This document shows positions 1 to 64,000 of a stretch of DNA of 64,000 nucleotides, piece after piece. The stretch lies in the NCBI GenBank assembly GCA_963712745.1, contig CAVQJC010000020.1:596467-660466 (forward strand). Direction: 5' to 3'. Position numbers and translations under genes: made by a program. The notes below the pieces were generated by a model. The model searched no databases, was not told the origin of the DNA, and saw only the letters and a list, made by a program, of their open reading frames with translations. Positions within the stretch are counted from its first letter, which is position 1; every line of letters starts with the position of its first letter. The stretch is from an uncultured Chloroflexia bacterium (GTDB taxonomy: Bacteria > Chloroflexota > Limnocylindria > Limnocylindrales > CSP1-4).

Positions 1-80
1 GCCACATCCCTGTGGGCCGCGCAGGCGCCCCTCGTCCGACACCTGCCTGGTTCAGAACGAGGTGGACAGGTTGGCGGCGC

Positions 81-2459
81 TCAGGGCTGGACCAGGTGCA
101 CGGGGTTGCCGATGAGGTTCACCTTCCAGGTCGTGACGTCGTTGGAGGTGCCATTGCCGGTCATCCGATAGCGGATGCGCCACCAGCCGTCCTGATAGGC
201 CTCGTAGTCGGCCGGGATTGCCGCGCGCATGGTGAGCCAGCATCCGTTGAAGGTCCCGTTGGTGCTGCCCACGTTCGTCGTCACGATGTCCGTTCCGCCG
301 GGCGGGCTTTGTGCCGAGTTGCAGCTCGCCGCGGCCGAGTGGGACGTACCCCGCGAGGCCGTGTAGCTGAACCTGGTGGGCACCCAGCCGGTCTGCGTGG
401 GGATGAGGATCTGCAAGCGGGCCTCGAGGGGCCGGGTATCACCGGGATCCCAGAGCTGGATCTCGAGTGTCTTGCCCTTGTGAGCGGCCTCGATCTGGGC
501 CAGGAAGAACTCCGATACCTGCTCGCCACCGCTGGCGGTGAGTGGCGTGAAGGCCTGCATCGCGCCCAATCCGTAGACCCTGGGCTCACCCAGGCTGGAC
601 TCCACGAAGATGGCGAAGCTGTTCTCACCATCGGTGCCCAGCTGGTCGTTGGGAGCGGCAGGATCGGTGGAGGAGGTGTGAAGGCGGTAGACGCGGCCCT
701 TCGAGCCGCCACTCAGGTTGTCGTACAGGCGATACCAGCGATTGTGATAGTCGCGGCCGTCGCCGTATAGCGCGTCGGTCCGATACAGGCACTCGTCGCC
801 GCTGGTGCCGCCTGACATGGTCGAGTCGCTGGCATGGATGCCCCGGAAGAGATCCTCGTCCCCGGCGACTGGGAGACCGTCGTCCGAGTAGTCGTAGAGG
901 GTGTCCCGGGTGTCGTAGAGCGTATAGAAGGTGCTGACCGACCGACTCTGGCCAGAGCTGAACCAGCGATCGCCGGTGCCTTTTGCGGTCCCGACCGCAC
1001 AGTGCTGCGGATCATAGATGTAGACCGAGCCCGTCGCGAGGGGCGGGATCTCGATGGCGTAGTTGTAGTAGGTATCGGCGTCGTAGCAGGCCATGCCATC
1101 GGCGGGGCACTCCAGACTGGTCGTCGACGTCCTCCGATCGTAGCCTGGCTGGTGGGCGTCTCCGTTGACGTTCTCGGCACCCTGGGTGTTGAGCGTGCCC
1201 CAGAACCCTCGCGGATTGAGATCGTCGCCGTCGGCCTCGAAACAATCCGCCTTGCCCGTGGTGCACGCGTTCCCCGGGCCCTTCAGTGGAAGGTCCCCGA
1301 GGTTCGTGGTGACGTCCTGCGTCGTTGTGTAGCTGTAGTCCCAAGTGATGCGGACCTCGGCCTCGTCGACGCGGAAGGTCTTGGACCCCGTGCAACCCTC
1401 AGTTGCTGTCAGGCGCATCCGGAAGTTCGCGTCTGAGAATTCGTCGCGGGTCCAGGAATGGCTGCCCCAGTCGCTCGTGTTGGAGGCGTTCCCGAGCGTG
1501 TAGGCGTTGTTGAATCCCGTATCGAGGTTCGGGGTCTCCACCAGGTCGCTCCAGGACCCGGGTACACCGCCCTGCCAGGAGAGCTCGACGCCGACCCGCG
1601 CGCTGCCGCCCGAGCAGCTCGAGTTGATGAAGACGTCGGACAGTCGGACCTCGATCCCGGCGATGCTGAGCGACTCGCCCGCACCCGGCGTGGGCATGCC
1701 GCCCTGGGCGTTGATCCCAGACCACACGTGCTGGGCGCCGTTCGAGCTCGCGAGAGCGTTGCTGCCGTCATCGTTGTAGAGCGCGTAGTTCAGGCTGCCG
1801 GAGGAGGGGCTCCAGTCCCCGCCGTCGTGCGCAGTCGGAGAACGCCAAGGGCTCGAGTTGCGATCGGCAGTCGGCACCTCCTCGGTGGCCGTAGAGGTCA
1901 GGCCGCGAGCCAGGCCGAAGGCGCCGTAGTAGTTCTCCGGGCTGCCCATGGGCACAGGCAGCACGAACTCCGCCGCGCTGGTGACGCCGACGTCGACGGT
2001 CTTGAGACAGGGCCCGCCGTCCCAGCAGAAGACCCGAGCGAAGTTGGTCTGGACAGGACCCTGGATGTCGACGATCAGCTTGCGGTCATTACGGGGCGTG
2101 TTGTCATCGCGCCGCGGCGTCACGATGACGCCGTCGACACCGTTCGTGAAGCCGTTCTTCTCGGCCTCGTCCAGGGCCGCCGCGAAGGCGCGGGACTCGT
2201 TGTTCGGGAGATAGACAGCGCCGGCGAGCGATGCCGCATCCGCAGCGCGTTGCGCCTTCAGTTCCACGGTCCACCACCAGGCAACGTCGGTGAGCAACGC
2301 CGCACCGCCGATGAGCACCACCGACATGATGGCGAAGATGGGTAGCACCTGACCCAGCTGGCGCCTGCGAGACTTCTGGCTCGCGTCGCTCGTCTGGCTC
2401 ATGGCATCGGACCGGTCTCGCCGCCTCGCGATGGCTCTGAGGATGGTGTTCGGGCGCAT
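81..2459 (-). CDS. TadG-like pilus assembly / pseudopilin protein with large extracellular region
   Basis: N-terminal prepilin-like G|QVLPIFAIM hydrophobic helix followed by the 'AQRAADAASLAGA' Tad motif; GGAG RBS upstream; in an operon with two TadE-like genes. Confidence 0.85.
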   Translation of the reverse strand: MRPNTILRAIARRRDRSDAMSQTSDASQKSRRRQLGQVLPIFAIMSVVLIGGAALLTDVAWWWTVELKAQRAADAASLAGAVYLPNNESRAFAAALDEAEKNGFTNGVDGVIVTPRRDDNTPRNDRKLIVDIQGPVQTNFARVFCWDGGPCLKTVDVGVTSAAEFVLPVPMGSPENYYGAFGLARGLTSTATEEVPTADRNSSPWRSPTAHDGGDWSPSSGSLNYALYNDDGSNALASSNGAQHVWSGINAQGGMPTPGAGESLSIAGIEVRLSDVFINSSCSGGSARVGVELSWQGGVPGSWSDLVETPNLDTGFNNAYTLGNASNTSDWGSHSWTRDEFSDANFRMRLTATEGCTGSKTFRVDEAEVRITWDYSYTTTQDVTTNLGDLPLKGPGNACTTGKADCFEADGDDLNPRGFWGTLNTQGAENVNGDAHQPGYDRRTSTTSLECPADGMACYDADTYYNYAIEIPPLATGSVYIYDPQHCAVGTAKGTGDRWFSSGQSRSVSTFYTLYDTRDTLYDYSDDGLPVAGDEDLFRGIHASDSTMSGGTSGDECLYRTDALYGDGRDYHNRWYRLYDNLSGGSKGRVYRLHTSSTDPAAPNDQLGTDGENSFAIFVESSLGEPRVYGLGAMQAFTPLTASGGEQVSEFFLAQIEAAHKGKTLEIQLWDPGDTRPLEARLQILIPTQTGWVPTRFSYTASRGTSHSAAASCNSAQSPPGGTDIVTTNVGSTNGTFNGCWLTMRAAIPADYEAYQDGWWRIRYRMTGNGTSNDVTTWKVNLIGNPVHLVQP

Positions 2460-2467
2460 CGGGGCTC

Positions 2468-3100
2468 CTAACTCGACGGATTCAGGGCCATGACGGTTGT
2501 CTCCTTGAGGGGCATCTGCAGGCGCCCTCCAGAGATCGCATTAGCTAGCGCGGCCACGGGCATGACGAAGTTGTAGGTGTAGCCGACGGAAACCCCGATG
2601 GAGTCAGGGAACGCACCGGTGTTGTCACGGCTGCATACGGGCCACGATTGTCTCGACGGGTCCGGGCCGAAGACGATCAGCTCGGTGCCGGCTCCGGGAT
2701 CGACGTCGGTCGGGCCGAAGTTCCGATGCCAGACATTCACCGGTCCGGCCTCCGCGCCGGAGTCAGTGGCCTTGAAGATGCGGATCTCCTCTACCTGGGC
2801 AAGCCTGACTCCCGAATCCGGCGACTGAAGGATGCGCTGCACGGCCGCGACCAGGGTGGCGTCGACGCCAGACGGGTCGTCGGGCTGGCCGGGCCCGCAG
2901 AGCGCGGGGTCCCCGCGTGCGAGCGCAGAGCCGACCCGGGCACCTTCTCGGGACCCGTACACCAGCGACTGGACGTTGCCGTAGACCACGCCCAACTCGG
3001 CCACGCTGACCACCAGTAGTAGCACGATGGGCAGGACCAGGGTGGCCTCGACCAGGGCCTGACCGCGCTCGCCCTCAGGACGTCGCGAGAAGAACCTCAT
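2468..3100 (-). CDS. tadE: TadE/TadG family pseudopilin
   Basis: ERG|QALVEATLVLPIVLLL ... SREGARVG signature. Confidence 0.9.
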   Translation of the reverse strand: MRFFSRRPEGERGQALVEATLVLPIVLLLVVSVAELGVVYGNVQSLVYGSREGARVGSALARGDPALCGPGQPDDPSGVDATLVAAVQRILQSPDSGVRLAQVEEIRIFKATDSGAEAGPVNVWHRNFGPTDVDPGAGTELIVFGPDPSRQSWPVCSRDNTGAFPDSIGVSVGYTYNFVMPVAALANAISGGRLQMPLKETTVMALNPSS

Positions 3101-3750
3101 AGCACCGGCTCGATTCGGAACACGTTGCGCTGGACCATCATCCAGCCGGTGTCGTTGCCGGCGAAGATGTTGAAGATGGAGTCGAGGGGCGTCACCCAGC
3201 GGTGGCGATAGCGGACGGTGACCGCGATGTTGTCCACGGTGGAGCGCTCCGGTGTGAACGGCGGATCAGGACAGCCCTTCAGCACGTTGCAGCGTTGCTC
3301 CTCGGGGTATTCCGGAAGGCCCGCCACGCCGGGGTTCTCGAGCCTGTAGGGGACATCGACATCGGTCCCGTCGGGCAGGGTGCAAGGGGTTCTCAGGCCG
3401 TCGATACGCTCCCACTTCTGTTGCGCGAGGGACAACGCGCCGGACTTGGTGGACCGCCCGATGACCACGTGCTGGATCCTGTGGGGGTCGGTGGGCGCGT
3501 AGATGTCCTTCTCGACCTCGGTAAGGACCAGGCAGTCCGCGCCAGCCTGATTGCCCATGATGGCCGCGATGTGCGCGCCGTTCTGCGAGGCGCGGTTCAC
3601 TGCCATGTAGGCGTTGAACAGCAACGAGATCTCGATCAGCGCCATGAAGAGGAAGATGAGGATGGGGATGACCAGCGCGAACTCGACCAGGGTCTGCCCG
3701 GAATCGCGTGAGCGACCGGGCCCCCCCTGGTCTTCGGTTCTGCGAGGCAT
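3097..3750 (-). CDS. tadE: TadE family pseudopilin
   Basis: SG|QTLVEFALVIPILIFL ... NRASQNGAH; ATGA overlap with next gene; start at 3750 chosen (ORF extends to 3840). Confidence 0.88.
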   Translation of the reverse strand: MPRRTEDQGGPGRSRDSGQTLVEFALVIPILIFLFMALIEISLLFNAYMAVNRASQNGAHIAAIMGNQAGADCLVLTEVEKDIYAPTDPHRIQHVVIGRSTKSGALSLAQQKWERIDGLRTPCTLPDGTDVDVPYRLENPGVAGLPEYPEEQRCNVLKGCPDPPFTPERSTVDNIAVTVRYRHRWVTPLDSIFNIFAGNDTGWMMVQRNVFRIEPVL

Positions 3751-4071
3751 GTCGGGCACTGACAGCCACCTTTCGATCGGAGCGCGAAGTCCGGGTCGCC
3801 TACCGGTACCAAAGGACCGGTGGCATGACGACCGGGCCATCTAACGATGAGGACTTCCGGATTTCAATAGAACTATCGGGGGATGGCGCACTGTCTGGTG
3901 ACCCATCGCAACGACGAATCCAGCCGAGTCCGGAGGATGTCTGCACCGGATGTCCCCCGACGGCACCGCACCGGTCACAAGCGCCCACATGCCCTCATCC
4001 CGCCTCCGTCGAGCGTCGATCGACCCGCCGATCGAGGGCGCGGCCTTGTTCGCGTTGTCCAGGCGCGTGGC

Positions 4072-5460
4072 CTACGGTTCGAAGAAGCCTTCCACCTGGG
4101 TCACTTCGACGATCGTGGGCGTCTCACCGGCCACCGTCAGCTCGTAGGTGCCGGGACCGTCGGCGTCGGCCAGTCGCGTGCAGAAGTCGTCGAACGGCGA
4201 GCGGGTGACGTCCTGCCCGTCGATACGGGTCACCTCCGCCCCGAGCTCGAGGTCCTCGTTGCCGGGCCAGCCCTCGAGATAGGCGCCGATCACGTAGCCC
4301 TCGTCCCAACCGAGCGACACCGAGGCGGGGTCAGGGGGTGCGGGCGCATCGTCGATCGGGTCGAGGTACAGCGCGTCCTCAACCCAGTCGATGGTCAGCA
4401 CGAAGTGGCGTAGGAGATCGGTGCCCGCGTCGCCCCGTCCCTGGGGTAGCAGCTCCGACGTCGCGAGCGGCAGGCGCAGTTCGCTGGCCGCTCCCGCCTG
4501 ACCGAACCCCAGGTCCGCGGCGGTCCAACGGACCCGCGTGCCGACCGGGCCGCCCGCGGTGGTGGCCAGCACGGCCGACGCAGGGGCGTCACCCGGGAGG
4601 GCCAGGCCGACGCCCTCGAGGTCCGCGGGGTTGACCGTCAGCCAGCCGTCTGAGCCGGTATCGAGCAGGAATGCCAGGAAGCCCTCCGCCGCACGCAGCT
4701 CGAAAAGCGGTGAGGGCGAGGTGTCCGAGGCGCGGGTGAAGTCGAGCCGGATGGCGCCGTCGATGTGGTCCAGGTCCGCGGTCGAGCCAGCGATGGTGAT
4801 GGTTCGCGCGGTCGGGTCGACCTGCCACACGGCGGTGCGCATGAGGCTGGCTCCGATGAACCCTTCATCGCTCAGGCAGTAGAACGGGTTGCCCGGCTCG
4901 ATGGCGTCGACTACGGCCCCTGCGTCGCTGAATAGCGCGTCGCCGATGGCCAGGCGCGGCAACTGGACGACATCGCTGGTGATGACCTGTCCGTCCGCCG
5001 AGGCGGTGGAGACCGTGCCCGCCACACCGTCGGCGAAGACCTCGGCGATCTCCTGCGAGACGATGGTGGGCGCGCCCGTGTCGACGATCATGGGAACCGT
5101 CCGGCTGTCGTCCCCGAGCGTGACGTCGATGACGATGGAGCCGGCGACCTCGCGGTACGGGACCGTCACGGGGAGGGTGTCCACGTCGACGGTCGTGCCG
5201 GCGAGCACCTCCGCACCGGCGTCCTGGTCCCCGCGGGCGATGAGGACGATGGCCGCGATGAGCCCCACAGCGATGGCGATGATGACCACCGGCACAGCCA
5301 TGGAGGTCGACCAGCCGCTGGGCGGCTCGATGCCGACCGCGGTGGCGCCTTGCGCCGAGTCTGGCGGGCGCTCGGGCTGTGGCTCCGCCGCGTTCGGGCG
5401 CTCGGGCCGGTGCTCGGGCTGGAGCTCCGCCGGGTTCGGGCGCTCGGGCTCGTCAGGCAT
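4072..5460 (-). CDS. Membrane-anchored two-domain retropepsin-like aspartyl protease with C-terminal PDZ-like region
   Basis: Single TM helix, two catalytic motifs (IVDTGA, LLDTGS) and a C-terminal 'EVTRIDG'; start overlaps the upstream GT87 stop. Confidence 0.8.
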   Translation of the reverse strand: MPDEPERPNPAELQPEHRPERPNAAEPQPERPPDSAQGATAVGIEPPSGWSTSMAVPVVIIAIAVGLIAAIVLIARGDQDAGAEVLAGTTVDVDTLPVTVPYREVAGSIVIDVTLGDDSRTVPMIVDTGAPTIVSQEIAEVFADGVAGTVSTASADGQVITSDVVQLPRLAIGDALFSDAGAVVDAIEPGNPFYCLSDEGFIGASLMRTAVWQVDPTARTITIAGSTADLDHIDGAIRLDFTRASDTSPSPLFELRAAEGFLAFLLDTGSDGWLTVNPADLEGVGLALPGDAPASAVLATTAGGPVGTRVRWTAADLGFGQAGAASELRLPLATSELLPQGRGDAGTDLLRHFVLTIDWVEDALYLDPIDDAPAPPDPASVSLGWDEGYVIGAYLEGWPGNEDLELGAEVTRIDGQDVTRSPFDDFCTRLADADGPGTYELTVAGETPTIVEVTQVEGFFEP

Positions 5461-6634
5461 GACTGGTGACGGGTTCAGGGGCGCCGCGATCACGCGGCCA
5501 CAGCGAGTGTGCGGCGACAACGACCAGGACAGTGGCCCCGGCCAGGGCGAGTGGTTCCATCGTCATCGAGATCGACACCAGGCCCGCGGAGGCCACCAGC
5601 CCGACCCGAGCGGTGGTCCCGGCGCGCGGCCATGCCATCGCCGCGAACGGCAGAAGGACGACCAGGTAGTGGTACCAGAACTGTCCAGGCACGAGCAGCA
5701 TCGCCACCGTTCCCATGAGGGCGGCTGCCGGATAGCCAGCTCGCCGTCGCGCCAGCCAGATGCTGGCCAGGACCGCCAGGCCGCCAGCCAAGAGAGCCGC
5801 GACGCGCACGGCCGTGACGACGAAGCCCGGCAGGCCGAGTTGGGCTGCGACGCTGGCGGGGGCCAAACTGGACGGGTGGTTGCCGGAGCCTCCAAGGAGG
5901 TTCATGAGCACGGTCGGGAACTCGAACCACGCTGCCGGCGCAAGGACGAACGAAACGCCCACGATGGCCAGCAACGAGATGGCCAGGGCCGCCCGTGCCC
6001 GGTGGCTCATGGCGACGACCGCGGGCACGAAGGCGACCGGGCTGACCTTGAGCAGCGCCATGGCCGCGGCGCTGACCCCGGCGGCCGTGCCGCCGAACGC
6101 GACCAACGTCGAGCCCAGTGCCACGAAGCCACTGACATTGGCGAACCAGAGCGCCAGCCACGCGGGCAGGAACAGCAGGGTCGCGACCAGGCACCACAGG
6201 CCACGTTCCAGGCTGCGGGAGGACCCGCCCAGCCCGGCACCGAGCCAGGTGGCCGCGTACACCGACACGAACTGCAGGACGTACCACAGGCCTGAGGTGA
6301 GTGATTCAGGAAGTCGCGCCACAGGGGCGAGGGTCTGCGCCAGCGGCGGCGGGTACAGGTAGCCCCAGGTGCCGATCTCGATCGGCCCATTCAGGTGTGC
6401 GGGCAAGTACGGCGAGAAGCCGTCGAGGAGGCGCAGCGAGGCGTCTCGATAGGCGTTGAAGTCGGAGGCGTCCGCGCCGCTGTACCCGAGCGCCACGGTC
6501 CACAGCGCGAGGTGCACGAGGACCCCGACGACGGCCAGCACCAACGCCAGGACGAGTCTGAATCGAGGCGAACTCAGGGCACGCGGCCCCGGTCCTGGCG
6601 AGGCGGCCGACCGCCTCGCGATGCCGAAGTTCAC
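5453..6634 (-). CDS. Glycosyltransferase family 87 (GT-C, DUF2029-like)
   Basis: DFNAY ... YLYPPPLA ... ANVS ... LLKVSP ... WYHY motifs; multi-TM; GTGA overlap with upstream gene. Confidence 0.85.
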   Translation of the reverse strand: MNFGIARRSAASPGPGPRALSSPRFRLVLALVLAVVGVLVHLALWTVALGYSGADASDFNAYRDASLRLLDGFSPYLPAHLNGPIEIGTWGYLYPPPLAQTLAPVARLPESLTSGLWYVLQFVSVYAATWLGAGLGGSSRSLERGLWCLVATLLFLPAWLALWFANVSGFVALGSTLVAFGGTAAGVSAAAMALLKVSPVAFVPAVVAMSHRARAALAISLLAIVGVSFVLAPAAWFEFPTVLMNLLGGSGNHPSSLAPASVAAQLGLPGFVVTAVRVAALLAGGLAVLASIWLARRRAGYPAAALMGTVAMLLVPGQFWYHYLVVLLPFAAMAWPRAGTTARVGLVASAGLVSISMTMEPLALAGATVLVVVAAHSLWPRDRGAPEPVTSHA

Positions 6635-7782
6635 GACGCGGGCGCCCTTGGGGGCCACAAGGCCAGGATGATGATCAGAGACATGGCGGTGCCCCCTGCC
6701 AGCGCGAGCGGATCGACGCCGAAGCTGACGCTGACGACACCGGCCGAGATGAGGAGCCCGAAACGGGTTGCCGGTCTGGCCTTGGGCCACGCGATCGCAG
6801 CGAACGGCAGCAGCACCACGAGGTAGTGGTACAGGAGCGTCCCCCGGATGGTAAGTGCGGCGACGGTGGCAAGGAATGCCGCCTCGGGCCATCCTTCCCG
6901 TCGCCGTGCAAGCCACAGGCTCACGATGAAGGCCACTCCACCGGTCGTGAGGGTCGCCAGCCGTGTCAGGAGCACGAGCCCGTCAGGTAGCCCACTCCGG
7001 GCGGCGATGTTCGCGGGGGCGATGCTGACATGCCCGGATGCGGCCAGGTCGAGCAGGATACGCGGATAGTCGAGCCAGGCCCCGGGTGCGAGCGCGAAGC
7101 TGATGCCAAGCGCGACCACGAGGCTGATGACCACGGCCCAGCGCGACTCGCGGCCCATCAGCAAGGATACCGGCACGAGCGAAGCCGGGCTCACCTTCAG
7201 CAGGGTGAGAAGCACCGCACTCGCACCCGCGGCTGCTCCTCCGGCCGCCACGAGCGTAGCTCCCAGGGCGAGCACGGTGCTGATGTTGCCGTACCAGAAG
7301 GAGCTGAAGGCCGGCATGAACCAGAGCATCGGCACGAGACACCAGAGCGCACGCTCCAGGGACCGGCGGGCACCACCCAGTCCCGTCCCGATCCAGAGTG
7401 CCGCGTACATCGCGACGAACTGGATGCTGTACCAGCTGAACTCGGCCACCGGCGCCGGCACCAGCGTCAGCGGTGAAAGCAGCTGGGCCAGAGGTGGCGG
7501 ATAGATGTAGCACGTCGGACAGTAGGCCTCGGCGGCCCCGGTGACCTGCGCGACCGTGTACGGAGAGCCGACCTCAAGCCACCGTTCCGACCCGGCGAGG
7601 TACGCGAAGAAGTCGTACCCACCCTCGTGGCCGATCGCCGAGAGCAAGCTCGGGTAGAGCAGGAGCAGGTAGACGCCTAGGGCACTCAGGGTGAGCGCGA
7701 GGGCCAGCCGAAATCCCTGTGAACCGAACACCCGGAGTCCCGGCATGCCGGTCACATCCATGCGCTGCACCACGCCGTTCAT
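6631..7782 (-). CDS. Glycosyltransferase family 87
   Basis: DFFAY, YIYPPPLA, GNIS, LLKVSP, LYHY motifs; multi-TM. Confidence 0.85.
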   Translation of the reverse strand: MNGVVQRMDVTGMPGLRVFGSQGFRLALALTLSALGVYLLLLYPSLLSAIGHEGGYDFFAYLAGSERWLEVGSPYTVAQVTGAAEAYCPTCYIYPPPLAQLLSPLTLVPAPVAEFSWYSIQFVAMYAALWIGTGLGGARRSLERALWCLVPMLWFMPAFSSFWYGNISTVLALGATLVAAGGAAAGASAVLLTLLKVSPASLVPVSLLMGRESRWAVVISLVVALGISFALAPGAWLDYPRILLDLAASGHVSIAPANIAARSGLPDGLVLLTRLATLTTGGVAFIVSLWLARRREGWPEAAFLATVAALTIRGTLLYHYLVVLLPFAAIAWPKARPATRFGLLISAGVVSVSFGVDPLALAGGTAMSLIIILALWPPRAPAS

Positions 7783-8696
7783 GCCGGATCAGGCCCCCCG
7801 GTAGCGGGCCGCAGTCCGAGGCGCATCAAGGCCCGAGTCGCGAGGCTGGGCGTGGCTGCCGGGTATCGGCGGTGCCACTCGGCGATGAGCCCCACCAGCA
7901 TGGCCAGGCCATGGACCCACAGCACCGGCAGTGCCCACGTGGCCGCGACCAGCACCGTCCAGCGGCGGTCGGTGCGGGCACCCCAGACCACGAGGACGGT
8001 GGCCGTCGCAAGCCGGGCCACCAGCGGCACGCGCACGAGGTTGATCCAGTACGGGTCCAGGCCGATGCGCTCAGCCTCGAGGACATAGTCCCACCATTCC
8101 CGCCAGAGATGAGGCCACAGGACAAGGGAGACCAGGCAGGCGACGGCCGTGGTCCCCAGGGCGATGGCCAACGAGCGCCACTCGCCGCGGACCACGAACC
8201 AGAGCAGGCCCACGCCGGCCGTGAACTTCGTGAGCAGCACGAAGGACCAGGTCCAGGGATGGCGGAAGCCGAGCAGGATGGCCACGGCCAGGAGGATGTG
8301 GATGTTGCCGTGGTAGAGCTCGAGGGCCACGAAGGGGATGGCGAAGGCGGCCACGATCCAGCCCGCACTGCCGCCGATCCAGACGAGCGAAGCCACCATC
8401 AGCGCCGTCCACAGCCACAGGAAGTCCCACCAGGAAACGAGGCTGAACGTGCTCATCACCGCGGCCATCGGCGGGGTGTAGGGGAACGCTCCCACCTCAC
8501 GATGCGGGATGTCGTACACGGCCTGCATGTCCACGACCCAGTAGGAATAGGCATCGATGCCGAAGGACTGGACTCTCGGCGCGAGCACGAGGAAGACGAA
8601 GCCGAGAAAGATCAGCCCCGCCACGACCATGCCGTGGGTGACCGCGCGAGCGCGCCCGCTCGCAGCCAACCCGCTCAACCTTCCTGCTGCTGTCAT
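7779..8696 (-). CDS. Glycosyltransferase family 87 (short form)
   Basis: DAYSYW, FPYTPP, ELYHGNIHILL, LLTK motifs; multi-TM. Confidence 0.8.
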   Translation of the reverse strand: MTAAGRLSGLAASGRARAVTHGMVVAGLIFLGFVFLVLAPRVQSFGIDAYSYWVVDMQAVYDIPHREVGAFPYTPPMAAVMSTFSLVSWWDFLWLWTALMVASLVWIGGSAGWIVAAFAIPFVALELYHGNIHILLAVAILLGFRHPWTWSFVLLTKFTAGVGLLWFVVRGEWRSLAIALGTTAVACLVSLVLWPHLWREWWDYVLEAERIGLDPYWINLVRVPLVARLATATVLVVWGARTDRRWTVLVAATWALPVLWVHGLAMLVGLIAEWHRRYPAATPSLATRALMRLGLRPATGGPDPA

Positions 8697-8747
8697 GGCG
8701 CGGTCGCGGTGCCCGGCACCGACGCGGTGGCTGGGGAGGCCAGCGCC

Positions 8748-9566
8748 TCACGCCTGGCGGCCAGTGAGCGCTGCACGAAGCTCGGGGACGATGCCGACCA
8801 GCATCACGAAGCTGCCCAGCCAAAGGATCGGCAGTGCCACCATCGAGGCCACCACGACCGTCCAGCGCCGGTCGGTGCGGGCACCCCACACGACGAGCGC
8901 CGCGGCCGCGATGAGGCGGATCCAGAGGGGAACCATCACCGCGTTGCCGACCGGCGGTCGGCCGACGTTGTCGAGGATCAGGTCCACCCACTCGGCCCAC
9001 AGTGACGGCATGAGGACCAGTGACGCGACGCACAGTACGGCCGTGGCCGCGAGGGCGATCCCCAGCTGCCGCCATTCTCCGCGGACCACGAACCAGAGCA
9101 GGCCGATGCCAGCGCTGGGCTTGGTCAGCAGCACGAACGACCAGGTCCAGGGATGCCTGAAGCCGAGCACGATGGCGACCACCAGCAGGATGTGGATGTT
9201 GCCGCCGTAGAACTCGAGGGCGACGAAGGGAAAGGCGAGTGCCGCCAGGATCCAGTTCGGCGTCCAGCCGATCCAGATGACCGAGCCCACCAGCAGCATC
9301 AGCCACAGGAAGCTGAAGACCCACCAGTCCACGAGGCTGAAGGAGTCGAACACGAGCGCGACCGGTGGCGCGTAGTTGAAGGCCCCCAGATCCCCCACCG
9401 GGATGGAGTAGGCGTCCGGCAGGTTCACGTTCCAGTACGCGAACGCGTCGTGGTGGAAGTTCTGCATCTGGGGAGCCACCACCACGAAGAGGTAGACCAT
9501 GAAGAGCAGCCCGGCCAGGATCAGCCCGTGTCCGACCGGCCGTGCGAACCGACGGGCGGTCTTCAT
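8748..9566 (-). CDS. Glycosyltransferase family 87 (short form), paralog of 7779..8696
   Basis: DAFAYW, FNYAPP, EFYGGNIHILL, HPWTWSFVLLTK and WGARTDRRW motifs shared with the neighbour. Confidence 0.8.
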   Translation of the reverse strand: MKTARRFARPVGHGLILAGLLFMVYLFVVVAPQMQNFHHDAFAYWNVNLPDAYSIPVGDLGAFNYAPPVALVFDSFSLVDWWVFSFLWLMLLVGSVIWIGWTPNWILAALAFPFVALEFYGGNIHILLVVAIVLGFRHPWTWSFVLLTKPSAGIGLLWFVVRGEWRQLGIALAATAVLCVASLVLMPSLWAEWVDLILDNVGRPPVGNAVMVPLWIRLIAAAALVVWGARTDRRWTVVVASMVALPILWLGSFVMLVGIVPELRAALTGRQA

Positions 9567-9602
9567 ATGTGCGAAGGGACGACGCCGGAAGAGCCGCCGG
9601 GC

Positions 9603-10568
9603 TCAGTCCAGCTCGACCGGGACCCCTGTCTCAGCGGAGCGGTACAGCGCCTCGATGGTGCGCGCCTGGCCCATGGCATCGTCACGGCCCAGGCGGGGCG
9701 CCTTCAGGCCACGGATGGCGGCGGCCATGTCGTCGAGCTCGCACATGTAGGGGTTGGGCGCATCGACGTTCTGCTCCTGGCCATCGACGATGAGCACGCC
9801 GCGCAGCGAGTGCCACGGGTCAGGCAGGAAGATCGTGCCCGACCGGCCGGTCACCTCCAGCGACTCGCTGAAGCTGTCGAAACCGCTATGGAACGTGGCC
9901 ACGAGGCCAGAGGGGAAGCGCAGGTAGCCTGTGAAACGGCGGTCCACGCCGTCGGCCGTGGTGACCCCCTGGCCGAACACGAGCTCGGGCTCCTCGCCCG
10001 CGATGAGGCGAGCGCCGGACACGCAGTAGCAGCCCACGTCCATGAGCGAGCCGCCCTCCAGGGCGGCGGAAACGCGGATGTCGGCATCGTCCTGCAGACG
10101 GTGGCTGAACGTGGAGCGCACGTGGATGAGCTCGCCGATCTGCCCGGCCAGCTCGACCAGCCTGGCCGCCTGGGGCGTGTGGCGCCACATGAACGCCTCC
10201 ATGAGCACGACCCCGGCGGCATCGGCCGCGTCCCAGGCTTCGTCCACCTCCGCGGAGTGGCGCGTGTAGGGCTTCTCGCAGAGGACGTGCTTGCCGGCCG
10301 CGATGGCCTTCAGCGTCCAGGGGTGGTGAAGCGCGTTGGGCAGGGGGATGTAGACCGCGTCGATCTCTGGGTCGGCCAGCAACGCGTCGTAGCTGACGTG
10401 CACCTTGCCGATGCCGTTGGCGGCGGCGTAGGCCTCGCCGCTCTTGGCCGTCCGGCTGCCCACCGCCACGACCTCGGCCGCGTCGGTCAGGCGAGCGCCG
10501 CGCAGCAGCTTCTCGTTGATGCGGGATGTGCCCATCAGACCCCAGCGGATCGGTTCGTTCGTGCTCAC
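9603..10568 (-). CDS. Gfo/Idh/MocA family oxidoreductase
   Basis: IRWGLMG, AVYIPLPNALH, GKHVLCEKP, GGSLMDVGCY motifs. Confidence 0.95.
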   Translation of the reverse strand: MSTNEPIRWGLMGTSRINEKLLRGARLTDAAEVVAVGSRTAKSGEAYAAANGIGKVHVSYDALLADPEIDAVYIPLPNALHHPWTLKAIAAGKHVLCEKPYTRHSAEVDEAWDAADAAGVVLMEAFMWRHTPQAARLVELAGQIGELIHVRSTFSHRLQDDADIRVSAALEGGSLMDVGCYCVSGARLIAGEEPELVFGQGVTTADGVDRRFTGYLRFPSGLVATFHSGFDSFSESLEVTGRSGTIFLPDPWHSLRGVLIVDGQEQNVDAPNPYMCELDDMAAAIRGLKAPRLGRDDAMGQARTIEALYRSAETGVPVELD

Positions 10569-10665
10569 TCGTTCCTCCCGATGCAGCGGTTCTCGTGGTC
10601 TCCAGACCGCACCGTACCTGACCGTACGAGTGCCCTACCATGCCCGACACCACCCGGAGGTACCT

Positions 10666-10870
10666 ATGCGCGTCGGACTCGTGCTGCCCATGGGCAGCCA
10701 CGTCGGCGGGCCGCGGCCGTGGCGACATCGGCGGTGATCCGGGTGAGATCGCGGAGCGCTTGCAGTCCTTCGCGGAAGCGGGATACTCAGAGGCGATCGT
10801 TTGGCTCGGGCCCATGAACGAGCGCGGACTCGACCGCTTGGCCCAGGCGGTCGCCATCATTCGTGCCTGA
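10666..10870 (+). pseudogene. Internally deleted LLM-class (luciferase-like) oxidoreductase remnant
   Basis: GGAGG RBS plus MRVGLVLP N-terminus joined out of frame to 'GDPGEIAERLQSFAEAGYSEAIVWL', a typical LLM C-terminus; the middle of the gene is absent. Confidence 0.6.
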
Positions 10871-10894
10871 GAAGTGGACGGAGGGAGACACCTC

Positions 10895-12201
10895 ATGACC
10901 GACGAGCAGCCGGGCCAGCCCGGGGGGCCGGAGCAGGACGGAGAGTTGGAGCACGACGTCGTAGCAGAGGCTGCGACGTCGACCACGGATGGCGGTGGTG
11001 GCAGAAGCCGCAACCGGCGGGTGCTGGCGGCGGTCTTCTGGCTCCTGGCCAGCCTTTCCGTGCTCTTCGGGGGCATCACGCTGTGGGCACACCAGACGCT
11101 GCTGACCCCCGACGGATGGGGCGGCATCGTCGAGGATGTCGTCTCTGACGAGGAGGTCGTCGACGCGGTCAGCGTCGTCATCGTCGATCGGCTGGCGGGC
11201 TCACTCGGCGTACGCGAGGCCGTGGCCAACGCGCTCCCAGGGCCGGACTTCATCGCCGGAGCGCTCACGGCCACCGTGGAGAACCGCATCACCGACGTGG
11301 TCGCTGACTTCGCCTCGTCGGAGGCGTTCAGGGACGCGGTCGTCAACGTGAACAAGGCCGGCCACGCTGCGGCCCTGAAGGTCATTCGTGGCGGCGAGAG
11401 CAAAGCGCTCACATCCGGCGAGGGCGTGCTCTCGCTCAACATCTTCCCGCTCATCGAGGGCGTGCTGGTCAGCCTCCAGGACGCAGGCATCATCGATGCC
11501 AGCCGTGACATCCCGGATCTCACGAACTACCAGCCATCAGCCCAGGCCATCTCGGTGCTCGAGACGCTGCTCGGGCGGGACATCCCCGACGGCGTCGGCT
11601 CCATCGTGCTCATCGACTCGGCGAACCTGGAGCTCGTCCAGACGGTCGTCCGCTGGTTCGACCTCATCACCATCGTGCTGCTGCTGGCGTGGGCCGGGTT
11701 CACCGCTCTCGCACTGTGGCTGTCCGATCGGCGCGTGCGCATGGTCCTGTGGCTGTCGGTCGGTGCCATCGCCGCCCTGCTCGCCGGCCGCTTCGTGACA
11801 CGCCTCATCCTCGGCGCGGCCACCAAGCGGCAGCCGGAGCTGGAGACCAGGGTGGTGGTCGACGCCATCATCGATGCCGCGGTCGATTCGCTGATGCTGT
11901 TCACGTTCGTGCTCATCGTGATCGCAGCGATCGTGGCCGTCGCCAGCGTCCTCTGGGAGCGGCGTGGGCAGCAGGAGCGCCCGGCGGAGGAGACGCCGCC
12001 GCGCACGCTCGGCCAGTGGGTCAGGGCCAACATGGTGGCGCATCCTCGCGGTGGGCATCGGGGTCATCGCGCGTCGTCGCGCTCTGGAGCGTCGGCGGAC
12101 CCGGGATCGCCATGCTCACCGCGGCCGCCCTGTTGCTGCTGGTCATCGCGGTCAAGGTCCTCGCCGACGAACCTGGGGATGAACCCGCGCCGGAGGGCTG
12201 A
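10895..12201 (+). CDS. Integral membrane protein (frameshifted near 12040)
   Basis: N-terminal TM, soluble domain, several C-terminal TMs; the hydrophobic tail continues in other frames ending at 12201. Confidence 0.7.
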
Positions 12202-12204
12202 CCG

Positions 12205-12918
12205 ATGTGCGGGCGCATGACCCAGACCACCGACCCGGCTGAGGTCGCGCGCATCTTCGACGCCGAGAACGCGGTCGAGACCAAGAGCGACGATGCGGGG
12301 CCGCGCTACAACGTGGCCCCCACACAGCCGCTGACGGTGGTGACCCAGCGGGCGGAGGCGGGACGGCTCGTGGAGCAGCAGCGCTGGGGCCTGGTGCCCT
12401 CGTTCGCCAAGTCGCTCAAGGACGGCGCCAAGCGCATCAACGCCCGTGCGGAGACGGTGGCCACTTCTCCCTCCTTCCGCTCGTCGTTCCGCAAGCGGCG
12501 CTGCATCGTGCCCAGCGATGGTTTCTACGAGTGGCGGCGCACCGGTGGGCCCAAGCAGCCCTACTTCCTCCATCCGCCGCAAGATGCCGTGCTGGCCATG
12601 GCCGGGGTGTGGTCGGTGTGGAAGGATCCCGAGACGGGGCTGTGGGTACCCTCGGCCGCGGTCATCACCACCGCGGCCAACCGGCTCATGTCACAGATCC
12701 ACGATCGCATGCCGGTGCTGCTGTCGCGCGAGACCTGGGACGACTGGCTGGACCCCGACTTCGACGACACCGAGTACCTGCAGTCCCTCCTGGAGCCAGC
12801 GCCGGACGACGTCCTGGGCATGTACCCCATCTCCACCCGCGTCAACAACGTGCGCAACGAGGGCCCGGAGTTGCTGGAACCGATCGAGGAGCCGACTCCC
12901 CTCCCCCTCGAGGACTGA
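12205..12918 (+). CDS. SOS response-associated peptidase (SRAP, YedK/HMCES family)
   Basis: N-terminal MCGR, RYNVAPTQ, INARAET, GFYEW, HDRMP motifs. Confidence 0.95.
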   Translation: MCGRMTQTTDPAEVARIFDAENAVETKSDDAGPRYNVAPTQPLTVVTQRAEAGRLVEQQRWGLVPSFAKSLKDGAKRINARAETVATSPSFRSSFRKRRCIVPSDGFYEWRRTGGPKQPYFLHPPQDAVLAMAGVWSVWKDPETGLWVPSAAVITTAANRLMSQIHDRMPVLLSRETWDDWLDPDFDDTEYLQSLLEPAPDDVLGMYPISTRVNNVRNEGPELLEPIEEPTPLPLED

Positions 12919-13004
12919 ACTCATCGGGCTGTCGAGGCCATCCGGTTCGTCCGCGTACGAGCGAGATGCTCACTATCCTTGACATTTGCCCAGAAAAAGG
13001 CAAG

Positions 13005-13060
13005 TGGTAACTATAGTTGACACACGCGTCACTGGACCCTAATGTAAACGAGAGTTGGCA
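13005..13060 (+). promoter_or_regulatory. sigma70-type promoter with two palindromic operators (hipBA autoregulation)
   Basis: TTGACA (13017-22)-N17-TAATGT (13040-45); imperfect 18-bp palindromes TGGTAACTATAGTTGACA (13005-22) and TGTAAACGAGAGTTGGCA (13043-60) overlap the -35 and -10 boxes; AGGAGG RBS follows. Confidence 0.7.
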
Positions 13061-13074
13061 TCAGGAGGACCAGC

Positions 13075-13326
13075 ATGGCGATCGAGGCATACGATCCCAA
13101 AGGCTTCGGCGCCGCGGTGCGCGCCGCACGGAAGGAGCGGGGCTGGTCGCAGTCCGAGCTCGCCTCCTGGCTGGGCGTGAGCCGGCCGACGGTCGCTGCG
13201 CTCGAGGCGGGTGGGCCGGTAGCCATGCCCACCGCCATGCGCGCGCTCGCGCTCCTTGGCCGGAAGGCAGTCATCGCTCCGAAGGGGTCCCAGGTGAACA
13301 GCGGGACAGGCGACGGCGATGCCTGA
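13075..13326 (+). CDS. hipB: HipB-like XRE/HTH antitoxin
   Basis: RAARKERGWSQSELASWLGVSRPTVAALEAG HTH_3 motif; overlaps the hipA start. Confidence 0.85.
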   Translation: MAIEAYDPKGFGAAVRAARKERGWSQSELASWLGVSRPTVAALEAGGPVAMPTAMRALALLGRKAVIAPKGSQVNSGTGDGDA

Positions 13327-14551
13327 GCGTTTGGTGGTCTGGCTGGGAGACGCGGTCGCCGGGCACCTCGTCCGGCCGCACGACGATTCCGACCGATTCC
13401 ACTTCGAACCGACCGCGGGTGGCCCCAGCATCACGATGTCACCAGAGGGGCTGGCCCGGCCATGGGAGCGCACGTTCAGCCGACGCTGGTTCGACGGGCT
13501 ACTGCCGGAGGGCGTACAGCGAGAGACGGCCGAGCAGCGCCATCGCGTCGACCCCGGGGACACCTTCACACTGCTGGCGGCCATCGGCTGGGAGTGTGCC
13601 GGTGCCATCGCGGTCATGCCCGAGGGACGCATGCCGGCTACAGGCCGCCACGAGCCGATGACCACAGCCGGGGTGGCCGCGCGAATCGACGCGGCACCGG
13701 GCATCGTGGACGACATCGACCTGTCCGTGCGACTGTCGCTCGGCGGTGCACAGGAGAAGCTGCTGTGGCGCCGGATCGACGCAGGTTGGGCGCTGCCACT
13801 CGATGGGGCGCTGAGCACGCACATCCTCAAGCCGGAGCCGGCGCGCTGGCCTGGGCTCGCGACGGCGGAGGCTTGGACGCTCGCCGCGGCGGCGATCGTG
13901 ACGCCGGCCGCGATCGCTGAGATCCTCACGGGTGACCACCGCCCGACGCTCGTCATCACCCGATACGACCGCGTGGAGACCGCCGACACGATCGAGCGCC
14001 TGCACCAGGAAGACCTCTGCCAACTGCTGGGCCTGTCGCCCAACGCCAAGTACGCAAACCCGGGTCCGAATCCGGGTGCCGGCGACCCCAGTCTCGAACG
14101 CCTGGCCAGCATCCTGCTAGCCCGCGCTGCGGACCCGCCGCGTGAGCTCGTTCGGCTGCTCGAGCAGACCGTGGTGAACATGGCCCTCGGCAACGCCGAT
14201 GCGCATGCCAAGAACCACTCGGTCATCCACCGCGATGGGACCGCGACCCTGGCCCCGCTCTATGATGCCTCGCCGACGATGGCGTTCCTGCCCCAGCAGG
14301 ACAAGGCCTCCATGCGTATCGGTGGCGCGGTCCGCATGGACCGGATTACTCGTGGCCACCTCGTGCGCGAGGCCCGGTCCTGGGGCATCCCGGAGGCGGT
14401 CGCCCGGCGAACCGTGGACGACACACTGGCGCAGCTGCGCGACGCCATGGCAGCTGCCGATGAGCTGTACCCAGAGCTGCGACCCGACGTCCGCGCGCAT
14501 GTCCGCCGGCACTTCGAGCGGCTCGCGTCCTCCCCAACGTCGACTGGATGA
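13319..14551 (+). CDS. hipA: HipA family Ser/Thr kinase toxin
   Basis: FDGLLPEG N-domain, SLGGAQEK loop, HILKP, RLHQEDLCQ, GNADAHAKN, LAPLYD. Confidence 0.93.
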   Translation: MPERLVVWLGDAVAGHLVRPHDDSDRFHFEPTAGGPSITMSPEGLARPWERTFSRRWFDGLLPEGVQRETAEQRHRVDPGDTFTLLAAIGWECAGAIAVMPEGRMPATGRHEPMTTAGVAARIDAAPGIVDDIDLSVRLSLGGAQEKLLWRRIDAGWALPLDGALSTHILKPEPARWPGLATAEAWTLAAAAIVTPAAIAEILTGDHRPTLVITRYDRVETADTIERLHQEDLCQLLGLSPNAKYANPGPNPGAGDPSLERLASILLARAADPPRELVRLLEQTVVNMALGNADAHAKNHSVIHRDGTATLAPLYDASPTMAFLPQQDKASMRIGGAVRMDRITRGHLVREARSWGIPEAVARRTVDDTLAQLRDAMAAADELYPELRPDVRAHVRRHFERLASSPTSTG

Positions 14552-14585
14552 CGCGGAACGGTCGCCGGGCGCCAACCGGTTTCGG

Positions 14586-16062
14586 TCAGAGCGCCAGGCC
14601 GACCTCGGCGATGCGAGAACGTAATGCGCTGACGGTATCGGCGTCGGATGCGACTGCCACCTCGACCAGCCAATCCGTCGCGCTCACGGGCGCAGGAGAC
14701 GCCAACAGGTCAGCGACGATGGCGGTCATGGCTTCGGGGCCGATGGATTCGGCAGCTGTCTCGACGATGCCGCAGGTCACCGCAGACTGATAGCGAGAGC
14801 GGTTCCACGTCGCCTTCTCGTCGACGGGCCCGGCCACGATCCAGTCACCGAGATCGAGAGGATCGGCTTCCGGGGTGTCGGCTTGCGGAGAGTCGGTCTC
14901 GGGTGCGTCGGTCTCGGGTGCGTCGGTCTCGGGTGTGCCGGTCTCGGGAACGTCGATCTGCGGCGCGACGGGTTCCGGGCAGCTCGAGCCGATGGCCGCA
15001 TGGCCGGTCCACATGGCCAGGCCCTCGGCCAGCCACGGGTCGCGAACCGCGTCGGGCCCGAACCACGTCCGGGCCAGCGGAACGCTCACCACGCCCGCGT
15101 CGGTGGCGGCCTCGCTGACGCCGATGACCCCACCGACCGGGGCCAGGTCGGCACCGCCCCAGAGGCGACCCTGGGTGGAGACTTCGCGGATCGGTGAGTG
15201 GCGTGACCGGCAGGCTCGAGCGGAGCTGCTGCTCGAGCCAGGGTCGCGCCGTCTGCACCTCCGAGATCATGTGCCGAGCCCAGTCGGCGTCGGTCGGCCA
15301 GGCGGCGATGGTCACGAGGCTGCTCCCGTCGTCGCTGGTGAGGTAGGTGGACTCGTACCGGTCGAGCGCGATGGCCTCGGTGCAGACGAAGAACTCCGCG
15401 GGGTTGGCCTTGTTGCCGGGAGATGAGAGGACGACGCCGTCGGGGGTCCGGTCGGCCCGCGGCTGCCCGTAGTGATGGGCGATGGGCTCGAAACCGGGAG
15501 GCAGGATGGCTTTCACGACTCCGCCGTCGGCGTCTTCCCCGTACCAGCAGAGGTGGATGTAGGCGTCTTCGATGCGGGTCGGCTTCACTACCCCGGCTTC
15601 GACGGACGGGAGGTCGTAGTCGATCGTCACCTTCTGCTTCTGCTTGTACCAGATCCGGGGGAACCGGACGGTGTACCGCGAGCCGCTGCCGGAGAGGTCG
15701 GTGAACTCGCTCGTGACGGCCTTTCCTCCGAAGGTCAGGTCGACCGCGTCGTTCGAGACCCAGATCGTGCCCCAGTGGTCGAAGTAGTAGCGGGTCCTCT
15801 CCTTGCAGGTTCCGCGCTTGCCCTTCTTGCAGGGAACGCGATGCCAGGACCCAGGCTTGTGCTTGTTCTGGAGCACAGCGGTGGTCGAGACACGCGCGAC
15901 GCGCTCCTGCACGAGCGGTCGCCACGTCGTCGTGGCGCGCTCGTCGAGCTTGTCCCCATCGTCGGCCAGCGTGGTCGCAGGTAGCGCGATCATGAGTGTG
16001 ACGGCAGCCACCAGAACGGCGATGCCGGCGCGGTAGGTACGTTGACGAGGCTGATGGTTCAC
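14586..16062 (-). CDS. Secreted protein with degenerate gluzincin (peptidase MA-like) C-terminal domain; frameshifted near 15200
   Basis: Signal peptide ending ...TTLA; C-terminal frame has LARTWFG ... WLAEGLAMW; in-frame 15-bp PETDA repeats at ~14876-14950. Confidence 0.6.
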
Positions 16063-16149
16063 TTCTTCCCCCTGGTGCAAACTGACACTAGGCAGCACCA
16101 ACGACCCTCGACCACTCACCGATAGTTCCGCCGTGCCCTGACCGATACG

Positions 16150-16480
16150 TCCGCGACCACACCGGCCGAACGCGGCGTTCCCCGTCGACCCGCACACCTT
16201 GCTGCCGTTCGTGCACTGGCTGCCTCGGCGGCTGCGGCACCCGATCCTGAGTCGGAAAGGCGATGGCCAGTGGGCCACTGAGGAGAACCTGAACACCCCT
16301 GACGACTCGAGGTTCCGGTCGCTCTTCCCGGCGGACGTCGACGTTCGAATCGTCCTGCAGCCCCTGATCGGCTTGACGTCGTTGCTGATCGCTGTGGATA
16401 CGCGATCGCCGGTTCCGCCCGACGACGCTCACTTTGCGAGTGGGGTCGGCCCTCGCTCCACCGATGGACCAGAGGCCTAG
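16150..16480 (+). pseudogene. C-terminal fragment of a class I SAM-dependent methyltransferase
   Basis: Reads PNAAFPVDPHTLLPFVHWLPRR, resembling the TPNRxFPxEPHxxLPxxHWLP tail of type-11 methyltransferases; no N-terminal SAM-binding part. Confidence 0.5.
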
Positions 16481-18012
16481 CTTGAACCAGCCGGCTCGCC
16501 GAACTTGACCAGCACGGCACCGTTCGTGTAGACCACTGATCCCTCGACCGGCCACGAGCTCATGGTCGTGCTCAGCTCGCCGAGTGGATCGAGCGACTGC
16601 GCCAGGACGCTCTGGATGGGGTAGCCGAGCGACTGCATCAGGTAACCCGCACGCATGCCCGAGCTGGTGTTGAACAGAGACTCCCCGAATGTCTCCTGGC
16701 TCGTGATCACGCCGATGCCTGGGACCTCTCGATCGCCGATGATCGCCATCCGGACGGGCTCCCCACCCCAGCCTTGATCACGCAGTCGAACGATGATCTG
16801 GCTTGCGATCTCCTCGTCCTGCCGAAATACGTACTCGTCGACCTGGTAGAGCCTCGAGACGGACACGGCGGACCAGAGCACGAAGCCGATCGCGACCGCC
16901 GCCATGGCGACTGATCTGACTCGTGTGGGCGGCAGGAGGAGGTCGAAAAGCAACCAGGCACTGGCGGCCACCAGCGGAACGACCAGCATCGCCCTAGCGA
17001 CGAGCGGCTGTCCGATCGCGATGGCGATGGCGAATTGCGTCCCAGCGATGATCAAGGCAAGCAGGGCCGGGTACCAGTCCCGTGAGGCCATGCCACGTCG
17101 CAACAGGACATCGAGCACGAACAGACTCGCCGCGACCGAGGGCAGGATGACCCAGCCCCCGTGGAACGACAGACCCACGACATACGCCACCACCATCGCT
17201 GCGAGGGCAAAGAGATTGCGAGCCGGATCGTCCAGTCTCCACGCGAAGTAGTCGGCCACGTAGCTGTCATGGTCTACGCCAACCACCGCGACGAACGCGA
17301 CCACGCCCAAGGCTGCGATAGCTGGTGCGACAAGCCGGATGCTATCGGACAGCCGATGCTGGGGAGTCCCGCTCCGCGCCTCCTGATGAAGCAGGCTTAT
17401 GAGCTGTGCGATGAGGACGCCCGCCATCGGGAGCAGGACCTGACTCTGGTAGACGAGGCCTCCGAACAGAGCCAGCCCGAAGGCCGCGACCGCCATCCAG
17501 CGCGGCCCGCCCTCCATCACCCACCTCCACGCCAGGACGCTGCTCAGCGCTGCACAGAGGAAGCCCAGGCCAGTGGCGGCGCTCTGGGCGGAGAACTGGA
17601 GCCAGTACGCCTGCAAGGGAAGGCACGTGAATGTGACCAAGAAGAGCAGCTGCGCAACGTTGCTGATCGACCTGCCACCCGCCGCCCGTGCGAAGAGGAA
17701 CCCCCACACGGCTGCCGACAGGAACAGCAGGACGAGGGCGAGTGCGCGGTCAAAGAACGGAGTTGGCAAGGCATCTCCGAGCACCAGGTCGGTGAGCAGC
17801 AGCCCGTAGCGGCCGCGCGCGACCCACTCAGCCCCCTGGTCGGTGATCTGGTGAACGATGTTGTCCGTGGTGCTGGCACGGCTGGTCACCGCCAGGCCAT
17901 AGGTCAGAGTCATGGCCAGTGCGGTCGATCCCAGCGGAACCACGTTCGTCCGAACGTAGTCGACGGCGTCGCCCACGATGTCGACCCTGCTCACGACCGG
18001 CCGCTGCGTCAT
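16477..18012 (-). CDS. GtrII-like membrane glucosyltransferase (GT-C)
   Basis: N-terminal acidic TTDN, WVARGRYG, LVYQS, multiple TMs, periplasmic tail ending MSSWPVEGSV ... VLVKF. Confidence 0.75.
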   Translation of the reverse strand: MTQRPVVSRVDIVGDAVDYVRTNVVPLGSTALAMTLTYGLAVTSRASTTDNIVHQITDQGAEWVARGRYGLLLTDLVLGDALPTPFFDRALALVLLFLSAAVWGFLFARAAGGRSISNVAQLLFLVTFTCLPLQAYWLQFSAQSAATGLGFLCAALSSVLAWRWVMEGGPRWMAVAAFGLALFGGLVYQSQVLLPMAGVLIAQLISLLHQEARSGTPQHRLSDSIRLVAPAIAALGVVAFVAVVGVDHDSYVADYFAWRLDDPARNLFALAAMVVAYVVGLSFHGGWVILPSVAASLFVLDVLLRRGMASRDWYPALLALIIAGTQFAIAIAIGQPLVARAMLVVPLVAASAWLLFDLLLPPTRVRSVAMAAVAIGFVLWSAVSVSRLYQVDEYVFRQDEEIASQIIVRLRDQGWGGEPVRMAIIGDREVPGIGVITSQETFGESLFNTSSGMRAGYLMQSLGYPIQSVLAQSLDPLGELSTTMSSWPVEGSVVYTNGAVLVKFGEPAGSS

Positions 18013-19169
18013 GGTCGAGGGTCAGGCATCGGCATACGATCGAGGATCGCCACCCACTCCCGTTCGAACCGGTCGATCGAGAACTCGTCGCAGACGCGTC
18101 GGTAGCCGGCGAGACCCAGCCGTTCGGCGCGGGCCCGGTCCCCGAGTAGCGAGACCATCGCGTCCGCCAGCGCGACCGAGTCGCCGGGGGGCACCAGAAG
18201 ACCGGACTCGCCAGCGGCGACCATCTCAGGGATGCCGCCCGTGGCGCTGCCAATCACCGCTCGACCCCGGGTCATGCTCTCGAGGACGACGTTCGGGAAT
18301 GGGTCCGGCCGGGTAGAAGGCACCGTGACCAGCCAGGCCTCGTTCATGGCCGGCAGGGAACTCGGGCGTTCGCCGAGCCATTCCAGCCAGGTCCCTGACG
18401 GGTCGGCCGCATTGATGGCCCGCTGGACCGTCGCGGCATCGATCTCGGTACCGGGGACGACCCCGCCGAGAAGACGGAAGCGGGCGTCCGGCACCTGAGG
18501 GTGGGCCTCGGCAGCTGCCTCGATGAAGACCTCCCAGCCCTTCCACTCGTTCATCCGGCCGACGAACAACGCCACCGGATCGGGAGGCAGCGGAACGGGC
18601 TCGTCGTGGATCGGGACGCCATCGTGCAGCGTGCTGGGCCCTCGACCCTTGATCGGACCGAGCCAATCACGTACAGCGTCCGACACCACGTAGACGTGGC
18701 CATCGGCGAGCCGTGCGTTCTCTCGAACGGAGCGTCGGAACCAGCCGGGGGACTCGATGACCTCGCGAATGAACCACAGGTGTGGAGCTCCCACCAGCCG
18801 CGCCACGGACGGGCCGGCCGGGATGGCTGCTGAGTTCGAGACGATGGCGCGGGCGCGCGTCGAACGCGCAGTTCGCAGGACCCACCACCAGCCCCGCGCC
18901 GCCCGCGGTAGCCAGCGCACCATGCCCAACGCCGAGCCGTAGCGGCGGCGCAATACCGGGAGTGGCCCACGGCGAGCCTCGACGCCCTGGGCCTGCAGCT
19001 CCGCCGAGAGGCCACCGGCGAAGTCCACATCGTCGGGGAGAAGCACGACCGGACGGCACTGGCTTCGCGATGCACGGACGAGCGCCAGCAGCTGCCGGTC
19101 GGCTCCGTACATCTCGTCGGACGGGTGCAGGAAGAGCACGGTCGGGAGCGTCGTGGGTGCCACGGGCAC
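18009..19169 (-). CDS. Glycosyltransferase family 4
   Basis: EMYGADR, VGRMNEWKG, DPFPNVVLESM, GGIPEMV motifs. Confidence 0.92.
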   Translation of the reverse strand: MPVAPTTLPTVLFLHPSDEMYGADRQLLALVRASRSQCRPVVLLPDDVDFAGGLSAELQAQGVEARRGPLPVLRRRYGSALGMVRWLPRAARGWWWVLRTARSTRARAIVSNSAAIPAGPSVARLVGAPHLWFIREVIESPGWFRRSVRENARLADGHVYVVSDAVRDWLGPIKGRGPSTLHDGVPIHDEPVPLPPDPVALFVGRMNEWKGWEVFIEAAAEAHPQVPDARFRLLGGVVPGTEIDAATVQRAINAADPSGTWLEWLGERPSSLPAMNEAWLVTVPSTRPDPFPNVVLESMTRGRAVIGSATGGIPEMVAAGESGLLVPPGDSVALADAMVSLLGDRARAERLGLAGYRRVCDEFSIDRFEREWVAILDRMPMPDPRP

Positions 19170-19195
19170 ACGATAAACGGTTCTATCCTCTGAGC

Positions 19196-20134
19196 ATGAG
19201 CCAGACGGGCGGCGCAGACAGGGTCAGCATGATCACCGTGCTCTACGGCGGTGCGGACGTCATCGGCGACTGCATGCGATCGGCCCAAGAGGCAGCGCGT
19301 ATCGGCGGACCTCGAGCTCGAGGTCGTGCTCGTCGACAACAAGCCCGGAGACGGCACGGCCGACGCAGCACTTGAGGTGGCACCTGAGGCGAGGGTCATC
19401 CGCAACGACGAGAACGTCGGCTTCGGGCGTGCCTGCAACCAGGGCTTCGCGATCGCCACGGCCGATTGGTGGCTCCTGCTGAACCCTGACGCTACGCTCG
19501 ACGAGCGAGCCCTGGCCCACCTCGTGGCCTTCGCAGAGGCGCACCCGGGCGCCGGTGCCGTGGCACCCATCATCACCGGCGCCGGGCTGGACCGAGCCGA
19601 GTCGGCGGGGATGCAGCCAGGCCTGCGCTCAGCCATCGGCCACTTCTGGCTCCTCAACCGTCTGCTGCCGGGCGACCGTGGTGGCCCGTGGCGCGGGCTG
19701 CAACTGCACCGCCGCCTCGATCTGGGCCCCCGCAAGGTCGAGTGGGCGTCCGGCGGCGCGCTCTTGCTGCGGCCGGCGGCTGTTCGCGCTGTAGGGGGTT
19801 CGACCCCTCGTTCTTCCTGTACGCCGAAGACATGGACCTGGGGCGCCGGTTCGCGGAGCACGGTTGGGAGACATGGCTTGTTGCGCAGGCCTTCGCCGAG
19901 CACAGCATCGCCGGCTCGTCGGGAGGCGTGACCGATCGGTGGTACGTGGCGCTGCACGGCTACGTCGCGGGTCGCGCCGGGCGGACACGGGCGTCGCTGT
20001 TGGGCCTGGTGGCCACTGCCGGGCTGGCAATCCGGGCACTCGCGTCAAAGGACGCCGCACATCGACGACGGATGACGATAGCCGCACGGGCGGCACTGCG
20101 ACTCGCGATACGTGGCACTGATAGCCGCGAGTAA
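19196..20134 (+). CDS. Glycosyltransferase family 2 (frameshifted)
   Basis: VVLVDN, NVGFGRACNQG, LLLNPD, then GFDPSFFLYAEDMDL in another frame. Confidence 0.85.
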
Positions 20135-20287
20135 CTGGCGCCACCCGTCGCGGACCGACCGCAAATCCGGCGCTAGAGTGGGGCACATGCGGCTGACTCT
20201 GGCTGGTGGATGGTTCGGGATTCCCGAGTCCTGGGCCGACGGACGCGATCCCGAAACGCTCGGGTCGCCAACCTGCGCGGCGGGCAG

Positions 20288-21470
20288 ATGAGCCACAGGC
20301 GCGTCCTCCTCATTGCTCACGAGCTGTCGCGGAGCGGGGCTCCCATCTCCGCCTTTCAGACATTTCGCCACCTGAGCGCGAACCTTGACCTGCGGGTCGT
20401 TTCCAACCGAGGCGGTGAGTTGAAGGCAGCGTTCCAGAGCATCGGCAAGGTCACCGTGCTACGGGAAGGCATCCTGGTCGACCTTGGCTCCAAGCTAGCC
20501 CGCTCAACGGAAGCGCAGGCTGTGCTGGAAGGGCTACAAGGGCGCATTCGGTCTCGCATCTACGGGGCCCGTCGCTCCGGATGGCAGCCCGACGTCCTTT
20601 ACCTGAACAGCGCCGCCACGCTCCCCGTGCTGGCGCGAATGCCGTCTCTGCTGAAGCAACAAGTGCCAACGATCCTTCACGTTCGCGAGAACCGCGTCCT
20701 CCTCGAGACCTACGACCGACTTGCGCCCGGGATGCTGCGTGAGCACCCGATTAGGTATGTCGCCGATCTTCTCGGTCGGTACAGCGTGATCTCGTGGAGC
20801 AATTCGGTGTTCCGCCCGAACGAACTGTCGTAATCGAGAACGTCCTCGACGAGCGTGGCTCACGATCCCGCGGAGCCATGGTTTTCTCCCGGAGCCCGGC
20901 GACGAAAGACCGCTTGTCGTTGGGGGTGTCGGCCCGGTCCGCTGGATGAAAGGACCCGAGCTGTGGCTCCTCACTGCGGCCGAACTCAAACGGCGCCACG
21001 GGTCCCACGCATTCCGTTTCCGCTGGGTCGGCGTCAATGACGCGCTCGAAGGCCGCCAGTTCGAAGACATGGTCCGAAAGCTGGAATTGTTGGACACCGT
21101 CGAGTCTGCCTCCACGACGCCCAGCATCCGCGAGGAGTACCGCGGAATGGACATCCTCCTGGTGTCTTCCTGGGAGGAGCCGTCGTCTCGGGCAACCATG
21201 GAGGCGATGGCTGCCGGGCAAATCGTGGCGTGCTTCCGCGGCTCGGGCGGCCCGGCGGAACTCATCGGTGACGCCGGCATCATCGTCGACGGGTTTTCGC
21301 CAACGATGATGGCTGACGCCGCCATCGGCCGACTCAAAGCGGAGCCCGAGGAGATGGAGCGATTGTCGGTCCTCGCCAACGCGCGAGTACGAGAGCGCAA
21401 CACTGCGCCCCTGCAATCGGAGCGAATACCTGGAACTGATCGATTCGGTCAGAGGTGGCTAGCAGGCTGA
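20288..21470 (+). CDS. Glycosyltransferase family 4 (frameshifted)
   Basis: HELSRSGAP N-terminus; KGPELW ... SWEEPSSRATMEAMAAG ... GGPAE C-terminus in a shifted frame. Confidence 0.8.
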
Positions 21471-21500
21471 GGGGGACGCTCGCCTGGAGATTGCGGCGCC

Positions 21501-22639
21501 CTATTGAAGCGCCAGCACCGCACGGACGCGCCCCCACATGGCGTCGGCCTCCCCGCGGAGCCTCGCCGCTGGCTCGCGCAGGCTCGCGGCGGGCGGCCAA
21601 GGAATGCGGCTGGAGTTCCTGACCAAGCCTCTCGCGAACCGAGGAGACGTCCGAAACGTCCCACAGCGCTTCCCGGCAGCCATAGTCATCGAAGAGATAG
21701 GAGTACTTGTGGCTCCATCCGGTTCCGATGGCTGGAACACCCTGGGACATTGCGTTGACCAAGCCGTGGTACCTCGATGAGACCACGAGCGCACAACCGC
21801 CGATGAGCGCTTTCGTGGCAAGCGGATCAGTGTCGCGACACTCCAAGACCTCGGTGTCGAGGTCGTCAGCCACGCGACGACCCAGCCGTCGATCCCCGGG
21901 CTCGTGCGCAACCACTCCGACCCGATAGCCGGCGTCGGCAGCCGCGAGGGCACATGCCTTGAGGAACGCCACGTACTTCGCCTCATCCAGCGATGCACCC
22001 ATGTCGATCATGCGCATGTCGGGGATGAGGGCGACTACTCCGTTCCATTGGGTGTCGGGCCTCGGCTGAAGCAGGTTCGTGAAGTCCGGCGCCATCCGCA
22101 CCTCGGGTGAATGGAGGTTCAAGGAGCGTAGATGTCCGAGAGAGTCTGGATCTCGCGCGATAATCATGGCAGCCATCTCGAGCGCTGCTCGAGTCGCCGC
22201 CGCAACATTGGGCCTGCGAAACGGGCCGAACGCCTGTGGTAGAAGGATGACCGGCTTCCCAGACTCTGTGAAGGATTGGTACAGACGGGCGCTGCGTTGA
22301 GCCGGCCACTCATCAAGAGCATCGCCATATGCGAACCCGGAGGCGTCCAGCAGGGCACCCACCGCGGAGGGGGACAGAAGCCCTGCGAGTCCGCAGTACG
22401 CGCGGTGGTGTTGCTCGAGCCGCGAGTGCGACCGCGGCATTGGCCCATGGTTTGTTGTCCGAGTTGAGCCGCAGGACGCCGCTGCACCTGACACGCTCTC
22501 GTTGTGCGCGCGATCCAGTTCGAAAGCCGACTGCCACTTCCCGCACTTGGCGCCAGGCAAGCAACTGCTCCGTCGCCGCCACGAGCATGAGCTCGGCGCC
22601 CATGTTGTGGAATCCCGCGCCGCTGATCTCAACAATCAA
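21501..22639 (-). CDS. Polysaccharide pyruvyl transferase family protein (frameshifted)
   Basis: NMGAELM N-terminus, LLDASGFAYGD, PQAFGPF, ARDPDS, SSRYHG, GWSHKY. Confidence 0.85.
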
Positions 22640-23715
22640 GGGGCGTACCGACGGAGGACTTCGAGCGGCTTCTTCTGCGAACGGGGCACTAGACCGGTGG
22701 GATCTGGGTAACCGACGGCGATGAGCATGATGGGGCGTTCGTACGGCTCAAGGTTGAGTTCCCGCGCCAACCCAATCTCCGCGCTCTCCGCCGCTGGGGT
22801 ATTCAGAGCATACGAACTGAGGCCGAGCGACTCCAAGGCAAGCATGAATGACATGGCCGCCAGGGAACCATCGATGTAGATCACGTGCCGATCGCGATCA
22901 GAGAAGAAAGCATCTAGCCTGCCGATGACCGCGACGAGGACAGGGATGCAGTCCGTGAAGCCAGCGGCGCCGCCGGGGATCTCGGCAATCCTCTTGACTC
23001 GCTCTGGCTGATCGAAGACACGGAACTCGAACGGCTGCCGGTTGCAGGCGGACGGCGACTGCGCCGCAACGGCGAAGGCCGCATCCAGGGCCGCCCGTGG
23101 GACTGGTACGTCGCGGAACCATCGGACCGAACGTCGACGAATGGCTAGCTCCAGCAACGCGTCGCAGCTGACAGGGGCCTCGACGCTCAGGTCCCTGACA
23201 TACGGGACGAGAGGAGCGGTCGATGTGGTCGATTGCTCCCACGCCAGGGATTCGAAGTGGCGTCGAGCGCGATCAATATCCGGCGTCGACGTTGTTGCGA
23301 TGAAGTACTCGTGGAGGACATCACGCGCCCAGGCAAGCTCCGCACTCTGCCCATCCGTTGACGCTGCCGCGTCCGCGACACGTTGGACGGTCTCACCTAT
23401 GTAGTCCGCAGCGAAGACATCGCGGCGAGGACGACTAATCAGGCCCTTTTCGAGCCGATGGACGTTCCGACGGAGCACAGGATCGGTCTGCTCGCTGGCA
23501 CCAGAGCGATCAGCGAACCGGCGCAATCCAGCATGGATGGCGTGGGTCTCACGCATGGAACTCGGATAGCCGCTCACCACTGCACGTGGCCCAAAGCGGA
23601 TAGCCGCACTCACCCACTCGGACAGCCCCAACACGGACCGGTAGAGAGCCGCGACTAAAGGCCGGAGCGGCCTGGGGACCAAGGTGAGCAGTTGCTGGCG
23701 GCGATGGCTAGGCAC
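22636..23715 (-). CDS. Nitroreductase family protein with N-terminal extension
   Basis: RRRSVRWF, SPSACNRQP, IDGSLAAM, IAVGYP. Confidence 0.9.
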   Translation of the reverse strand: MPSHRRQQLLTLVPRPLRPLVAALYRSVLGLSEWVSAAIRFGPRAVVSGYPSSMRETHAIHAGLRRFADRSGASEQTDPVLRRNVHRLEKGLISRPRRDVFAADYIGETVQRVADAAASTDGQSAELAWARDVLHEYFIATTSTPDIDRARRHFESLAWEQSTTSTAPLVPYVRDLSVEAPVSCDALLELAIRRRSVRWFRDVPVPRAALDAAFAVAAQSPSACNRQPFEFRVFDQPERVKRIAEIPGGAAGFTDCIPVLVAVIGRLDAFFSDRDRHVIYIDGSLAAMSFMLALESLGLSSYALNTPAAESAEIGLARELNLEPYERPIMLIAVGYPDPTGLVPRSQKKPLEVLRRYAP

Positions 23716-25042
23716 TTGCGACTCCTCCCCGAAGATACCTGACCGGAGCCACGAACGCCCTAGTCATCATCTTCGCGGCTGGCCGAGTCGCCGGGAAGAA
23801 CCACAACGCGAAGTATGAGGCCATCGCGTATGAGACCAGCGTCGCCCAAGCGGCCCCGATCCCACCCCAAGCCGGAATCAGTGCCATGTTCGCCGCGATG
23901 TTGATTACAGCGCCAGCGCCCTGTGTTGCCAACGAGTACATGAGAAGCCGCTCGGCCACCAGCCACTTGCTGAATGCCGCACGCATGAATACGAAGACAC
24001 CTGCCCAGATGTGAACACGGAGGATGTCATCGGACCCGGCATACGCAGGACCGTACAGCCATCCAACCAGCCATGGCGCAGCAATAGCCACGGCGACCGC
24101 TACAAGGAGGCCAAGCCACGCAAGCACATCGATCAATTGCTGGAGACGTGTGCGGTAGCGATCTCGCTCGGCCAATCGCAGACGAAGGAGCTGGGGGAAT
24201 GCTGACGCCACGATCAGTGTCGGGACGAAGTACCAGACCTCGGATAGGCGGGCTGCAGCCGCGTAGACGCCGACCTCGTGGCTTGATGTCATCCGGCCAA
24301 GCATGACTTGGTCGATTCGTAGGTAGAGCACGGCTCCTACAGACGAGAGTGCAAGTGGCCACGCTTCACGAGCGAGGCGCCGAATCCGTCTACCTTGCGG
24401 GCGCCAGTCGCTCGGTCTGTGCCCCTGACGCGCGTAGACGAACAGCGCCCCAAGCTGGACGATGAAGACCTCCCCTACGCGCGCCGCCAGAAACCAGAAG
24501 ACCGATAGGTCCAATGCGATGAACGTCAGGACCACAGCCACGTAGATTGCTGCGGCCACCATCTGGACCCAGACGACGTACCGCGACTCCGTCCGAGCCT
24601 CGTAGAACAGTGCCGTCACCTCGAGCGGCTGCACGAGCAATACCACGCCGAAGACGACGATTGCGAAGCGAAGATCCGGGTCCGCGTGTAACAGGAGCGC
24701 CAGTCCGACAAGTAGGAGGGTCGCCACTGCGCTGCCGAAGACGCGGAGAGCCAGCGCGCTGCCAAGGATCCGATTCCGATCGTCCGGACGCTCAACGAGC
24801 TCGCGCGTGACGAGCCCCGCCATCCCAATCGAGCTCACGCTGACGAGGATCATGACAACGGCGATGACGTAGGAGTAGACGCCGAAGGACTCCGGTCCGA
24901 GATATCGAGTCAGCCATACAGCTGTGATGAACCCAACGGCCATCTTCAGGGCAGAGCCCGCCATCAGCCAGCCGCCGTTGCTGGCCACACCCAGCAACGT
25001 CGGCGACGCCCGCGCGGACAGGCGCTCGCGTAGGGCCCTCAT
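23708..25042 (-). CDS. wzx: Wzx-type polysaccharide flippase
   Basis: RYLGPESFG, RIDQVMLG, VGVYAAAARL, GAAWAT; about 12 TMs. Confidence 0.9.
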   Translation of the reverse strand: MRALRERLSARASPTLLGVASNGGWLMAGSALKMAVGFITAVWLTRYLGPESFGVYSYVIAVVMILVSVSSIGMAGLVTRELVERPDDRNRILGSALALRVFGSAVATLLLVGLALLLHADPDLRFAIVVFGVVLLVQPLEVTALFYEARTESRYVVWVQMVAAAIYVAVVLTFIALDLSVFWFLAARVGEVFIVQLGALFVYARQGHRPSDWRPQGRRIRRLAREAWPLALSSVGAVLYLRIDQVMLGRMTSSHEVGVYAAAARLSEVWYFVPTLIVASAFPQLLRLRLAERDRYRTRLQQLIDVLAWLGLLVAVAVAIAAPWLVGWLYGPAYAGSDDILRVHIWAGVFVFMRAAFSKWLVAERLLMYSLATQGAGAVINIAANMALIPAWGGIGAAWATLVSYAMASYFALWFFPATRPAAKMMTRAFVAPVRYLRGGVASA

Positions 25043-25064
25043 CCTTGCCGCTCCAACAGCGTCC

Positions 25065-26240
25065 TCAACGTCCCTCCAGGGCTGCGGGGATGGTGCGGAC
25101 GAGGATCTGGAAGATCCAGCCAGAGGGACCAGCGGTCGATGTATTCGAGGTCATCTTCGACCCACTTGTCGAAGACCGTCTCGTGGCGCGCGCGGACCTG
25201 CCATAGGCCGGTGATACCGGGCTTCATCGACAAGCGGCGTCGGTGCCACAGGTCGTAGTCGGTCACCTCCGATTCGAGCGGTGGCCGCGGCCCAACGAGC
25301 GACATCTCGCCACGTAGCACGTTCCACAGCTGCGGTAGCTCATCGATGGACCAGCGGCGCAGGCGGCGACCCACCGGAGTGATGCGCGGGTCCTCGGTCA
25401 TCTTGAAGACCGGCCCGCTCAACTCGTTGGCCCCGGTCAGCTCAGCCTGCCGCTCCTCTGCATCGACCGCCATGGAGCGGAACTTCAGGATCTGGAACGA
25501 CCGGCCGTGAAGGCCCACGCGCGTCTGGCGGAAGAGCGCCGGTCCCCCATCGCGCCGGACGGCCCAGCCCACGGCCGCGAAGAGCGGCGAGAGCAAGAGC
25601 AACCCGATGGCCGAGACGCCGATGTCCAGGAACCGCTTGGTCGCGAGGGCCAGCCAACGTCCCTCCAGGGCTGCGGGGATGGTGCGGACGAGGATCTGGA
25701 AGTCCAGCCACAGCGACCAGCGGTCGATGTATTCGAGGTCGTCCTCGACCCACTTGTCGAAGACCGTCTCGTGGCGCGCGCGGACCTGCCATAGGCCGGT
25801 GATGCCGGGCTTCATGCTCAGCCGCCGACGGTGCCACAGGTCGTAGTCGGACACCTCCAATTCGAGGGGCGGTCGCGGCCCCACCAGCGACATCTCGCCG
25901 CGTAGCACGTTCCACAGCTGCGGCAGCTCATCGATGGACCAGCGGCGCAGGCGCCGACCCACCGGCGTGATGCGCGGGTCCTCGGTCATCTTGAAGACCG
26001 GCCCGACAGCTCGTTGGCCCCCGCCAGCTCAGCCTGGCGCTCCTCTGCATCGACCGCCATGGAGCGGAACTTCAGGATCTGGAACGGCCGACCGTGGAGG
26101 CCCACGCGGGTCTGGCGGAAGAGCGCCGGTCCCCCATCGCGCCGGACAGCCCAACCCACGGCCGCGAAGAGCGGAGAGAGCACGACCAGTCCGATGGCTG
26201 AGACGCCGATGTCCAGGAACCGCTTGGTCGCCAGGGCCAG
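25065..26240 (-). repeat. ~590-bp diverged direct tandem duplication (26240-25654 and 25653-25065)
   Basis: Both units encode LALATKRFLD ... ALEGR; they differ at many synonymous and a few missense sites. Confidence 0.9.
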
Positions 26241-27050
26241 TGTCCGGTCCGGTCCGGATACCAGCGAGTAGACCGGCGTGCCGTCGAGCTCGTCGACCTT
26301 GCCCTGGGCGAAGGGATGCTCGAGCACATCCATGGGCACGCGCACGATCTTGCCCGCCTCCTCGGCCACGTAGGCGATTCCGTCGAGGTACTGCCACTGG
26401 CTGAAGGGCAGACAGATGACGACCTCGTCGATGACATTGTCGGCCAGCACGTTCTCGAGATCGGCCAGCTTGCCCAGCCAGGGCCAGGCGGCGTCATCGG
26501 CGTAGTCGGGCTCATCATCGAGGAAGCCGATGACCACCAGCCCCAGCTCACGGTGGCTCTCGATGGTCGAGGCAAAGGACTGCCCACGCGGGCCGGCACC
26601 CACCATCAACACGTACCGCGCGTTCTTGCCCCTGGCTCGAAGCTCCCGGAAGGCCAGACGCAGGATGGCCCTCGTAACCAGGGCTATGACGAACTGCGTC
26701 GGGAAGAGGATGATCAGGAAGATACGACTGACATCCGGGAGCTTGAACCAGAACAGCACGGCGAAGGTCGCCGCGGCCATGAGCACGGTCGCTCGGAGCA
26801 GGTCCCACGCTTCGGTGCGGATGGACCAGCGTGCCCGTGGTCGGTACAGGCCGTTGAGCGCCAAGGCCACGACCCAGCCCACGGCGTACACCAGCAGCAG
26901 GGCCTGGGCGTTGGGGATGATCTCCCGCCACCAGACCGCCCAGTCCTCGCCGAAGCGCACCACCGACAGGCCCACCAGCACGGCCGCTGCGAGCAGGCCG
27001 TCGGTGAGCATGAGCAGGGCACGCAGGGTCGAACTATGGCGCCGGATCAT
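25065..27050 (-). CDS. Polyprenyl glycosylphosphotransferase (WcaJ/CpsE-like) with tandem-duplicated catalytic domain; frameshifts near 26005 and 25113
   Basis: 4 TM + CoA-binding-like domain, then two copies of KRFLDI ... KFRSM ... DPRIT ... IDELPQLWNVLRGEMSLVGPRP ... KPGITGLWQV. Confidence 0.9.
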
Positions 27051-27133
27051 GACCGGCCCACCCTACGGATTCGTGGTGCGTTCTGGCAATGGTACTGACG
27101 GTCTAGTGGCGTTTGTTGCGGTCGGCCGGAACA

Positions 27134-28509
27134 ATGGGGCGACCGCTATCCGCAGGAGACCCGACCACTGCCCGCGACCACCGCCGACATCCACCCCATC
27201 GCCATCATCGGTGGCGGCTTCGCCGGCCTGTCAGCCGCGTACGAGCTCGGCCTTCGCGGCATTCCCTGCACGGTGTTCGAGCGCGACTCGGAGGTGGGAG
27301 GGTTGGCCGGCAGCTTCAAGGTCAATGGGGCGGACCTCGAGAAGTTCTATCACCACTGGTTCGTCAGCGACGAGTACGTGCTGGCCCTGGTCGACGAGCT
27401 CGGTCTGCGCGACCGGATCGTCCACCATGCGAGCCGCACCGGCATGTACTACGCGAACCGGCACTACCGCCTTTCGACACCGCTCGACCTGCTTCGGTTC
27501 GACGCGCTGCCCCCGATCGACCGCGTGCGCCTGGGCATCATGACCCTCCGTGCACGGCGGATCACCGACTGGCAGCCGCTCGAAGGACAGACCGCCGCCG
27601 AATGGGCCCGTGCGCTGGCGGGACAGCGCGCGTACGAAGTCGTGTGGGAGCCGCTGCTTCGCGGCAAGTTCGGCGAATTCGCCGAGGACGTCTCTGCCGT
27701 CTGGCTCTGGAACAAGCTCAAGCTGCGCGGCGGATCGCGCCGGGCAGACGGCGCCGAGGAGCTGGTCTACCTGCGTGGTGGATTCGCGGGACTGGCAACG
27801 GCCTTGGCGCGAGCGCATCGAGTCGATGGGAGGCCAAGTGCTGACCGGGTGTCCGGTCGAAGGCATCGAGGCCGACAACGGGACGGTCACGGCGGTGATC
27901 GCGCAGGGGCAGGCGCACCCCGTCTCTGGCGTCCTGGCGACGACCGCGCTGCCCGATATCGCCGACCTGGTCCGGGGCCATGTCGACGCCGAAGTCGTAG
28001 GTGATCTTGAGCGGATCCGCTACCTTGGCAATGTCTGCCTGGTCCTGGAGTTCGACCGCAGCCTCTCCGACACCTACTGGCTCAACGTGAACGACCTCTC
28101 CTTCCCGTTCGTCGGTGTGATCGAACACACCAACCTCGAGCCCTCGAGCGCCTACGGCGGCCGGCACATCGTCTACCTCTCCAAGTACCTGCCGGTGACG
28201 GACCCGCTGTACACGATGAGCGACGAGGAGATCACCGAGTTCAGCCTGCAACACATGCGCAGGATGTTCCCGGAACTCCAGGCTGATTGGCTGCTGGCAA
28301 GCCACGTCTGGCGAGCGACGTACTCGCAGCCGATCGTGGAGCGCGGCTACAGCGACCTGGTCAAGCGGATCGAGGTGCCGCTGGCGAACTTCGATGTCGC
28401 CACCATGGCCCAGATCTACCCAGAGGACCGCGGCACCAACTATGCCGTGAGAGAGGGACGAGAGGCCGCCCGGCGCATCGCGGCACGGCTTGGCCGCCAG
28501 GAGCCTTGA
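27134..28509 (+). CDS. NAD(P)/FAD-dependent oxidoreductase (protoporphyrinogen oxidase-like, polysaccharide-locus type); frameshifted
   Basis: IAIIGGGFAGLSAAYEL, EKFYHHWF, YLRGG, YWLNVND, IYPEDRGTNYAV; start uncertain. Confidence 0.85.
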
Positions 28510-28561
28510 ACTCGTCTGATACGCGTGGTCGCTTGACGACGTACTTGGCCGAGACTAGGAT

Positions 28562-28582
28562 TGTACACACATCGTATGTACA
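28562..28582 (+). promoter_or_regulatory. Palindromic operator upstream of the DUF1778-GNAT TA operon
   Basis: TGTACA-N9-TGTACA immediately before the AGGAG RBS. Confidence 0.6.
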
Positions 28583-28593
28583 GGAGTGCAGCC

Positions 28594-28902
28594 GTGAGGG
28601 CCGATACGAGTGCAGCGTCCCGAGCCGGTAGACGTGCCAAGTCGGCCCGTGTGGACTTTCGCCTGAGTCCGGAGCAGAAGGTCCTGCTGGACGAGGCGGC
28701 GACGCTCTCGGGCACGTCACTCAGTGAGTTCGTGCTGCAGTCCGCGCAGGCCGCGGCCAACGACGTCCTCGCCGACCGCACACGGTTCATCCTGCCTCCC
28801 GAGCGATGGGCTGCGTTCGCCGATGCGCTTACGCGTCCGCCGCGCCACCTGCCCAGGCTCGCGGCCCTCCTGTCCTCGCCGTCGGTCATCGACGACGAGT
28901 GA
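28594..28902 (+). CDS. DUF1778 (RHH) antitoxin, TacA/AtaR-like
   Basis: RVDFRLSPEQKVLLDEAA ... SLSEFVLQSA ... AFADALTRPP. Confidence 0.9.
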   Translation: MRADTSAASRAGRRAKSARVDFRLSPEQKVLLDEAATLSGTSLSEFVLQSAQAAANDVLADRTRFILPPERWAAFADALTRPPRHLPRLAALLSSPSVIDDE

Positions 28903-29408
28903 GTTACGCGCCGGTCGAGCGAATCTCGAGTCGGCACCAAACCGCGGAGTTCGACTGCGGCTCCGGAGCCCAGAGCACCTGGCTTCGTCGATACGCACTC
29001 CAGGCCGACCGCATGGACTCCACCCGCGTCATGGTGATCACCCACAGGGATGACGCCCGCGTCGTCGGCTACTACGCCCTGTCGGCCGGTTCGGTCGAGC
29101 CCTCTGCGGCTCCCGATCGAATCGCCAAGAGCATGCCCCGATATCCGGTGCCGGTGATCATCCTGACCCGACTGGGCGTCGACCGCGCGGAGCAGGGCCG
29201 CGGACTCGGACGCGCGCTCCTCAGGGACGCGCTGATCCGCGCGGCGGCTGCGGCTGCAGAGATCGGCGTTCGGGCCATCCTGGTCCACTGCGAGAGCTCG
29301 GCCGCCCGCGACTTCTACATCCGGGTCGCCGAGTTCGAGCCTTCCCCGACCGACCCGCTGCACCTGTACCTCCTACTCAGCGACCTGCGGAAGTCGCTGG
29401 AGGATTGA
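28899..29408 (+). CDS. GNAT acetyltransferase toxin, TacT/AtaT-like
   Basis: FDCG, VVGYYALS, PVPVIILTRLGVD, QGRGLG, ILVH, FY; GTGA overlap with antitoxin. Confidence 0.92.
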   Translation: MSYAPVERISSRHQTAEFDCGSGAQSTWLRRYALQADRMDSTRVMVITHRDDARVVGYYALSAGSVEPSAAPDRIAKSMPRYPVPVIILTRLGVDRAEQGRGLGRALLRDALIRAAAAAAEIGVRAILVHCESSAARDFYIRVAEFEPSPTDPLHLYLLLSDLRKSLED

Positions 29409-29414
29409 CGCTGG

Positions 29415-31848
29415 TCACTCGTCCGCGTCGGCCGGGCCGTGGTCGACGATGACGATGCCGGGCAGTCCCGGCGGCAGCCGGTCAAGCGGGTGCGCCCGCC
29501 GATAGGTGTAGGTGCCGTAGTAGTGCGTGGTCGTGCCCATGGCCGAGTCGGTGAACGGGTCGCGCTCCCCGTACCCCGCGGTCACGGTGGCCGGCCCCCA
29601 GTGGGCGCCGATGCGCTTGAGGCGCATGTAGTCCTCCGCGGTCTCGTGGTCGCCGAGGTGGTCGGCCAGCTGGGCCGCGTAGGCCAGCCTGAGACCGTGC
29701 GTGGGCGTGGCGTCGGTCATCGCCCGCACCTCCGAGTACGCCGCAGCGTCGCCGCCCCAGGCCGCGATGACCCCCTCGTAGAACAGCGCATCGGCCTGCC
29801 CGGCCGCAAGCTCGAGCGCAAGCGCGGGATCACCGGCCATGAGCGTGATGGCCCAGGCTTCCTCGGGATCGGCCGCGATGGCCCCATCCACCACGGCGGT
29901 GAACCGCTCGTCCCCGAGGACTGCCCGCCAGGCCTCATCCGAGCCGAGGGTAGGCAGGAGCGCCAGGGCCGCGGCGTAGGCCGCGTTCGCCTCCTCGGGT
30001 AGCCCCGCGAGATCGTAGACCTGCCCGGCCGCGAAGGCCAGCGCCGCCTGCTGCTCGCCCAGCCGCAGGGCCTCGGCCAACTCGGCGCGGATCTCCTCGG
30101 TCGGTCGGCCGGTCTCCACGCCGGCTCGCGCAAGGCCCAGCCAGGCGTCGGGCAGATCGTCGAGCGCGATGACGTTGCGATACGCCTGCTCCGCCGCCTC
30201 CCACTCGCCGTTGGCCGCCAGCGCCGTGGCAGCAGCCAGCTGGTAGACACCGATCTCCGGGTCGGCGCGGGCAGCCTCGAGGGCGGGACCCAGCATGTCG
30301 GCCCACTCCCCTGCTGCACCTGCGCGCACGGCTTCCTGGTGGGTCAGCGCGGTGCCCTCGGAGCGGATGAGCTGAAGCATCGCCGCGGAGCAGGCCAGGA
30401 CGAGCAGGACCACGGCCGCGTTGCGCAGCCAGCAGGCGACACGCCAGGGCACGAACGGGAGGCCGATGCCGCGGGTGCTGGTGGCATCGAGCACGGCGAT
30501 GGGCAGGCCCATGAGCAGGGCCACGGTGGGGATGGTGTGGACGTCGACGACGACGTTGAGCGCGAGGTAGACCAGGCCGAAGACCGAGGCCCAGGCCCAC
30601 CGGCGCCGCTCGACATCGGCGCCTCGCAGCGCAGGTATGAGCAACCAGACCACAGCCCCGAAGGCGAGGACGCCGGCCAGCAGGCCCACCAGGCCAAGCT
30701 CGGACGCGGTCTGGAAGTACTGGCTGTGGGCGTGCGGCTGGTAGAGGTCGATCTCACCCGGCTCGGTGTAGGCCACGCGCCGGATCATCCAGGTGCCCGG
30801 ACCCAGGCCGGCGATGGGGGCGTCCTCGAACATGCGCAGGGCGGATGGTCCAGAACGTCAGCCGTCCCGCATCGCCCGAATCGAGGCGATCGAGCACAGT
30901 GGGGCCCAGGGCGACCGCGATGACGCCGGCCACGATGGCGACGGGGATGAGCGCGAGGCGGAACCGGCGGTCGGCCCAGGCCCGGCTGACGAGGTCCCGG
31001 CCGCGGCCCTCGATCAAGGCCAGCCCACCCACGATGACGATGGTCCCGGCCATCGCCAGCCAGCCCGAGCGGGCACCCGAGGCGAACGCGGCCGCGGCCA
31101 GCATCAGGATGAGCACGGCGGCGGTGATACGAGCCCCGCGCGTAGCCAGGCCCAGCCCGCCGATGGCCGCCACGGTCAGCAACGTGAGCACGGTGAAGAC
31201 GACGCTGGGGCTGCCCCAGGTCATGCCCAACAGGGCCGGACGCAAGGGTGGCATGCGCAGCTCGCCGACCAGGCCCCACCACTCGACCCACAGCTGCACG
31301 GTCCACAACAGGTAGGCAGCGCCCAGCACCACGGCCAGGGCGGCCATGACTCCGCCGATGCGAGCGCGTGCGTAGGGCAGCGCCATGATGCGCACCAGCA
31401 GCAGGTACAGCGCGATCAGCAGGATGGCGTAGGACAGGAAGTCCAGGCCGATGCGCGGGTACTGGCTGAACGTGATCGACAGGCCGAAGGCCACGAGCGG
31501 CGCGGCGAAGGCCGGCCAGATGGCCGTGGTCGGCCGCCAGCCCGGACGGCGCCAGGCCACGATGAGCCAGGCCACCAGTCCGATGCCCACGATGATGAGG
31601 TTCAGGAGCCGGACCGGCCCCGAGTACATGCCCAGCCAGCCGCCGCCGATGACGATGGCGTAGAACAACAGCAGCGTGAAGCCGAGCCAGCCGATGAACG
31701 CCAGCCGCGGGTTCGCAGGGCCCTCGGGCTCGGCGACGGTCGCGGGCCCGGCCGAGGGTTCGGTCAACGGCTCGGCCGGAGGTTCGGTCAAGGGCCCGGC
31801 CGGGGGTTCGGTCAAGGGCCCGTCTGATCGCTCGGCGGGCTCAGTCAA
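29415..31848 (-). CDS. O-antigen ligase (Wzy_C) family protein with C-terminal TPR region; frameshift near 30840
   Basis: Multi-TM, SGARSGW, GRLTFW | GLGPGTW, HAHSQYFQTASELGLVG; helical repeats after; N-terminal LTEPPA repeats. Confidence 0.85.
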
Positions 31849-31887
31849 GGCTTGCCCCCGACCCCGTGGGTGGCCCACACTCGCGCG

Positions 31888-32463
31888 ATGGCGACGACAG
31901 CCCACGCAGAGGGCAGCGAGGCGCGCTGGCACGGCACGCACGTGAAGCTGCTGGCAGGCGATATCACGCTGATGAGTGTGGATGTCGTGGTCAACGCCGC
32001 CAATAGTGCTCTCGCTGGCGGGGGCGGAGTCGATGGGGCTATCCACGCTGCGGCCGGTCCCGCCGTCATGGCCGAGCTGGGACGCCGATACGAGGGCTGT
32101 CCCACCGGATCGGCTGTCATCACCGGCGCCGGGAACCTGCCCGCCCGCCACATCGTTCACGCGGTGGGGCCCATCTGGCAGGGCGGCGGCCACGATGAAG
32201 CGGCCCTGCTGTCGTCTGCCTACTCGGCCTCGCTGGACCGGGTGGCCGAGACGGGATCTCGCTCGGTCGCCTTCGCGGCCATCAGCTGCGGTGTCTATGG
32301 CTACCCGCTCGACGAAGCCGCGGACGTGGCCCTCGCCGCAGTCCGAGCGTGGCTCAGCTCACATCCGGGCAGCGGCATAGAGGACATCATCTTCGTGCTC
32401 CGTGGGGCGGCAGTCATGGCTGCGTTCCGCGGAGCACTCGACCGGATACTCGACCGCGCCTGA
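31888..32463 (+). CDS. Macro domain O-acetyl-ADP-ribose deacetylase (YmdB-like)
   Basis: GDIT, VNAANSALAGGGGVDGAIHAAAG, HAVGP, AISCGVYGYP. Confidence 0.95.
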   Translation: MATTAHAEGSEARWHGTHVKLLAGDITLMSVDVVVNAANSALAGGGGVDGAIHAAAGPAVMAELGRRYEGCPTGSAVITGAGNLPARHIVHAVGPIWQGGGHDEAALLSSAYSASLDRVAETGSRSVAFAAISCGVYGYPLDEAADVALAAVRAWLSSHPGSGIEDIIFVLRGAAVMAAFRGALDRILDRA

Positions 32464-32516
32464 CCGTGGACGGCACGCGCATCCGGCCTGCACGCGCAAC
32501 CAGGAGGGAGACCAGA

Positions 32517-33917
32517 GTGACCGACGCCCAGGACAGCTTCGACTTCGTCATCATCGGCGCCGGTGCGGCCGGCGAGGCCGCGCTCGAGCTCGCTCGAGAA
32601 GACGGGCACAGCGTCGCCATCATCGACGTTGACCTGTTCGGCGGCTCGTGCGCCTTCTGGGCCTGCATGCCCAGCAAGTCGCTGCTGCACGCAGCGGCGG
32701 TGCACCACGCCGGCGGCGACTACCCCTGGCAGAAGGCGTCCGACTTCCGCGACTGGATGATCAACCGCGAGGGGATCGACTACCCCTCCGACGCGGGCCA
32801 TGAGCAGCGCTATCGAGATGTGGGCGCAGAGCCCATCCGGGGCACCGCCAGGCTCGACGGTCCCGGGGTCGTGCGGGTCGCCCTGCGTGACGGCGGCGAG
32901 CGGGTGCTCCACGGGCGAGACATCATCATCGCGGTCGGCTCGCACTCGCGCATCCCCGACATCGTGGGCCTGGACCAGATCGACTACTGGGACAACCACC
33001 AGGGCACGGCCGCGCGTGAGCTGCCCCGTTCGCTGCTCATCATGGGCGGCGGCCCCACCGGCACAGAGCTGGCCCAGGCCTACGCCCGCTACGGGGTGCC
33101 GGTCACGCTCGTCGACTCCAACCCGCGCATCCTTGCGCGCGACCATGCCCGCAACTCCGAGCTGGTCCAGAAGGGTCTCGAGCGGGACGGCGTGACCGTG
33201 CGCACGGGCGTGCGGGCGGTGCGCGTGGACGCCCGGGCCGGTGCCGACGGGGCCCACCGAGTGACGCTCTCCGACGGCTCGTCGGCCGAGGGTCACGAGG
33301 TCATGGTCTCGATCGGACGCGCCATCCCCTTCGAGGGCCTGGGGCTGGAGACGATCGGCGTCTCGGCCGGGGAACGCATGCCCCGACCCGATGAGCACCT
33401 CCGCATCGCCCCGCACGTCTACGTCGTGGGCGACCCGGCCGGACCGGAGCTGCACACCCACCTCGCGCACTATCAGGGCGAGATGGCCGTACGCATCGCG
33501 CTCGGCGAGCAGGTCACGCCCGACTACCGTGCCATCCCCCGGGCGCTCTACACCGACCCCGAGGCCGCCTCGGTCGGGCTGCTGCTGGAACAGGCGCTCC
33601 ACGCCGGCTACGACGCTTTCGAGGCCACGGCCGACCTGGCCGCCACGGCCAAGGGCTACACCGCCGAGGCCGAAGGCCACATCACCATCGTGGTCGACCG
33701 CGCCACGCGCACGCTGCTCGGCGTGTTCATCGGCGGTCCCGGCGCATCGGAGCTCATCCACGAGGCCGTGCTGGCGGTCAAGCTGCGCGTGCCCCTGGCT
33801 CAGCTGGCCGACACCATCCACGCCTTCCCCACTGCCGCGCGAGTCATGGGCAACCTCTTCGTGCAGGTGCACCGGGAGTTGGAGGGCGTCGCCTGGCCGG
33901 ACCAGACGAAGCAGTAA
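32517..33917 (+). CDS. Class I pyridine nucleotide-disulfide oxidoreductase (dihydrolipoamide dehydrogenase / mercuric reductase-like)
   Basis: IIGAGAAG, GGSCAFWACMPSK (CxxxxC), GGGPTGTE, IHAFPT. Confidence 0.92.
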   Translation: MTDAQDSFDFVIIGAGAAGEAALELAREDGHSVAIIDVDLFGGSCAFWACMPSKSLLHAAAVHHAGGDYPWQKASDFRDWMINREGIDYPSDAGHEQRYRDVGAEPIRGTARLDGPGVVRVALRDGGERVLHGRDIIIAVGSHSRIPDIVGLDQIDYWDNHQGTAARELPRSLLIMGGGPTGTELAQAYARYGVPVTLVDSNPRILARDHARNSELVQKGLERDGVTVRTGVRAVRVDARAGADGAHRVTLSDGSSAEGHEVMVSIGRAIPFEGLGLETIGVSAGERMPRPDEHLRIAPHVYVVGDPAGPELHTHLAHYQGEMAVRIALGEQVTPDYRAIPRALYTDPEAASVGLLLEQALHAGYDAFEATADLAATAKGYTAEAEGHITIVVDRATRTLLGVFIGGPGASELIHEAVLAVKLRVPLAQLADTIHAFPTAARVMGNLFVQVHRELEGVAWPDQTKQ

Positions 33918-34001
33918 CGCCGCCCCCCCGGGGGAATCGTGAACGCAGGACCAGACGCAGCAGTAACGCCGGCCCCCGGGGAATCGTGAACGCCGGACCA
34001 G
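33899..34001. repeat. Two ~48-bp tandem repeats that duplicate the end of the oxidoreductase gene
   Basis: GGACCAGACG(A/C)AGCAGTAACGCCG ... GGGGAATCGTGAACGC at 33899 and 33948. Confidence 0.8.
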
Positions 34002-34021
34002 CTGAGCCTGGTCCGGCGTTC
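33988..34021. terminator. Hairpin between convergent genes
   Basis: GAACGCCGGACCAG-ctgagc-CTGGTCCGGCGTTC, a perfect 14-bp stem. Confidence 0.65.
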
Positions 34022-34039
34022 GTACGGCAGTGGGTTGGG

Positions 34040-34876
34040 CTAGCGAACCCGCACCAGGACGGGCCCCTGCCACTTGGTCTTGTTGCCGCGGCGGTCCTTG
34101 GCGCGGATGCGGAACTTGTGATTGCCGGACGGGAGCATCGTGGTGAGCTCGCGGGCTGTCGTCAGACGGCGGATCCGGGTCCAGTCGCGGGTTCCCTTCT
34201 TCTTGTACTGGACCACGAAGCCCTTCAGTCCGGCGGTGCGGGTAGAGAGCCGTCGGTCCTTGCCCGACCACTTGATGGTCACAGCCTTGCGACCGCCAGC
34301 GCCCGCGACCGTGGCGCCCGTACGGACGCTGGTGATCTTGGCCTTCGGCGCCGTGTGGTCAGGCTGGTTCACGAAGACGATGGTGTAGAGGATCTTGGCT
34401 CCGGCGTTGGCGACGCCAACGCCGACGTAGTTGTAGCTCCGGCTCAACATGGCCGCGCGATGCCCTGGAGAGTCCTTCCACCAGTCGACCATCCAGCGCG
34501 CGCCATCCTGGAGGCCCATGTTCATGGTCCAGCCGATGTTCTCGCCCCAGAACGCGTGCCCGATGCCGCGGCGCCGCAACATCTTGCCCGCGTCGTCGCC
34601 GCTCGGCGAGGTGTGGTCGAAGTAGTGCTTGTCGCGCATGTCGCGCGAGCGGTCACGCGCCACGATCCGCACACCGTCGGCCATGCGCAGGGGCGCGAGG
34701 CCGTTGCGCCCACGCAGCTCGTTCATCTGCTTGAGCACCGTCTGCTCGGCGTCCTTGATCGAGTCGGAAGGCGCGCTGTAACCCATGGTTGCGGCAGGAA
34801 GGAGTGAGATGAGCATCGCCCCCGCAAGCGCTGCCGTCGTCGCTCGGCGGATGGAGATGGGTCGGAATGAGGGCAT
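34040..34876 (-). CDS. Secreted CAP/SCP domain protein with basic C-terminal Fn3-like domain
   Basis: Signal peptide; NELRGRNGLAPL, YFDHTSP, GENI, WKDSPGHRAAML, YVGVG. Confidence 0.9.
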   Translation of the reverse strand: MPSFRPISIRRATTAALAGAMLISLLPAATMGYSAPSDSIKDAEQTVLKQMNELRGRNGLAPLRMADGVRIVARDRSRDMRDKHYFDHTSPSGDDAGKMLRRRGIGHAFWGENIGWTMNMGLQDGARWMVDWWKDSPGHRAAMLSRSYNYVGVGVANAGAKILYTIVFVNQPDHTAPKAKITSVRTGATVAGAGGRKAVTIKWSGKDRRLSTRTAGLKGFVVQYKKKGTRDWTRIRRLTTARELTTMLPSGNHKFRIRAKDRRGNKTKWQGPVLVRVR

Positions 34877-35110
34877 GTCTGCACTCTCCCGATACGCCGG
34901 CCCTCCGACACCCACACACGCGTACCACCGGGGATGCGACTGGCGGGAGTCCTAACCCCTACGGACTACACCAGACCCCACTCGCTGTCCGTTCCGGAGG
35001 TCCGCAAATCTGTGCGAGTGGGTGGGGTTGGGATGGTTCCGCGCGCGCCCGGTGGGGTCCGGGTGCTGGCGGGCCGGAGCGGCCAGGAACGGCGAGGCGG
35101 AAGGATGCAC

Positions 35111-35440
35111 GGCGGCGCTCCCGGAGTCGCGGCCGGTGGCGCCCGGGGCCCGGGGCCCTGGGCGGCGCTCAAGGGTCCGCGGCCGGTGGCGCCCGGGGCC
35201 CGGGGCCCTGGGCGGCGCTCACGGGTCGGCGGCGGCGATGGCCCTGGGCGATCGCGCCACGTGCACCAGTCCGACGTCCGCGGCGGGCGATGGCCCTGGG
35301 CGATCGCGCCACGTGCACCAGTCCGACGTCCGCGGCGGGCGATGGCCCTGGGCGATCGCGCCACGTGCACCAGTCCGACGTCCGCGGCGGGCGATGGCCC
35401 TGGGCGATCGCGCCACGTGCACCAGTCCGACGTCCGCGGC
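35111..35440. repeat. Tandem arrays: 50-bp unit x2 (35111-35220) and 52-bp unit x4 (35232-35440)
   Basis: GGCGGCGCTC at 35111/35161/35211; ATGGCCCTGGGCGATCGCGCCACGTGCACCAGTCCGACGTCCGCGGC at 35238/35290/35342/35394. Confidence 0.95.
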
Positions 35441-35574
35441 AAGCACTTCGGTCTCAGTGACGAGCAGGAGGCCTCGCGACAGTGCCCCGAGAGACCCAGC
35501 CCGCTAGCGGCTTGCATGGCGCGCAAGCGATCGTCACTTCCTTACGGTTGGTGGCAACGAGTGGCGCGCAAGCT

Positions 35575-35903
35575 CGCCACCGCCCCGGTCGCCGCAGATC
35601 GACCGGTCGGACTCGTGCAGCCGGTGCAAGCGCCCGTGCGGACAGCGCCACGCACCGGTCGGACTCGTGCAGACAGCGCCACCGCCCCGGTCGCCGCAGA
35701 TCGACCGGTCGGACTCGTGCAGCCGGTGCAAGCGCCCGTGCGGACAGCGCCACGCACCGGTCGGACTCGTGCAGACAGCGCCACCGCCGGTCGCGAGATC
35801 GACCGGTCGGACTCGTGCAGCCGGTGCAAGCGCCCGTGCGGACAGCGCCACGCACCGGTCGGACTCGTGCAGACGGTGCCACCGCCCCGGTCGGACTCAT
35901 GCG
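35575..35903. repeat. Tandem array of a ~100-bp dimeric unit x3 with a 19-bp core x6 plus one partial
   Basis: ACCGGTCGGACTCGTGCAG at 35602, 35654, 35704, 35756, 35802, 35854; variant at ~35887. Confidence 0.95.
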
Positions 35904-35916
35904 GCCGAAGGTGGGG

Positions 35917-38022
35917 CTAGGAAGCGGCCTCGGTCAGGCCCGGTGTCGGGACCGGGGATGGCGTCGGCGTCGGGTACGGCGCGCGCCCCTCGAGGAGGTT
36001 GGCGATGGGCTCGGCCAGGCGCTCCATGTAGGTGGCGGTGACGTGGTGGTTGTCACGGAAGACCACGATGTCGTCGACCACGACCGGGCAGTTCGCACCC
36101 GGACAGAGCAGCTCGTTGGCTGAGAGCAGGCTGGCGCCGGCAGCATCGGCCGCAGCGGACTCGAGCGCTGCGTAGCCAGCGTCGATGACGATGGCTGCGG
36201 GCGGATCGCAGTTGCTGACATCTTCGTCGGCCAGGCAGTCGACCGGGTCGAAGTTGAGGTAGGGCGTCTCCGCCAGCAGGACCACGCGATCGGCGCTCTC
36301 AGTGAGCTTCTCCAGCAGCTCCGTCAGCTTCTGCTGCCAGTAGCCCATGGCTTCCCGGGTCTGGATCACGCGACCGTTGTCCCACAGCTCGTAGTCGCGC
36401 GTGATACCCACGAACACGACCTCCGGTTGCTGGCTGCGGATGCGGCTGATGAGCGCCTTGCGCCATGCCCCGCACTCCTTGAACTCGCGGCGCACCCGGC
36501 GTTCCCACACGGGCACGTTCGCCACGTTGCAGGCGCCCTTGGTGTGGACCTCCAGCCGCCAGCCCTTCTCGGCCGCATAGGCTGAAAGAGCCGGCATCCA
36601 CTGGGCCCCGTGCGAATCGCCGATGAGCATGGCCAGCTGCTCGCCTTCGGGATCGCCGTAGACACAGCCCTTCTTGACCTTCTTCTCGGACAGGGTGAGC
36701 TGGCAGCCGTCGGCGTAGTGGACGGGCAGGTCCTCACGGACGCCGGCCAGCTCCACGGCCACCGGGTCGGGCCGGATCCAGGGCATGGGGATGTTGCTGG
36801 GCACGGTGATGGCACCGCTCATGACGAGCCCCACCACCCCGACCGCGACCGACGCGCTCAGACCAAGCCGGATGGAGCCGCGCGTGCGCGTGGTGAAGAA
36901 GGCTGCTCGACGGAAGGGCCGCTCGACGATCTCCGTGCTCAGGATGGCCAGGACGAAGGCGACGCCGGCCAGGGCCAGGCGGAGGGTCAGGTCATCGGTA
37001 CCCAGCTGGATGGGGATGAGGATGAGGATCGGCCAGTGCCACAAGTAGAGCGAGTAGCTGACGCGACCGATGTAGCGCGAGATGGGGTTCCCGAGCAGGA
37101 TCCGGCCGAGCAGCGTTCCGCGCGTCCCGCCGACGATGACGAGGACCGTACCGAGTACCGGCAGGACCGCGGCCACGCCCGGGAACGGGGTTTGGGTGGA
37201 GGCGAAGACCCAGGTGAGGACCTCACCTTCAGCGCCAACCTCCTTGAGGACGCCCCCGGCCACGACGCTGACGACGATGAGCAGCAGTCCGATCGCGACC
37301 AGCAGCGGGGCCACGAACGAGGGCACTCGACCGGGCAGGCGCAGGAGCCCGACCGCCACCAGCGCACCGGCGGCGAGCTCCCAGGCCCGAGTCACGGGCG
37401 AGTAGAAGGCCCATGCCGGGTTGGCGTCGGTCCAGTAGAGCGAGAGCGCGAACGAGCCGATCCCGAGTAGCAGCAGGAACAGGCCGATGAAGCGCGGCGA
37501 GAGTACTCGGGTGGCGAGCAGAAGGATCAGCGGCCAGACGAGGTAGAACTGCTCTTCCACGCCCAGCGACCAGTAGTGCAGCAAGGGCGAGGGAGCGTCG
37601 AGCGCGAGGTAGTTCGTGGCTTCGATGGCGAAGCGGAAGTTGGCCACGTAGAGGGCGGCGGCCGCGGCATCCCCCGCGATCTCGGTCAGACGCAGCGGCG
37701 TGACGATAAGCGCGGAAAGGACGAGCGTGACCACGATGACCAGGAGGGCTGCCGGCAGCAGGCGGCGCATCCGTCGCGCGTAGAAGCGGATCAGGTCGAC
37801 CTTGCCGGTCGTCTCCCCTTCTCGCAGCAGCAGTCCCGTGATGAGGAAGCCGGAGATGACATAGAAGATGTCGACGCCGACGAAGCCGCCGTCGAAGAGC
37901 GGGATGCCGACGTGGAACAGCAGCACCGCCAGCACCGCGATCGCGCGCAGGCCCTCGATGTCGGGGCGGAAATGGCCGCGGTCCTTCTCCGTCTGCTCCT
38001 GGCCCGCGGGCGTCCCGGCCAT
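35917..38022 (-). CDS. Acyltransferase-3 + SGNH fusion (OafA/OatA/YrhL-like O-acyltransferase)
   Basis: FRPDIEGLRAIAV, GGFVGVDIFYVISGFLIT, HYWSLGVEEQFY, SYSLYLWHWP, IGDSH, FRDNHH. Confidence 0.95.
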   Translation of the reverse strand: MAGTPAGQEQTEKDRGHFRPDIEGLRAIAVLAVLLFHVGIPLFDGGFVGVDIFYVISGFLITGLLLREGETTGKVDLIRFYARRMRRLLPAALLVIVVTLVLSALIVTPLRLTEIAGDAAAAALYVANFRFAIEATNYLALDAPSPLLHYWSLGVEEQFYLVWPLILLLATRVLSPRFIGLFLLLLGIGSFALSLYWTDANPAWAFYSPVTRAWELAAGALVAVGLLRLPGRVPSFVAPLLVAIGLLLIVVSVVAGGVLKEVGAEGEVLTWVFASTQTPFPGVAAVLPVLGTVLVIVGGTRGTLLGRILLGNPISRYIGRVSYSLYLWHWPILILIPIQLGTDDLTLRLALAGVAFVLAILSTEIVERPFRRAAFFTTRTRGSIRLGLSASVAVGVVGLVMSGAITVPSNIPMPWIRPDPVAVELAGVREDLPVHYADGCQLTLSEKKVKKGCVYGDPEGEQLAMLIGDSHGAQWMPALSAYAAEKGWRLEVHTKGACNVANVPVWERRVRREFKECGAWRKALISRIRSQQPEVVFVGITRDYELWDNGRVIQTREAMGYWQQKLTELLEKLTESADRVVLLAETPYLNFDPVDCLADEDVSNCDPPAAIVIDAGYAALESAAADAAGASLLSANELLCPGANCPVVVDDIVVFRDNHHVTATYMERLAEPIANLLEGRAPYPTPTPSPVPTPGLTEAAS

Positions 38023-38087
38023 GCCCGTTGACCCAGCGACCGAGTAGGGCCCGACCGGCGGGGGCGTCAGGCCCGGTGGCGGGGGCG

Positions 38088-38717
38088 TCAGCCCGGCGGC
38101 GGGGGCGTTGGCGGCGGTCCGCTGTACGACGACTGACCGAGCGGACTGGTGTAGCCCGCGTCGTCCGGGGGCGGACCGGGCAGCTGCTGGAACTCGCGCG
38201 GCGGCTGGTATTCGCTGGGACTCGGCTGGTAGTCCGGTGGCAGCTGGGTCGCTGGGATGTCGTAGGCGCCCGCCCCGGCCGGCGGGATCTCGTAGGCGTC
38301 GGACCCGGGGGGCGGGATCTCCGGCGGAGCCTCGTACTGGGGGTGTGGCAGGAAGTCCGGGCGCGACTCGATGGCCGGTGCGGGCTGAGGGGCGGAGAAC
38401 GTCGGTTCGGGAGCCGGTGGCGGAGGCACGGCGATTTCGGGCGGGGGCGGGACGGGTTCGGGCGGGGGCGGGGGCGCCGCCGGCTCCGCCGCGGCTGGAG
38501 GTGGCACCGGCTCCGGCGCAGGGGCCCGCGGTGGCTCGGGCGCGGGGGCCCGCGGCGGCGGTACAGGCTTCCCGGGAGGAACAGTTTCAGGCGCGCTTGC
38601 ACCGGGCGGAAGGTCCGCGCTCGGCCAGGCGACATCGCTCGGCGGCTTGGGCTTGGCCGACGCCCGCGCCAGGTCCTCGCTCGGCCACTCCAGATCAGGC
38701 CGCTGGTCGTCGGTCAT
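38088..38717 (-). CDS. Proline-rich hypothetical protein
   Basis: Low-complexity P/A/E-rich ORF with GC3-biased codons, co-oriented with the acyltransferase; 3' end may be frameshifted. Confidence 0.55.
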   Translation of the reverse strand: MTDDQRPDLEWPSEDLARASAKPKPPSDVAWPSADLPPGASAPETVPPGKPVPPPRAPAPEPPRAPAPEPVPPPAAAEPAAPPPPPEPVPPPPEIAVPPPPAPEPTFSAPQPAPAIESRPDFLPHPQYEAPPEIPPPGSDAYEIPPAGAGAYDIPATQLPPDYQPSPSEYQPPREFQQLPGPPPDDAGYTSPLGQSSYSGPPPTPPPPG

Positions 38718-38964
38718 CGAGCGGCTACGGCGGCTGGGCGGGGGCACAGTGAGACGTCACTGGGCAGGCAGTCCATACGGAGAAAGGCTCGGACAACAGC
38801 CGCTCGTTGGGAATGGGACGTTCGGTACAGTACTGCCGACACGATGCCCAGGCCGAGGGCGGCGCCCCGGGTCACGGGCGTCGTCAGCGGGCGCCATCGG
38901 TTGCCAGCGGGCGCCATGATGAGCGTGCAGATACCCGCAGGGCGCGGGTCGGGACGCGCAGGAG

Positions 38965-39699
38965 ATGACGATGGCCGAGACACCCACCGACGCCGAACCG
39001 TTCAGCGGCTTCGAGCCCGACGCTCTGCAGTTCCTTGCGGACTTGGCGGCCAACAACGACCGCGACTGGTTCAAGCCGCGCAAGCCCGACTTCGAACGGC
39101 TCGTCAAGCGGCCCATGGAAGCGCTGTGCGTGGCCCTGGCCAAACGCTTCGACGACCTGCGCCTGCCTCTCGAGGCCGACCCGAGGCGCTCACCCTTCCG
39201 CATCTACCGGGATGTGCGCTTCTCCAAGGACAAGTCCCCCTACAAGACGGCCCAGGGTGCGGAGTTCCCCTGGATCGACTCCCGCGACGACATCGAGCGG
39301 CCGCACGGTGCGGTCGGGGGCTACTTCCACCTGGAGCCCGGGAACATCTTCGTGGGCGGCGGGATGTGGCACCCGGAGCGGGCGCGGTTGGCGGCCTTCC
39401 GCGAGAAACTCGACCGCGACCCCAGCGCCGTGTTCCGGGCCATCGAGGACGAACGCTTCAGCTCGGTGTTCGGCTCGGTCACCGGAGACTCGCTCTCGCG
39501 CAATCCGAAGGGCTTCCCGCCCGACCACCCTTACAGCCACCTGCTCCGGTTCAAGGACGTGGTCTTCAGCCGCCCGATGTCAGACCGCGAGGTGTTCTCG
39601 GCCAAGCTGCCCGACATCATCGCCCACGATCTCGACGCCGCCCGGCCGGTGCTGCTCTTCCTCGACAAGCTAGCCGGCGCGCCGGCACACCAGGAGTAG
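38965..39699 (+). CDS. DUF2461 family protein
   Basis: FLADLAANNDRDWF, FRIYRDVRFSKDKSPYK, GYFHLEPG, GGMWHP. Confidence 0.93.
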   Translation: MTMAETPTDAEPFSGFEPDALQFLADLAANNDRDWFKPRKPDFERLVKRPMEALCVALAKRFDDLRLPLEADPRRSPFRIYRDVRFSKDKSPYKTAQGAEFPWIDSRDDIERPHGAVGGYFHLEPGNIFVGGGMWHPERARLAAFREKLDRDPSAVFRAIEDERFSSVFGSVTGDSLSRNPKGFPPDHPYSHLLRFKDVVFSRPMSDREVFSAKLPDIIAHDLDAARPVLLFLDKLAGAPAHQE

Positions 39700-39713
39700 G
39701 GGCCCGGCTACAG

Positions 39714-41276
39714 CTATCGCTCCGCGCTCAGCCTCCGCCCGGCGGCCAGCACGTCGTCGACGAGCATCTCCACGTGCTCGCGGTCGTTGCGCGGGTTGAT
39801 GTAGCAGGCCCGGATGGCGAAGGCGCCGTCGACGTTGGTGCTCGAGGGCAGTGAGCGGCCTTCACGACGCAGCTCGGCGAGGATGTCCGCGTTGAGCTGA
39901 TCAATCGCGGCCGCATCGTCCCAGCCGGCCGGCCGATAGCGGAAGCAGGCGATCGACAGCTGCGGCTCTGAGAGCAGCTCCAGCTCCTCCTCGGCACGGG
40001 CCCTGGACGCGACCATGCGGGCGAAGTCGTTGTGGCGGCGCACGCGCTCGCGCATCCCTTCCGCCCCGATCTCCTTGAGCACGGCCCACACGCTGATGCC
40101 GCGGGTGGGCGTGGAGAAGTCGACCCCCCAGTCCGGCGTGCCGTCACCCAGGGCACCCCACGGTGATTCGGCATCACCCACGGGGTCGGCCACCTGGTTG
40201 CGTTCGCGGTCGTAGGCGCCCGGCTCGATGGTGAAGGCGCGGCTCAGCAGTTCGCCATCGCGACAGATGGCCAAGCCGGTGCCGACCGGTGCGGCCAGCC
40301 ACTTGTGCGGGTCCACCGCGAACGAGTCGTACAGCGCGCGGTCTCCGAAAGCCGGCTCCACCCGCTCATCGAGCATGCCCCAGCCTCCGTACGCACCGTC
40401 GACATGGAACCAGACGTCGTGCTCACGGGCTATCTCCGCCATCTGCGGCAGCAGGTCCACGATGCCGGTGTTCACGTCGCCGGCGTTGCCCACGATGGCG
40501 ATGGGCGTGCGGCCGGCCGCGACATCCTCGCGAATGAACGACTCCAGTTGACGCAGGTCCGCCCGGCGGCCCGGGTCAAGGCCTACCGATCGCAGATGCC
40601 GACGCCCCAGGCCGAGAACACCCATGGCCCGCGTGACCACGTGATGCGTTTCGGGGCTGGCGTAGACGCGTGGCTCGGGCAGAGCTCCGATGCCCTCGAG
40701 CGCAGCGTCGATGCCGAGCTTCTCCGCCGCATGCTGGCGGGCAGCACCGAGACCCACCAGGTTGGCCGTCGAGCCGCCGGAGGTGAAGGTGCCCACGAAC
40801 GAGGCCGGGAACCCCAACAGCTCGATCAACCAGCGCACGGCCATGGTGTCGAGGTGGTTGCCAGGCTGCAGCCACCAGCGTTGCGGGCTGGCCACGGCTG
40901 AGGCGAGGTGTCCTGCGGCGGACGTGGTCGAGGGCGCGGTCGTGACCCAGGAGGTGAAGCCCGGGTGCCCCACGCGCAGACCGCGCGGGATGACCACCTC
41001 GCGCAGCAGCTCCAGCACCTTTTCGGCACCGGCGCCACGCTCGGGCAGCGGCTCGTCGAGCAGCGGCATCCACTCGGAGCGGATCGACGAGCGGTCCGGG
41101 CCCTCGAAGCGGTTGAAGGCCTCGAGCGCGGGCAGGATAGAGGTCACGGCCTCGTCCAGTCGGTCGGTCCGGGCCACGTCGGGTTGGCCGGCGGGGCGAT
41201 CGGGTGCGAGGGGCTGGAAATGGTCGGGGTCGACAGCCGGTCGGGCAGCCTGGAGGCGGTCAGATGTATCGGTCAT
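39714..41276 (-). CDS. PLP-dependent group II (aromatic amino acid / glutamate) decarboxylase
   Basis: TSGGSTAN, AGDVNTG, WFHVDGAYGG, DPHKWL (PLP lysine). Confidence 0.93.
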   Translation of the reverse strand: MTDTSDRLQAARPAVDPDHFQPLAPDRPAGQPDVARTDRLDEAVTSILPALEAFNRFEGPDRSSIRSEWMPLLDEPLPERGAGAEKVLELLREVVIPRGLRVGHPGFTSWVTTAPSTTSAAGHLASAVASPQRWWLQPGNHLDTMAVRWLIELLGFPASFVGTFTSGGSTANLVGLGAARQHAAEKLGIDAALEGIGALPEPRVYASPETHHVVTRAMGVLGLGRRHLRSVGLDPGRRADLRQLESFIREDVAAGRTPIAIVGNAGDVNTGIVDLLPQMAEIAREHDVWFHVDGAYGGWGMLDERVEPAFGDRALYDSFAVDPHKWLAAPVGTGLAICRDGELLSRAFTIEPGAYDRERNQVADPVGDAESPWGALGDGTPDWGVDFSTPTRGISVWAVLKEIGAEGMRERVRRHNDFARMVASRARAEEELELLSEPQLSIACFRYRPAGWDDAAAIDQLNADILAELRREGRSLPSSTNVDGAFAIRACYINPRNDREHVEMLVDDVLAAGRRLSAER

Positions 41277-41329
41277 GGCCCGGGGATTGTAGGCGTCGCC
41301 AGGCCGGGCGGACCGGGTAGGCTTGCTCG

Positions 41330-42509
41330 ATGGAAGAGACCGCCATCCCGATCCTCGAACTCGGGCTGGTGTTCCTGGCCGCGGCCGTGTTCGGGTTCAT
41401 CGCCCGGCGTTTCGGGTTGCCCGCGGTCATCGGCTATCTGATGGTCGGCCTGGTCGCCTTCCAACTACTGCCGGAGGGAAGCAAGCCCGACCAGGAGCAG
41501 GTGCGCCTGCTGGCCGATGTGGGCGTGGTGCTCCTGCTTTTCGAGGTCGGCATCGAGCTCGACGTTGGCCGGCTCCGGCGCGAGCATCGATCCCTGCTCG
41601 CGGCCTCGCCCCTGCAGGTCGCTCACTACCACCATCGCGGCAGGCGCGGTGCTGGCAGTGCTGGGGCAGCCGCTGGAGGTCGCGCTCGTGCTGGGCCTGT
41701 GCGTGGCCATGTCTTCGTCGGTGGTGGTCGTCAACATCACCCGTTCGATCTCGCGGCGCACCAACAAGCCCACGGAGATGTCGCTGCTGGGCTGGAGCCT
41801 GCTGCAGGACCTGACCGGCGTCATCCTGGGCGCGTTCCTGCTGGCGATCTGGAACGCCGAGGAGCGGGACCCCATCGAGGCCCTGGTCGGCCTGGGCATC
41901 TTCTCGCTGCTCGCGGTGGTGGCCGCGCGGTTGTTCCCCGCTGTCCTGGGCCGACTGCGCGCGTTCCCCGACCTCTTCCTGCTCGTGTCGATCGCCAGCG
42001 GCCTCATCGGCGCGGGCATCGGCGCGGTCGTGTTCGGCATCCCGCTCGCCCTGGCGGCATTCGTGGCCGGCCTCGTCATCGCCGACAGCCCCATGGCTGG
42101 AGAGGCACGGCGGCGGTTGCTGCCCTTCCGCGACGTCTTCGCGGTGCTCTTCTTCGTGTCGGTCGGCTCGCTGCTGGATCCGGACGCGCTCCTGGGCGGT
42201 CTCGGGTGGCTGTTTGCCTTCGTTGCCCTCATGATCGTGGCCAAGACCGGCGTCATCTACGTCTTCTCCACCATCGGCGGGCTGGAGCGTCCGTCGCAGA
42301 TCGCCACCGGCCTGAGCCAGCTCGGTGAGTTCTCCTTCGTGCTGGTGTCGGTGCTGTTCGCGGCCGGCGACGTCTCACCCGAGCTGTACGCGGGCCTGCT
42401 GGCGGCCATCACGGTGACCATCGGTGCTTCGGCCATCGCGGTGCGCGCGCCGGTCGCCGGCTGGGTCCGCGGCGCCGACGAGCACCAGGAGGCCCCCTCC
42501 CCGACCTAG
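41330..42509 (+). CDS. CPA2 cation:proton antiporter (YbaL/Kef-like); frameshift near 41625
   Basis: LPAVIGYL, GVVLLLFEVGIE, MSSSVVVV, LLQDL, PFRDVFAVLFFVSVG, QLGEFSFV. Confidence 0.9.
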
Positions 42510-42551
42510 TCAGGTCGGTACTCATCAGCCGTATGCGGCCGCGAGTCCGGC

Positions 42552-42668
42552 GTTCGGGGTTCGGGGCTGCTGGTCCGGGGTTGCCGGTCCGGGGCTCCTG
42601 GTCCGGGGTTGCCGGTCCGGGGCTGCCGGTCCGGGGCTGCCGGTCCGGGGCTGCTGGTCCGGGGTTGC
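42552..42668. repeat. Short tandem repeats (14-15 bp GGTCCGGGG(C/T)TGC(C/T))
   Basis: About 7-8 imperfect copies visible. Confidence 0.85.
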
Positions 42669-42820
42669 TCACCGGGCGAGCGATCTCGACGAGCCTGCGG
42701 CCCAGCTCGCCGATTCTGCTCGTCGAGGGAGCAGTGCTGACAGTCCTGCTCGTGGGATGAGCGGGGCGTGCGATCCCGGCTGCGAGGTGGTCAAGATCGC
42801 TCCCGGGGTGAGCAGCACCG

Positions 42821-42921
42821 TACGGCGGAGCGCTGCACCCACACAGCGGAGTGCTGCACCCATACGGCGGAGCGCTGCACCCATACGGCGGAGCGCAGCA
42901 CCGTCCAGCGGAGCGCTGCAC
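42821..42921. repeat. 21-bp tandem repeats (TACGGCGGAGCGCTGCACCCA consensus) x5
   Basis: GCGGAG(C/T)GC(T/A)GCAC recurs at ~21-bp spacing. Confidence 0.85.
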
Positions 42922-42965
42922 TGATAGGGCACACCGCCAACGGATCGACTCAGAACCGCATCGAC

Positions 42966-43352
42966 CTAGAAGAGGATAAGCACCGTGGCCGAGACGATGG
43001 CGCCGATGAGCCCGAAGGCCATGGGGTAGACGTAGGGACGACGCTCGGGGGCGGCCAGCGCCCAGCCGAGGCTGTTGGCCGAGGTGTACATCAGCGCACC
43101 CATCGCGAGGAGCATGATGGGCTCCGCGAGCGCGGCACCTGCGAGCACGAGGAAGGCGCCGGCCACCAGCAGGAAGGCAGTCCCGAACTCGGCTGCCCAG
43201 TGCCAGATCATGAGGTCGTCCGAGTCGGCCTCGCGGGCCCGCAACAGGCCGTGGGGCGCATCGAAGCCATGGCCGCTCATGATGTCCCGTGCCCAGATGC
43301 CGGCCATGGCCGCGCCGATGACACCGGCAAAGAGCGCGATCAGGATGTCCAT
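42966..43352 (-). CDS. Small 4-TM membrane protein
   Basis: MDILIALFAG ... with four hydrophobic segments, HWAAEF motif, GGAGG RBS. Confidence 0.75.
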   Translation of the reverse strand: MDILIALFAGVIGAAMAGIWARDIMSGHGFDAPHGLLRAREADSDDLMIWHWAAEFGTAFLLVAGAFLVLAGAALAEPIMLLAMGALMYTSANSLGWALAAPERRPYVYPMAFGLIGAIVSATVLILF

Positions 43353-43539
43353 GCTTCTCGCCTCCCTCGTGAGGGCATCGTACGAGGCGCGCGTCCTCCT
43401 GTCATCGCCGCCACTGGCAGGGTTCCCCCCTAGCCGCGTGGTGACGCGGCCAGTTGCCAGCTTGGGGGGATGCCAAGGTCCTCGACTGGATGTACAGCGA
43501 CCGATGCGAAGGCGGGGGCTGGCCCCGCTGAGCAGCGGC

Positions 43540-44988
43540 TCAGGCCCGGGGCAGCTCCGCACCCTCGGACAGGCCCGACTCGATGATGGCCCGAGCTTCG
43601 GCATCGACCGCGGGGTCGGTCTCCGGCGGTTGGTATGACTCGAGCAGGCGCTCCACCCCATCGGTCGCCCGGGCCACGATGTCGAGTTCGCCCTTGGCCG
43701 ACCAGGCGTCGTGTGCATCACGGTCCCATACCGGTCCGGGGAGGTAGAGCGCGCTCGGCCAGTGCTCCATGGTGTGGTCGGCCACCAGCATGTGGCCCTC
43801 GCTCAGCATCTCGTTGATGAGCTCGGTGGTAGGGATGTCCCCGCTGAGCTGGATATCGCCGGCGAAGTGTTTGACCTGGCCCACGATCTCGTCATCGACC
43901 ACGAGCTTGGGCAGGCTGAAGGTCAAGAGGTAGTCGAGCATGCCCGGCCCCGACACCGAGTCGAGCCCGGACTCGACGGCCAGCAGCGCACCCATGGCCG
44001 TCTCCGCCCCGGCCTGCGCATCGAGCACCTTGGACTCGCTGAAGGCCGTGTAGGCCTGCGTCGGCATGCCCAGGTGCTTGCCCATCAGGGAGCTGGCGTT
44101 GGTCAGCCGCAGAGCCTCGATGGCTGTCATGGGCGAGGTCGTGTTCTGCATGTGGAAGGCCGCAGCCGAGCCACCGAAGAGGGTCGGCGCGCCGGGCTTG
44201 ACCAGCTGGGCCATGGTCACGCCCGCCAGCACGTCGGCGGTGTGGAAGGCCAGCGCCCCGAGCAGCGTGACCGGAGCGTTCAGCGCCATCAGCGTGATGG
44301 GCACGATCTCGACGGGGATGCCAGCTTCCACGAAGTCGATGAGGTTCTGGCAGGAGTCCTCGTTGTAGGTGAACTGGCCGGCGGCGGTGACGGTGCAGAT
44401 GGCCATCGGCCGCGCGGCGAGATCGGCCGAGTCCGAGCGGTAGAGCTGCATAAGCTGAGCCAGCCGCGGCACGCCATGCTCACTGAAGGCACCGCTGACG
44501 TAGGCCTTGGTGGTGTGCCTAAGGAGCAGGTACAGGCGCCAGGCGTCCGAGACGAGAGGCTCGACCTCCGCGCTGGAGAAGGCCGTGGCCAGCATGTCCA
44601 CGTGCTTGAGCTGGTGGCCGACCTTGATGTAGTCGATGAAGTCCTGCGTGGTCGCATCGCGATGCGCTCCGCTGCGGTGATCGAGGATGTGCAGACCGCT
44701 CGAGCCCGGTGAGAAGTGGCTCTCGCCGACCCCGAACTCGGCATACGGATCGCCGTTGCGGTCGAAGAGCATGAAGCTCGAGGGGACAGAGGCGATGGCC
44801 TTGCGAACGTTCTCGGCCGGAAAGCAGATACGGCCGCTCGACTCGTCGGCGGTGAAGCCGGCATCGAGGAGGCGTCCACGCAGGGGCTCGCTGGCCACCT
44901 TGACGCCGACCTCGGCCAGGATGCGCAAGGCCTCATCGAGCACGAGGTCAAAGTGGGTCTCTTCGAGGATGCTGACGGCTGGGCGCAT
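43540..44988 (-). CDS. Trimethylamine methyltransferase (MttB) superfamily protein, non-pyrrolysine type
   Basis: ALRILAEVGV, APVTLLGAL, QLVKPGAP, SESKVLDAQAGAE, GPGMLD ... FSLPKLVVDDEI; no in-frame amber codon. Confidence 0.92.
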   Translation of the reverse strand: MRPAVSILEETHFDLVLDEALRILAEVGVKVASEPLRGRLLDAGFTADESSGRICFPAENVRKAIASVPSSFMLFDRNGDPYAEFGVGESHFSPGSSGLHILDHRSGAHRDATTQDFIDYIKVGHQLKHVDMLATAFSSAEVEPLVSDAWRLYLLLRHTTKAYVSGAFSEHGVPRLAQLMQLYRSDSADLAARPMAICTVTAAGQFTYNEDSCQNLIDFVEAGIPVEIVPITLMALNAPVTLLGALAFHTADVLAGVTMAQLVKPGAPTLFGGSAAAFHMQNTTSPMTAIEALRLTNASSLMGKHLGMPTQAYTAFSESKVLDAQAGAETAMGALLAVESGLDSVSGPGMLDYLLTFSLPKLVVDDEIVGQVKHFAGDIQLSGDIPTTELINEMLSEGHMLVADHTMEHWPSALYLPGPVWDRDAHDAWSAKGELDIVARATDGVERLLESYQPPETDPAVDAEARAIIESGLSEGAELPRA

Positions 44989-45047
44989 CGTTGGTCTCCG
45001 GGCGGTCTCGGGCTGGTTCGCCGCCGACAGCATAGGCGGCCCAGGCC

Positions 45048-45115
45048 GTCGGAGGTCGTGAGCATGTCGGAGGTCGCGAGCATGCCGGAGGTCGTGAGCA
45101 TGCCGGAGGTCGTGC
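45048..45115. repeat. 18-bp direct repeats x4 in the divergent mttB/sulfatase intergenic region
   Basis: GGAGGTCG(T/C)GAGCATG(T/C)C at 45051, 45069, 45087 and partial at 45105. Confidence 0.9.
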
Positions 45116-45262
45116 ACGTATCGGTGGTCGGAGGCTCGAATGTTCGCTACGCTGCGCGACGTGAGGTCGTCGCTCATCACCGGACGCGTGGGCGGTGCCG
45201 TGTCTCCGAGCACCGCACCACGCAGGCTCGCACCGGGTGCCACCGCCATCGGCCGGACCGCC

Positions 45263-46768
45263 ATGCGGGCCACGGCCCTGGCCGTGGTCGGTGCCGTCAC
45301 GCTGGCCGGGGTCGCGACCGCCGCGGCTACCTACCCGCAGCCCCCGGGGGACCCCCCGCCCCCGCCCAGCGAGGATCCACGCTCGCCTAGGCCGGATATC
45401 GTGGCCATCGTGCTCGACGACATCCCGCCGCTCGACGGCCGGATGTGGGAGGCGCTGCCCAACATCCGCCGCACCTTCGTTCGCCAGGGCCTCGAGTTCA
45501 CCGACGCGCACTCGGAGACACCCACCTGCACTCCTGGCCGTGCCGGCCTGCTGACCGGCCAGCACACGCACCACCACGGTGCCTACCGCACGGACGGCTC
45601 GGTGTTCGACCCGAGTGCGACGGTGGCCACGGCGCTGCAGGCGGAGGGATACCACACCATCGAAGTGGGCAAATACGTCAACCTCTTCGACCGCGTGTGG
45701 GACAAGCACCCCGACGGCTGGGACGAGTTCCACGGCTACGGAGGCGGCTACTACGACTACAACCTCTATAGCAACGGCGTCCGCCATCACTACGGCCACC
45801 GGCCGCGCGATTACTCCACCGACGTCATCGCCCGGCTCACCCGTCAGGCGCTCGACCGCGCCCCCCGGGACAAGCCACTCTTCGCCTGGATCGCGCCCTA
45901 CTCGGTGCACAAGCCGTGGTCGGTGGCACGTCGCCACCAGGGGTCGCGCAGATGCCGAATGCCAAGGTGGGTGCCGCCCGGCTACATGGAGCGGAAGGTA
46001 GGGGACAAGCCGGCGTACGTCGGCGCCAGGAAGATCAAGTCGCCGCGGGGCTACGATCTGAAGAGGATCTGCCGGGGCATGCTCTCGGTCGACGAGATGG
46101 TGGGGCAGGTGGTGCACAAGCTCAAGAAGCTCGGCCGCCTCGAGAACACGATGCTCATCCTCACCGCGGACAACGGCATGTCGTACGGGTCGCAGCGGTT
46201 CCTGCACGACAAGAAGGCACCGTATGGCACGCACATCCCGCTGTTCGTGCACTGGGAGCGTGTGCTCGGGACCGTTCCAAAGCAGGTCGGTGAGCGTGTC
46301 CAGAACATCGACCTCGCGCCCACGCTGTGCGACATCGCCCGCTGCTCGCTGGGCCGCTACCGGACCGGGCCGCAAAGGCCCGACGGCGTCCCCCTCACCA
46401 AGCTGCTGACCGGCCAGCGTCAGCGACTCGACCGACGGGTCGTCCTCACCAGCTACCAGGACGACGGCCACCGAGTGCCGACCTACTGGAGCGTGACCAC
46501 CACCGGTTCCTCACCGCTGGCAGCCAAGGGCTGCGCCAGAGCCGGCCAGGACGGATGCCGCTGGATGTATACCGAGTACGCCACCGGCGAGGTCGAGCTG
46601 TACGACCTGAGCAACGGGCCCTGCCACTCCTGGAAGCGCTCGCAGAAGGGCGACCCGTGCATGCTCAGGAACAAGGCCGGCAAGAAGCGGTTCGCCTGGC
46701 TCGAGAAGCGACTGGGCCGGGAGCTCGACCGGCTGCGAGGGCCGACCATCGCGCCCTGGCTGCCCTAG
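45263..46768 (+). CDS. Secreted formylglycine-dependent sulfatase (N-acetylglucosamine-6-sulfatase-like)
   Basis: Signal peptide, PDIVAIVLDD, CTPGRAGLLTG (CxPxR), GKY, TADNG, ELYDL; start uncertain (45140-45263). Confidence 0.92.
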   Translation: MRATALAVVGAVTLAGVATAAATYPQPPGDPPPPPSEDPRSPRPDIVAIVLDDIPPLDGRMWEALPNIRRTFVRQGLEFTDAHSETPTCTPGRAGLLTGQHTHHHGAYRTDGSVFDPSATVATALQAEGYHTIEVGKYVNLFDRVWDKHPDGWDEFHGYGGGYYDYNLYSNGVRHHYGHRPRDYSTDVIARLTRQALDRAPRDKPLFAWIAPYSVHKPWSVARRHQGSRRCRMPRWVPPGYMERKVGDKPAYVGARKIKSPRGYDLKRICRGMLSVDEMVGQVVHKLKKLGRLENTMLILTADNGMSYGSQRFLHDKKAPYGTHIPLFVHWERVLGTVPKQVGERVQNIDLAPTLCDIARCSLGRYRTGPQRPDGVPLTKLLTGQRQRLDRRVVLTSYQDDGHRVPTYWSVTTTGSSPLAAKGCARAGQDGCRWMYTEYATGEVELYDLSNGPCHSWKRSQKGDPCMLRNKAGKKRFAWLEKRLGRELDRLRGPTIAPWLP

Positions 46769-47211
46769 ATCGTCGGTGCCCTGCGTCCCTCCCTGCCGGG
46801 CCGGCGGACCCGGCGGCGACCGAGGCGTGCCTGGATCGGCCTTGGCTGAGTCGAGGCGGGCTGGTCGGTCAGAGCCGTCCAGCTGGGCCACGAGAAGTAG
46901 CGCACACGTGAGGCGATCGAGCCGTCGAGCGCCGGACGGGTGCGGCCTTCGAGCGTCGACGCATCGATCATCGGCACGCGCTGGCGGCTGAACGTGATGT
47001 GGGGAGCCAAATCCTTCCCCCAAAGGCAGGCAGGCATCGTCCCGACCTGTCCGAGCACGGCGTACAGGTCGCCCACCGTCTCGCGGCGGACAGGTGGAGT
47101 CTCTCCGGGGGCAACCGTTTGCGGTGGTGCCGGATGGCACCGTTGAGCAGGGGCCAGGGGTCACGACCGGTGCCGGAACGCATCACCTCCCCTGCGGAGT
47201 CCCGGCGTGGC

Positions 47212-47596
47212 TCAGCCGCCGATGGGCCGGCTGCGCTCCTTGCGATAGGCGTCCTTGAGCGCGATGAGGTCGCCCTCGAACACGAAGAGGTCGACACCGC
47301 GGTAGGTCATGGGCTCGCCCTCCGGGGCTGATGCCGTGGAAAGTCCAGCTCGCGAACCCACGCTCCGCGCCCGCCATGACCACGACAAGGTCGGTGTAGT
47401 GGACATCCCCGTAGGTGCCCAGGAACGCAGCCACGCCGCGGCGCAGCTCGTCTGTGCCACGGAAGGCCGTGCCGCTGTCGTCGGGCCCGGTCGAAGCGTA
47501 GTAGGCGCCGCCGGGGGTGAAGAAGCTGACGACGGTCTCGACGTCGTGGGCGTTCCAGGCGTCGAAGAAGGCACGCACGCGGTCGGGGGTCATCAT
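47212..47596 (-). CDS. SnoaL/NTF2-like protein (frameshift near 47325)
   Basis: FFDAWNAHDVE ... WTFHG | YRGVDLFVFEGDLIALKDAYRK. Confidence 0.85.
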
Positions 47597-47667
47597 GGGC
47601 GGGAGTCTAGCGGCCCGGCCGTTGGTCACTCGCCAAGTCCGCGAAGAGCGGGTACCGTGACCGCATC

Positions 47668-48441
47668 ATGAAGACTCGGCTATCGCTCGCACTCGGTCTC
47701 CTCCTCGCCATCAGCCCGGCCTCCGTGGCCGCTCAGGCAGACGCCTCCCCTGTCCCTGGAGCAGCTGACTCGGAGCTGGTCAGTCAGCTCTGCTCGGCCG
47801 CCACGTCGGACCAGGCCAAGCTCGACTCGTGCATCGGCTCGGTCGAGGTTGCCCTGACCCAGATGCTCGAAGGCGTGTCGGAGGAGGACATGGACATCTT
47901 GGCCCGGGCCCAGGCGCTCGTGGATGACACCATCACGGACCTCCGCGACATCGACATCGAGCAGGCGCTCGACGATGCCGTCGCGTCTGCCCAGGCCTTC
48001 GAGCTCGACGTCGACGTGCAGGCAGCCATCGACGATGCCGTGGCCGCGATCGAGGAGTTCGAGGTCGATGTCCAGGCAGCGCTCGACGAGGCTGTCGCCG
48101 AGGCGCTGGCAGCGACCGAGGACTTCGACCTGCAGGCGGCCGTCGACACGGCACTGGCCGAGGCCCAGGCCGCTATCGAGGAGGCCGACGTGCAGGGCAC
48201 GGTCGATGACGCCGTCGCCGCGCTCGAGGAGAGCGTGGCCGAAGCACGAGCCGTGGTGGCCGAGGCCCAGCGCTGGGCCCAGGAGAATTGCGACGCCGTC
48301 TGTCGCGGCGGCTCCATCAGCCTGGGCACCACCGTCGGAGTCGCGGTCTTCGCGCTGACCGGCGTGGAGTGGCTGGGCTTGCAGGCGTTCTGGGCCACCG
48401 AGCGCCTGACCAACGGGATCTGCGGCGACGTCGTCCAGTAG
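47668..48441 (+). CDS. Secreted acidic helical-repeat protein with C-terminal hydrophobic segment
   Basis: Signal peptide; repeated D(I/V/L)(E/Q)xA(L/I/V)DxAxA units; Cys pairs at both ends. Confidence 0.75.
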   Translation: MKTRLSLALGLLLAISPASVAAQADASPVPGAADSELVSQLCSAATSDQAKLDSCIGSVEVALTQMLEGVSEEDMDILARAQALVDDTITDLRDIDIEQALDDAVASAQAFELDVDVQAAIDDAVAAIEEFEVDVQAALDEAVAEALAATEDFDLQAAVDTALAEAQAAIEEADVQGTVDDAVAALEESVAEARAVVAEAQRWAQENCDAVCRGGSISLGTTVGVAVFALTGVEWLGLQAFWATERLTNGICGDVVQ

Positions 48442-48472
48442 CGCTCACCCGGGCGACCGGCGACGGGCGGTC

Positions 48473-48769
48473 CTACCGGCCGGCGCCATCGCTGTCAGGC
48501 CGGACGAACCCGTGCCACGTCCCTGCCATATGCGCGGCCTGCATCTGGCGTTGGAACGAGGCGCGGTGCGTGGAGGGCATCTCCGGGTACAGACGATCGA
48601 GGATGAACATGCCCTCCTCCACCGGCGACATCGGCCCAGCTCTATCGACCTGGTCCCATACAAGAGCAAATCCGCGTTCACGCAGGTTCTGACCGATGCG
48701 GGCACGGTCGTCACGTCCCAGGCCGGCGTGGATGCGCTCGAGGACGTCGCGGCCGGGGTCAGGTTTCAT
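48473..48769 (-). CDS. Small helical protein, putative antitoxin (Rv0078B-like)
   Basis: Overlaps the nucleotidyltransferase stop; pattern 'DRARIGQNLRERG ... ILDRLYPE' resembles Rv0078B-like partners. Confidence 0.55.
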   Translation of the reverse strand: MKPDPGRDVLERIHAGLGRDDRARIGQNLRERGFALVWDQVDRAGPMSPVEEGMFILDRLYPEMPSTHRASFQRQMQAAHMAGTWHGFVRPDSDGAGR

Positions 48770-49295
48770 CGCCGGCGTACTCACTGAGCTCGAGTAGGAG
48801 TCGCTCCACGCCCAGGATGCGCGACCACCTGGCCAGGTAGGCACGATCGACGCTGACGGCGTTCATGCGCAGCAGCGTGCGGCAATCGCGGAGCTGCAAC
48901 TCGGATGAGCCTTCCGACCACTCGAGCTTGGCCAGTACCAGGTCCTCCATGCTCGAGACCCAGACCCGCGCCCATGTCGGGTGGTTCCACTCGCGCCGGC
49001 GCGCGAACGCCTCGTGACCCCAGGCGTCAGCATCGCGGACGATCAGGTCGACCTTACCGCCACCCTCCCGGTCGATGAGCGATGCCAGCCAGCGGTTGCC
49101 CAAGCGGAGTGGCTCGGAGAAGTAGTGGCTCGACTCCAGGGAACGGGCGACGCGGCTGAGGGCATCGGGAGAGCCGTCAACGACCACGTCCACGTCCATG
49201 GTCTGGCGCGGGGTGCCGTAGGCGGCCAGGGCTTCGGACCCGGTGATGAACCAGGCGAGGTCTAGGCGGTCGAGCGTATCGGCGACTCTGCGCAT
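48759..49295 (-). CDS. Nucleotidyltransferase (DUF6036 / Rv0078A-like), putative toxin
   Basis: ITGSEALAAYGTPRQTMDVDVVV (GS ... DxD), KVDL, EDLVLAKLEW, QLRD, YLARW. Confidence 0.8.
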   Translation of the reverse strand: MRRVADTLDRLDLAWFITGSEALAAYGTPRQTMDVDVVVDGSPDALSRVARSLESSHYFSEPLRLGNRWLASLIDREGGGKVDLIVRDADAWGHEAFARRREWNHPTWARVWVSSMEDLVLAKLEWSEGSSELQLRDCRTLLRMNAVSVDRAYLARWSRILGVERLLLELSEYAGDET

Positions 49296-49448
49296 CGACA
49301 GGAGGATATGCCAGCCATCGATGCCGCGATCGGCACCGCCGATTTGGGGGGCGGGGTGACCGCCACCGCTACCGATGCCCCTGCCTTGGGCAGTACCGAC
49401 AGCCAGCTGACGGAGCCGCGACCCTCCCGCTAGGTTCGCGCCGTGACG

Positions 49449-50498
<1,050 letters not shown>

Positions 50499-50756
50499 GC
50501 GAGCGAGCGCAGCTGCGGGCTACTTGCCCGCCGCTCCGACGAGCCAGCGGAACCTCTCTGCCTGGGCCTCCACTGTCAACGGCGAGATGACCAGGGTCAC
50601 CAGGAGCAAGATCGCCTGGGCGATGTCGAGCAGGGTGGATCGACTGCTGGCCCGTCGCTGCGTCCACATGCCGATGCCGCCCCTCAGCTTCCATCAGCAG
50701 ACCTGACCGCTCAGCCGATGGATCGTACGTGAGGTTCGATCGCATCAGCTCCCGCC

Positions 50757-52936
50757 TCAGCGAGGCGGCTCGTTCACCTCGAACCCGACGACAGCGAGTG
50801 CTTCGGCCGCGACGGAGCCTCCCCTGTCGTTGGCGTGCATGCCGTCGTCATCGATCCAGCCGTTCTCCCTCGGATCCTCATCGTGCCGCGGCCGTTGAAG
50901 GCGTCGAAGAACGACACGAAGACCGCCCCGTTGGCCTCGGCTGCCTCCTGGATCAGCTGCATCTCGATCTCCCAGTTGGCCGTGCACTCCGGCTCGATCC
51001 CCAACTCTCTCCAAGGAGCGATGAAGGGGTTGCAGATGTCATGCGCTCGGAGGACCACGGGCCGTCCTTCCCGCAGCTTCCAGATGTCGTCGTAGACCTG
51101 GTCGAGGACGTCCCGATATGGCTGCCAGTCCTCGACCGAGGGAACCACCGGCGGCTCCCATTCCAGCCCGGGGGTCCACCCAGGGCCCGAGTAGTCCGGG
51201 TCTCCTTCGAGCGCGTCGAAGCAGCTCAGGATCTTCGGTTGCGGCAGGTCGTACTCCAAGCATCCGGGGTGCGCGCGTAGCACGATGATCTATGCCTCCG
51301 CCAACACCTTGGCCCAGCTGCCCTGGACCATGTCCCGGATCCGGGTGATGGACGCGCCGCCGAGACGGCGGTCGTGGAGCCGGACCTCGCGGCCCAGCGC
51401 CTCGGCTGCCAAGTCAGCGTACCTCTCGGCCACTTCCGCACCACCCGAATCGGACATGTGCACGAGATCGATCGGCTCACCAGCGGGGAACGGCGCAGCA
51501 TCGGAGCCCGGCTGCACCTCGGCCGCGGTCGTCGGAGCCCGGCTGCACCTCGGCCGCGGTCGTCGGAGCGGGCGCCAGCGTCGGAGAGGGCGCCACCGTC
51601 GGAGCCTTGGGGGTAACGACGTACGTATGGACTTCCCGGCTGTCTGGGTCCTGGGCCACGACCCAGACGCCGCCGTCGGGTGCGAAGTCGAGGTCCGAGA
51701 TGCAACTCCCGGAGAGGAACGGCTGCCATGAGTCGCCGTCGAAGCGCGCCAGGCCATCGCATGCGCGTGTGGCGGCGACGGTGGCATTCACCCAGACGCT
51801 GCCGTCTGGCGCCACCCAGAGCGTGTCCATGGTGGTGCCCCACCATGCCGGCTGGCCGCCCCACGGTTCGACCCCGTCGGCTTCGGTGAAGACGGTCCAG
51901 CCCTCCTCGTCGAGGCGGGCCAGGCTCAGGTGCGGGGCGAGCGAGTCGCCGGCCGTCCACAACACACCACCCGGCGAGACGCCGGCCGAGAAGGAGCCCC
52001 CCACCCCTGTGAAGGCGCCGTCGAAGCCCTCGGGTCCGGGGACGACCCCCCAGTCCGTGCCGTCGAAGCGCAGGAACGAGATGCGCCCGCCCTCGGCTGG
52101 CTCGGTCATGAGCCAGGCCACGCCGTCGTCCGTCACCGAGAGCAACGAGGGCCCATCGTGGACATACACACCTGCCCAGACGTCACCCCAGGAGCTGCTC
52201 CCGGCCGAGGTCTCGCCGACCCAGGAGAGATCATCGTCCAAGAGCCAGACCGTGCCATCGGCCTGCACGTAGAACTGCCCGGTGCTCGGCTCGCCAACGC
52301 GAGGGTCGGGCACCCACGCACCATCGTCGAAGAGCCGCACGTAGGAGGGCGCGTCGGGCGACTGGCTGGCCGCTTCGCGGGCCCAGAGCCGCCCATCGAG
52401 GCTGGCGAAGCTCCCACCCCACCCGAGGTACACGAATTCCTGGTCGTAGTCCCACTCCCCAGCCTGCCCGAGTCGGAAGAGACGCCGCCAGGAGTCGTGG
52501 TACGCCAGACGTGGCCGCTGTCCCCCACGATGACACGCTCGCAGTCCCAGGGATAGCCGTCTGATTGATGCAGCAGGTCCCGGTGTCCGTCCTCGACCAC
52601 CTCCACGACGCCCGGCTGTACCTCCTCGGTGACCAGGGTGGAGAGGAACTCCTCGGTCGTCATCGGTGAGGGTGACGCCGTCACCGCGGCTGGGAGGGCC
52701 TCGTCGTCATGCGGCGTGGTGAGGATGCCGGCGAGCAGGAAGCCGCCGAACAGCGCCACGATGACGGCTGCGGGGATGAACCTGACTGCGGAGGACATCG
52801 TGAACCCCCATCTCTGCGATCGGCTCGCGGTGATGACGGCGTCGAAGATGGCGAGATCATCGACCGGGCGCACGTGACCCATCAGGTCTTCGAACTCGCC
52901 CGACAGTTGGCGCTCGAAGGCGGTCATCTCATCCAT
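50757..52936 (-). CDS. Large membrane-anchored anti-sigma-like protein with beta-propeller and SGNH-like domains (multiple frameshifts)
   Basis: Starts overlapping the ECF stop; short cytoplasmic N-terminus, TM (AAVIVALFGGFLLAGIL), repeated 'APDGSVWV / RFDG..W' propeller units, then SDS ... DDGMHAN. Confidence 0.6.
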
Positions 52937-53477
52937 CGCTGAGGTCCTCACGGAGTCGGTCGACCAGGCGCTTGAGGCGCTGGCGGATGGCCGCCGGACT
53001 CCTGCCGGTGGCGGTCGCGAGTTCGTTGGAGTTGAAGCCTGCGCCGTAGCGCATCGTGAGCAACGCTCGGTCATCCGGGTCCAGACGCCGTAAGGCAGCC
53101 CTGAGATCGACGGAGCCGATGCCTGTCGCGGGGTCGATGCCACCCGCGTTGCCCGAGGCATCGGTCGGCAGCTCGAACTCCGATCGTCGCCGCCGTTTGC
53201 GGAGAAGATGCTTGGCCTCGTTGACCGCGACGGACACGAGCCAGGGGCGGAGGTGGTCAGGGCTATCGACCCGGTCGAGCTTCTTCCAGGCGACGAGCCA
53301 GGCTGCCTGGACGGCTTCGTCTGCGATCGAGTGATCGCCGCTGAAGGCGAGGCAGGCCCGTCGCATGTCCTCGTGATGGGCGGCGATGATGCGGCGGAAG
53401 GCGACCTCGTCGCCGACAGCCGCTGACGCGATCACGTCGAACTGCTGCCGGTCTGCCAGCCTTGACACCGCCCCCAT
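52929..53477 (-). CDS. ECF RNA polymerase sigma factor
   Basis: GDEVAF, ADEAVQAAW, LRPWLVSVAVNEA region 2; region 4 HTH. Confidence 0.92.
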   Translation of the reverse strand: MGAVSRLADRQQFDVIASAAVGDEVAFRRIIAAHHEDMRRACLAFSGDHSIADEAVQAAWLVAWKKLDRVDSPDHLRPWLVSVAVNEAKHLLRKRRRRSEFELPTDASGNAGGIDPATGIGSVDLRAALRRLDPDDRALLTMRYGAGFNSNELATATGRSPAAIRQRLKRLVDRLREDLSDG

Positions 53478-53780
53478 ACCTCATAACTCCACGGTGTACG
53501 CCTACTGTGACAAGGTGGGGCAACTTCGATGAGTTGTCGGGCGTGAGGGCCGGCGGGTCCTGGCCCACGCAGTCAGGGTGTCGTGACCAGGGCTGGCCGG
53601 TACGGTGCAGATAGGGTGGCGGGCAGCGTAGGGACTGAGCAGGATGCGGATAGGTGCCGGACTGATCGGCCGGCGCAGCAACTCATGGACGCGGCGCGGC
53701 GCGGAGTCAGCCGACCGCGCTGATCTCTCCATTCAGGTCGCCGTGAACCGTGCCGCGACTCGTCTTCGACGCGAGCAGTG

Positions 53781-53815
53781 AGAAGGGGCCCGCCCCGGCG
53801 TGGGACGGGCCTTCT
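53781..53815 (-). terminator. Conserved GC-rich hairpin after secreted-domain gene
   Basis: Minus strand AGAAGGCCCGTCCC-acgcc-GGGGCGGGCCCCTTCT; same family as the hairpins at 54393 and 62373. Confidence 0.6.
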
Positions 53816-53836
53816 GACGATGGTGCAGCGAGGACG

Positions 53837-54364
53837 CTACACACTCGCCGGTCCGGACAGAGACGGAACTGGCGGGTCGCCGGGGAAGATGAACCCCGTG
53901 ACCTCCCAGGGACCGGACCCGGTCACTCGGTAGTAATAGGACAGCCCGGCGTAGTCACCCGTACCGTTGAGCCAGAAGGTGATGACATCACCCTGGGTCG
54001 GGTCGCTGACGACGCCAGTGTAGGTGCCCTCCCAGGTGCCCCCGTCGTTCGAGATGGTGCCAGCTCCCCACTGCACACCCCCGGCGGGCCAGAGGTCCGC
54101 GTCCCAGGAGTAGTCCACCGCGCCGCTGACACGCGGATCGTCGGTCTCATGCGTGCATGTCGCCCGTCCGCCTCGGTAGTGCATCACTCCGCCGGCCCCG
54201 GTGTCGGTCGTGCCCGTGTCGATCGAGCAGTGCTCGATGCCCGTCACGAAGACCGGGGCGCCATCGTGCGCCGGCGTGGGTGAGGCCTCCTGTGCCAGTG
54301 CCGGCAACGCCCAGCTCGCGAGGCATAACACGATGGCCGCGTCGGCGACCCATAGACTGCGCAT
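53837..54364 (-). CDS. Secreted protein homologous to the outer domain of the adjacent anti-sigma-like proteins
   Basis: GAGGGGG RBS, signal peptide ...PALA, ETDDPRVSG ... NDGGTWEG ... GTGDYAGLSY ... G(x)PP motifs. Confidence 0.8.
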   Translation of the reverse strand: MRSLWVADAAIVLCLASWALPALAQEASPTPAHDGAPVFVTGIEHCSIDTGTTDTGAGGVMHYRGGRATCTHETDDPRVSGAVDYSWDADLWPAGGVQWGAGTISNDGGTWEGTYTGVVSDPTQGDVITFWLNGTGDYAGLSYYYRVTGSGPWEVTGFIFPGDPPVPSLSGPASV

Positions 54365-54392
54365 GACAAGCCCCCCTCGGTTAGTTGTCGTG

Positions 54393-54418
54393 CGCCCGCC
54401 CCTCGCAGGACGGGCCTC
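54393..54418 (-). terminator. Conserved GNRA-capped hairpin after anti-sigma-like gene
   Basis: Minus strand GCCCGTCCT-GCGA-GGGGCGGGC. Confidence 0.6.
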
Positions 54419-54441
54419 TTGATGACGGTGACGTGAGGCGG

Positions 54442-55239
54442 CTACTGGCTCGGCACCGTCGGCATCTCCCAGGCCGCTGGCGGCGGGCCCTGGTAGAGCA
54501 CGCCCACGAAGTCCCCGTTCCCGTCGGGAGGGCTCGCCGCCCCGGCGGCGACGTAGGTCCAGCCCTCGTAGGCTCCGTCGCCGGTGACAACCACCAGCGG
54601 ATACGCCGTGTAGGCGCTGCTGCGATCGAAGACCACGAAGTGGCGACCCGTCCAGGTGCCCTCGGGCCCCTGGAGTACCTCGTCGTACGTTTCGAGGTCG
54701 TTATCGCCTCCGGTGGCATTGACGATCTCCCGTTGCGTGATGGTGGCCGTGCCTGTCAGACGTGGGTCGCTGGCAGTGATGATGCACGTCGCCGTTTGGA
54801 TGCCGTCGGGAAAGTCCCAGGAACACTCCTGGGACGCGGTCACCCGGACCGCGTCGGTTTGCGCAACGATCGGCGCTCCGGGCACGCTACCTCCCTGCTG
54901 GTCGAAGGGCTCAGCGACGAGGAACAGGCCACCGAGGGCGAAGACGAGGGCTCCGGCGGTGATGGCCTTGACGGGACTCAACATGGTGACGGTCCTCCTG
55001 GTGACGATCGGGAAACGATCAATCGACGGTCCGTGGGTAAGTGGCTGAGACTCTGCGTCCCGGGAGGCCGGGCCGCTCCTGCGCTCGAGGGTCGGCAGGG
55101 GCCACCAGCGACTTCGCTGGCGCGTCTGCGGGAGGCGTGACATCACCTCAGAGACAGTCCGCGAAGCGGTATGGGGTGAGCCAGCCGTGGCTTCGAGCCA
55201 CGATCGCACGAGCGAGGTCATCTGTTCGTCGGTCGTCAT
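54442..55239 (-). CDS. Putative membrane anti-sigma factor
   Basis: ATGA-coupled to ECF; RSRWWPLP, TM MLSPVKAITAGALVFALGG, outer domain with SDPRLTG. Confidence 0.75.
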   Translation of the reverse strand: MTTDEQMTSLVRSWLEATAGSPHTASRTVSEVMSRLPQTRQRSRWWPLPTLERRSGPASRDAESQPLTHGPSIDRFPIVTRRTVTMLSPVKAITAGALVFALGGLFLVAEPFDQQGGSVPGAPIVAQTDAVRVTASQECSWDFPDGIQTATCIITASDPRLTGTATITQREIVNATGGDNDLETYDEVLQGPEGTWTGRHFVVFDRSSAYTAYPLVVVTGDGAYEGWTYVAAGAASPPDGNGDFVGVLYQGPPPAAWEMPTVPSQ

Positions 55240-55796
55240 CGCACGACCTCCTGGATGGACGGTGCAGCGGGCAGGCGCTCATCGGCCTCGATGGCGGCCC
55301 GGAGGCCACGCATCGCTCTGCTCAGCCGTGACTTGACGGTCCCGACCGGGATGTCGAGGATGTCGGCGACTTCCTCGACGGGCAGGTCCATGAGGTGATG
55401 CAGGACCACCACCGCTCGCTGTTCGATGGGGAGTCGGTGGAAGGCTCGTTCGAGTTCGTCGCGCACGACGACTCTACCGAGAGCGTCCCCTGCGACCGGC
55501 TCATCCCGTTCGTCGAGATCGGTCTCGGGGAGCCAGCGAGGTCGGCGCTTCGCCTCCGCGTAGCACCTCCGCAGCAGCAGCCGGTACGACCAGCCATCGA
55601 AGCGGCGCGGATCGCGTAGCCGACGCAGGTCCCGCCAGATCGCGAGCAGCGCCTGTTGGACGGCATCCTCGGCCACATCTGGGTCGCGAAGGATACCGAC
55701 GGCCACCCGCTGCAAGCGGGGATGCGCCCGAAGGGCCAGCGCCTCGAAGGCGCTACCGTCACCGTTCTGTGCCCGCACCACGAGTCGCGGGTCCAT
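55236..55796 (-). CDS. ECF RNA polymerase sigma factor
   Basis: MDPRLVVRAQNGD, AEDAVQQAL, FDGWSYRLL, IPVGTVKSRLSRA. Confidence 0.95.
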   Translation of the reverse strand: MDPRLVVRAQNGDGSAFEALALRAHPRLQRVAVGILRDPDVAEDAVQQALLAIWRDLRRLRDPRRFDGWSYRLLLRRCYAEAKRRPRWLPETDLDERDEPVAGDALGRVVVRDELERAFHRLPIEQRAVVVLHHLMDLPVEEVADILDIPVGTVKSRLSRAMRGLRAAIEADERLPAAPSIQEVVR

Positions 55797-56085
55797 GCCC
55801 CCACATCCTCGGACCATCGGTCCTGGACCATCCATGGGACCGCCTTGATGGGGTCCCTACCTGGAACGGGTCGCCCCTGCGCCGGTCAGGTTCCATCTCG
55901 ACCTGCTCCAATGCTGCACCCAACGAGCGCGAAGTCAAGAACCGGTATTGCCATCGACCGTTCCACCCCAACGCCGCGACTCCGAGCGCGTAGCCAAGTC
56001 CGGCTGCAGCGTGCTGTTTTGCAGAGCCCGCTCGTTTAGGCAGTCGCACGAAGCCTGGTTGTCCTGCCAAGCACGGACGTGAGAG

Positions 56086-56200
56086 GCGGGTCAGAGACGG
56101 GAATCGAACCCGCGACATTCCGCTTGGGAAGTCCTTGCTGTGAGCGTAGTGGCACGAGCGTGGAGGGGCGAGCGAAAGTCGACAGTCGGGATGTCGCTGC
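56086..56200 (-). repeat. att-like site A: degenerate tRNA-Gly(CCC) 3' half plus conserved arm
   Basis: 56094-56131 matches 36/38 nt of the consensus tRNA half, CCA end lost; arm GTGAGCGTAGTGGCACGAGCGTGGAGGGGCGAGCG follows on the + strand. Confidence 0.85.
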
Positions 56201-56616
56201 ACCGCTCGGGCAAGCAGGTGGTCGATCGCGCCTCGGCCAACGAGGAGCTGCGCGAGGGCAACGCCACCTTTGTCACGAAGTCCTCGCACACGGTCGGCTC
56301 CCACCCGTGCCGCGTCGCCGACGAGACCGGAACGTGTGATGACTTCTAAGCCCCACACCGAGGCCCAGAGGTCAAGGTCGGCAGTGCCGAGTTCGTCGAA
56401 CTCATCACCCAGGCTCCCGAGATCGCAGACGCGGCCGCGCTCGGTGAGCGCGTCGTGACCGAAAGGGGGAAGGTGTCCTCGTCGCGCCCCATCGATCATC
56501 AGCTCGCCAGTAGCAGCGGTGGCGCCACCTCCGCGGGTCCGGGAACTTCGTGGACAGGGACGCGAACGACGTAGCCACGTGGTCGAGGCGGATTGCCGGA
56601 GACGGTGCGGGCCCGG

Positions 56617-57021
56617 TCAGGACTGTGCGGGTGCCGCGACAGCGCCGGCGGCGCGGGTGGCCTGGAGGAGGCGAAGGCCGAGCACCGTCGCGACGAGGGC
56701 GATCCCCTCGAAGGTCACGGCCAAGATACCTGACCACTCCAGCCACACCTCACCGGACTGACCTGGCAGACCGATGGTCCGGCTGATGACGTACATCCCG
56801 ATCGAGCCCAGCGCGACGAGAGCGCCCAGACTCCACGCGAGTCGCGAGCCAAGGAGGATCCCGACTGCAGCAGCGAGGGCGACCGCGAAGTTCAGCAGGA
56901 AGGAGAGTCCAAGGTACGTCGCGTCGCCGAAGGTGTCCGGGGCGTCCACCAAGTGGACCGTGCCGGACACCACCAATGCGAGTGCGGCGACGATGCTGAG
57001 GCGTTGAATGGTCGATGACAT
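56617..57021 (-). CDS. Small 4-TM membrane protein
   Basis: AGGAG RBS; GTVHL, YLGLSF, YVISRTIGLP motifs, four hydrophobic segments. Confidence 0.75.
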   Translation of the reverse strand: MSSTIQRLSIVAALALVVSGTVHLVDAPDTFGDATYLGLSFLLNFAVALAAAVGILLGSRLAWSLGALVALGSIGMYVISRTIGLPGQSGEVWLEWSGILAVTFEGIALVATVLGLRLLQATRAAGAVAAPAQS

Positions 57022-57360
57022 GGATCGAGGCTCCTTGAGGCCGCGCTGGTGGCCGAGGCGGCTGAATGCCGCAGTTCCAGGACCACCGGGTTCCCGGAGT
57101 CTCGGTAACCCATGTGAAGAACCCATGAATTGACCGTCCAGCAAGCCGTTCCCGTCGGTCGCCGGTCAGTCGGTCCACTCGGCGATGAGCATGACCCCGG
57201 CGCAGAACTGGTAGTCGGTGATGGCAGGCTCGTTGGTCTCTGCGGCGAACGGCGTCCGGTGCGGCGTAACTGGCGCACCGGGGGAGGCTCTACCGACAAC
57301 AAGCCGGCTGCCACCAGGAGTTGCGGGACGAGCACACGCCACGAGCGTGAGTCGAGGGAA

Positions 57361-57470
57361 TGGAACGGGAGACGGGACTCGACCCCGCGACATCCTGCTT
57401 GGGAAGTGGAGAGGCCTGAACGGCGTGCAACGAGCGTGGGAGGGCGAGCGAAACGGCCACAGGTATGGTG
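57361..57470 (-). repeat. att-like site B: tRNA-Gly(CCC) 3' half plus degenerate arm
   Basis: 57361-57406 matches 43/46 nt of the consensus; arm ... ACGAGCGTGGGAGGGCGAGCG. Confidence 0.88.
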
Positions 57471-57509
57471 TAGTGACGAGTGCGACTCCCAGGTCTTCTC
57501 TGCAGGCAT

Positions 57510-57692
57510 CCGAAGCGATGCACCCGCTGGGTCGAATTCGGCGATCCCGACGACGTCGCAGGCCTGGCCGCGTTCCTGCTCACAGCTGATGCCGAATGGA
57601 TCACCGGACAGGTCATCGCCGTCGACGGTGGGCTTTCGGGTATCAAGCTGCCACCCGCCGCTGGCCACTACATGCGGAGCATGTCGCGCTGA
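57510..57692 (+). pseudogene. C-terminal fragment of an SDR oxidoreductase
   Basis: HPLGR | GDPDDVAGLAAFLLTADAEWITGQVIAVDGG; truncated at att site B. Confidence 0.7.
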
Positions 57693-57734
57693 GCGCGAGA
57701 GGATGAGGGATGCCGCGTCGCGCGGCCCGGCGGC

Positions 57735-58241
57735 TCACGCCCCCCGCAGCGCGGCCAGGATGTCGTCCCATTCCCGGTCCTGCGGATCGCCGGCGCCGCG
57801 GGCGAGGATGGTGCCGTCGCGGGTCACGACCAGCGCGTGGACCTCCTCGCCACCCTGGATCGCAAGGGACCGCTGGAAGCCGCGCACGTCCGTGTAGATC
57901 GTGATGGTGCGGGCGAGGACGTCCGGGTCGCCGATGCCGGCTGTCATGCCGCCATCGATGAAGCGCCGGACGGGTCGCCACCCGGTGGCGAGGACGGGAA
58001 GCTCCACGACGGCTGCGGGCAGCGCGCCGGTGAGACCCCGCGGTGTCGGCGGCACGCCATCCGCCACGGCGCGGGCGATCCAGCGGTCGACCCGGGCCTG
58101 GTGCCATTGCCGGAACGCCACGACGGCCAGCGTCCGTTCGGCGGGGAATCCGTGCGGCAGCGCCAGCTCCACGCCCAGGAGTGAGCGGGCGCTGACGGTC
58201 GGGAACCGGGCAGGGGACCCGCCTGTCTGGCTGGTCACCAT
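57735..58241 (-). CDS. Conserved hypothetical protein, ATP10-like thioredoxin fold
   Basis: FPTVSARSL, VVAFRQWHQARVDRW, FIDGGMTAGI, TITIYTD. Confidence 0.65.
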   Translation of the reverse strand: MVTSQTGGSPARFPTVSARSLLGVELALPHGFPAERTLAVVAFRQWHQARVDRWIARAVADGVPPTPRGLTGALPAAVVELPVLATGWRPVRRFIDGGMTAGIGDPDVLARTITIYTDVRGFQRSLAIQGGEEVHALVVTRDGTILARGAGDPQDREWDDILAALRGA

Positions 58242-58263
58242 GCGGCTACCGGTCGGGCGCACG

Positions 58264-58566
58264 TCAGGCACGTGCTCCGGGGTGGGGCAGTGCGATGGGC
58301 CGGCCCTGGCCGAAGAACTGCCCCGCAGCAGCCTCGATGGACGGGTCGACAGCCATGAGGGCGAGCGCGTCCACTGCAGCATCGAGCGGCGTCGCGAAGG
58401 GCACGTGAGGCAGCACGACCTGCATGAACCGCCGCCTGACGCCGTTGGCGCTGGCGGCCGCGGTCGCAGGCACGAACCTCGGACACGCGGTGGCCGGCGG
58501 CGGCGAGCTTCTCCGCGGTGGCCCGTCCCAAGCCGCGCCGCCCCCGGTGATCAGGATGGTCGTCAT
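58264..58566 (-). pseudogene. Internally deleted SDR oxidoreductase remnant
   Basis: MTTILITGG.GLGRATAEKLAAAGHRV N-terminus joined to a C-terminal 'GQFF' region; catalytic core missing. Confidence 0.55.
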
Positions 58567-59012
58567 CGCACGACCATCGTAGTCCGCGGACGGCCAGGGC
58601 TGACGGCGCGCCCCGAGGCGACCCAGCCCGAGCACCACCCCGACCGCCAGCGATGCGATCGGCGCGCCGTGGATGAGCCTGGCCTGACCAGGCTCGCTCG
58701 GGACACCGTCGACGGCGAGTCGCTGACGCTCAAGGACGACGGCGGGCGCCCGATCCTCGTCCTCGCCGCGGCGCGCACGCGGCGTCTAGTGGGAACCCCG
58801 TGGCGGGCGGTCTCGCTCAACGAAGCGCCGGCACGGCTCGCGGAGGCCCAGGGACCCGGTGCTACACTCCAGCTCGAGGCGCGGACCGGACCGTGACCTC
58901 ACCATCAGTCCGTCTCGGCGTCCCAGCGCTCCTCGCTGCGGCGAAGGCCCGCCGCCGACCGTTCCTGAGCAGGAACACCAGAACGGAACCGCGTTTCTCG
59001 GAGGGCACGTTC

Positions 59013-59870
59013 ATGACCAACCCTGCCGCGACTGCGACTGCGATCAGCGCGAAGGCCCCTTCGGGCATCGCGCCTGAGCGAGCCCGCTCGCTGGGCCGCT
59101 GGAACCGCTTCCTGGTCTTCGCCCACGGGGGCCAGTTCGTCCTCATGCTCCTGATCTCCGGGACCGCCGTGCTCTTCGAGGTCGTCGTGCCGACGGCCCG
59201 CCCGATCATCGAGAACGGCGAGTTCACCGGGATCGAGCCGTCGAGCGTGATGCTCGTCTCGTTCCCGCTGGTCTACCTGATCGCCAGCTTCTTCCTGATG
59301 AGCGCCATCGCCCACGCATCCGCCGGCATCTTCCTGCGCAGCCGCTACGAGGCCTGGCTCGCCCGGGGCATGAACCCGCTTCGGTGGGTGGAGTACGCGT
59401 TCTCGTCGACGGTGATGATCGTCGCCATCGCGTACCTCAGCTTCATCACCGAGTTTCCGGCGCTCGTCGCGATCGCCGGCTGCAACGTCGCGATGATCCT
59501 CTTCGGATGGAGCATGGAGGCGGGCAACGAGGGCCGGCTGACAAAGGGCGAGCGCATCGACTGGAAGCACTTCGTCTTCGGCTGCATCGCCGGGGCGGTC
59601 CCCTGGATCGCGATCTTCTCGATCGTGTGGGCCTACTCGGCCCAGGAGGGCCTGCCGCCAGAAGCCCAGATCCCGGGCTTCGTGTACGTGATCATCGCCA
59701 GCCTGTTCGTCGCCTTCAACATCTTCGCCATCACCATGGTCCTCCAGTACGGGAAGGTTGGCCGCTGGAAGGACTACCTGGTAGGCGAGAAGACGTACAT
59801 GGTGCTGAGCCTGGTCGCGAAGTCGCTGCTGGCCTGGCAGGTCTGGTCCGGCACGCTCCGCCCGCAGTAA
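59013..59870 (+). CDS. heR: Heliorhodopsin
   Basis: 7 TM; N..H..Q in TM1 (NRFLVFAHGGQ), SAIAH, NPLRWVEYAFSS, ILFGWSME, YMVLSLVAKSLLAWQ with the retinal-binding Lys; GGAGG RBS. Confidence 0.96.
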   Translation: MTNPAATATAISAKAPSGIAPERARSLGRWNRFLVFAHGGQFVLMLLISGTAVLFEVVVPTARPIIENGEFTGIEPSSVMLVSFPLVYLIASFFLMSAIAHASAGIFLRSRYEAWLARGMNPLRWVEYAFSSTVMIVAIAYLSFITEFPALVAIAGCNVAMILFGWSMEAGNEGRLTKGERIDWKHFVFGCIAGAVPWIAIFSIVWAYSAQEGLPPEAQIPGFVYVIIASLFVAFNIFAITMVLQYGKVGRWKDYLVGEKTYMVLSLVAKSLLAWQVWSGTLRPQ

Positions 59871-59918
59871 ACCGGGCGGCCGCCCGAGCGCACGTCAGCG
59901 GCGAGGCGAGCCTGCCGT

Positions 59919-60090
59919 TCAGCCTCCCCCCCGGTGTGATCGCGCCGATCGCCATGAACCCGAACACCAGCTCGTCCTGCACGAAGTGGATGAACCACGC
60001 GCACGTGAGGCCACGCGTCTCCAGCATGGACCGGGCCAGGATCCAGCTAAGGAACCAGGCCAGCAGGACGCCGATGATGTCGTAGAAGCG
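59919..60090 (-). pseudogene. C-terminal fragment of a CPBP/CAAX (Abi) intramembrane protease
   Basis: GVLLAWFLSWILARSMLETRGLTCAWFIHFVQD; no N-terminal EExxxR part. Confidence 0.55.
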
Positions 60091-60264
60091 GACGATCCCG
60101 AAGCACGCCACCACCATCCGCAGCGCCTGGCGCGAGCCACGGGCTGCACCCCTTCCCATTCTCGAGGTCCGTCTGCCCGAGGTCTACGGTGAATCGAACG
60201 CGGCGATGTGGGACGGGGTCGCGGCGACCAAGCAGGGCGTCGTCCCGAGTTCAGAAGGGGGAAG

Positions 60265-60386
60265 TGGAGCGGGAGACGGGACTCGAACCCGCGACATTCT
60301 GCTTGGGAAGTGTTGGCCTCGTGAGCGCAGTGGCATGAGCGTGGAAGGGCGAGCGAATCCCGATCAGTTAGGGTGTCTTCGCAAGG
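60265..60386 (-). repeat. att-like site C: intact tRNA-Gly(CCC) 3' half plus conserved arm
   Basis: Minus strand CTTCCCAAGCAGAATGTCGCGGGTTCGAGTCCCGTCTCCCGCTCCA (60310-60265); the 5' tRNA half is replaced by the arm ending CAGTTAGGGTGTCTTCGCA (+). Confidence 0.93.
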
Positions 60387-60598
60387 TCCCGCGAAACCCT
60401 GCTTGGGAAGTCTCGGTCGAGTCGACAATGACCCTCACTCGCCTTCCGACGCATGCCGCCACCAGCCCCCTCTGGACTAGACGCCGTCCCTGTAGCCCTG
60501 CAGTCGCAGCCCCTATCCGGCAGACACAGAAGCGGGTCCATCAGCCCGAAGGCCGAGGGACCCTTGCGTCTCGAAGGACGACCCCTTACAGCTCAGGC

Positions 60599-61432
60599 CT
60601 ATTCGGCGGGCGGTGCCTCTGGGAACGGGGGCATCTCGCGGGGGAAGACCGCGCCGGTGACCGCGAACGGCTCATCGTCCGTTCGCTGGAATACAACGAA
60701 TGCCGTCAGGCCGTCATAGCCACCCTCGCCGGTCAAGACGGCGGTCTGGACCGTCAACCCGCCGTCCGTTTGGTGGGAGAGCCCGGTGCCCTGTCCGCTC
60801 CACGTACCCCCGTCGTTCTCGATACGCCATGCATTGGTCACGGGCAACACGCCCTCCGTGTCACTCACGACGTGCCAGTCGAGGTTCGTCACCCACGACA
60901 ACGTGCCGGACACCCGCGGGTCGCTCGTCTCGATGGTGTCGGCCAAGCCCATCTCGTCTCGGATGAGGAAGACATCATCTTCCTCATCCAACGAGCCTTG
61001 GACCGCCGGTCCGGAGGTGACCTCACCGGTGAAGTAGGCCGCGGCGGGTTCGGCGTCGACCTCTGCACCCGGCACGTTGCCTCGCTGGTCGAACGGCTGG
61101 GCGATGAGGAAGGCACCGCCGATAGCGAAGACGATGGCACCGGCGGTGATGGCCTTGACTGGACTGAGCATGGACTGGGTCCTCCCTGTGACGGTGGGGG
61201 TATGGCCGTTGGCGGCCGGGATGGACGTGGGCTGGTAGTCCGTCGTCTGGTCGATAGCGGGCGATGGGGCAGTCTTGCTTCGCCACGTGGGCAACCACCA
61301 GCGGCGACGGACCTGGCCCGTCTGACGGACCTGCGCCATGGCCTGCTGGACGCTGGCGTGCGGGTTGGGATGCGGAGTGGCCTGGTCTCTCAGCCTCTGC
61401 CCTGCGGCTCGTCCGAGGCGGTCGTCAGTCAA
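60599..61432 (-). CDS. Putative membrane anti-sigma factor
   Basis: Coupled to ECF; RRRWWLP, TM MLSPVKAITAGAIVFAIGG, outer domain with SDPRVSG. Confidence 0.78.
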   Translation of the reverse strand: MTDDRLGRAAGQRLRDQATPHPNPHASVQQAMAQVRQTGQVRRRWWLPTWRSKTAPSPAIDQTTDYQPTSIPAANGHTPTVTGRTQSMLSPVKAITAGAIVFAIGGAFLIAQPFDQRGNVPGAEVDAEPAAAYFTGEVTSGPAVQGSLDEEDDVFLIRDEMGLADTIETSDPRVSGTLSWVTNLDWHVVSDTEGVLPVTNAWRIENDGGTWSGQGTGLSHQTDGGLTVQTAVLTGEGGYDGLTAFVVFQRTDDEPFAVTGAVFPREMPPFPEAPPAE

Positions 61433-61989
61433 CTGAGTACCTCCTCCTTCGGGACCCGCACCACGGCACGTGCGTCGGCATCGAGAGCAGCGCGCAGCGC
61501 CTTGAGTGCCCTGCTCTGGCGTGAGGCCACGGTGCTGACGGAGACATCGAGTGCCTCCCCGACCTGCTCCAGCGGTAGGTCGAGCATGTAGCGAAGGACG
61601 ATGACGGCCCTGTGGTCGACCGAGAGTCGAGCCAGGGCCCTGTCCATCTGGTCAGCATGGACGACACCGAGGAAGTCATCGGTGGCTACAGGTTCGCTGT
61701 CCGGTGCTATCGCCGCCTCAGGCAGCCAGTCTGGTCGACGCTTGGCCTCGTCGTAGCAGGCTCTGATGAGCAGTCTGTACGACCAGCCGTCGAACTTGTG
61801 TGGGTCTCGAAGTCGCGGCAGATAGCGCCAGATACCGATGAGCGCCTGCTGTGTGGCGTCATCGGCGACCGACGCATCCCCCAGCACACCGAGGGCGGCG
61901 TTGTACAGGCGAGGATGGATGGCTCCAGCGAGCGTCTCGAACGCTTGCTGGTCGCCCTGCTGTGCTCTGACCACGAGGTTTGGGTCCAT
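61429..61989 (-). CDS. ECF RNA polymerase sigma factor
   Basis: MDPNLVVRAQQGD, ADDATQQAL, FDGWSYRLL, VSVSTVASRQSRA. Confidence 0.95.
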   Translation of the reverse strand: MDPNLVVRAQQGDQQAFETLAGAIHPRLYNAALGVLGDASVADDATQQALIGIWRYLPRLRDPHKFDGWSYRLLIRACYDEAKRRPDWLPEAAIAPDSEPVATDDFLGVVHADQMDRALARLSVDHRAVIVLRYMLDLPLEQVGEALDVSVSTVASRQSRALKALRAALDADARAVVRVPKEEVLS

Positions 61990-62212
61990 GCCCCTCACGC
62001 TTGCTTCGTCAGCCATCCACCGACGGAGAGACCGGGTCCGAGTGGTCCTCTCTGTACTAAGTCATCGGCAGGACGCGATTATTTCCCACATTCGTCGCGA
62101 GACGGCTTGCATCGCACCCATCGGTCAGCCCGTCAGGACCCACAGCTGCCACATCGCGCTCACAACGCTGCGCACAGGCAGACGGTTAGTTGGATCAGGG
62201 ACGAGGGGAGAG

Positions 62213-62334
62213 TGGAGCGGGAGACGGGACTCGAACCCGCGACATTCTGCTTGGGAAGTGTCGCGCTCGTGAGCGTAGTGGCACGAGCGTGGAGGGGCGA
62301 GCGGAAGCGGCTCAGTTAGGGTGTCTTCGCAGGG
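62213..62334 (-). repeat. att-like site D: intact tRNA-Gly(CCC) 3' half plus conserved arm
   Basis: 62213-62258 is identical to the 46-nt half of site C; arm GTGAGCGTAGTGGCACGAGCGTGGAGGGGCGAGCG ... CAGTTAGGGTGTCTTCGCA. Confidence 0.93.
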
Positions 62335-62372
62335 TCAGTCTTGCCGCTCCGCGACCTCCCACCGACACGACA

Positions 62373-62402
62373 GGAGACCCGCCCCTTGCGGGACGGGCCT
62401 CC
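62373..62402 (-). terminator. Conserved GNRA-capped hairpin after anti-sigma-like gene
   Basis: Minus strand GGAGGCCCGTCCC-GCAA-GGGGCGGGTCTCC. Confidence 0.65.
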
Positions 62403-62414
62403 GGTGCAGATGGG

Positions 62415-63193
62415 TCAGTCAGCCGTCGGGGCCGCTAGCGGTCCGTAGGGCGGGAGTTCGCCCTCGTAGAGCACCCCGGTCCAGTCGAAGTCACCGTCGG
62501 ACTCCGGGTCGATGCTCGACGCGACGAACTGCCAGCCCTCGTAGGCACCAGCGCCGCTGAGGACGAGGAAGTTCTGCGTAGGTTCAGGTTCTTCACCCCA
62601 CATGATATACACGTGACCGGTCCAGCTGCCCTCTGGTCCCTCGTGCGTCGATGGCCACCATTCGAACGCATCGTCGCCTACGGCTGGGGTGATTCCCCCG
62701 CCATAGCCATAGTGGATAGTCGACGCGCCCGTCAGGCGCGGGTCGCTGGCGGTCCAGGTACAGACGGGAAAATCACAGGTCTGGGTCACGGTCACCTCGA
62801 CGCCGGGCAGGAACGCGGACTGGGCCCCCGGGACACTGTCCCCCTGCTGGCCGAATGGCTGGGCGATGAGGAAGGTGCCGCCGATGGCGAAGACGAGGGC
62901 ACCTACGGTGATGGCCTTGACTGGGCTGAACATGGTTTGGGTCCTCCCGATGACGGTAGGGGCATGGCCGTTGGTGGCCGGGATGGGGCTGGGCTGGTAG
63001 TCGGTCATGCCGGTGGCCGTGAGTTCGTGGGCCTTCCGGTCGAACAGCGGGAACGGGCCACCAGCGACCTGCTGGCGGGTCTGCGGCACGCTGCGCCATG
63101 ACCCGGGCGACACCGGCTTGAACGTCCCTCGGAACGACTCTCGCGGTCCCGGTACCACGTATCGAGGAGGGACTGCATCTGCTCGTCGTTCAT
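62415..63193 (-). CDS. Putative membrane anti-sigma factor (frameshifted N-terminus)
   Basis: MNDEQMQSLL ... RWWP, TM MFSPVKAITVGALVFAIGG, outer domain with SDPRLTG. Confidence 0.72.
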
Positions 63194-63755
63194 CGCAGGG
63201 CCTCCTGCCGGTCGCGTGGTCGGGGATCACCGTGCGGGCATCCGCCTCTAGCGCAGCACGCATCGCCTTCGTGGCCGCCCGCAAGCGGGAGTAGACCGTC
63301 GAGCGCGGGATAGCCCAGCGTGTCCGCTATCTCCTCCGGGGTCATGCCCAGCAGGTGGCGCAGGGCGAGGACCACACGATGGTCCATCGACAGACGCCGG
63401 AAGCCCCGCTCCAACTGGTCGCGATCAGCGACGCCACCGTAGGCATCGGCTGCCCGTGGTTCGTCAGCGGGCGAGAGGTCGTCGCTGGACGTCCACTCCG
63501 GCTGTCGCTTGGCTTCGGCATAGCAGACCCGCGACGAGCAGCCGGTACGACCAGCCTCGTACTTGGCCGGGTCCGCAGACGTCGGATGTCACGCCAGATG
63601 TCGAGGAGCGCCTGTTGGGTCGACGTCCTCGGCCGAAGGGTGGTCGCCCATCACGCCGTAGGCCACTCGGAACAACCGGGGTAGTCGGCGGTCGCCAGCG
63701 CCTCGAAGGCACGCTGGTCGCCATCCTGAACCCGAACCACGAGGTCTTGGTCCAT
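63190..63755 (-). CDS. ECF RNA polymerase sigma factor (several frameshifts)
   Basis: MDQDLVVRVQDGDQRAFEALA, GWSYRLLV, ERGFRRLSMDHRVVLALRH ... EEIADTLG, spread over different frames. Confidence 0.8.
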
Positions 63756-63959
63756 GCCCCCACATCCCTTTGGCCGACGATCGTCTCTGGCCACCGGAGG
63801 GGACCGAGTCACATCCGGTCCTCTATAGGGTACGGGGCCTACCACATGCAGGATTGCGAGATTCGGTCCTCGCTGCGGACGACCACGAGCGTTGTGGCAC
63901 GCCAGTTCGACGCACCACGGATGCAGGCAGAGTGTCACCACAAGCGTGAAATGAGGGTT

Positions 63960-64000
63960 TGGAGCGGGAGACGGGACTCGAACCCGCGACATTCTGCTTG
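63960..64000 (-). tRNA. 3' end of tRNA-Gly (site E): either the intact tRNA-Gly(CCC) gene or another att-like copy; cut by window edge
   Basis: 41 nt identical to sites C/D, including the T-arm GGTTCGAGTCC and the CCA end; 5' half not visible. Confidence 0.6.

Follow-up and report, generated by a model that had tools for sequence, protein, structure and literature searches.

The window, meaning the whole 64,000 nt stretch of DNA analysed here, carries on its minus strand three paralogous ECF sigma reading frames that begin MDPRLVVRAQNGD, MDPNLVVRAQQGD and MDQDLVVRVQDGD, each followed by the gene of a single-pass membrane protein (Table 1). The host genome is that of a soil-type Chloroflexota. 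The sigma stop overlaps the anti-sigma start by 4 nt in cassettes 1 and 2; the probable start of the cassette 1 sigma is MDPRLVV at 55796, which yields a 186 aa protein, as in its relatives. The initial annotation described three translationally coupled pairs, of which these two stand and the third has decayed, and its inventory missed a secreted barrel-only paralog and a fourth, more distant pair downstream. The reading frame of the fourth pair's membrane partner shifts near 52433, and the outer part of this partner is of a different kind, rich in repeats; the pair is matched by relatives at L021:14602-15479 and L001:14365-15003.

Table 1. Positions, strands and supporting observations for the features of the ECF/anti-sigma array, in window coordinates.
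Feature	Position	Strand	Observations
Fourth, more distant ECF/anti-sigma pair	51477..53477	-	sigma at 52929-53477; membrane partner from about 52933
Secreted barrel-only paralog	53837..54364	-	alignment; tblastn E 5e-9; signal-peptide-like N-terminus read by eye
Cassette 1 anti-sigma, 265 aa	54442..55239	-	AF2 model; Foldseek; complex with sigma1
Juxtamembrane/TM-coding block, cassette 1 copy	54897..55057	-	repeat family D1
Cassette 1 ECF sigma ORF, 199 aa	55236..55835	-	Pfam Sigma70_r2 and r4_2; TIGR02937; stop overlaps next start
Arm and tRNA-Gly(CCC) 3' half, c56	56080..56201	-	8 mismatches in 41 nt to window-end copy; upstream of cassette 1
Non-ECF cargo, two array intervals	56617..59870	mixed	three genes
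Cargo membrane protein	56617-57144	-	no Pfam/NCBIfam family
Arm and tRNA-Gly 3' half, c57	57355..57478	-	3 mismatches; upstream of non-ECF gene 56617-57144
Cargo protein	57735-58382	-	no Pfam/NCBIfam family (family scans)
Heliorhodopsin	58800-59870	+	Pfam PF18761, E 8e-75
Arm and tRNA-Gly 3' half, c60	60259..60416	-	0 mismatches; upstream of heliorhodopsin interval
Remnant of another tRNA-Gly half, 29 nt	60388-60416	-	within c60 region
Cassette 2 anti-sigma, 277 aa	60599..61432	-	alignment with anti-sigma1; 4-nt overlap with sigma
Juxtamembrane/TM-coding block, other copies	61084-61244; 62846-63006	-	repeat family D1
Cassette 2 ECF sigma	61429..62016	-	Pfam r2 and r4; probable start 61992
Arm and tRNA-Gly 3' half, c62	62207..62331	-	0 mismatches; between cassettes 3 and 2
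Cassette 3 anti-sigma	62415..63193	-	head frame-shifted; linker, TM and barrel open in one frame
Cassette 3 ECF sigma remnant	63195..63755	-	repeated frame changes; three-frame reading; indels against L002
tRNA-Gly(CCC) 3' part cut by window end	63952..64000	-	41 nt equal to 3' part of complete tRNA-Gly(CCC) of L021

The cassette 1 sigma scores 70 bits against NCBIfam TIGR02937 (cutoff 42.9), and a profile of the sigmas matches solved ECF sigmas including SigW, SigE, SigH and CnrH. Sigma1 and sigma2 are 57% identical (tblastn of sigma1 against cassette 2, E of 7e-59), and anti-sigma1 finds cassettes 3 and 2 at E of 1e-41 and 1e-24, respectively. The sigma gene is preceded by a promoter-like block, and the cassettes also carry their own terminator. 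In 37 of 39 related loci (all but L014 and L037), the anti-sigma relative is preceded by an ECF sigma match whose end lies within about 215 nt of it, and 33 of the 74 ORFs carrying an anti-sigma or barrel match start 4 nt before a sigma stop. Moreover, these loci indicate that ECF/anti-sigma cassettes are numerous in this Chloroflexota lineage and often clustered.

Anti-sigma1 has no Pfam or NCBIfam match, its head included, and a PDB profile search with the anti-sigma returned no match at E ≤ 1. Its AF2 model contains two head helices (residues 4-18 and 25-35), a TM helix (89-107) and eight outer strands. The modelled complex of sigma1 with anti-sigma1 scores 0.84, a level that 116 of 157 solved complexes and 2 of 215 mismatched pairs attain, while the best control scores 0.14; separate runs reproduce at least 96% of the contacts, and the partner's pLDDT is 72 or higher. 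In the model, helix 1 touches the sigma at residues 130-135 and 162-169 and helix 2 at residues 18-51, which predicts that the head clamps both sigma2 and sigma4. These results bear out the earlier claim that the genes pair an ECF sigma with a membrane anti-sigma. The single-pass proteins could instead be targets of the sigma, as co-transcribed, membrane-anchored binding proteins; their want of a Pfam or NCBIfam anti-sigma domain, a head of under 50 aa, and the occurrence of the barrel alone (as a secreted or lipoprotein-like protein) or in tandem pairs would suit that reading, but it is made very unlikely by the modelled contacts with both sigma2 and sigma4, by the conserved gene order and 4-nt overlap of the sigma/anti-sigma loci, and by a correlation of 0.84 between sigma and head identity across pairs.

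Conservation along the anti-sigma proteins is uneven. The juxtamembrane/TM block is 78-79% identical among the window copies (dN 0.10-0.15, dS 0.47-0.86), corresponding at the DNA level to repeat family D1 with 68-87% ungapped nucleotide identity and longest exact runs of 16-20 nt, whereas the outer domain is 23-41% and the N-terminal head 29-44% identical. The proposed constant membrane block and variable outer domain are therefore both present, and divergence is indeed non-uniform by domain, but variation is not confined to the outer domain because the cytoplasmic head is as variable. All previously listed motifs recur in the three-cassette alignment: RWW.P and M(L/F)SPVKAIT..GA.VFA.GG.FL.A.PF, and, in the outer domain, SDPR(L/V)(T/S)G, G.W.G and G.G.Y.G. 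Across the family, the TM block looks constant in part because of how relatives were sought: the patterns used in the locus scan were TM peptides, and the homolog search leans on shared words. A search with a barrel-only profile found the MxSPxK motif in 22 of the 146 listed proteins.

The outer domain (residues 131-250, modelled in blocks at pLDDT 89-98) can confidently be described, from its predicted structure, as an eight-stranded barrel of the AbyU/DUF3224/allene-oxide-cyclase type. Its Foldseek neighbours are the Diels-Alderases Cyc15, AbyU and AbmU, DUF3224, PodA and allene oxide cyclase, with target TM-scores of 0.40-0.63 and marginal E-values (best 1.2e-3, none ≤ 1e-3). These share an antiparallel eight-stranded barrel of about 130 residues; they differ in sequence, with 12-20% identity to the barrel, and in setting, as the known barrels are cytoplasmic enzymes whereas this one is an extracytoplasmic signalling domain or a secreted or lipoprotein-like protein. 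The barrel has no Pfam family, Pfam DUF3224 included, and belongs to no described family, while having 2,674 relatives (50% clusters).

The histories of the barrel and of the sigma/head module differ. Over 30 pairs (28 unique) from the window and Chloroflexota MAGs, sigma identity correlates far less with barrel identity (0.34) than with head identity, and some pairs have sigmas that are 88-90% identical with barrels at 22-25%. AU tests reject each module's tree on the other's data (delta lnL 579, p 4e-7; delta lnL 1526, p 2e-53), the barrel tree being noisy as its alignments lie at 20-30% identity. Very fast, diversifying barrel evolution without recombination is an extremely unlikely source of this conflict. 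It would account for the barrel being the least conserved part (mean identity 0.29 in the pair set) and for a dN/dS of 0.66-0.85 between window-paralog barrels, a value at saturation; yet cassette 1 and the syntenic L001 show the opposite pattern, with barrels 85% and sigmas 55% identical. In this comparison, dS is 0.22 for the barrel and 0.28 for the TM block, below the 0.62 of the flanking MttB ortholog, but 1.19 for the sigma, and the dN/dS of the orthologous barrels is 0.32. The nucleotide match between the two loci begins at window position 55005, at about residue 79. Together, the tree conflict and the dS contrast support exchange of the sensor domain between sigma/head modules over evolution, and "swappable", the term of the initial annotation, thus holds on an evolutionary scale. 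The exchange runs through the linker/TM-coding segment within the anti-sigma gene and not through the tRNA-half sites.

Cassette 3 has lost its sigma and head and kept an open, membrane-anchored barrel. Its sigma is readable only across three frames, and the frames of the head (63193 to about 63057) differ from that of the TM and outer part, which stays open within ORF 62415-63284, with MFSPVKAIT starting at 62933. Its nearest relative, L002, has 86% nucleotide identity, lies in a different genomic context, and carries neither an arm nor a tRNA-Gly half. Compared to this intact ortholog, cassette 3 has 13 single-base indels between window positions 63682 and 63057, some of which could be assembly errors because related MAG loci also contain frame breaks. 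In particular, L002 has two similar single-base breaks in its barrel, ORFs are split at L013, L017, L023, L034 and L036, and the fourth anti-sigma of the window also shifts frame. A working third pair broken by long-read consensus errors in a repeated region is nevertheless unlikely: the 13 indels fall within about 630 nt while window genes of 586-792 aa stay open, homopolymer runs hold few of them, and all 13 lie in the sigma and head with none in roughly 640 nt of TM and barrel, a placement with a chance of about 0.52^13, or 2e-4, under an even spread.

The cassettes are interspersed with five tRNA-Gly(CCC) 3' parts and one remnant, and an arm of ~65 nt precedes the four whose flank lies inside the window. 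ARAGORN and Rfam called no tRNA in the window. The copy cut by the window end may be a complete gene; at L021, an array of this type has a complete tRNA-Gly(CCC) at its head. Mismatches to the window-end copy grow with distance (0, 0, 3 and 8). The blocks of identity begin at the anticodon loop in five related loci, each with a different tRNA. Williams (2002) reportedly distinguished anticodon-loop sublocations among tRNA/tmRNA insertion sites. Each ECF pair does lie just downstream of a tRNA 3' half, as had been proposed, with a gap of about 195 to 285 nt that varies with the start codon chosen, but two of the five sites precede non-ECF genes. Elsewhere, the association holds for a minority: among the 39 related loci, tRNA-Gly halves occur at 2, and at 6 the 600 nt upstream of a sigma start include a tRNA or part of one.

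This pattern of half sites fits tandem site-specific insertion. In-place tandem duplication of one tRNA half/sigma/anti-sigma unit, followed by divergence with nothing inserted, is improbable by comparison with what the array contains, even though the cassettes are paralogs in one orientation, the arm and half recur as one unit, and an ECF sigma opens 5 of 5 intervals in L021 and 3 of 5 in the window. A scan for tyrosine and serine recombinases found none in 38 ORFs of the window upstream of 51.3 kb, in the array ORFs covered, in L021 and L001, or in four other tRNA-bounded intervals, a result that weighs against insertion and suits duplication. However, two intervals hold unrelated genes, heliorhodopsin among them; cassette 3 is closest to L002, elsewhere in genomic context; and the cassette 1 barrel is nearest to L001 rather than to its window neighbours. 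Further, the non-functional halves c60 and c62 have 0 mismatches in 41 nt while the proteins that they flank are only 30-57% identical, which makes these halves younger than the paralogs. Overall, of the proposed library of swappable sensors, barrel exchange on an evolutionary scale is upheld by trees and dS; active swapping of whole cassettes is not supported, as no recombinase was found in the window or the six related intervals examined. The array intervals also hold unrelated genes.

Taken as a whole, the explanation that we consider reasonably probable combines expansion of an ECF/anti-sigma family, re-pairing of its modules, and a tRNA-Gly(CCC) insertion hot spot. The unit would be an operon of an ECF sigma and a 4-nt-overlapping, single-pass, N-in/C-out membrane protein, in a family expanded in a Chloroflexota lineage. 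The two-helix head would sit between the sigma2 and sigma4 domains, as modelled, and thereby hold the sigma, and the extracytoplasmic barrel is predicted to bind a small ligand and thereby trigger sigma release, probably by proteolysis via the conserved Pro/Gly-rich juxtamembrane/TM segment. Sigma and head would be inherited and co-vary as one module, and the barrel's history would differ because recombination in the linker/TM stretch re-paired sensors with sigma/head modules. The window operons appear to sit at the hot spot, in intervals of 1.0-2.8 kb that each end in the ~65-nt arm and the 3' part of the tRNA, beginning at the anticodon loop. These intervals were most likely added successively by site-specific recombination, its machinery acting in trans. 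ECF cassettes 2 and 3 would have arrived with two of them and the other cargo with two more, with cassette 1 lying beyond the oldest half site.

The operons resemble the RsiW/SigW and RseA/RpoE type in having a sigma with only sigma2 and sigma4, an overlapping downstream gene for an N-in membrane protein, a head predicted between sigma2 and sigma4, and a promoter-like block upstream of the sigma. They differ in that the head is not of class I (four-helix, zf-HC2 or RskA), the outer domain is of no described family, and the juxtamembrane/TM block is the best conserved part among the three window copies. In Cupriavidus metallidurans, the class II anti-sigma CnrY acts with a periplasmic partner, CnrX, on the sigma CnrH; in the present family, the anti-sigma and the sensor barrel form one polypeptide, and the PDB profile search found no sequence similarity to CnrY at E ≤ 1. 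The likeness lies in the short two-helix head, with helix 1 modelled on sigma4 and helix 2 on sigma2, which matches the class II CnrY arrangement described in PMC7406223.

The array itself recalls integron cassette arrays, where short promoter-proximal or self-promoted cassettes without a recombinase are separated by a recurring recombination-type site. It differs in having no IntI-like gene and no attC-type imperfect palindrome; its site is a tRNA 3' part with an arm, and its cassettes have their own promoter-like block and terminator. Another parallel is found in the ssrA islands of Dehalococcoides, also a Chloroflexota host, for which PMC3146451 describes tandem accretion at tRNA/tmRNA 3' ends, with some islands lacking integration genes. 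The islands likewise form an array downstream of a small RNA gene, with direct repeats of the gene's 3' part, extra conserved bases beside the repeat, and some intervals without a recombinase. The present intervals differ in that none of them, in the window or L021, carries a recombinase within its 1.0-2.8 kb, in that the repeat spans about 46 nt from the anticodon loop as compared with 20 nt, and in that an ECF operon stands first in 8 of the 10 intervals of the window and L021 arrays.

Pairs of ECF sigma and anti-sigma factors are a major bacterial signal-transduction route, in which the origin of new input specificities is mostly inferred. The three cassettes of the window (G+C content ~68%), each an ECF sigma factor with a membrane partner, all lie on the minus strand, and their resemblance (cassette-versus-cassette tblastn E = 1e-24 to 7e-59) shows that the repetition is not due to chance. 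In cassettes 1 and 2, the sigma stop and the partner start overlap by 4 nt. Pfam finds Sigma70_r2 and r4/r4_2 domains in the sigma factors of both cassettes and in a fourth, more distant sigma factor just downstream of cassette 1, with no other domain in the cassette sigmas; they consist of sigma2 and sigma4 domains only over ~190 aa, as ECF (group 4) factors do. They score above the cutoff of the NCBIfam ECF superfamily model TIGR02937 and pass no NCBIfam subfamily cutoff, the best being TIGR02983 (120.6 and 103.3 bits versus a cutoff of 141.55). Together with the position of a sigma match just upstream of the partner relative in 37 of 39 related loci, these domains and overlaps agree with the class named in the initial annotation, a sigma factor coupled to a membrane anti-sigma factor. 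The features of the region are listed in the table.

Positions of the cassettes and associated features in the window
Feature	Position	Strand	Basis or remark
Cassette 1, sigma ORF	55236-55835	minus	ORF reading
Cassette 1, partner ORF (265 aa)	54442-55239	minus	ORF reading
Cassette 2, sigma ORF	61429-62016	minus	ORF reading
Cassette 2, partner ORF	60599-61432	minus	ORF reading
Secreted barrel-only paralog	53837-54364	minus	alignment and tblastn
Fourth ECF sigma, more distant	52929-53477	minus	ORFs, Pfam, tblastn
Membrane partner of the fourth sigma	52133-53161 and 51477-52433	minus	frame change near 52433
Conserved block 5' of sigmas	~55800-55900, 62000-62110, 63760-63870	minus	
tRNA-Gly(CCC) 3' parts	~56080, 57355, 60259, 62207, 63952	minus	anticodon loop to CCA; 63952 copy cut by window end
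Remnant of another tRNA-Gly half (29 nt)	60388-60416		
CACGCTYGTG	56153-56162, 57340-57349, 62282-62291, 63939-63948	minus	in arm or just after CCA end
Heliorhodopsin gene	58800-59870	plus	PF18761, E 8e-75; between half elements 57355-57478 and 60259-60383

Two of the three pairs are intact, and the third is not. The sigma factor of cassette 3 can be read only by switching among three frames, and its partner's cytoplasmic head (MNDEQMQSLL...) lies in other frames than the transmembrane (TM) and outer part. The ortholog in the related locus L002 (88.5% nucleotide identity) has an intact sigma and head, and comparison with it reveals 13 indels of one base each in cassette 3, from 63682 to 63057; the outer domain holds two more, and these belong to L002 rather than to the window. 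Such breaks may stem from a local assembly error, all the more as single-base breaks are also present in related MAG loci; however, few of the 13 fall in homopolymer runs, and all are confined to ~52% of the unit, which by our arithmetic has a chance of ~2e-4 if indels are evenly spread. Cassette 3 is therefore read as a decayed pair whose membrane-anchored outer domain is still open. Separately, six database relatives (P0005, P0087, P0101, P0111, P0128 and P0134) start exactly at the invariant Met of MxSPVKAIT, and in this they resemble what stays open of cassette 3; they may be anchored outer domains that lack a head, or genes called from beyond an upstream break of the frame.

The partner proteins are divided into parts with very different degrees of conservation. 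The motifs reported initially (RWW.P, M(L/F)SPVKAIT...PGA, SDPR(L/V)(T/S)G, G.W.G and G.G.Y.G) are all present in the alignment. Between copies in the window, identity is 78-79% in the juxtamembrane/TM block (dN 0.10-0.15, dS 0.47-0.86), as compared to 23-41% in the outer domain, a barrel; the constant membrane region and variable outer domain of the initial annotation are thus borne out, as is non-uniform divergence along the partners, with the amendment that the head is variable as well (29-44%). With these dS values between the paralogs, the middle block is better explained by purifying selection than by recent gene conversion, which was set aside; the longest exact runs are 16-20 nt. Across the family (alignment A4, 39 loci), the constancy of the block is partly by construction, through the TM-peptide scan patterns and the shared-word homolog search. 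The block is Pro/Gly-rich and opens with an invariant Met-x-Ser-Pro, and it may be a shared substrate or docking segment for release machinery, for example in intramembrane proteolysis.

Module comparisons indicate that the two ends of the partner gene have separate histories. Mean identity in 30 sigma/partner pairs (28 unique), drawn from the window and the loci, falls from 0.70 in the TM block through 0.56 in the sigma, 0.48 in the linker and 0.37 in the head to 0.29 in the barrel. Sigma identity follows that of the head (r 0.84) and not that of the barrel (r 0.34) or the TM block (r 0.24). Some pairs have sigma factors that are 88-90% identical and barrels that are only 22-25% identical. 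The converse is found between cassette 1 and the related locus L001 (barrel 85%, TM block 82%, sigma 55%, head 30%), a locus in synteny with the window that shares 74-81% nucleotide identity with it in the sulfatase and MttB-like genes. In this comparison, dS is 0.22 for the barrel (dN/dS 0.32), 0.28 for the TM block, 0.96-1.78 for the head and linker and 1.19 for the sigma, with 0.62 for the flanking MttB ortholog, and the nucleotide match starts at 55005, at about residue 79. A second case agrees with this: L021:18639-19553 is 81% identical to the cassette 3 sigma and head, with a match that stops at 63037, directly past the head, and in its C-terminal part it is similar to the fourth sigma's partner instead.

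Moreover, the maximum-likelihood sigma and barrel trees conflict at nodes with 100% support, and AU tests reject each module's tree on the other's data (delta lnL 579, p 4e-7; delta lnL 1526, p 2e-53). As differences in rate do not yield discordance in both directions, recombination within the partner gene is the best reading. The sequence comparisons thus uphold a family that has expanded and clustered, and whose sensor barrels have been re-paired with sigma/head modules in evolution. The swappable sensor library of the initial annotation stands as evolutionary re-pairing, on the tree conflict and AU tests, rather than as a demonstrated mechanism at the tRNA-half sites.

The partner has the layout of a membrane anti-sigma factor, with a gene directly 3' of and coupled to the sigma gene, one TM helix and a cytoplasmic N-terminus. 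Its AlphaFold2 model (74 homologs) has helices at residues 4-18 and 25-35, a low-confidence linker, a TM helix at 89-107, and eight strands at residues 131-250 (block pLDDT 89-98); Arg/Lys precede the TM helix and Asp/Glu follow it, as read from the alignment. When the cassette 1 sigma (alignment of 25) was modeled with partner residues 1-60, the complex scored 0.84 (median of three runs), versus 0.14 for the best control. Of 157 complexes with solved structures, 116 reach the mark, as do 2 of 215 mismatched pairs; these counts are only approximate with our own alignments. The runs share at least 96% of contacts with a partner pLDDT of at least 72, and place helix 1 on sigma4 (residues 130-135, 162-169) and helix 2 on sigma2 (residues 18-51). 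The model supports a predicted binding of the head to its sigma. The partner proteins have no Pfam or NCBIfam match, including none to a class I anti-sigma domain, and an anti-sigma profile found nothing at E<=1 among PDB sequences.

The predicted barrel belongs to a large family. Its best Foldseek matches are all of the AOC/AbyU/DUF3224 type (the Diels-Alderases Cyc15, AbyU and AbmU, DUF3224, PodA and allene oxide cyclase), at marginal E-values from 1.2e-3 to 3e-2, none of which reaches 1e-3, and at target TM-scores of 0.40-0.63; Pfam gives no match. Because these barrels enclose small molecules, a ligand-sensing role is suggested by analogy. The whole partner protein has 333 relatives at E<=1e-3, none named and none with a Pfam domain in the barrel, while the barrel-only profile exposes an unannotated extracytoplasmic domain with 2,674 representatives of 50% clusters at E<=1e-3 (1,664 at 1e-10). 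The 146 newly listed barrel proteins include short forms with signal-like N-termini, tandem barrels and other N-terminal heads; on a rough pattern count, the MxSPxK membrane motif is present in only 22. Pfam assigns no family to 25 of 26 barrel relatives, and in the remaining one (P0200) only thioredoxin/DsbA families, outside the barrel; likewise, Pfam and NCBIfam give no family for the anti-sigmas, the barrel-only paralog and two unknown cargo proteins. The ESM Atlas returns only unnamed Chloroflexota clusters (scores 0.81-0.85), which count as no more than a lead. A contig scan for relatives yielded the 39 loci, all from Chloroflexota MAGs and at best 70% identical, many with two to five cassettes; by our mapping, one contig with four overlapping loci holds 11 sigma and 10 partner matches in ~52 kb. 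Within open-access text, the family is not described in the listed titles or abstracts on ECF/anti-sigma factors in Chloroflexi, domain shuffling, Limnocylindria or beta-barrel/DUF3224 proteins.

Further members differ in their outer parts. The fourth sigma's membrane partner has a repeat-rich outer part, unlike the barrel, and its change of frame reflects a frameshift or else an error of assembly. At the 3' end of its second ORF, 31 nt are perfectly duplicated in tandem (51501-51562); since the length is not a multiple of three, the C-terminal frame is shifted. In related arrays, the ECF cassettes at L021:7179-8522, L001:15615-16607 and L009:12779-13780 have partners with Kelch beta-propeller outer domains, and such arrays therefore mix sensor types. 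Single ORFs with a sigma r2 domain followed by partner-like sequence (L021:14610-17039, 809 aa; P0108, 401 aa) may be sigma/anti-sigma fusions or frame errors.

The conserved block 5' of the sigma genes is also found in upstream regions of loci L002-L030. It comprises -35-like and -10-like elements, then a GGACC...GGTCC hairpin ~60-75 nt before the start, and its likeness in many paralogs makes one ask whether promoters are cross-recognized. A promoter pattern devised ad hoc (-35-like GGAA[ACT]/GTAA[ACT], 15-22 nt, -10-like [CT]NTA[CG][CG]) matched 13 of 38 upstream regions, versus 1.2 in shuffles, and none of the three window cassettes; as it was composed after the data were seen, it is kept as a side remark only.

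The cassettes are interspersed with five tRNA-Gly(CCC) 3' parts, preceded by a conserved ~65-nt arm in the four cases where that side is in the window. Their mismatches to the end copy number 0, 0, 3 and 8 with growing distance. The near-palindrome CACGCTYGTG occurs four times in the window (0.76 expected), always inside tRNA-half elements; another motif, TGAGCGTGAA, which follows several tRNAs in related loci, shows no enrichment in the window (7 one-mismatch matches versus 3.5 expected). ARAGORN and Rfam (gathering thresholds) report no tRNA or known RNA in the window, so the halves are not callable as either. The idea that arm and half fold into a tRNA-like unit was dropped because, as read from the sequence, no stretch of the arm is complementary to the 3' strand of the acceptor.

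Related loci contain the complete tRNAs. The array of L021 is similar and begins with a complete tRNA-Gly(CCC), its halves and arms decaying with distance. Five related loci combine a complete tRNA (for Gln, Ser, Leu, His or Gly) with a second copy of the 3' part displaced by a few kb, and ECF cassettes lie between the two; the identity of these copies begins at the anticodon loop. In L006, L009, L021 and L039, a complete tRNA lies 85-132 nt upstream of a sigma start. The direct repeat is thus the tRNA 3' part from the anticodon loop, the hallmark used for tRNA-targeting elements, and the tRNA-half arrays bear the signature of site-specific insertion at tRNA genes. Williams (2002) is said to have distinguished tRNA sublocation classes for insertion. 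One source describes tRNA fragments of this kind (PMC9897764), and another describes tandem accretion, including islands without integration genes, for the Dehalococcoides ssrA islands (PMC3146451).

Origin of the array by duplication in place is argued against by the perfect halves c60 and c62 (copies named by kb position), which bound cassettes whose proteins are just 30-57% identical, so that the halves are younger than the paralogs they bound. An insertion hot spot at tRNA-Gly, with heliorhodopsin and other genes also among its cargo, is the best reading of the array. A heliorhodopsin-like stretch (69% nucleotide identity) is also present at L002:6229-6772, ~2.6 kb from the cassette 3 ortholog. 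Among the 39 related loci, just 2 have tRNA-Gly halves. No integrase or recombinase gene was found in the window, L021, L001 or four other intervals; the only such finds are transposase genes (IS21-, IS110- and IS256-type), in L008 and L013. Moreover, both the arm and a tRNA-Gly half are absent from cassette 3 in L002, whose resemblance to the window stops at the promoter-like block and the terminator hairpin. The missing recombinase, the rarity of the halves and the bare L002 copy count against an active mobile system. In a more far-reaching scheme, which we consider unlikely, ECF operons, along with heliorhodopsin and other units of one or two genes, would be recombinase-less mini-cassettes in these Chloroflexota, stacked at tRNA anticodon-loop sites by a trans-acting recombinase as an integron-like store of signalling modules, with the linker/TM block as the recombination joint that re-pairs any barrel with any sigma/head.

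Elsewhere in the window, the plus strand at 12205-14551 carries a gene for an SOS-response-associated peptidase (SRAP), then a small ORF and a gene for a HipA-like kinase (HipA_C E 3e-39), a group that looks like a toxin-antitoxin-type module. Genes of the Tad/Flp pilus type (TadE/TadG-like) and a long cluster for polysaccharide synthesis lie at 81-3840 (minus) and 14845-31300; in the cluster, apparently split genes were noted (Bac_transf across 25039-27050; three adjacent GT87 ORFs at 6631-9566).

Overall, the family offers a concrete, testable example of sensor rewiring, in which one gene of a many-paralog family has two histories on either side of a membrane segment, and rewiring of sensor to output becomes approachable via closed-genome comparison and domain swaps. 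If a recombinase were tied to the array, the tRNA halves would extend tandem accretion to operon-sized units. Integrons are defined by intI, attI and attC; the present array has no integrase, and its repeats are tRNA halves and arm. Class I anti-sigma domains (ASDI; zf-HC2/RskA-like) have four helices in ~100 aa, as compared to two helices in 35 residues here. The predicted head interface fits class II (CnrY-like) factors, to which a profile search against PDB found no sequence similarity; one source describes the same helix 1-sigma4, helix 2-sigma2 arrangement for the two-helix factor CnrY and sets aside heads <50 aa as possible class II domains (PMC7406223). Expansions of ECF paralogs, anti-sigma factors of modular build and tandem accretion at tRNA/tmRNA genes are already known; what is new is a barrel domain without earlier description, a short head resembling class II, a mosaic within one gene, and intervals of operon size that lack a recombinase.

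Follow-up and report, generated by a model that had tools for sequence, protein, structure and literature searches.

The window, the whole 64,000-nucleotide stretch of DNA that was analysed, comes from an uncultured Chloroflexota bacterium of Limnocylindrales type and terminates where contig C20 of the source genome (G000) ends. It carries four junctions between a non-tRNA arm and a tRNA-Gly(CCC) 3' half, all on the minus strand, at 56086, 57361, 60265 and 62213, together with four cassettes of 1.2-2.8 kb each. A fifth copy of the 3' half is interrupted at the contig end. Read inwards from that end, the features are as follows:

63960..64000, minus strand: 3' part (41 nt) of the head tRNA-Gly(CCC), whose 5' half is at the end of contig C17
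63922..63959, minus strand: P'-like flank after the head tRNA, with motif M (GACACTCTGCC at 63926)
62329..63921, minus strand: cassette 1, ECF sigma factor in two frames (63464-63763, 63190-63414) and partner ORF 62415-63284
62259..62328, minus strand: arm D
62213..62258, minus strand: tRNA 3' half D, 46/46 identical to the tRNA
60421..62212, minus strand: cassette 2, ECF sigma factor 61429-62016 and partner ORF 60599-61432
60381..60420, minus strand: shortened extra loop copy and first part of a 3' half, joined to a P'-like spacer that immediately precedes arm C
60311..60380, minus strand: arm C
60265..60310, minus strand: tRNA 3' half C, 46/46 identical to the tRNA
57475..60264, both strands: cassette 3, the three features below and ORF 57735-58382 (minus strand)
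59731-60159, minus strand: CAAX-protease fragment of cassette 3
59013-59870, plus strand: heliorhodopsin of cassette 3 (E 4e-75)
57480-57692, plus strand: short-chain-dehydrogenase (SDR) fragment of cassette 3
57407..57474, minus strand: arm B, variant arm type
57361..57406, minus strand: tRNA 3' half B, 3 mismatches
56199..57360, minus strand: cassette 4, single ORF 56617-57144 with no Pfam match
56132..56198, minus strand: arm A, with the canonical family junction AGGAC/TTCCC
56086..56131, minus strand: tRNA 3' half A, 8 mismatches, acceptor end replaced
54442..55835, minus strand: ECF sigma factor 55236-55835 and partner 54442-55239, just past the last junction
53572..53582, minus strand: isolated M motif (GACACCCTGAC), ahead of ECF sigma factor 52929-53477

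The 46-nt 3'-half string matches the minus strand perfectly at 60265 and 62213 and with three mismatches at 57361, where shuffled controls gave an expectation of no matches (100 shuffles). A whole-genome search tolerating up to 8 substitutions recovered the copy at 56086, whose eight mismatches cluster in the last ~9 nt, indicating that its acceptor end has been replaced; the only other matches in the genome were two tRNA-Gly(UCC)-type sequences on contig C11. The repeated same-strand halves described in an earlier note on this DNA are therefore present as four full copies plus the 41-nt fifth. Alignment of copies A-D places the start of tRNA identity at C+TTCCCAA, one base ahead of the anticodon loop, in agreement with the break at the loop that the note had reported. 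ARAGORN called no tRNA gene in the window and an Rfam scan of it returned nothing at gathering score, so that halves A-D are partial tRNAs, as had been predicted. The intact tRNA-Gly(CCC) anticipated at the head of the array could be rebuilt: ARAGORN recognises a 76-nt tRNA-Gly(ccc) when the end of contig C17 is joined to the reverse-complemented C20 end, and synteny of the C17 end with the upstream flank of the tRNA in five relatives supports this join, and hence the intact head tRNA.

Upstream of the identity boundary, A-D have a common non-tRNA arm of 70-78 nt, close to the ~75 nt estimated previously. Searches of the 4.2-Mb genome with nhmmer found the arm only at these four places (E-values of 1e-15 to 2e-20; next-best match, 0.0017), whilst a profile of arm plus half added a single arm-like copy on C11, at the tRNA-Gly(UCC) locus, its other extra matches reaching the tRNA-half part only. 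Apart from that copy, the arm is confined to this locus rather than scattered over the genome, the scatter being what the note had set against its own reading, and it does not show the singly dispersed copies of a tRNA-derived MITE/SINE-like repeat. The extra copy at 60381..60420 gave a weak match to the same profile (60415-60386, E 0.38) and is otherwise read from the sequence, and arm B aligns as a mosaic of two arm types. Each arm starts with motif M (GACACYCTRMY), which is repeated in the short flank behind the 3' half, and M motifs stand on both sides of the cargo; this duplication has no explanation if the cassettes are moved by an integrase acting in trans. The isolated M motif at 53572..53582 is possibly a relic of an old flank, and the sigma factor gene behind it is the one that comes after the tRNA or the array in relatives. 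The one arm stem, GCTCGTG/CACGAGC, carries uncompensated variation in at least seven copies, as read from the alignment; the variant GCTCACG is uncompensated, and hence there is no sign of a structured RNA; arm and M may act as protein-binding sites.

The cargo listed in the note was confirmed for the ECF sigma factors and the heliorhodopsin, but the sigma factor gene of cassette 1 is broken (63190-63763) and the putative anti-sigma partners (60599-61432 and 62415-63284) have no Pfam match. Contigs from two runs have an extra C behind 63554 relative to the window, so the frameshift in cassette 1 may reflect either misassembly or variation between strains. The single ORF of cassette 4 reads as hydrophobic. 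The pair just past the last junction is paralogous to cassettes 1 and 2 and is also found in the downstream flank of a related genome, G021. In line with the note's account of the intervals, a home-made tyrosine-recombinase HMM detected no recombinase ORF in the window.

The arm is present in 24 of 301 family genomes, representing 12 of 49 genera, across which it is 80-95% conserved. At 20 fetched loci an intact tRNA-Gly(CCC) on the same strand stands upstream of it, with one to four repeats per locus, and the design common to the family is a head tRNA followed by cassettes of 0.8-5 kb, every one ending in arm plus half. The canonical junction was matched exactly in 31 genome_contigs stretches, every one titled as a Limnocylindr- or Chloroflex- MAG, and in 86 metagenome stretches, with none in viral contigs. 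The att-to-att intervals (n=52) span 822-11973 bp with a median near 2.2 kb, and their 141 ORFs match 102 Pfam families; many cassettes are of 0.8-1.7 kb with a single intact ORF, and in those of up to 5 kb, 40 ORFs run with the tRNA and 41 against it. Relics with only an arm or only a half also occur, the arm-less halves starting at differing positions within the loop, and in one genome (G053) the most decayed half is the one closest to the tRNA. In another, G329, a homologous arm is joined to a tRNA-Thr(CGU) 3' half behind that tRNA, with the switch exactly at the loop. Within eight genomes, copies that retain a half are 96-100% identical in their halves and 73-91% in their arms, which fits separate insertions of diverged elements and not duplication; without this filter, arm-only copies lower the mean half identity to the level of the arms. 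On sequence grounds, the whole layout resembles an array that collects genes at a tRNA attachment site.

Cassette content and order vary between species in our comparison of relatives; the note had counted invariant content and order across strains, with no circles, against its reading. The stretch of cassette 3 from 60306 to 57502 is 98.5% identical over 2807 bp to G014, which belongs to another species, whereas the core flanking this cassette is only 68-71% identical between the two genomes; judged by these identities, cassette 3 is one recent between-species transfer. A 180-bp indel, 15-35 nt short of arm B, ends the block of 98.5% identity, and similarity between the arms is only ~85%, where a simple element would be expected to bring its own arm. 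Since the transferred cassette is third in the row and not at the head, and the head cassette and downstream flank are common to G000 and G021 at 79-84% identity, turnover looks internal. The sister species G269 and G157 differ in arrangement: one has D-arm-loop-half-P as an uninterrupted stretch, and in the other a single cassette is bounded by P and D, which indicates circular permutation about the att site.

The reading towards which we lean, if only slightly, is that these are CIME-like, att-bounded mini-elements without an integrase that are moved by a tyrosine integrase supplied in trans. A cassette circle would carry a complete attP-like site composed of the arm, the anticodon loop, the full tRNA 3' half and the M-bearing flank; crossover would take place inside the 7-nt anticodon loop of tRNA-Gly(CCC), the incoming 3' half would restore the tRNA upon insertion, and each resulting junction would consist of arm plus 3' half. 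The window would then represent four cassettes integrated in tandem behind the intact tRNA. As the cassettes contain no recombinase gene, we infer that the tyrosine integrase acts in trans, and the circular intermediate, the trans supply and the identity of the enzyme are likewise proposed from sequence; no cassette circles were seen in the run data covered, which consisted of short Logan contigs.

Tyrosine-recombinase ORFs were detected with the home-made HMM at 3 of 32 fetched loci and never inside arm-bounded cassettes, extending the note's observation to the surveyed family, and no integrase-bearing element with the arm was found among 32 + 111 + 13 loci. The four PF00589 matches in G000 are all on contigs other than C20 (two of them Xer-like, a third on C12 and the fourth a fragment on C17), and a candidate Gly(CCC)-clade integrase was not found in the assembled 84.55% of this genome. 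G209, G157 and G053, which have two to four near-perfect repeats, encode no more than one Xer-like pair apiece, with no resolvase in G209 and G157; these three genomes and G000 are 79-92% complete. In related genomes, small integrase elements occupy the 5' side of tRNA-Gly(CCC). One integrase clade of 85-91% identity, present in 5 of 301 genomes, always adjoins tRNA-Gly(CCC) and has a 39-nt repeat (5' half plus loop) 2.9-4.8 kb upstream, and clades at ~58% and ~50% identity are located at tRNA-Ala(GGC), Arg(UCG) and Pro(UGG). The overlap between the 5'-side repeat and the 3'-side repeat is confined to CTTCCCAAG, that is, to the anticodon loop; the crossover is thereby placed in the loop, which upholds the view of the copies as att junctions formed by recombination at the loop. 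Integrases of the Gly(CCC) clade were found alongside arrays in G196, G319 and two metagenome contigs. The candidate family is not commoner in genomes with the arm (10 of 24) than overall (113 of 301), and amongst the 21 arrays whose upstream sequence extends for 1.3 kb or more, only one has an integrase-family ORF within 1.5 kb of the tRNA. The small 5'-side elements would be the best candidate source of a trans-acting integrase.

An unlikely but serious alternative is tandem accretion followed by decay, whereby the units are leftovers of integrase-bearing islands (phage, ICE or IME) at tRNA-Gly(CCC) that have lost the integrase and most genes, and no minimal cassette moves. The three-step route is the textbook origin of CIMEs (PMC5704250), arm-only and half-only relics exist, and G005 contains a 6.4-kb island with a truncated integrase directly after tRNA-Gly(CCC), although this island has no arm. 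Cassette 3 does contain gene fragments, but the same fragments are present in two species at 98.5% identity, implying that the remnant itself moved. Decay also sits poorly with the finding of no integrase remnant in any arm-bounded cassette surveyed, the many cassettes of 0.8-1.7 kb with one intact ORF and the conservation of the arm in 12 genera.

Somewhat more doubtful again is the proposal that the arm-plus-half repeats are fixed, stemming from one or a few old integrations and possibly having a host function, and that they provide portable homology through which homologous recombination or unequal crossing-over swaps, duplicates or deletes cassettes, while the tRNA keeps the halves uniform by gene conversion. 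The limits of the 98.5% block are consistent with crossovers in the half and inside or close to the arm, as is the mosaic arm B, and internal turnover, the paralogy of cassettes 1 and 2 and the downstream sigma factor pair, the M motifs on both sides of the cargo and the missing dedicated recombinase in the array-bearing G209, G157 and G053 would all suit it. However, the anchors are short (46 nt, plus an arm of ~75 nt at 73-91% identity), neutral repeats are unlikely to remain conserved in 12 genera, and the uncompensated hairpin variant GCTCACG also speaks against it. The switch of the arm to tRNA-Thr, with the join precisely at the loop, and the arm-less halves bounded within the loop require a site-specific crossover. 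A false array and false transfer, stitched together from contigs of different populations via the shared ~125-nt repeat, is highly improbable: every genome involved is a MAG, the G000 contig breaks inside the repeat and the window has an apparent frameshift absent from other contigs, but arrays lie inside contigs of 0.2-2.7 Mb from many independent assemblies, with a regular same-strand layout and syntenic flanks.

Integrons comprise intI, attI and attC cassettes, the attC site being an imperfect inverted repeat with a folded single-stranded form. The arrays described here are similarly rows of small, promoter-independent units that carry varied accessory cargo, each ended by a conserved recombination site and containing no recombinase, yet the integron analogy drawn in the note did not hold. 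The sites are a tRNA half plus arm rather than attC hairpins and their stem is uncompensated, ORFs are on both strands (40 versus 41) so that cassettes are not co-oriented, and head insertion is unsupported, the latest transferred cassette being third in the row. A resident-integrase model fails, with an integrase next to the array in 1 of 21 cases and none near the tRNA in G000. The pdif (Xer) modules of Acinetobacter plasmids and IMEX elements, in which XerC/XerD act at dif-like sites, are also small recombinase-less units bounded by recombination sites, with the enzyme encoded elsewhere; no dif-like sequence was seen in the arm or the half when these were compared by eye with the dif consensus.

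Work by Pavlovic (2004) and Bellanger (2011) reportedly deals with CIMEs and ICESt1-related elements. Cis-mobilizable elements and their site-specific tandem accretion are treated, for the ICESt1-related elements of Streptococcus, in PMC5704250, which describes CIMEs as decay products and not as a self-standing cassette family. Like CIMEs, which are att-bounded, have no integration or transfer genes and occupy the 3' end of a target gene as tandem units, the cassettes are flanked by att sites forming a direct repeat of the tRNA 3' end and hold no integrase or transfer genes; CIMEs depend on the integrase of another element, and the cassettes presumably do so too. In contrast to CIMEs, up to four units stand in a row, many are single-gene units of 0.8-3 kb, an arm of ~75 nt is conserved across 12 genera, most array genomes have no resident helper, and a parental ICE or IME with the arm was not found in the 32 + 111 + 13 loci. 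Integrase-bearing elements at the same tRNA have flanks other than the arm.

Elements that target tRNA genes with an anticodon-centred attP were reportedly described by Williams in 2002. In this anticodon-loop integration class, the identity block between element and tRNA runs from the loop to the 3' end, as here. The islands catalogued by Islander show the same loop crossover, restoration of the tRNA and displacement of a 3' fragment, and tandems occur (PMC4383910). Islander requires an integrase in each island and lists 125 tandems of at least two and four of at least three amongst 3919 islands in 2168 genomes, with 5' fragments rare (159/3919; PMC4383910), whereas here arrays of three to four are entirely without an integrase and an entire integrase family is on the 5' side of the tRNA. 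In the tRNA islands of Prochlorococcus, each new integration at a given tRNA displaces the older elements further inward, leaving partial tRNAs scattered among adaptive cargo (10.1101/2020.12.28.424599). Tycheposons, however, bring their own tyrosine recombinase, 937 integrase-carrying elements having been screened, and the portions of that description we draw on mention neither a conserved long arm nor rows of integrase-less cassettes (10.1101/2020.12.28.424599); the cassettes, having no tyrosine recombinase, do not qualify as tycheposons, which carry one with or without a replication module. The earlier statement that this is not a described system was too strong given the close precedents of CIMEs with tandem accretion (PMC5704250) and Prochlorococcus accretion (10.1101/2020.12.28.424599), from which integrase-less cassettes with an arm kept across genera appear to differ.

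Beyond the preferred reading of mini-elements mobilised in trans, we tentatively raise a broader and appreciably less probable possibility, namely lineage-wide gene capture in the Limnocylindrales, in which cassettes made up solely of cargo and an attP-like site would travel between species and be stacked behind a tRNA, with the recombinase coming from separate 3-5-kb integrase elements that dock on the 5' side of the same loop. If true, this would constitute a split, two-sided analogue of the integron with a transient integrase, in which the M motifs might mark a second site for cargo loading.

The 46-nt 3′ half of tRNA-Gly(CCC) occurs on the minus strand of the window without mismatch at 60265 and 62213 and with 3 mismatches at 57361, compared with a chance expectation of 0 in 100 shuffles. 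The half at 56086, whose last ~9 nt are replaced, was found by a whole-genome scan allowing 8 substitutions, in which the only other matches were a pair of sequences of tRNA-Gly(UCC) type, both on contig C11; a fifth copy (63960-64000) is incomplete because the window ends with contig C20. At the first four junctions (A-D, from 56086 to 62213), tRNA identity starts one base before the anticodon loop (C+TTCCCAA), and alignment reveals a common non-tRNA arm of 70-78 nt upstream of the loop. The repeat scan and alignment bear out the five same-strand copies described in the earlier note, the fifth being truncated, and the arm shared by the four complete ones, and its prediction that A-D would score only as partial tRNAs agrees with ARAGORN and Rfam, which make no call in the window. 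Nor are the copies scattered singly over the genome, since an arm profile run against the 4.2-Mb assembly matches only sites A-D (E 1e-15 to 2e-20; next best 0.0017). Left of 56086, a profile of 47 copies detects no degenerate junctions, and a lone copy of motif M (GACACYCTRMY) lies at 53572. An RNA gene was rejected as the main reading, as Rfam gives no match and the arm has no compensated pairs. Progressive decay of the halves was dropped as an argument, being true in the source genome (0, 0, 3 and 8 mismatches outward) and false in the relative G053.

ARAGORN finds 47 tRNA genes in the assembly, tRNA-Gly(CCC) being absent among them. The end of contig C17 is the 5′ half of this tRNA, stopping at ..TCTGCTTCC, and joining it with the C20 end in reverse complement yields a 76-nt tRNA-Gly(ccc); the C17 end is also syntenic, up to ~C17:452040, with the region upstream of tRNA-Gly(CCC) in five relatives. 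From this join of two contig ends and this synteny, we infer that the fifth copy is the intact tRNA-Gly(CCC) gene at the head of the array, as the earlier note anticipated. Directly upstream of the tRNA lies a plus-strand gene for an OLD-family ATPase/nuclease with DUF2813 and OLD TOPRIM domains (C17:450404-452044, equivalent to 18215-19855 of fetched locus L031), which we rejected as part of the system since it is also present in relatives that lack arrays, reflecting synteny. The ARAGORN list includes one four-base anticodon call (gaag), to which the tool assigned no identity, and tRNA-Gly(GCC) was not found in the assembly.

Copies of the arm plus half are present in five other species of the genus, and the arm alone was detected in 24 of 301 family genomes, representing 12 of 49 genera, in many cases as multiple copies separated by a few kb. 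In 20 fetched loci, an intact tRNA-Gly(CCC) is followed by 1-4 same-strand arm-half junctions. The canonical junction, ..CACGAGSTCAGGAC followed directly by TTCCCAAGCAG, is found exactly in 86 metagenome stretches and in 31 species-collection stretches, all of the latter titled Limnocylindrales, Limnocylindria or Chloroflexota MAGs; searches of viral contigs for the junction and for the arm gave 0 matches each. The array is a real, lineage-wide feature, the mechanism of which we infer in part.

Alignment of the 47 copies gives an arm consensus of ~78 nt that starts CGACACCCTAACT, distinguishes at least two arm subtypes and reveals that M, which is related to the arm start, recurs ~22 nt after the CCA of most halves. 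The sequence immediately right of the loop, GCAGAATGTC, matches M in reverse complement at 9/10 positions. M occurs 25 times in the source genome, and four of these copies, all minus-strand, fall within the final 11 kb of the window. The arm and M are putative protein-binding parts of an attP-like site. Within genomes, halves are 96-100% alike and arms 73-91% when only copies with a half at least 90% like the consensus are compared (8 of the 14 genomes having 2 or more copies); unfiltered, in all 14 genomes, copies without a half erase this difference. A second, similar locus in the source genome (C11:1-5950, L032) contains an intact tRNA-Gly(UCC) at 5875-5950, minus strand, with an M-like motif in the flank after it and, ~5.8 kb downstream at the contig start (C11:57-138), a Gly(UCC)-type 3′ half joined to a sequence resembling the arm.

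There is good support for an origin of the arrays by site-specific recombination within the anticodon loop. In the relative G329, a homologous arm is fused twice to the 3′ half of tRNA-Thr(CGU) behind tRNA-Thr, the identity switching at the loop; arm-less halves begin after T, TT, TTC or TTCC of the loop; and the repeats of the 3′-side cassettes and of a set of 5′-side elements have only the loop in common. Gain or loss of a cassette would leave breakpoints inside the loop, CTTCCCAAG. The 5′-side elements are 3-5 kb in length, duplicate the tRNA 5′ half plus anticodon loop and carry integrases whose clades track the target tRNA:

L041 and L170-L182: 5′-side element loci, in relatives G196, G245, G161, G238, G319, G323, G099, G221, G278, G019, G256, G008 and G153

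These tyrosine integrases lie 70-170 bp upstream of tRNA genes and read away from the tRNA. A clade of 85-91% identity, to which the minus-strand ORF L041:6334-7374 belongs, is located at tRNA-Gly(CCC), with a 39-nt direct repeat (5′ half plus TTCCCAAG) 2.9-4.8 kb upstream, and clades of ~58% and ~50% identity are located at tRNA-Ala(GGC), Arg(UCG) and Pro(UGG). Few islands in the Islander database have 5′ fragments (159/3919; PMC4383910). In G319, tRNA-Gly(CCC) is split (L173:6231-7180), with the 5′ half plus loop ~870 bp from the 3′ half; the loop adjoining the 3′ half reads TTCACAA, and by eye the two small ORFs of the insert resemble a ribbon-helix-helix antitoxin and a PemK/MazF-type toxin.

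Our search of the source genome gave no candidate integrase, the four PF00589 matches comprising two Xer-like genes, a further match on C12 and, on C17, a fragment. In the incomplete genomes G209, G157 and G053, which have 2-4 near-perfect repeats, the integrase-type genes amount to one Xer-like pair each, and no resolvase or serine recombinase was found in the first two. Serine recombinases of the source genome were rejected as candidates, one on C1 and a weak match on C5 both being far from the locus. The 5′-side integrase family shows no enriched co-occurrence with arms (10/24 arm genomes versus 113/301 overall, a tally that includes the unpublished genomes G229 and G120, on which nothing else here depends). 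An integrase of the 5′-side type stands beside the tRNA in only 1/21 arrays with enough upstream sequence, where arm-less halves count as junctions and one of the 22 entries is an internal site of L041.

Intervals between att sites (n=52) range from 822 to 11973 bp, with a median near 2.2 kb and in many cases one ORF. Their 141 ORFs match 102 Pfam families, most commonly cyclases (5), sigma-70 domains (5) and TPR, LuxR and ArsR types (4 each), with heliorhodopsin found twice. With a home-made HMM, tyrosine-recombinase ORFs were detected at three of 32 loci, namely in G005, in G196 and, as a fragment, in G024; none of them lies inside an arm-bounded cassette. A further 111 loci added the G196 locus again, a few weaker matches and, in L162 and L144, near-identical relatives of the G196 integrase, both on array-carrying metagenome contigs. 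Cassette 3 of the source genome (57475-60264), the heliorhodopsin unit, shares 98.5% identity across 2807 bp with a G014 cassette that has different neighbours, compared with 68-71% for neighbouring core genes. Few cassettes are common to different species, and those that are occupy differing array positions. Between the sister species G269 and G157, with 96% identical flanks, D-arm-loop-half-P runs unbroken in one, and in the other a single cassette has P at one end and D at the opposite end. Just past the G269 array, a 4.4-kb stretch is 95% identical across genera g46 and g36 (L034:14461-18833 and L048:10469-14840) and may be another recent transfer.

The best single account, which we hold to be somewhat better than an even bet, is that the units move today as minimal cassettes by means of an integrase supplied in trans; this would explain why the arm is conserved, why integrase remnants are missing, why many units are of single-gene size and how a copy came to be in another species. 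We consider decay of ordinary islands unlikely, and homologous recombination between fixed repeats slightly less probable still. Besides the scarcity of integrases, two observations count against a simple form of the main account. The 98.5% identical block ends just before arm B, at a 180-bp indel, and the two arms are ~85% alike; G000, the source genome, and G021 have a common head cassette (79%) and downstream ECF pair (84-89%) and differ between them, so the change lies inside the array and not at its head. An assembly artefact is highly improbable. Of 22 sequencing runs found, all in the form of Logan contigs (best share 0.47), the four mapped to the window (X1-X4) gave contigs mostly of 200-650 nt that never hold both flanks of a junction. 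A single X3 contig (side 30) joins 56181 to 57503, skipping 1321, about one unit length, which is too weak a signal to be counted as excision.

The cargo of the window comprises:

59013-59870: heliorhodopsin
61429-62016: ECF sigma factor
63190-63763: sigma factor in two frames
window cassettes: short-chain-dehydrogenase (SDR) fragment and CAAX-protease fragment

The supposed anti-sigma partner ORFs are among the ORFs without a Pfam match. Since two public runs (X1 and X4) yield contigs with one additional C after 63554, the split ECF sigma gene of cassette 1 may be an assembly error in the window, or intact in other populations. An 11-kb region contains at least four ECF sigma genes (52929-55835, 60599-62016 and 62415-63763), three of them with a paralogous partner ORF sharing an 87%-identical 161-nt segment, and relatives also hold two copies of the 52929-53477-type ECF sigma gene near tRNA-Gly(CCC). 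An exact tandem duplication of a 31-nt unit (51501-51562) is located inside a long ORF region.

The closest known kind is the cis-mobilizable element (CIME) or tandem-accretion scheme (PMC5704250); another near parallel is the tRNA island whose attP is centred on the anticodon (PMC4383910). Islander demands an integrase for each island, and of its 3919 islands only 4 tandems reach three or more units (PMC4383910); tycheposon islands carry their own recombinase, unlike the cassettes here (10.1101/2020.12.28.424599). In the way it works the array resembles an integron to some extent, but the analogy drawn in the earlier note fails on three defining features: a resident integrase (1/21), attC sites and co-orientation of cassettes, ORF direction being mixed (40 versus 41). 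Our literature search, which covered main texts, turned up no paper on arrays of this kind or on any Limnocylindria mobile element; supplements, for example that of the tycheposon preprint, may hold integrase-less cases.

The array explains assembly breaks at tRNA-Gly in Limnocylindrales-type genomes that carry one. The Gly(CCC)-clade integrase and the arm-loop-half site form a testable site-specific recombination pair and, if the account is true, integron-like stacking can be built on the logic of tRNA att sites and needs no attC hairpins. Should the cassettes travel as minimal units, they would give uncultured Chloroflexota of soil and sediment a means of exchanging individual accessory genes; among the observed cargo are sigma factors, cyclase-type regulators, rhodopsins and hydrolases. 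Standard island finders, which demand an integrase in every island, would by design overlook such exchange (PMC4383910).
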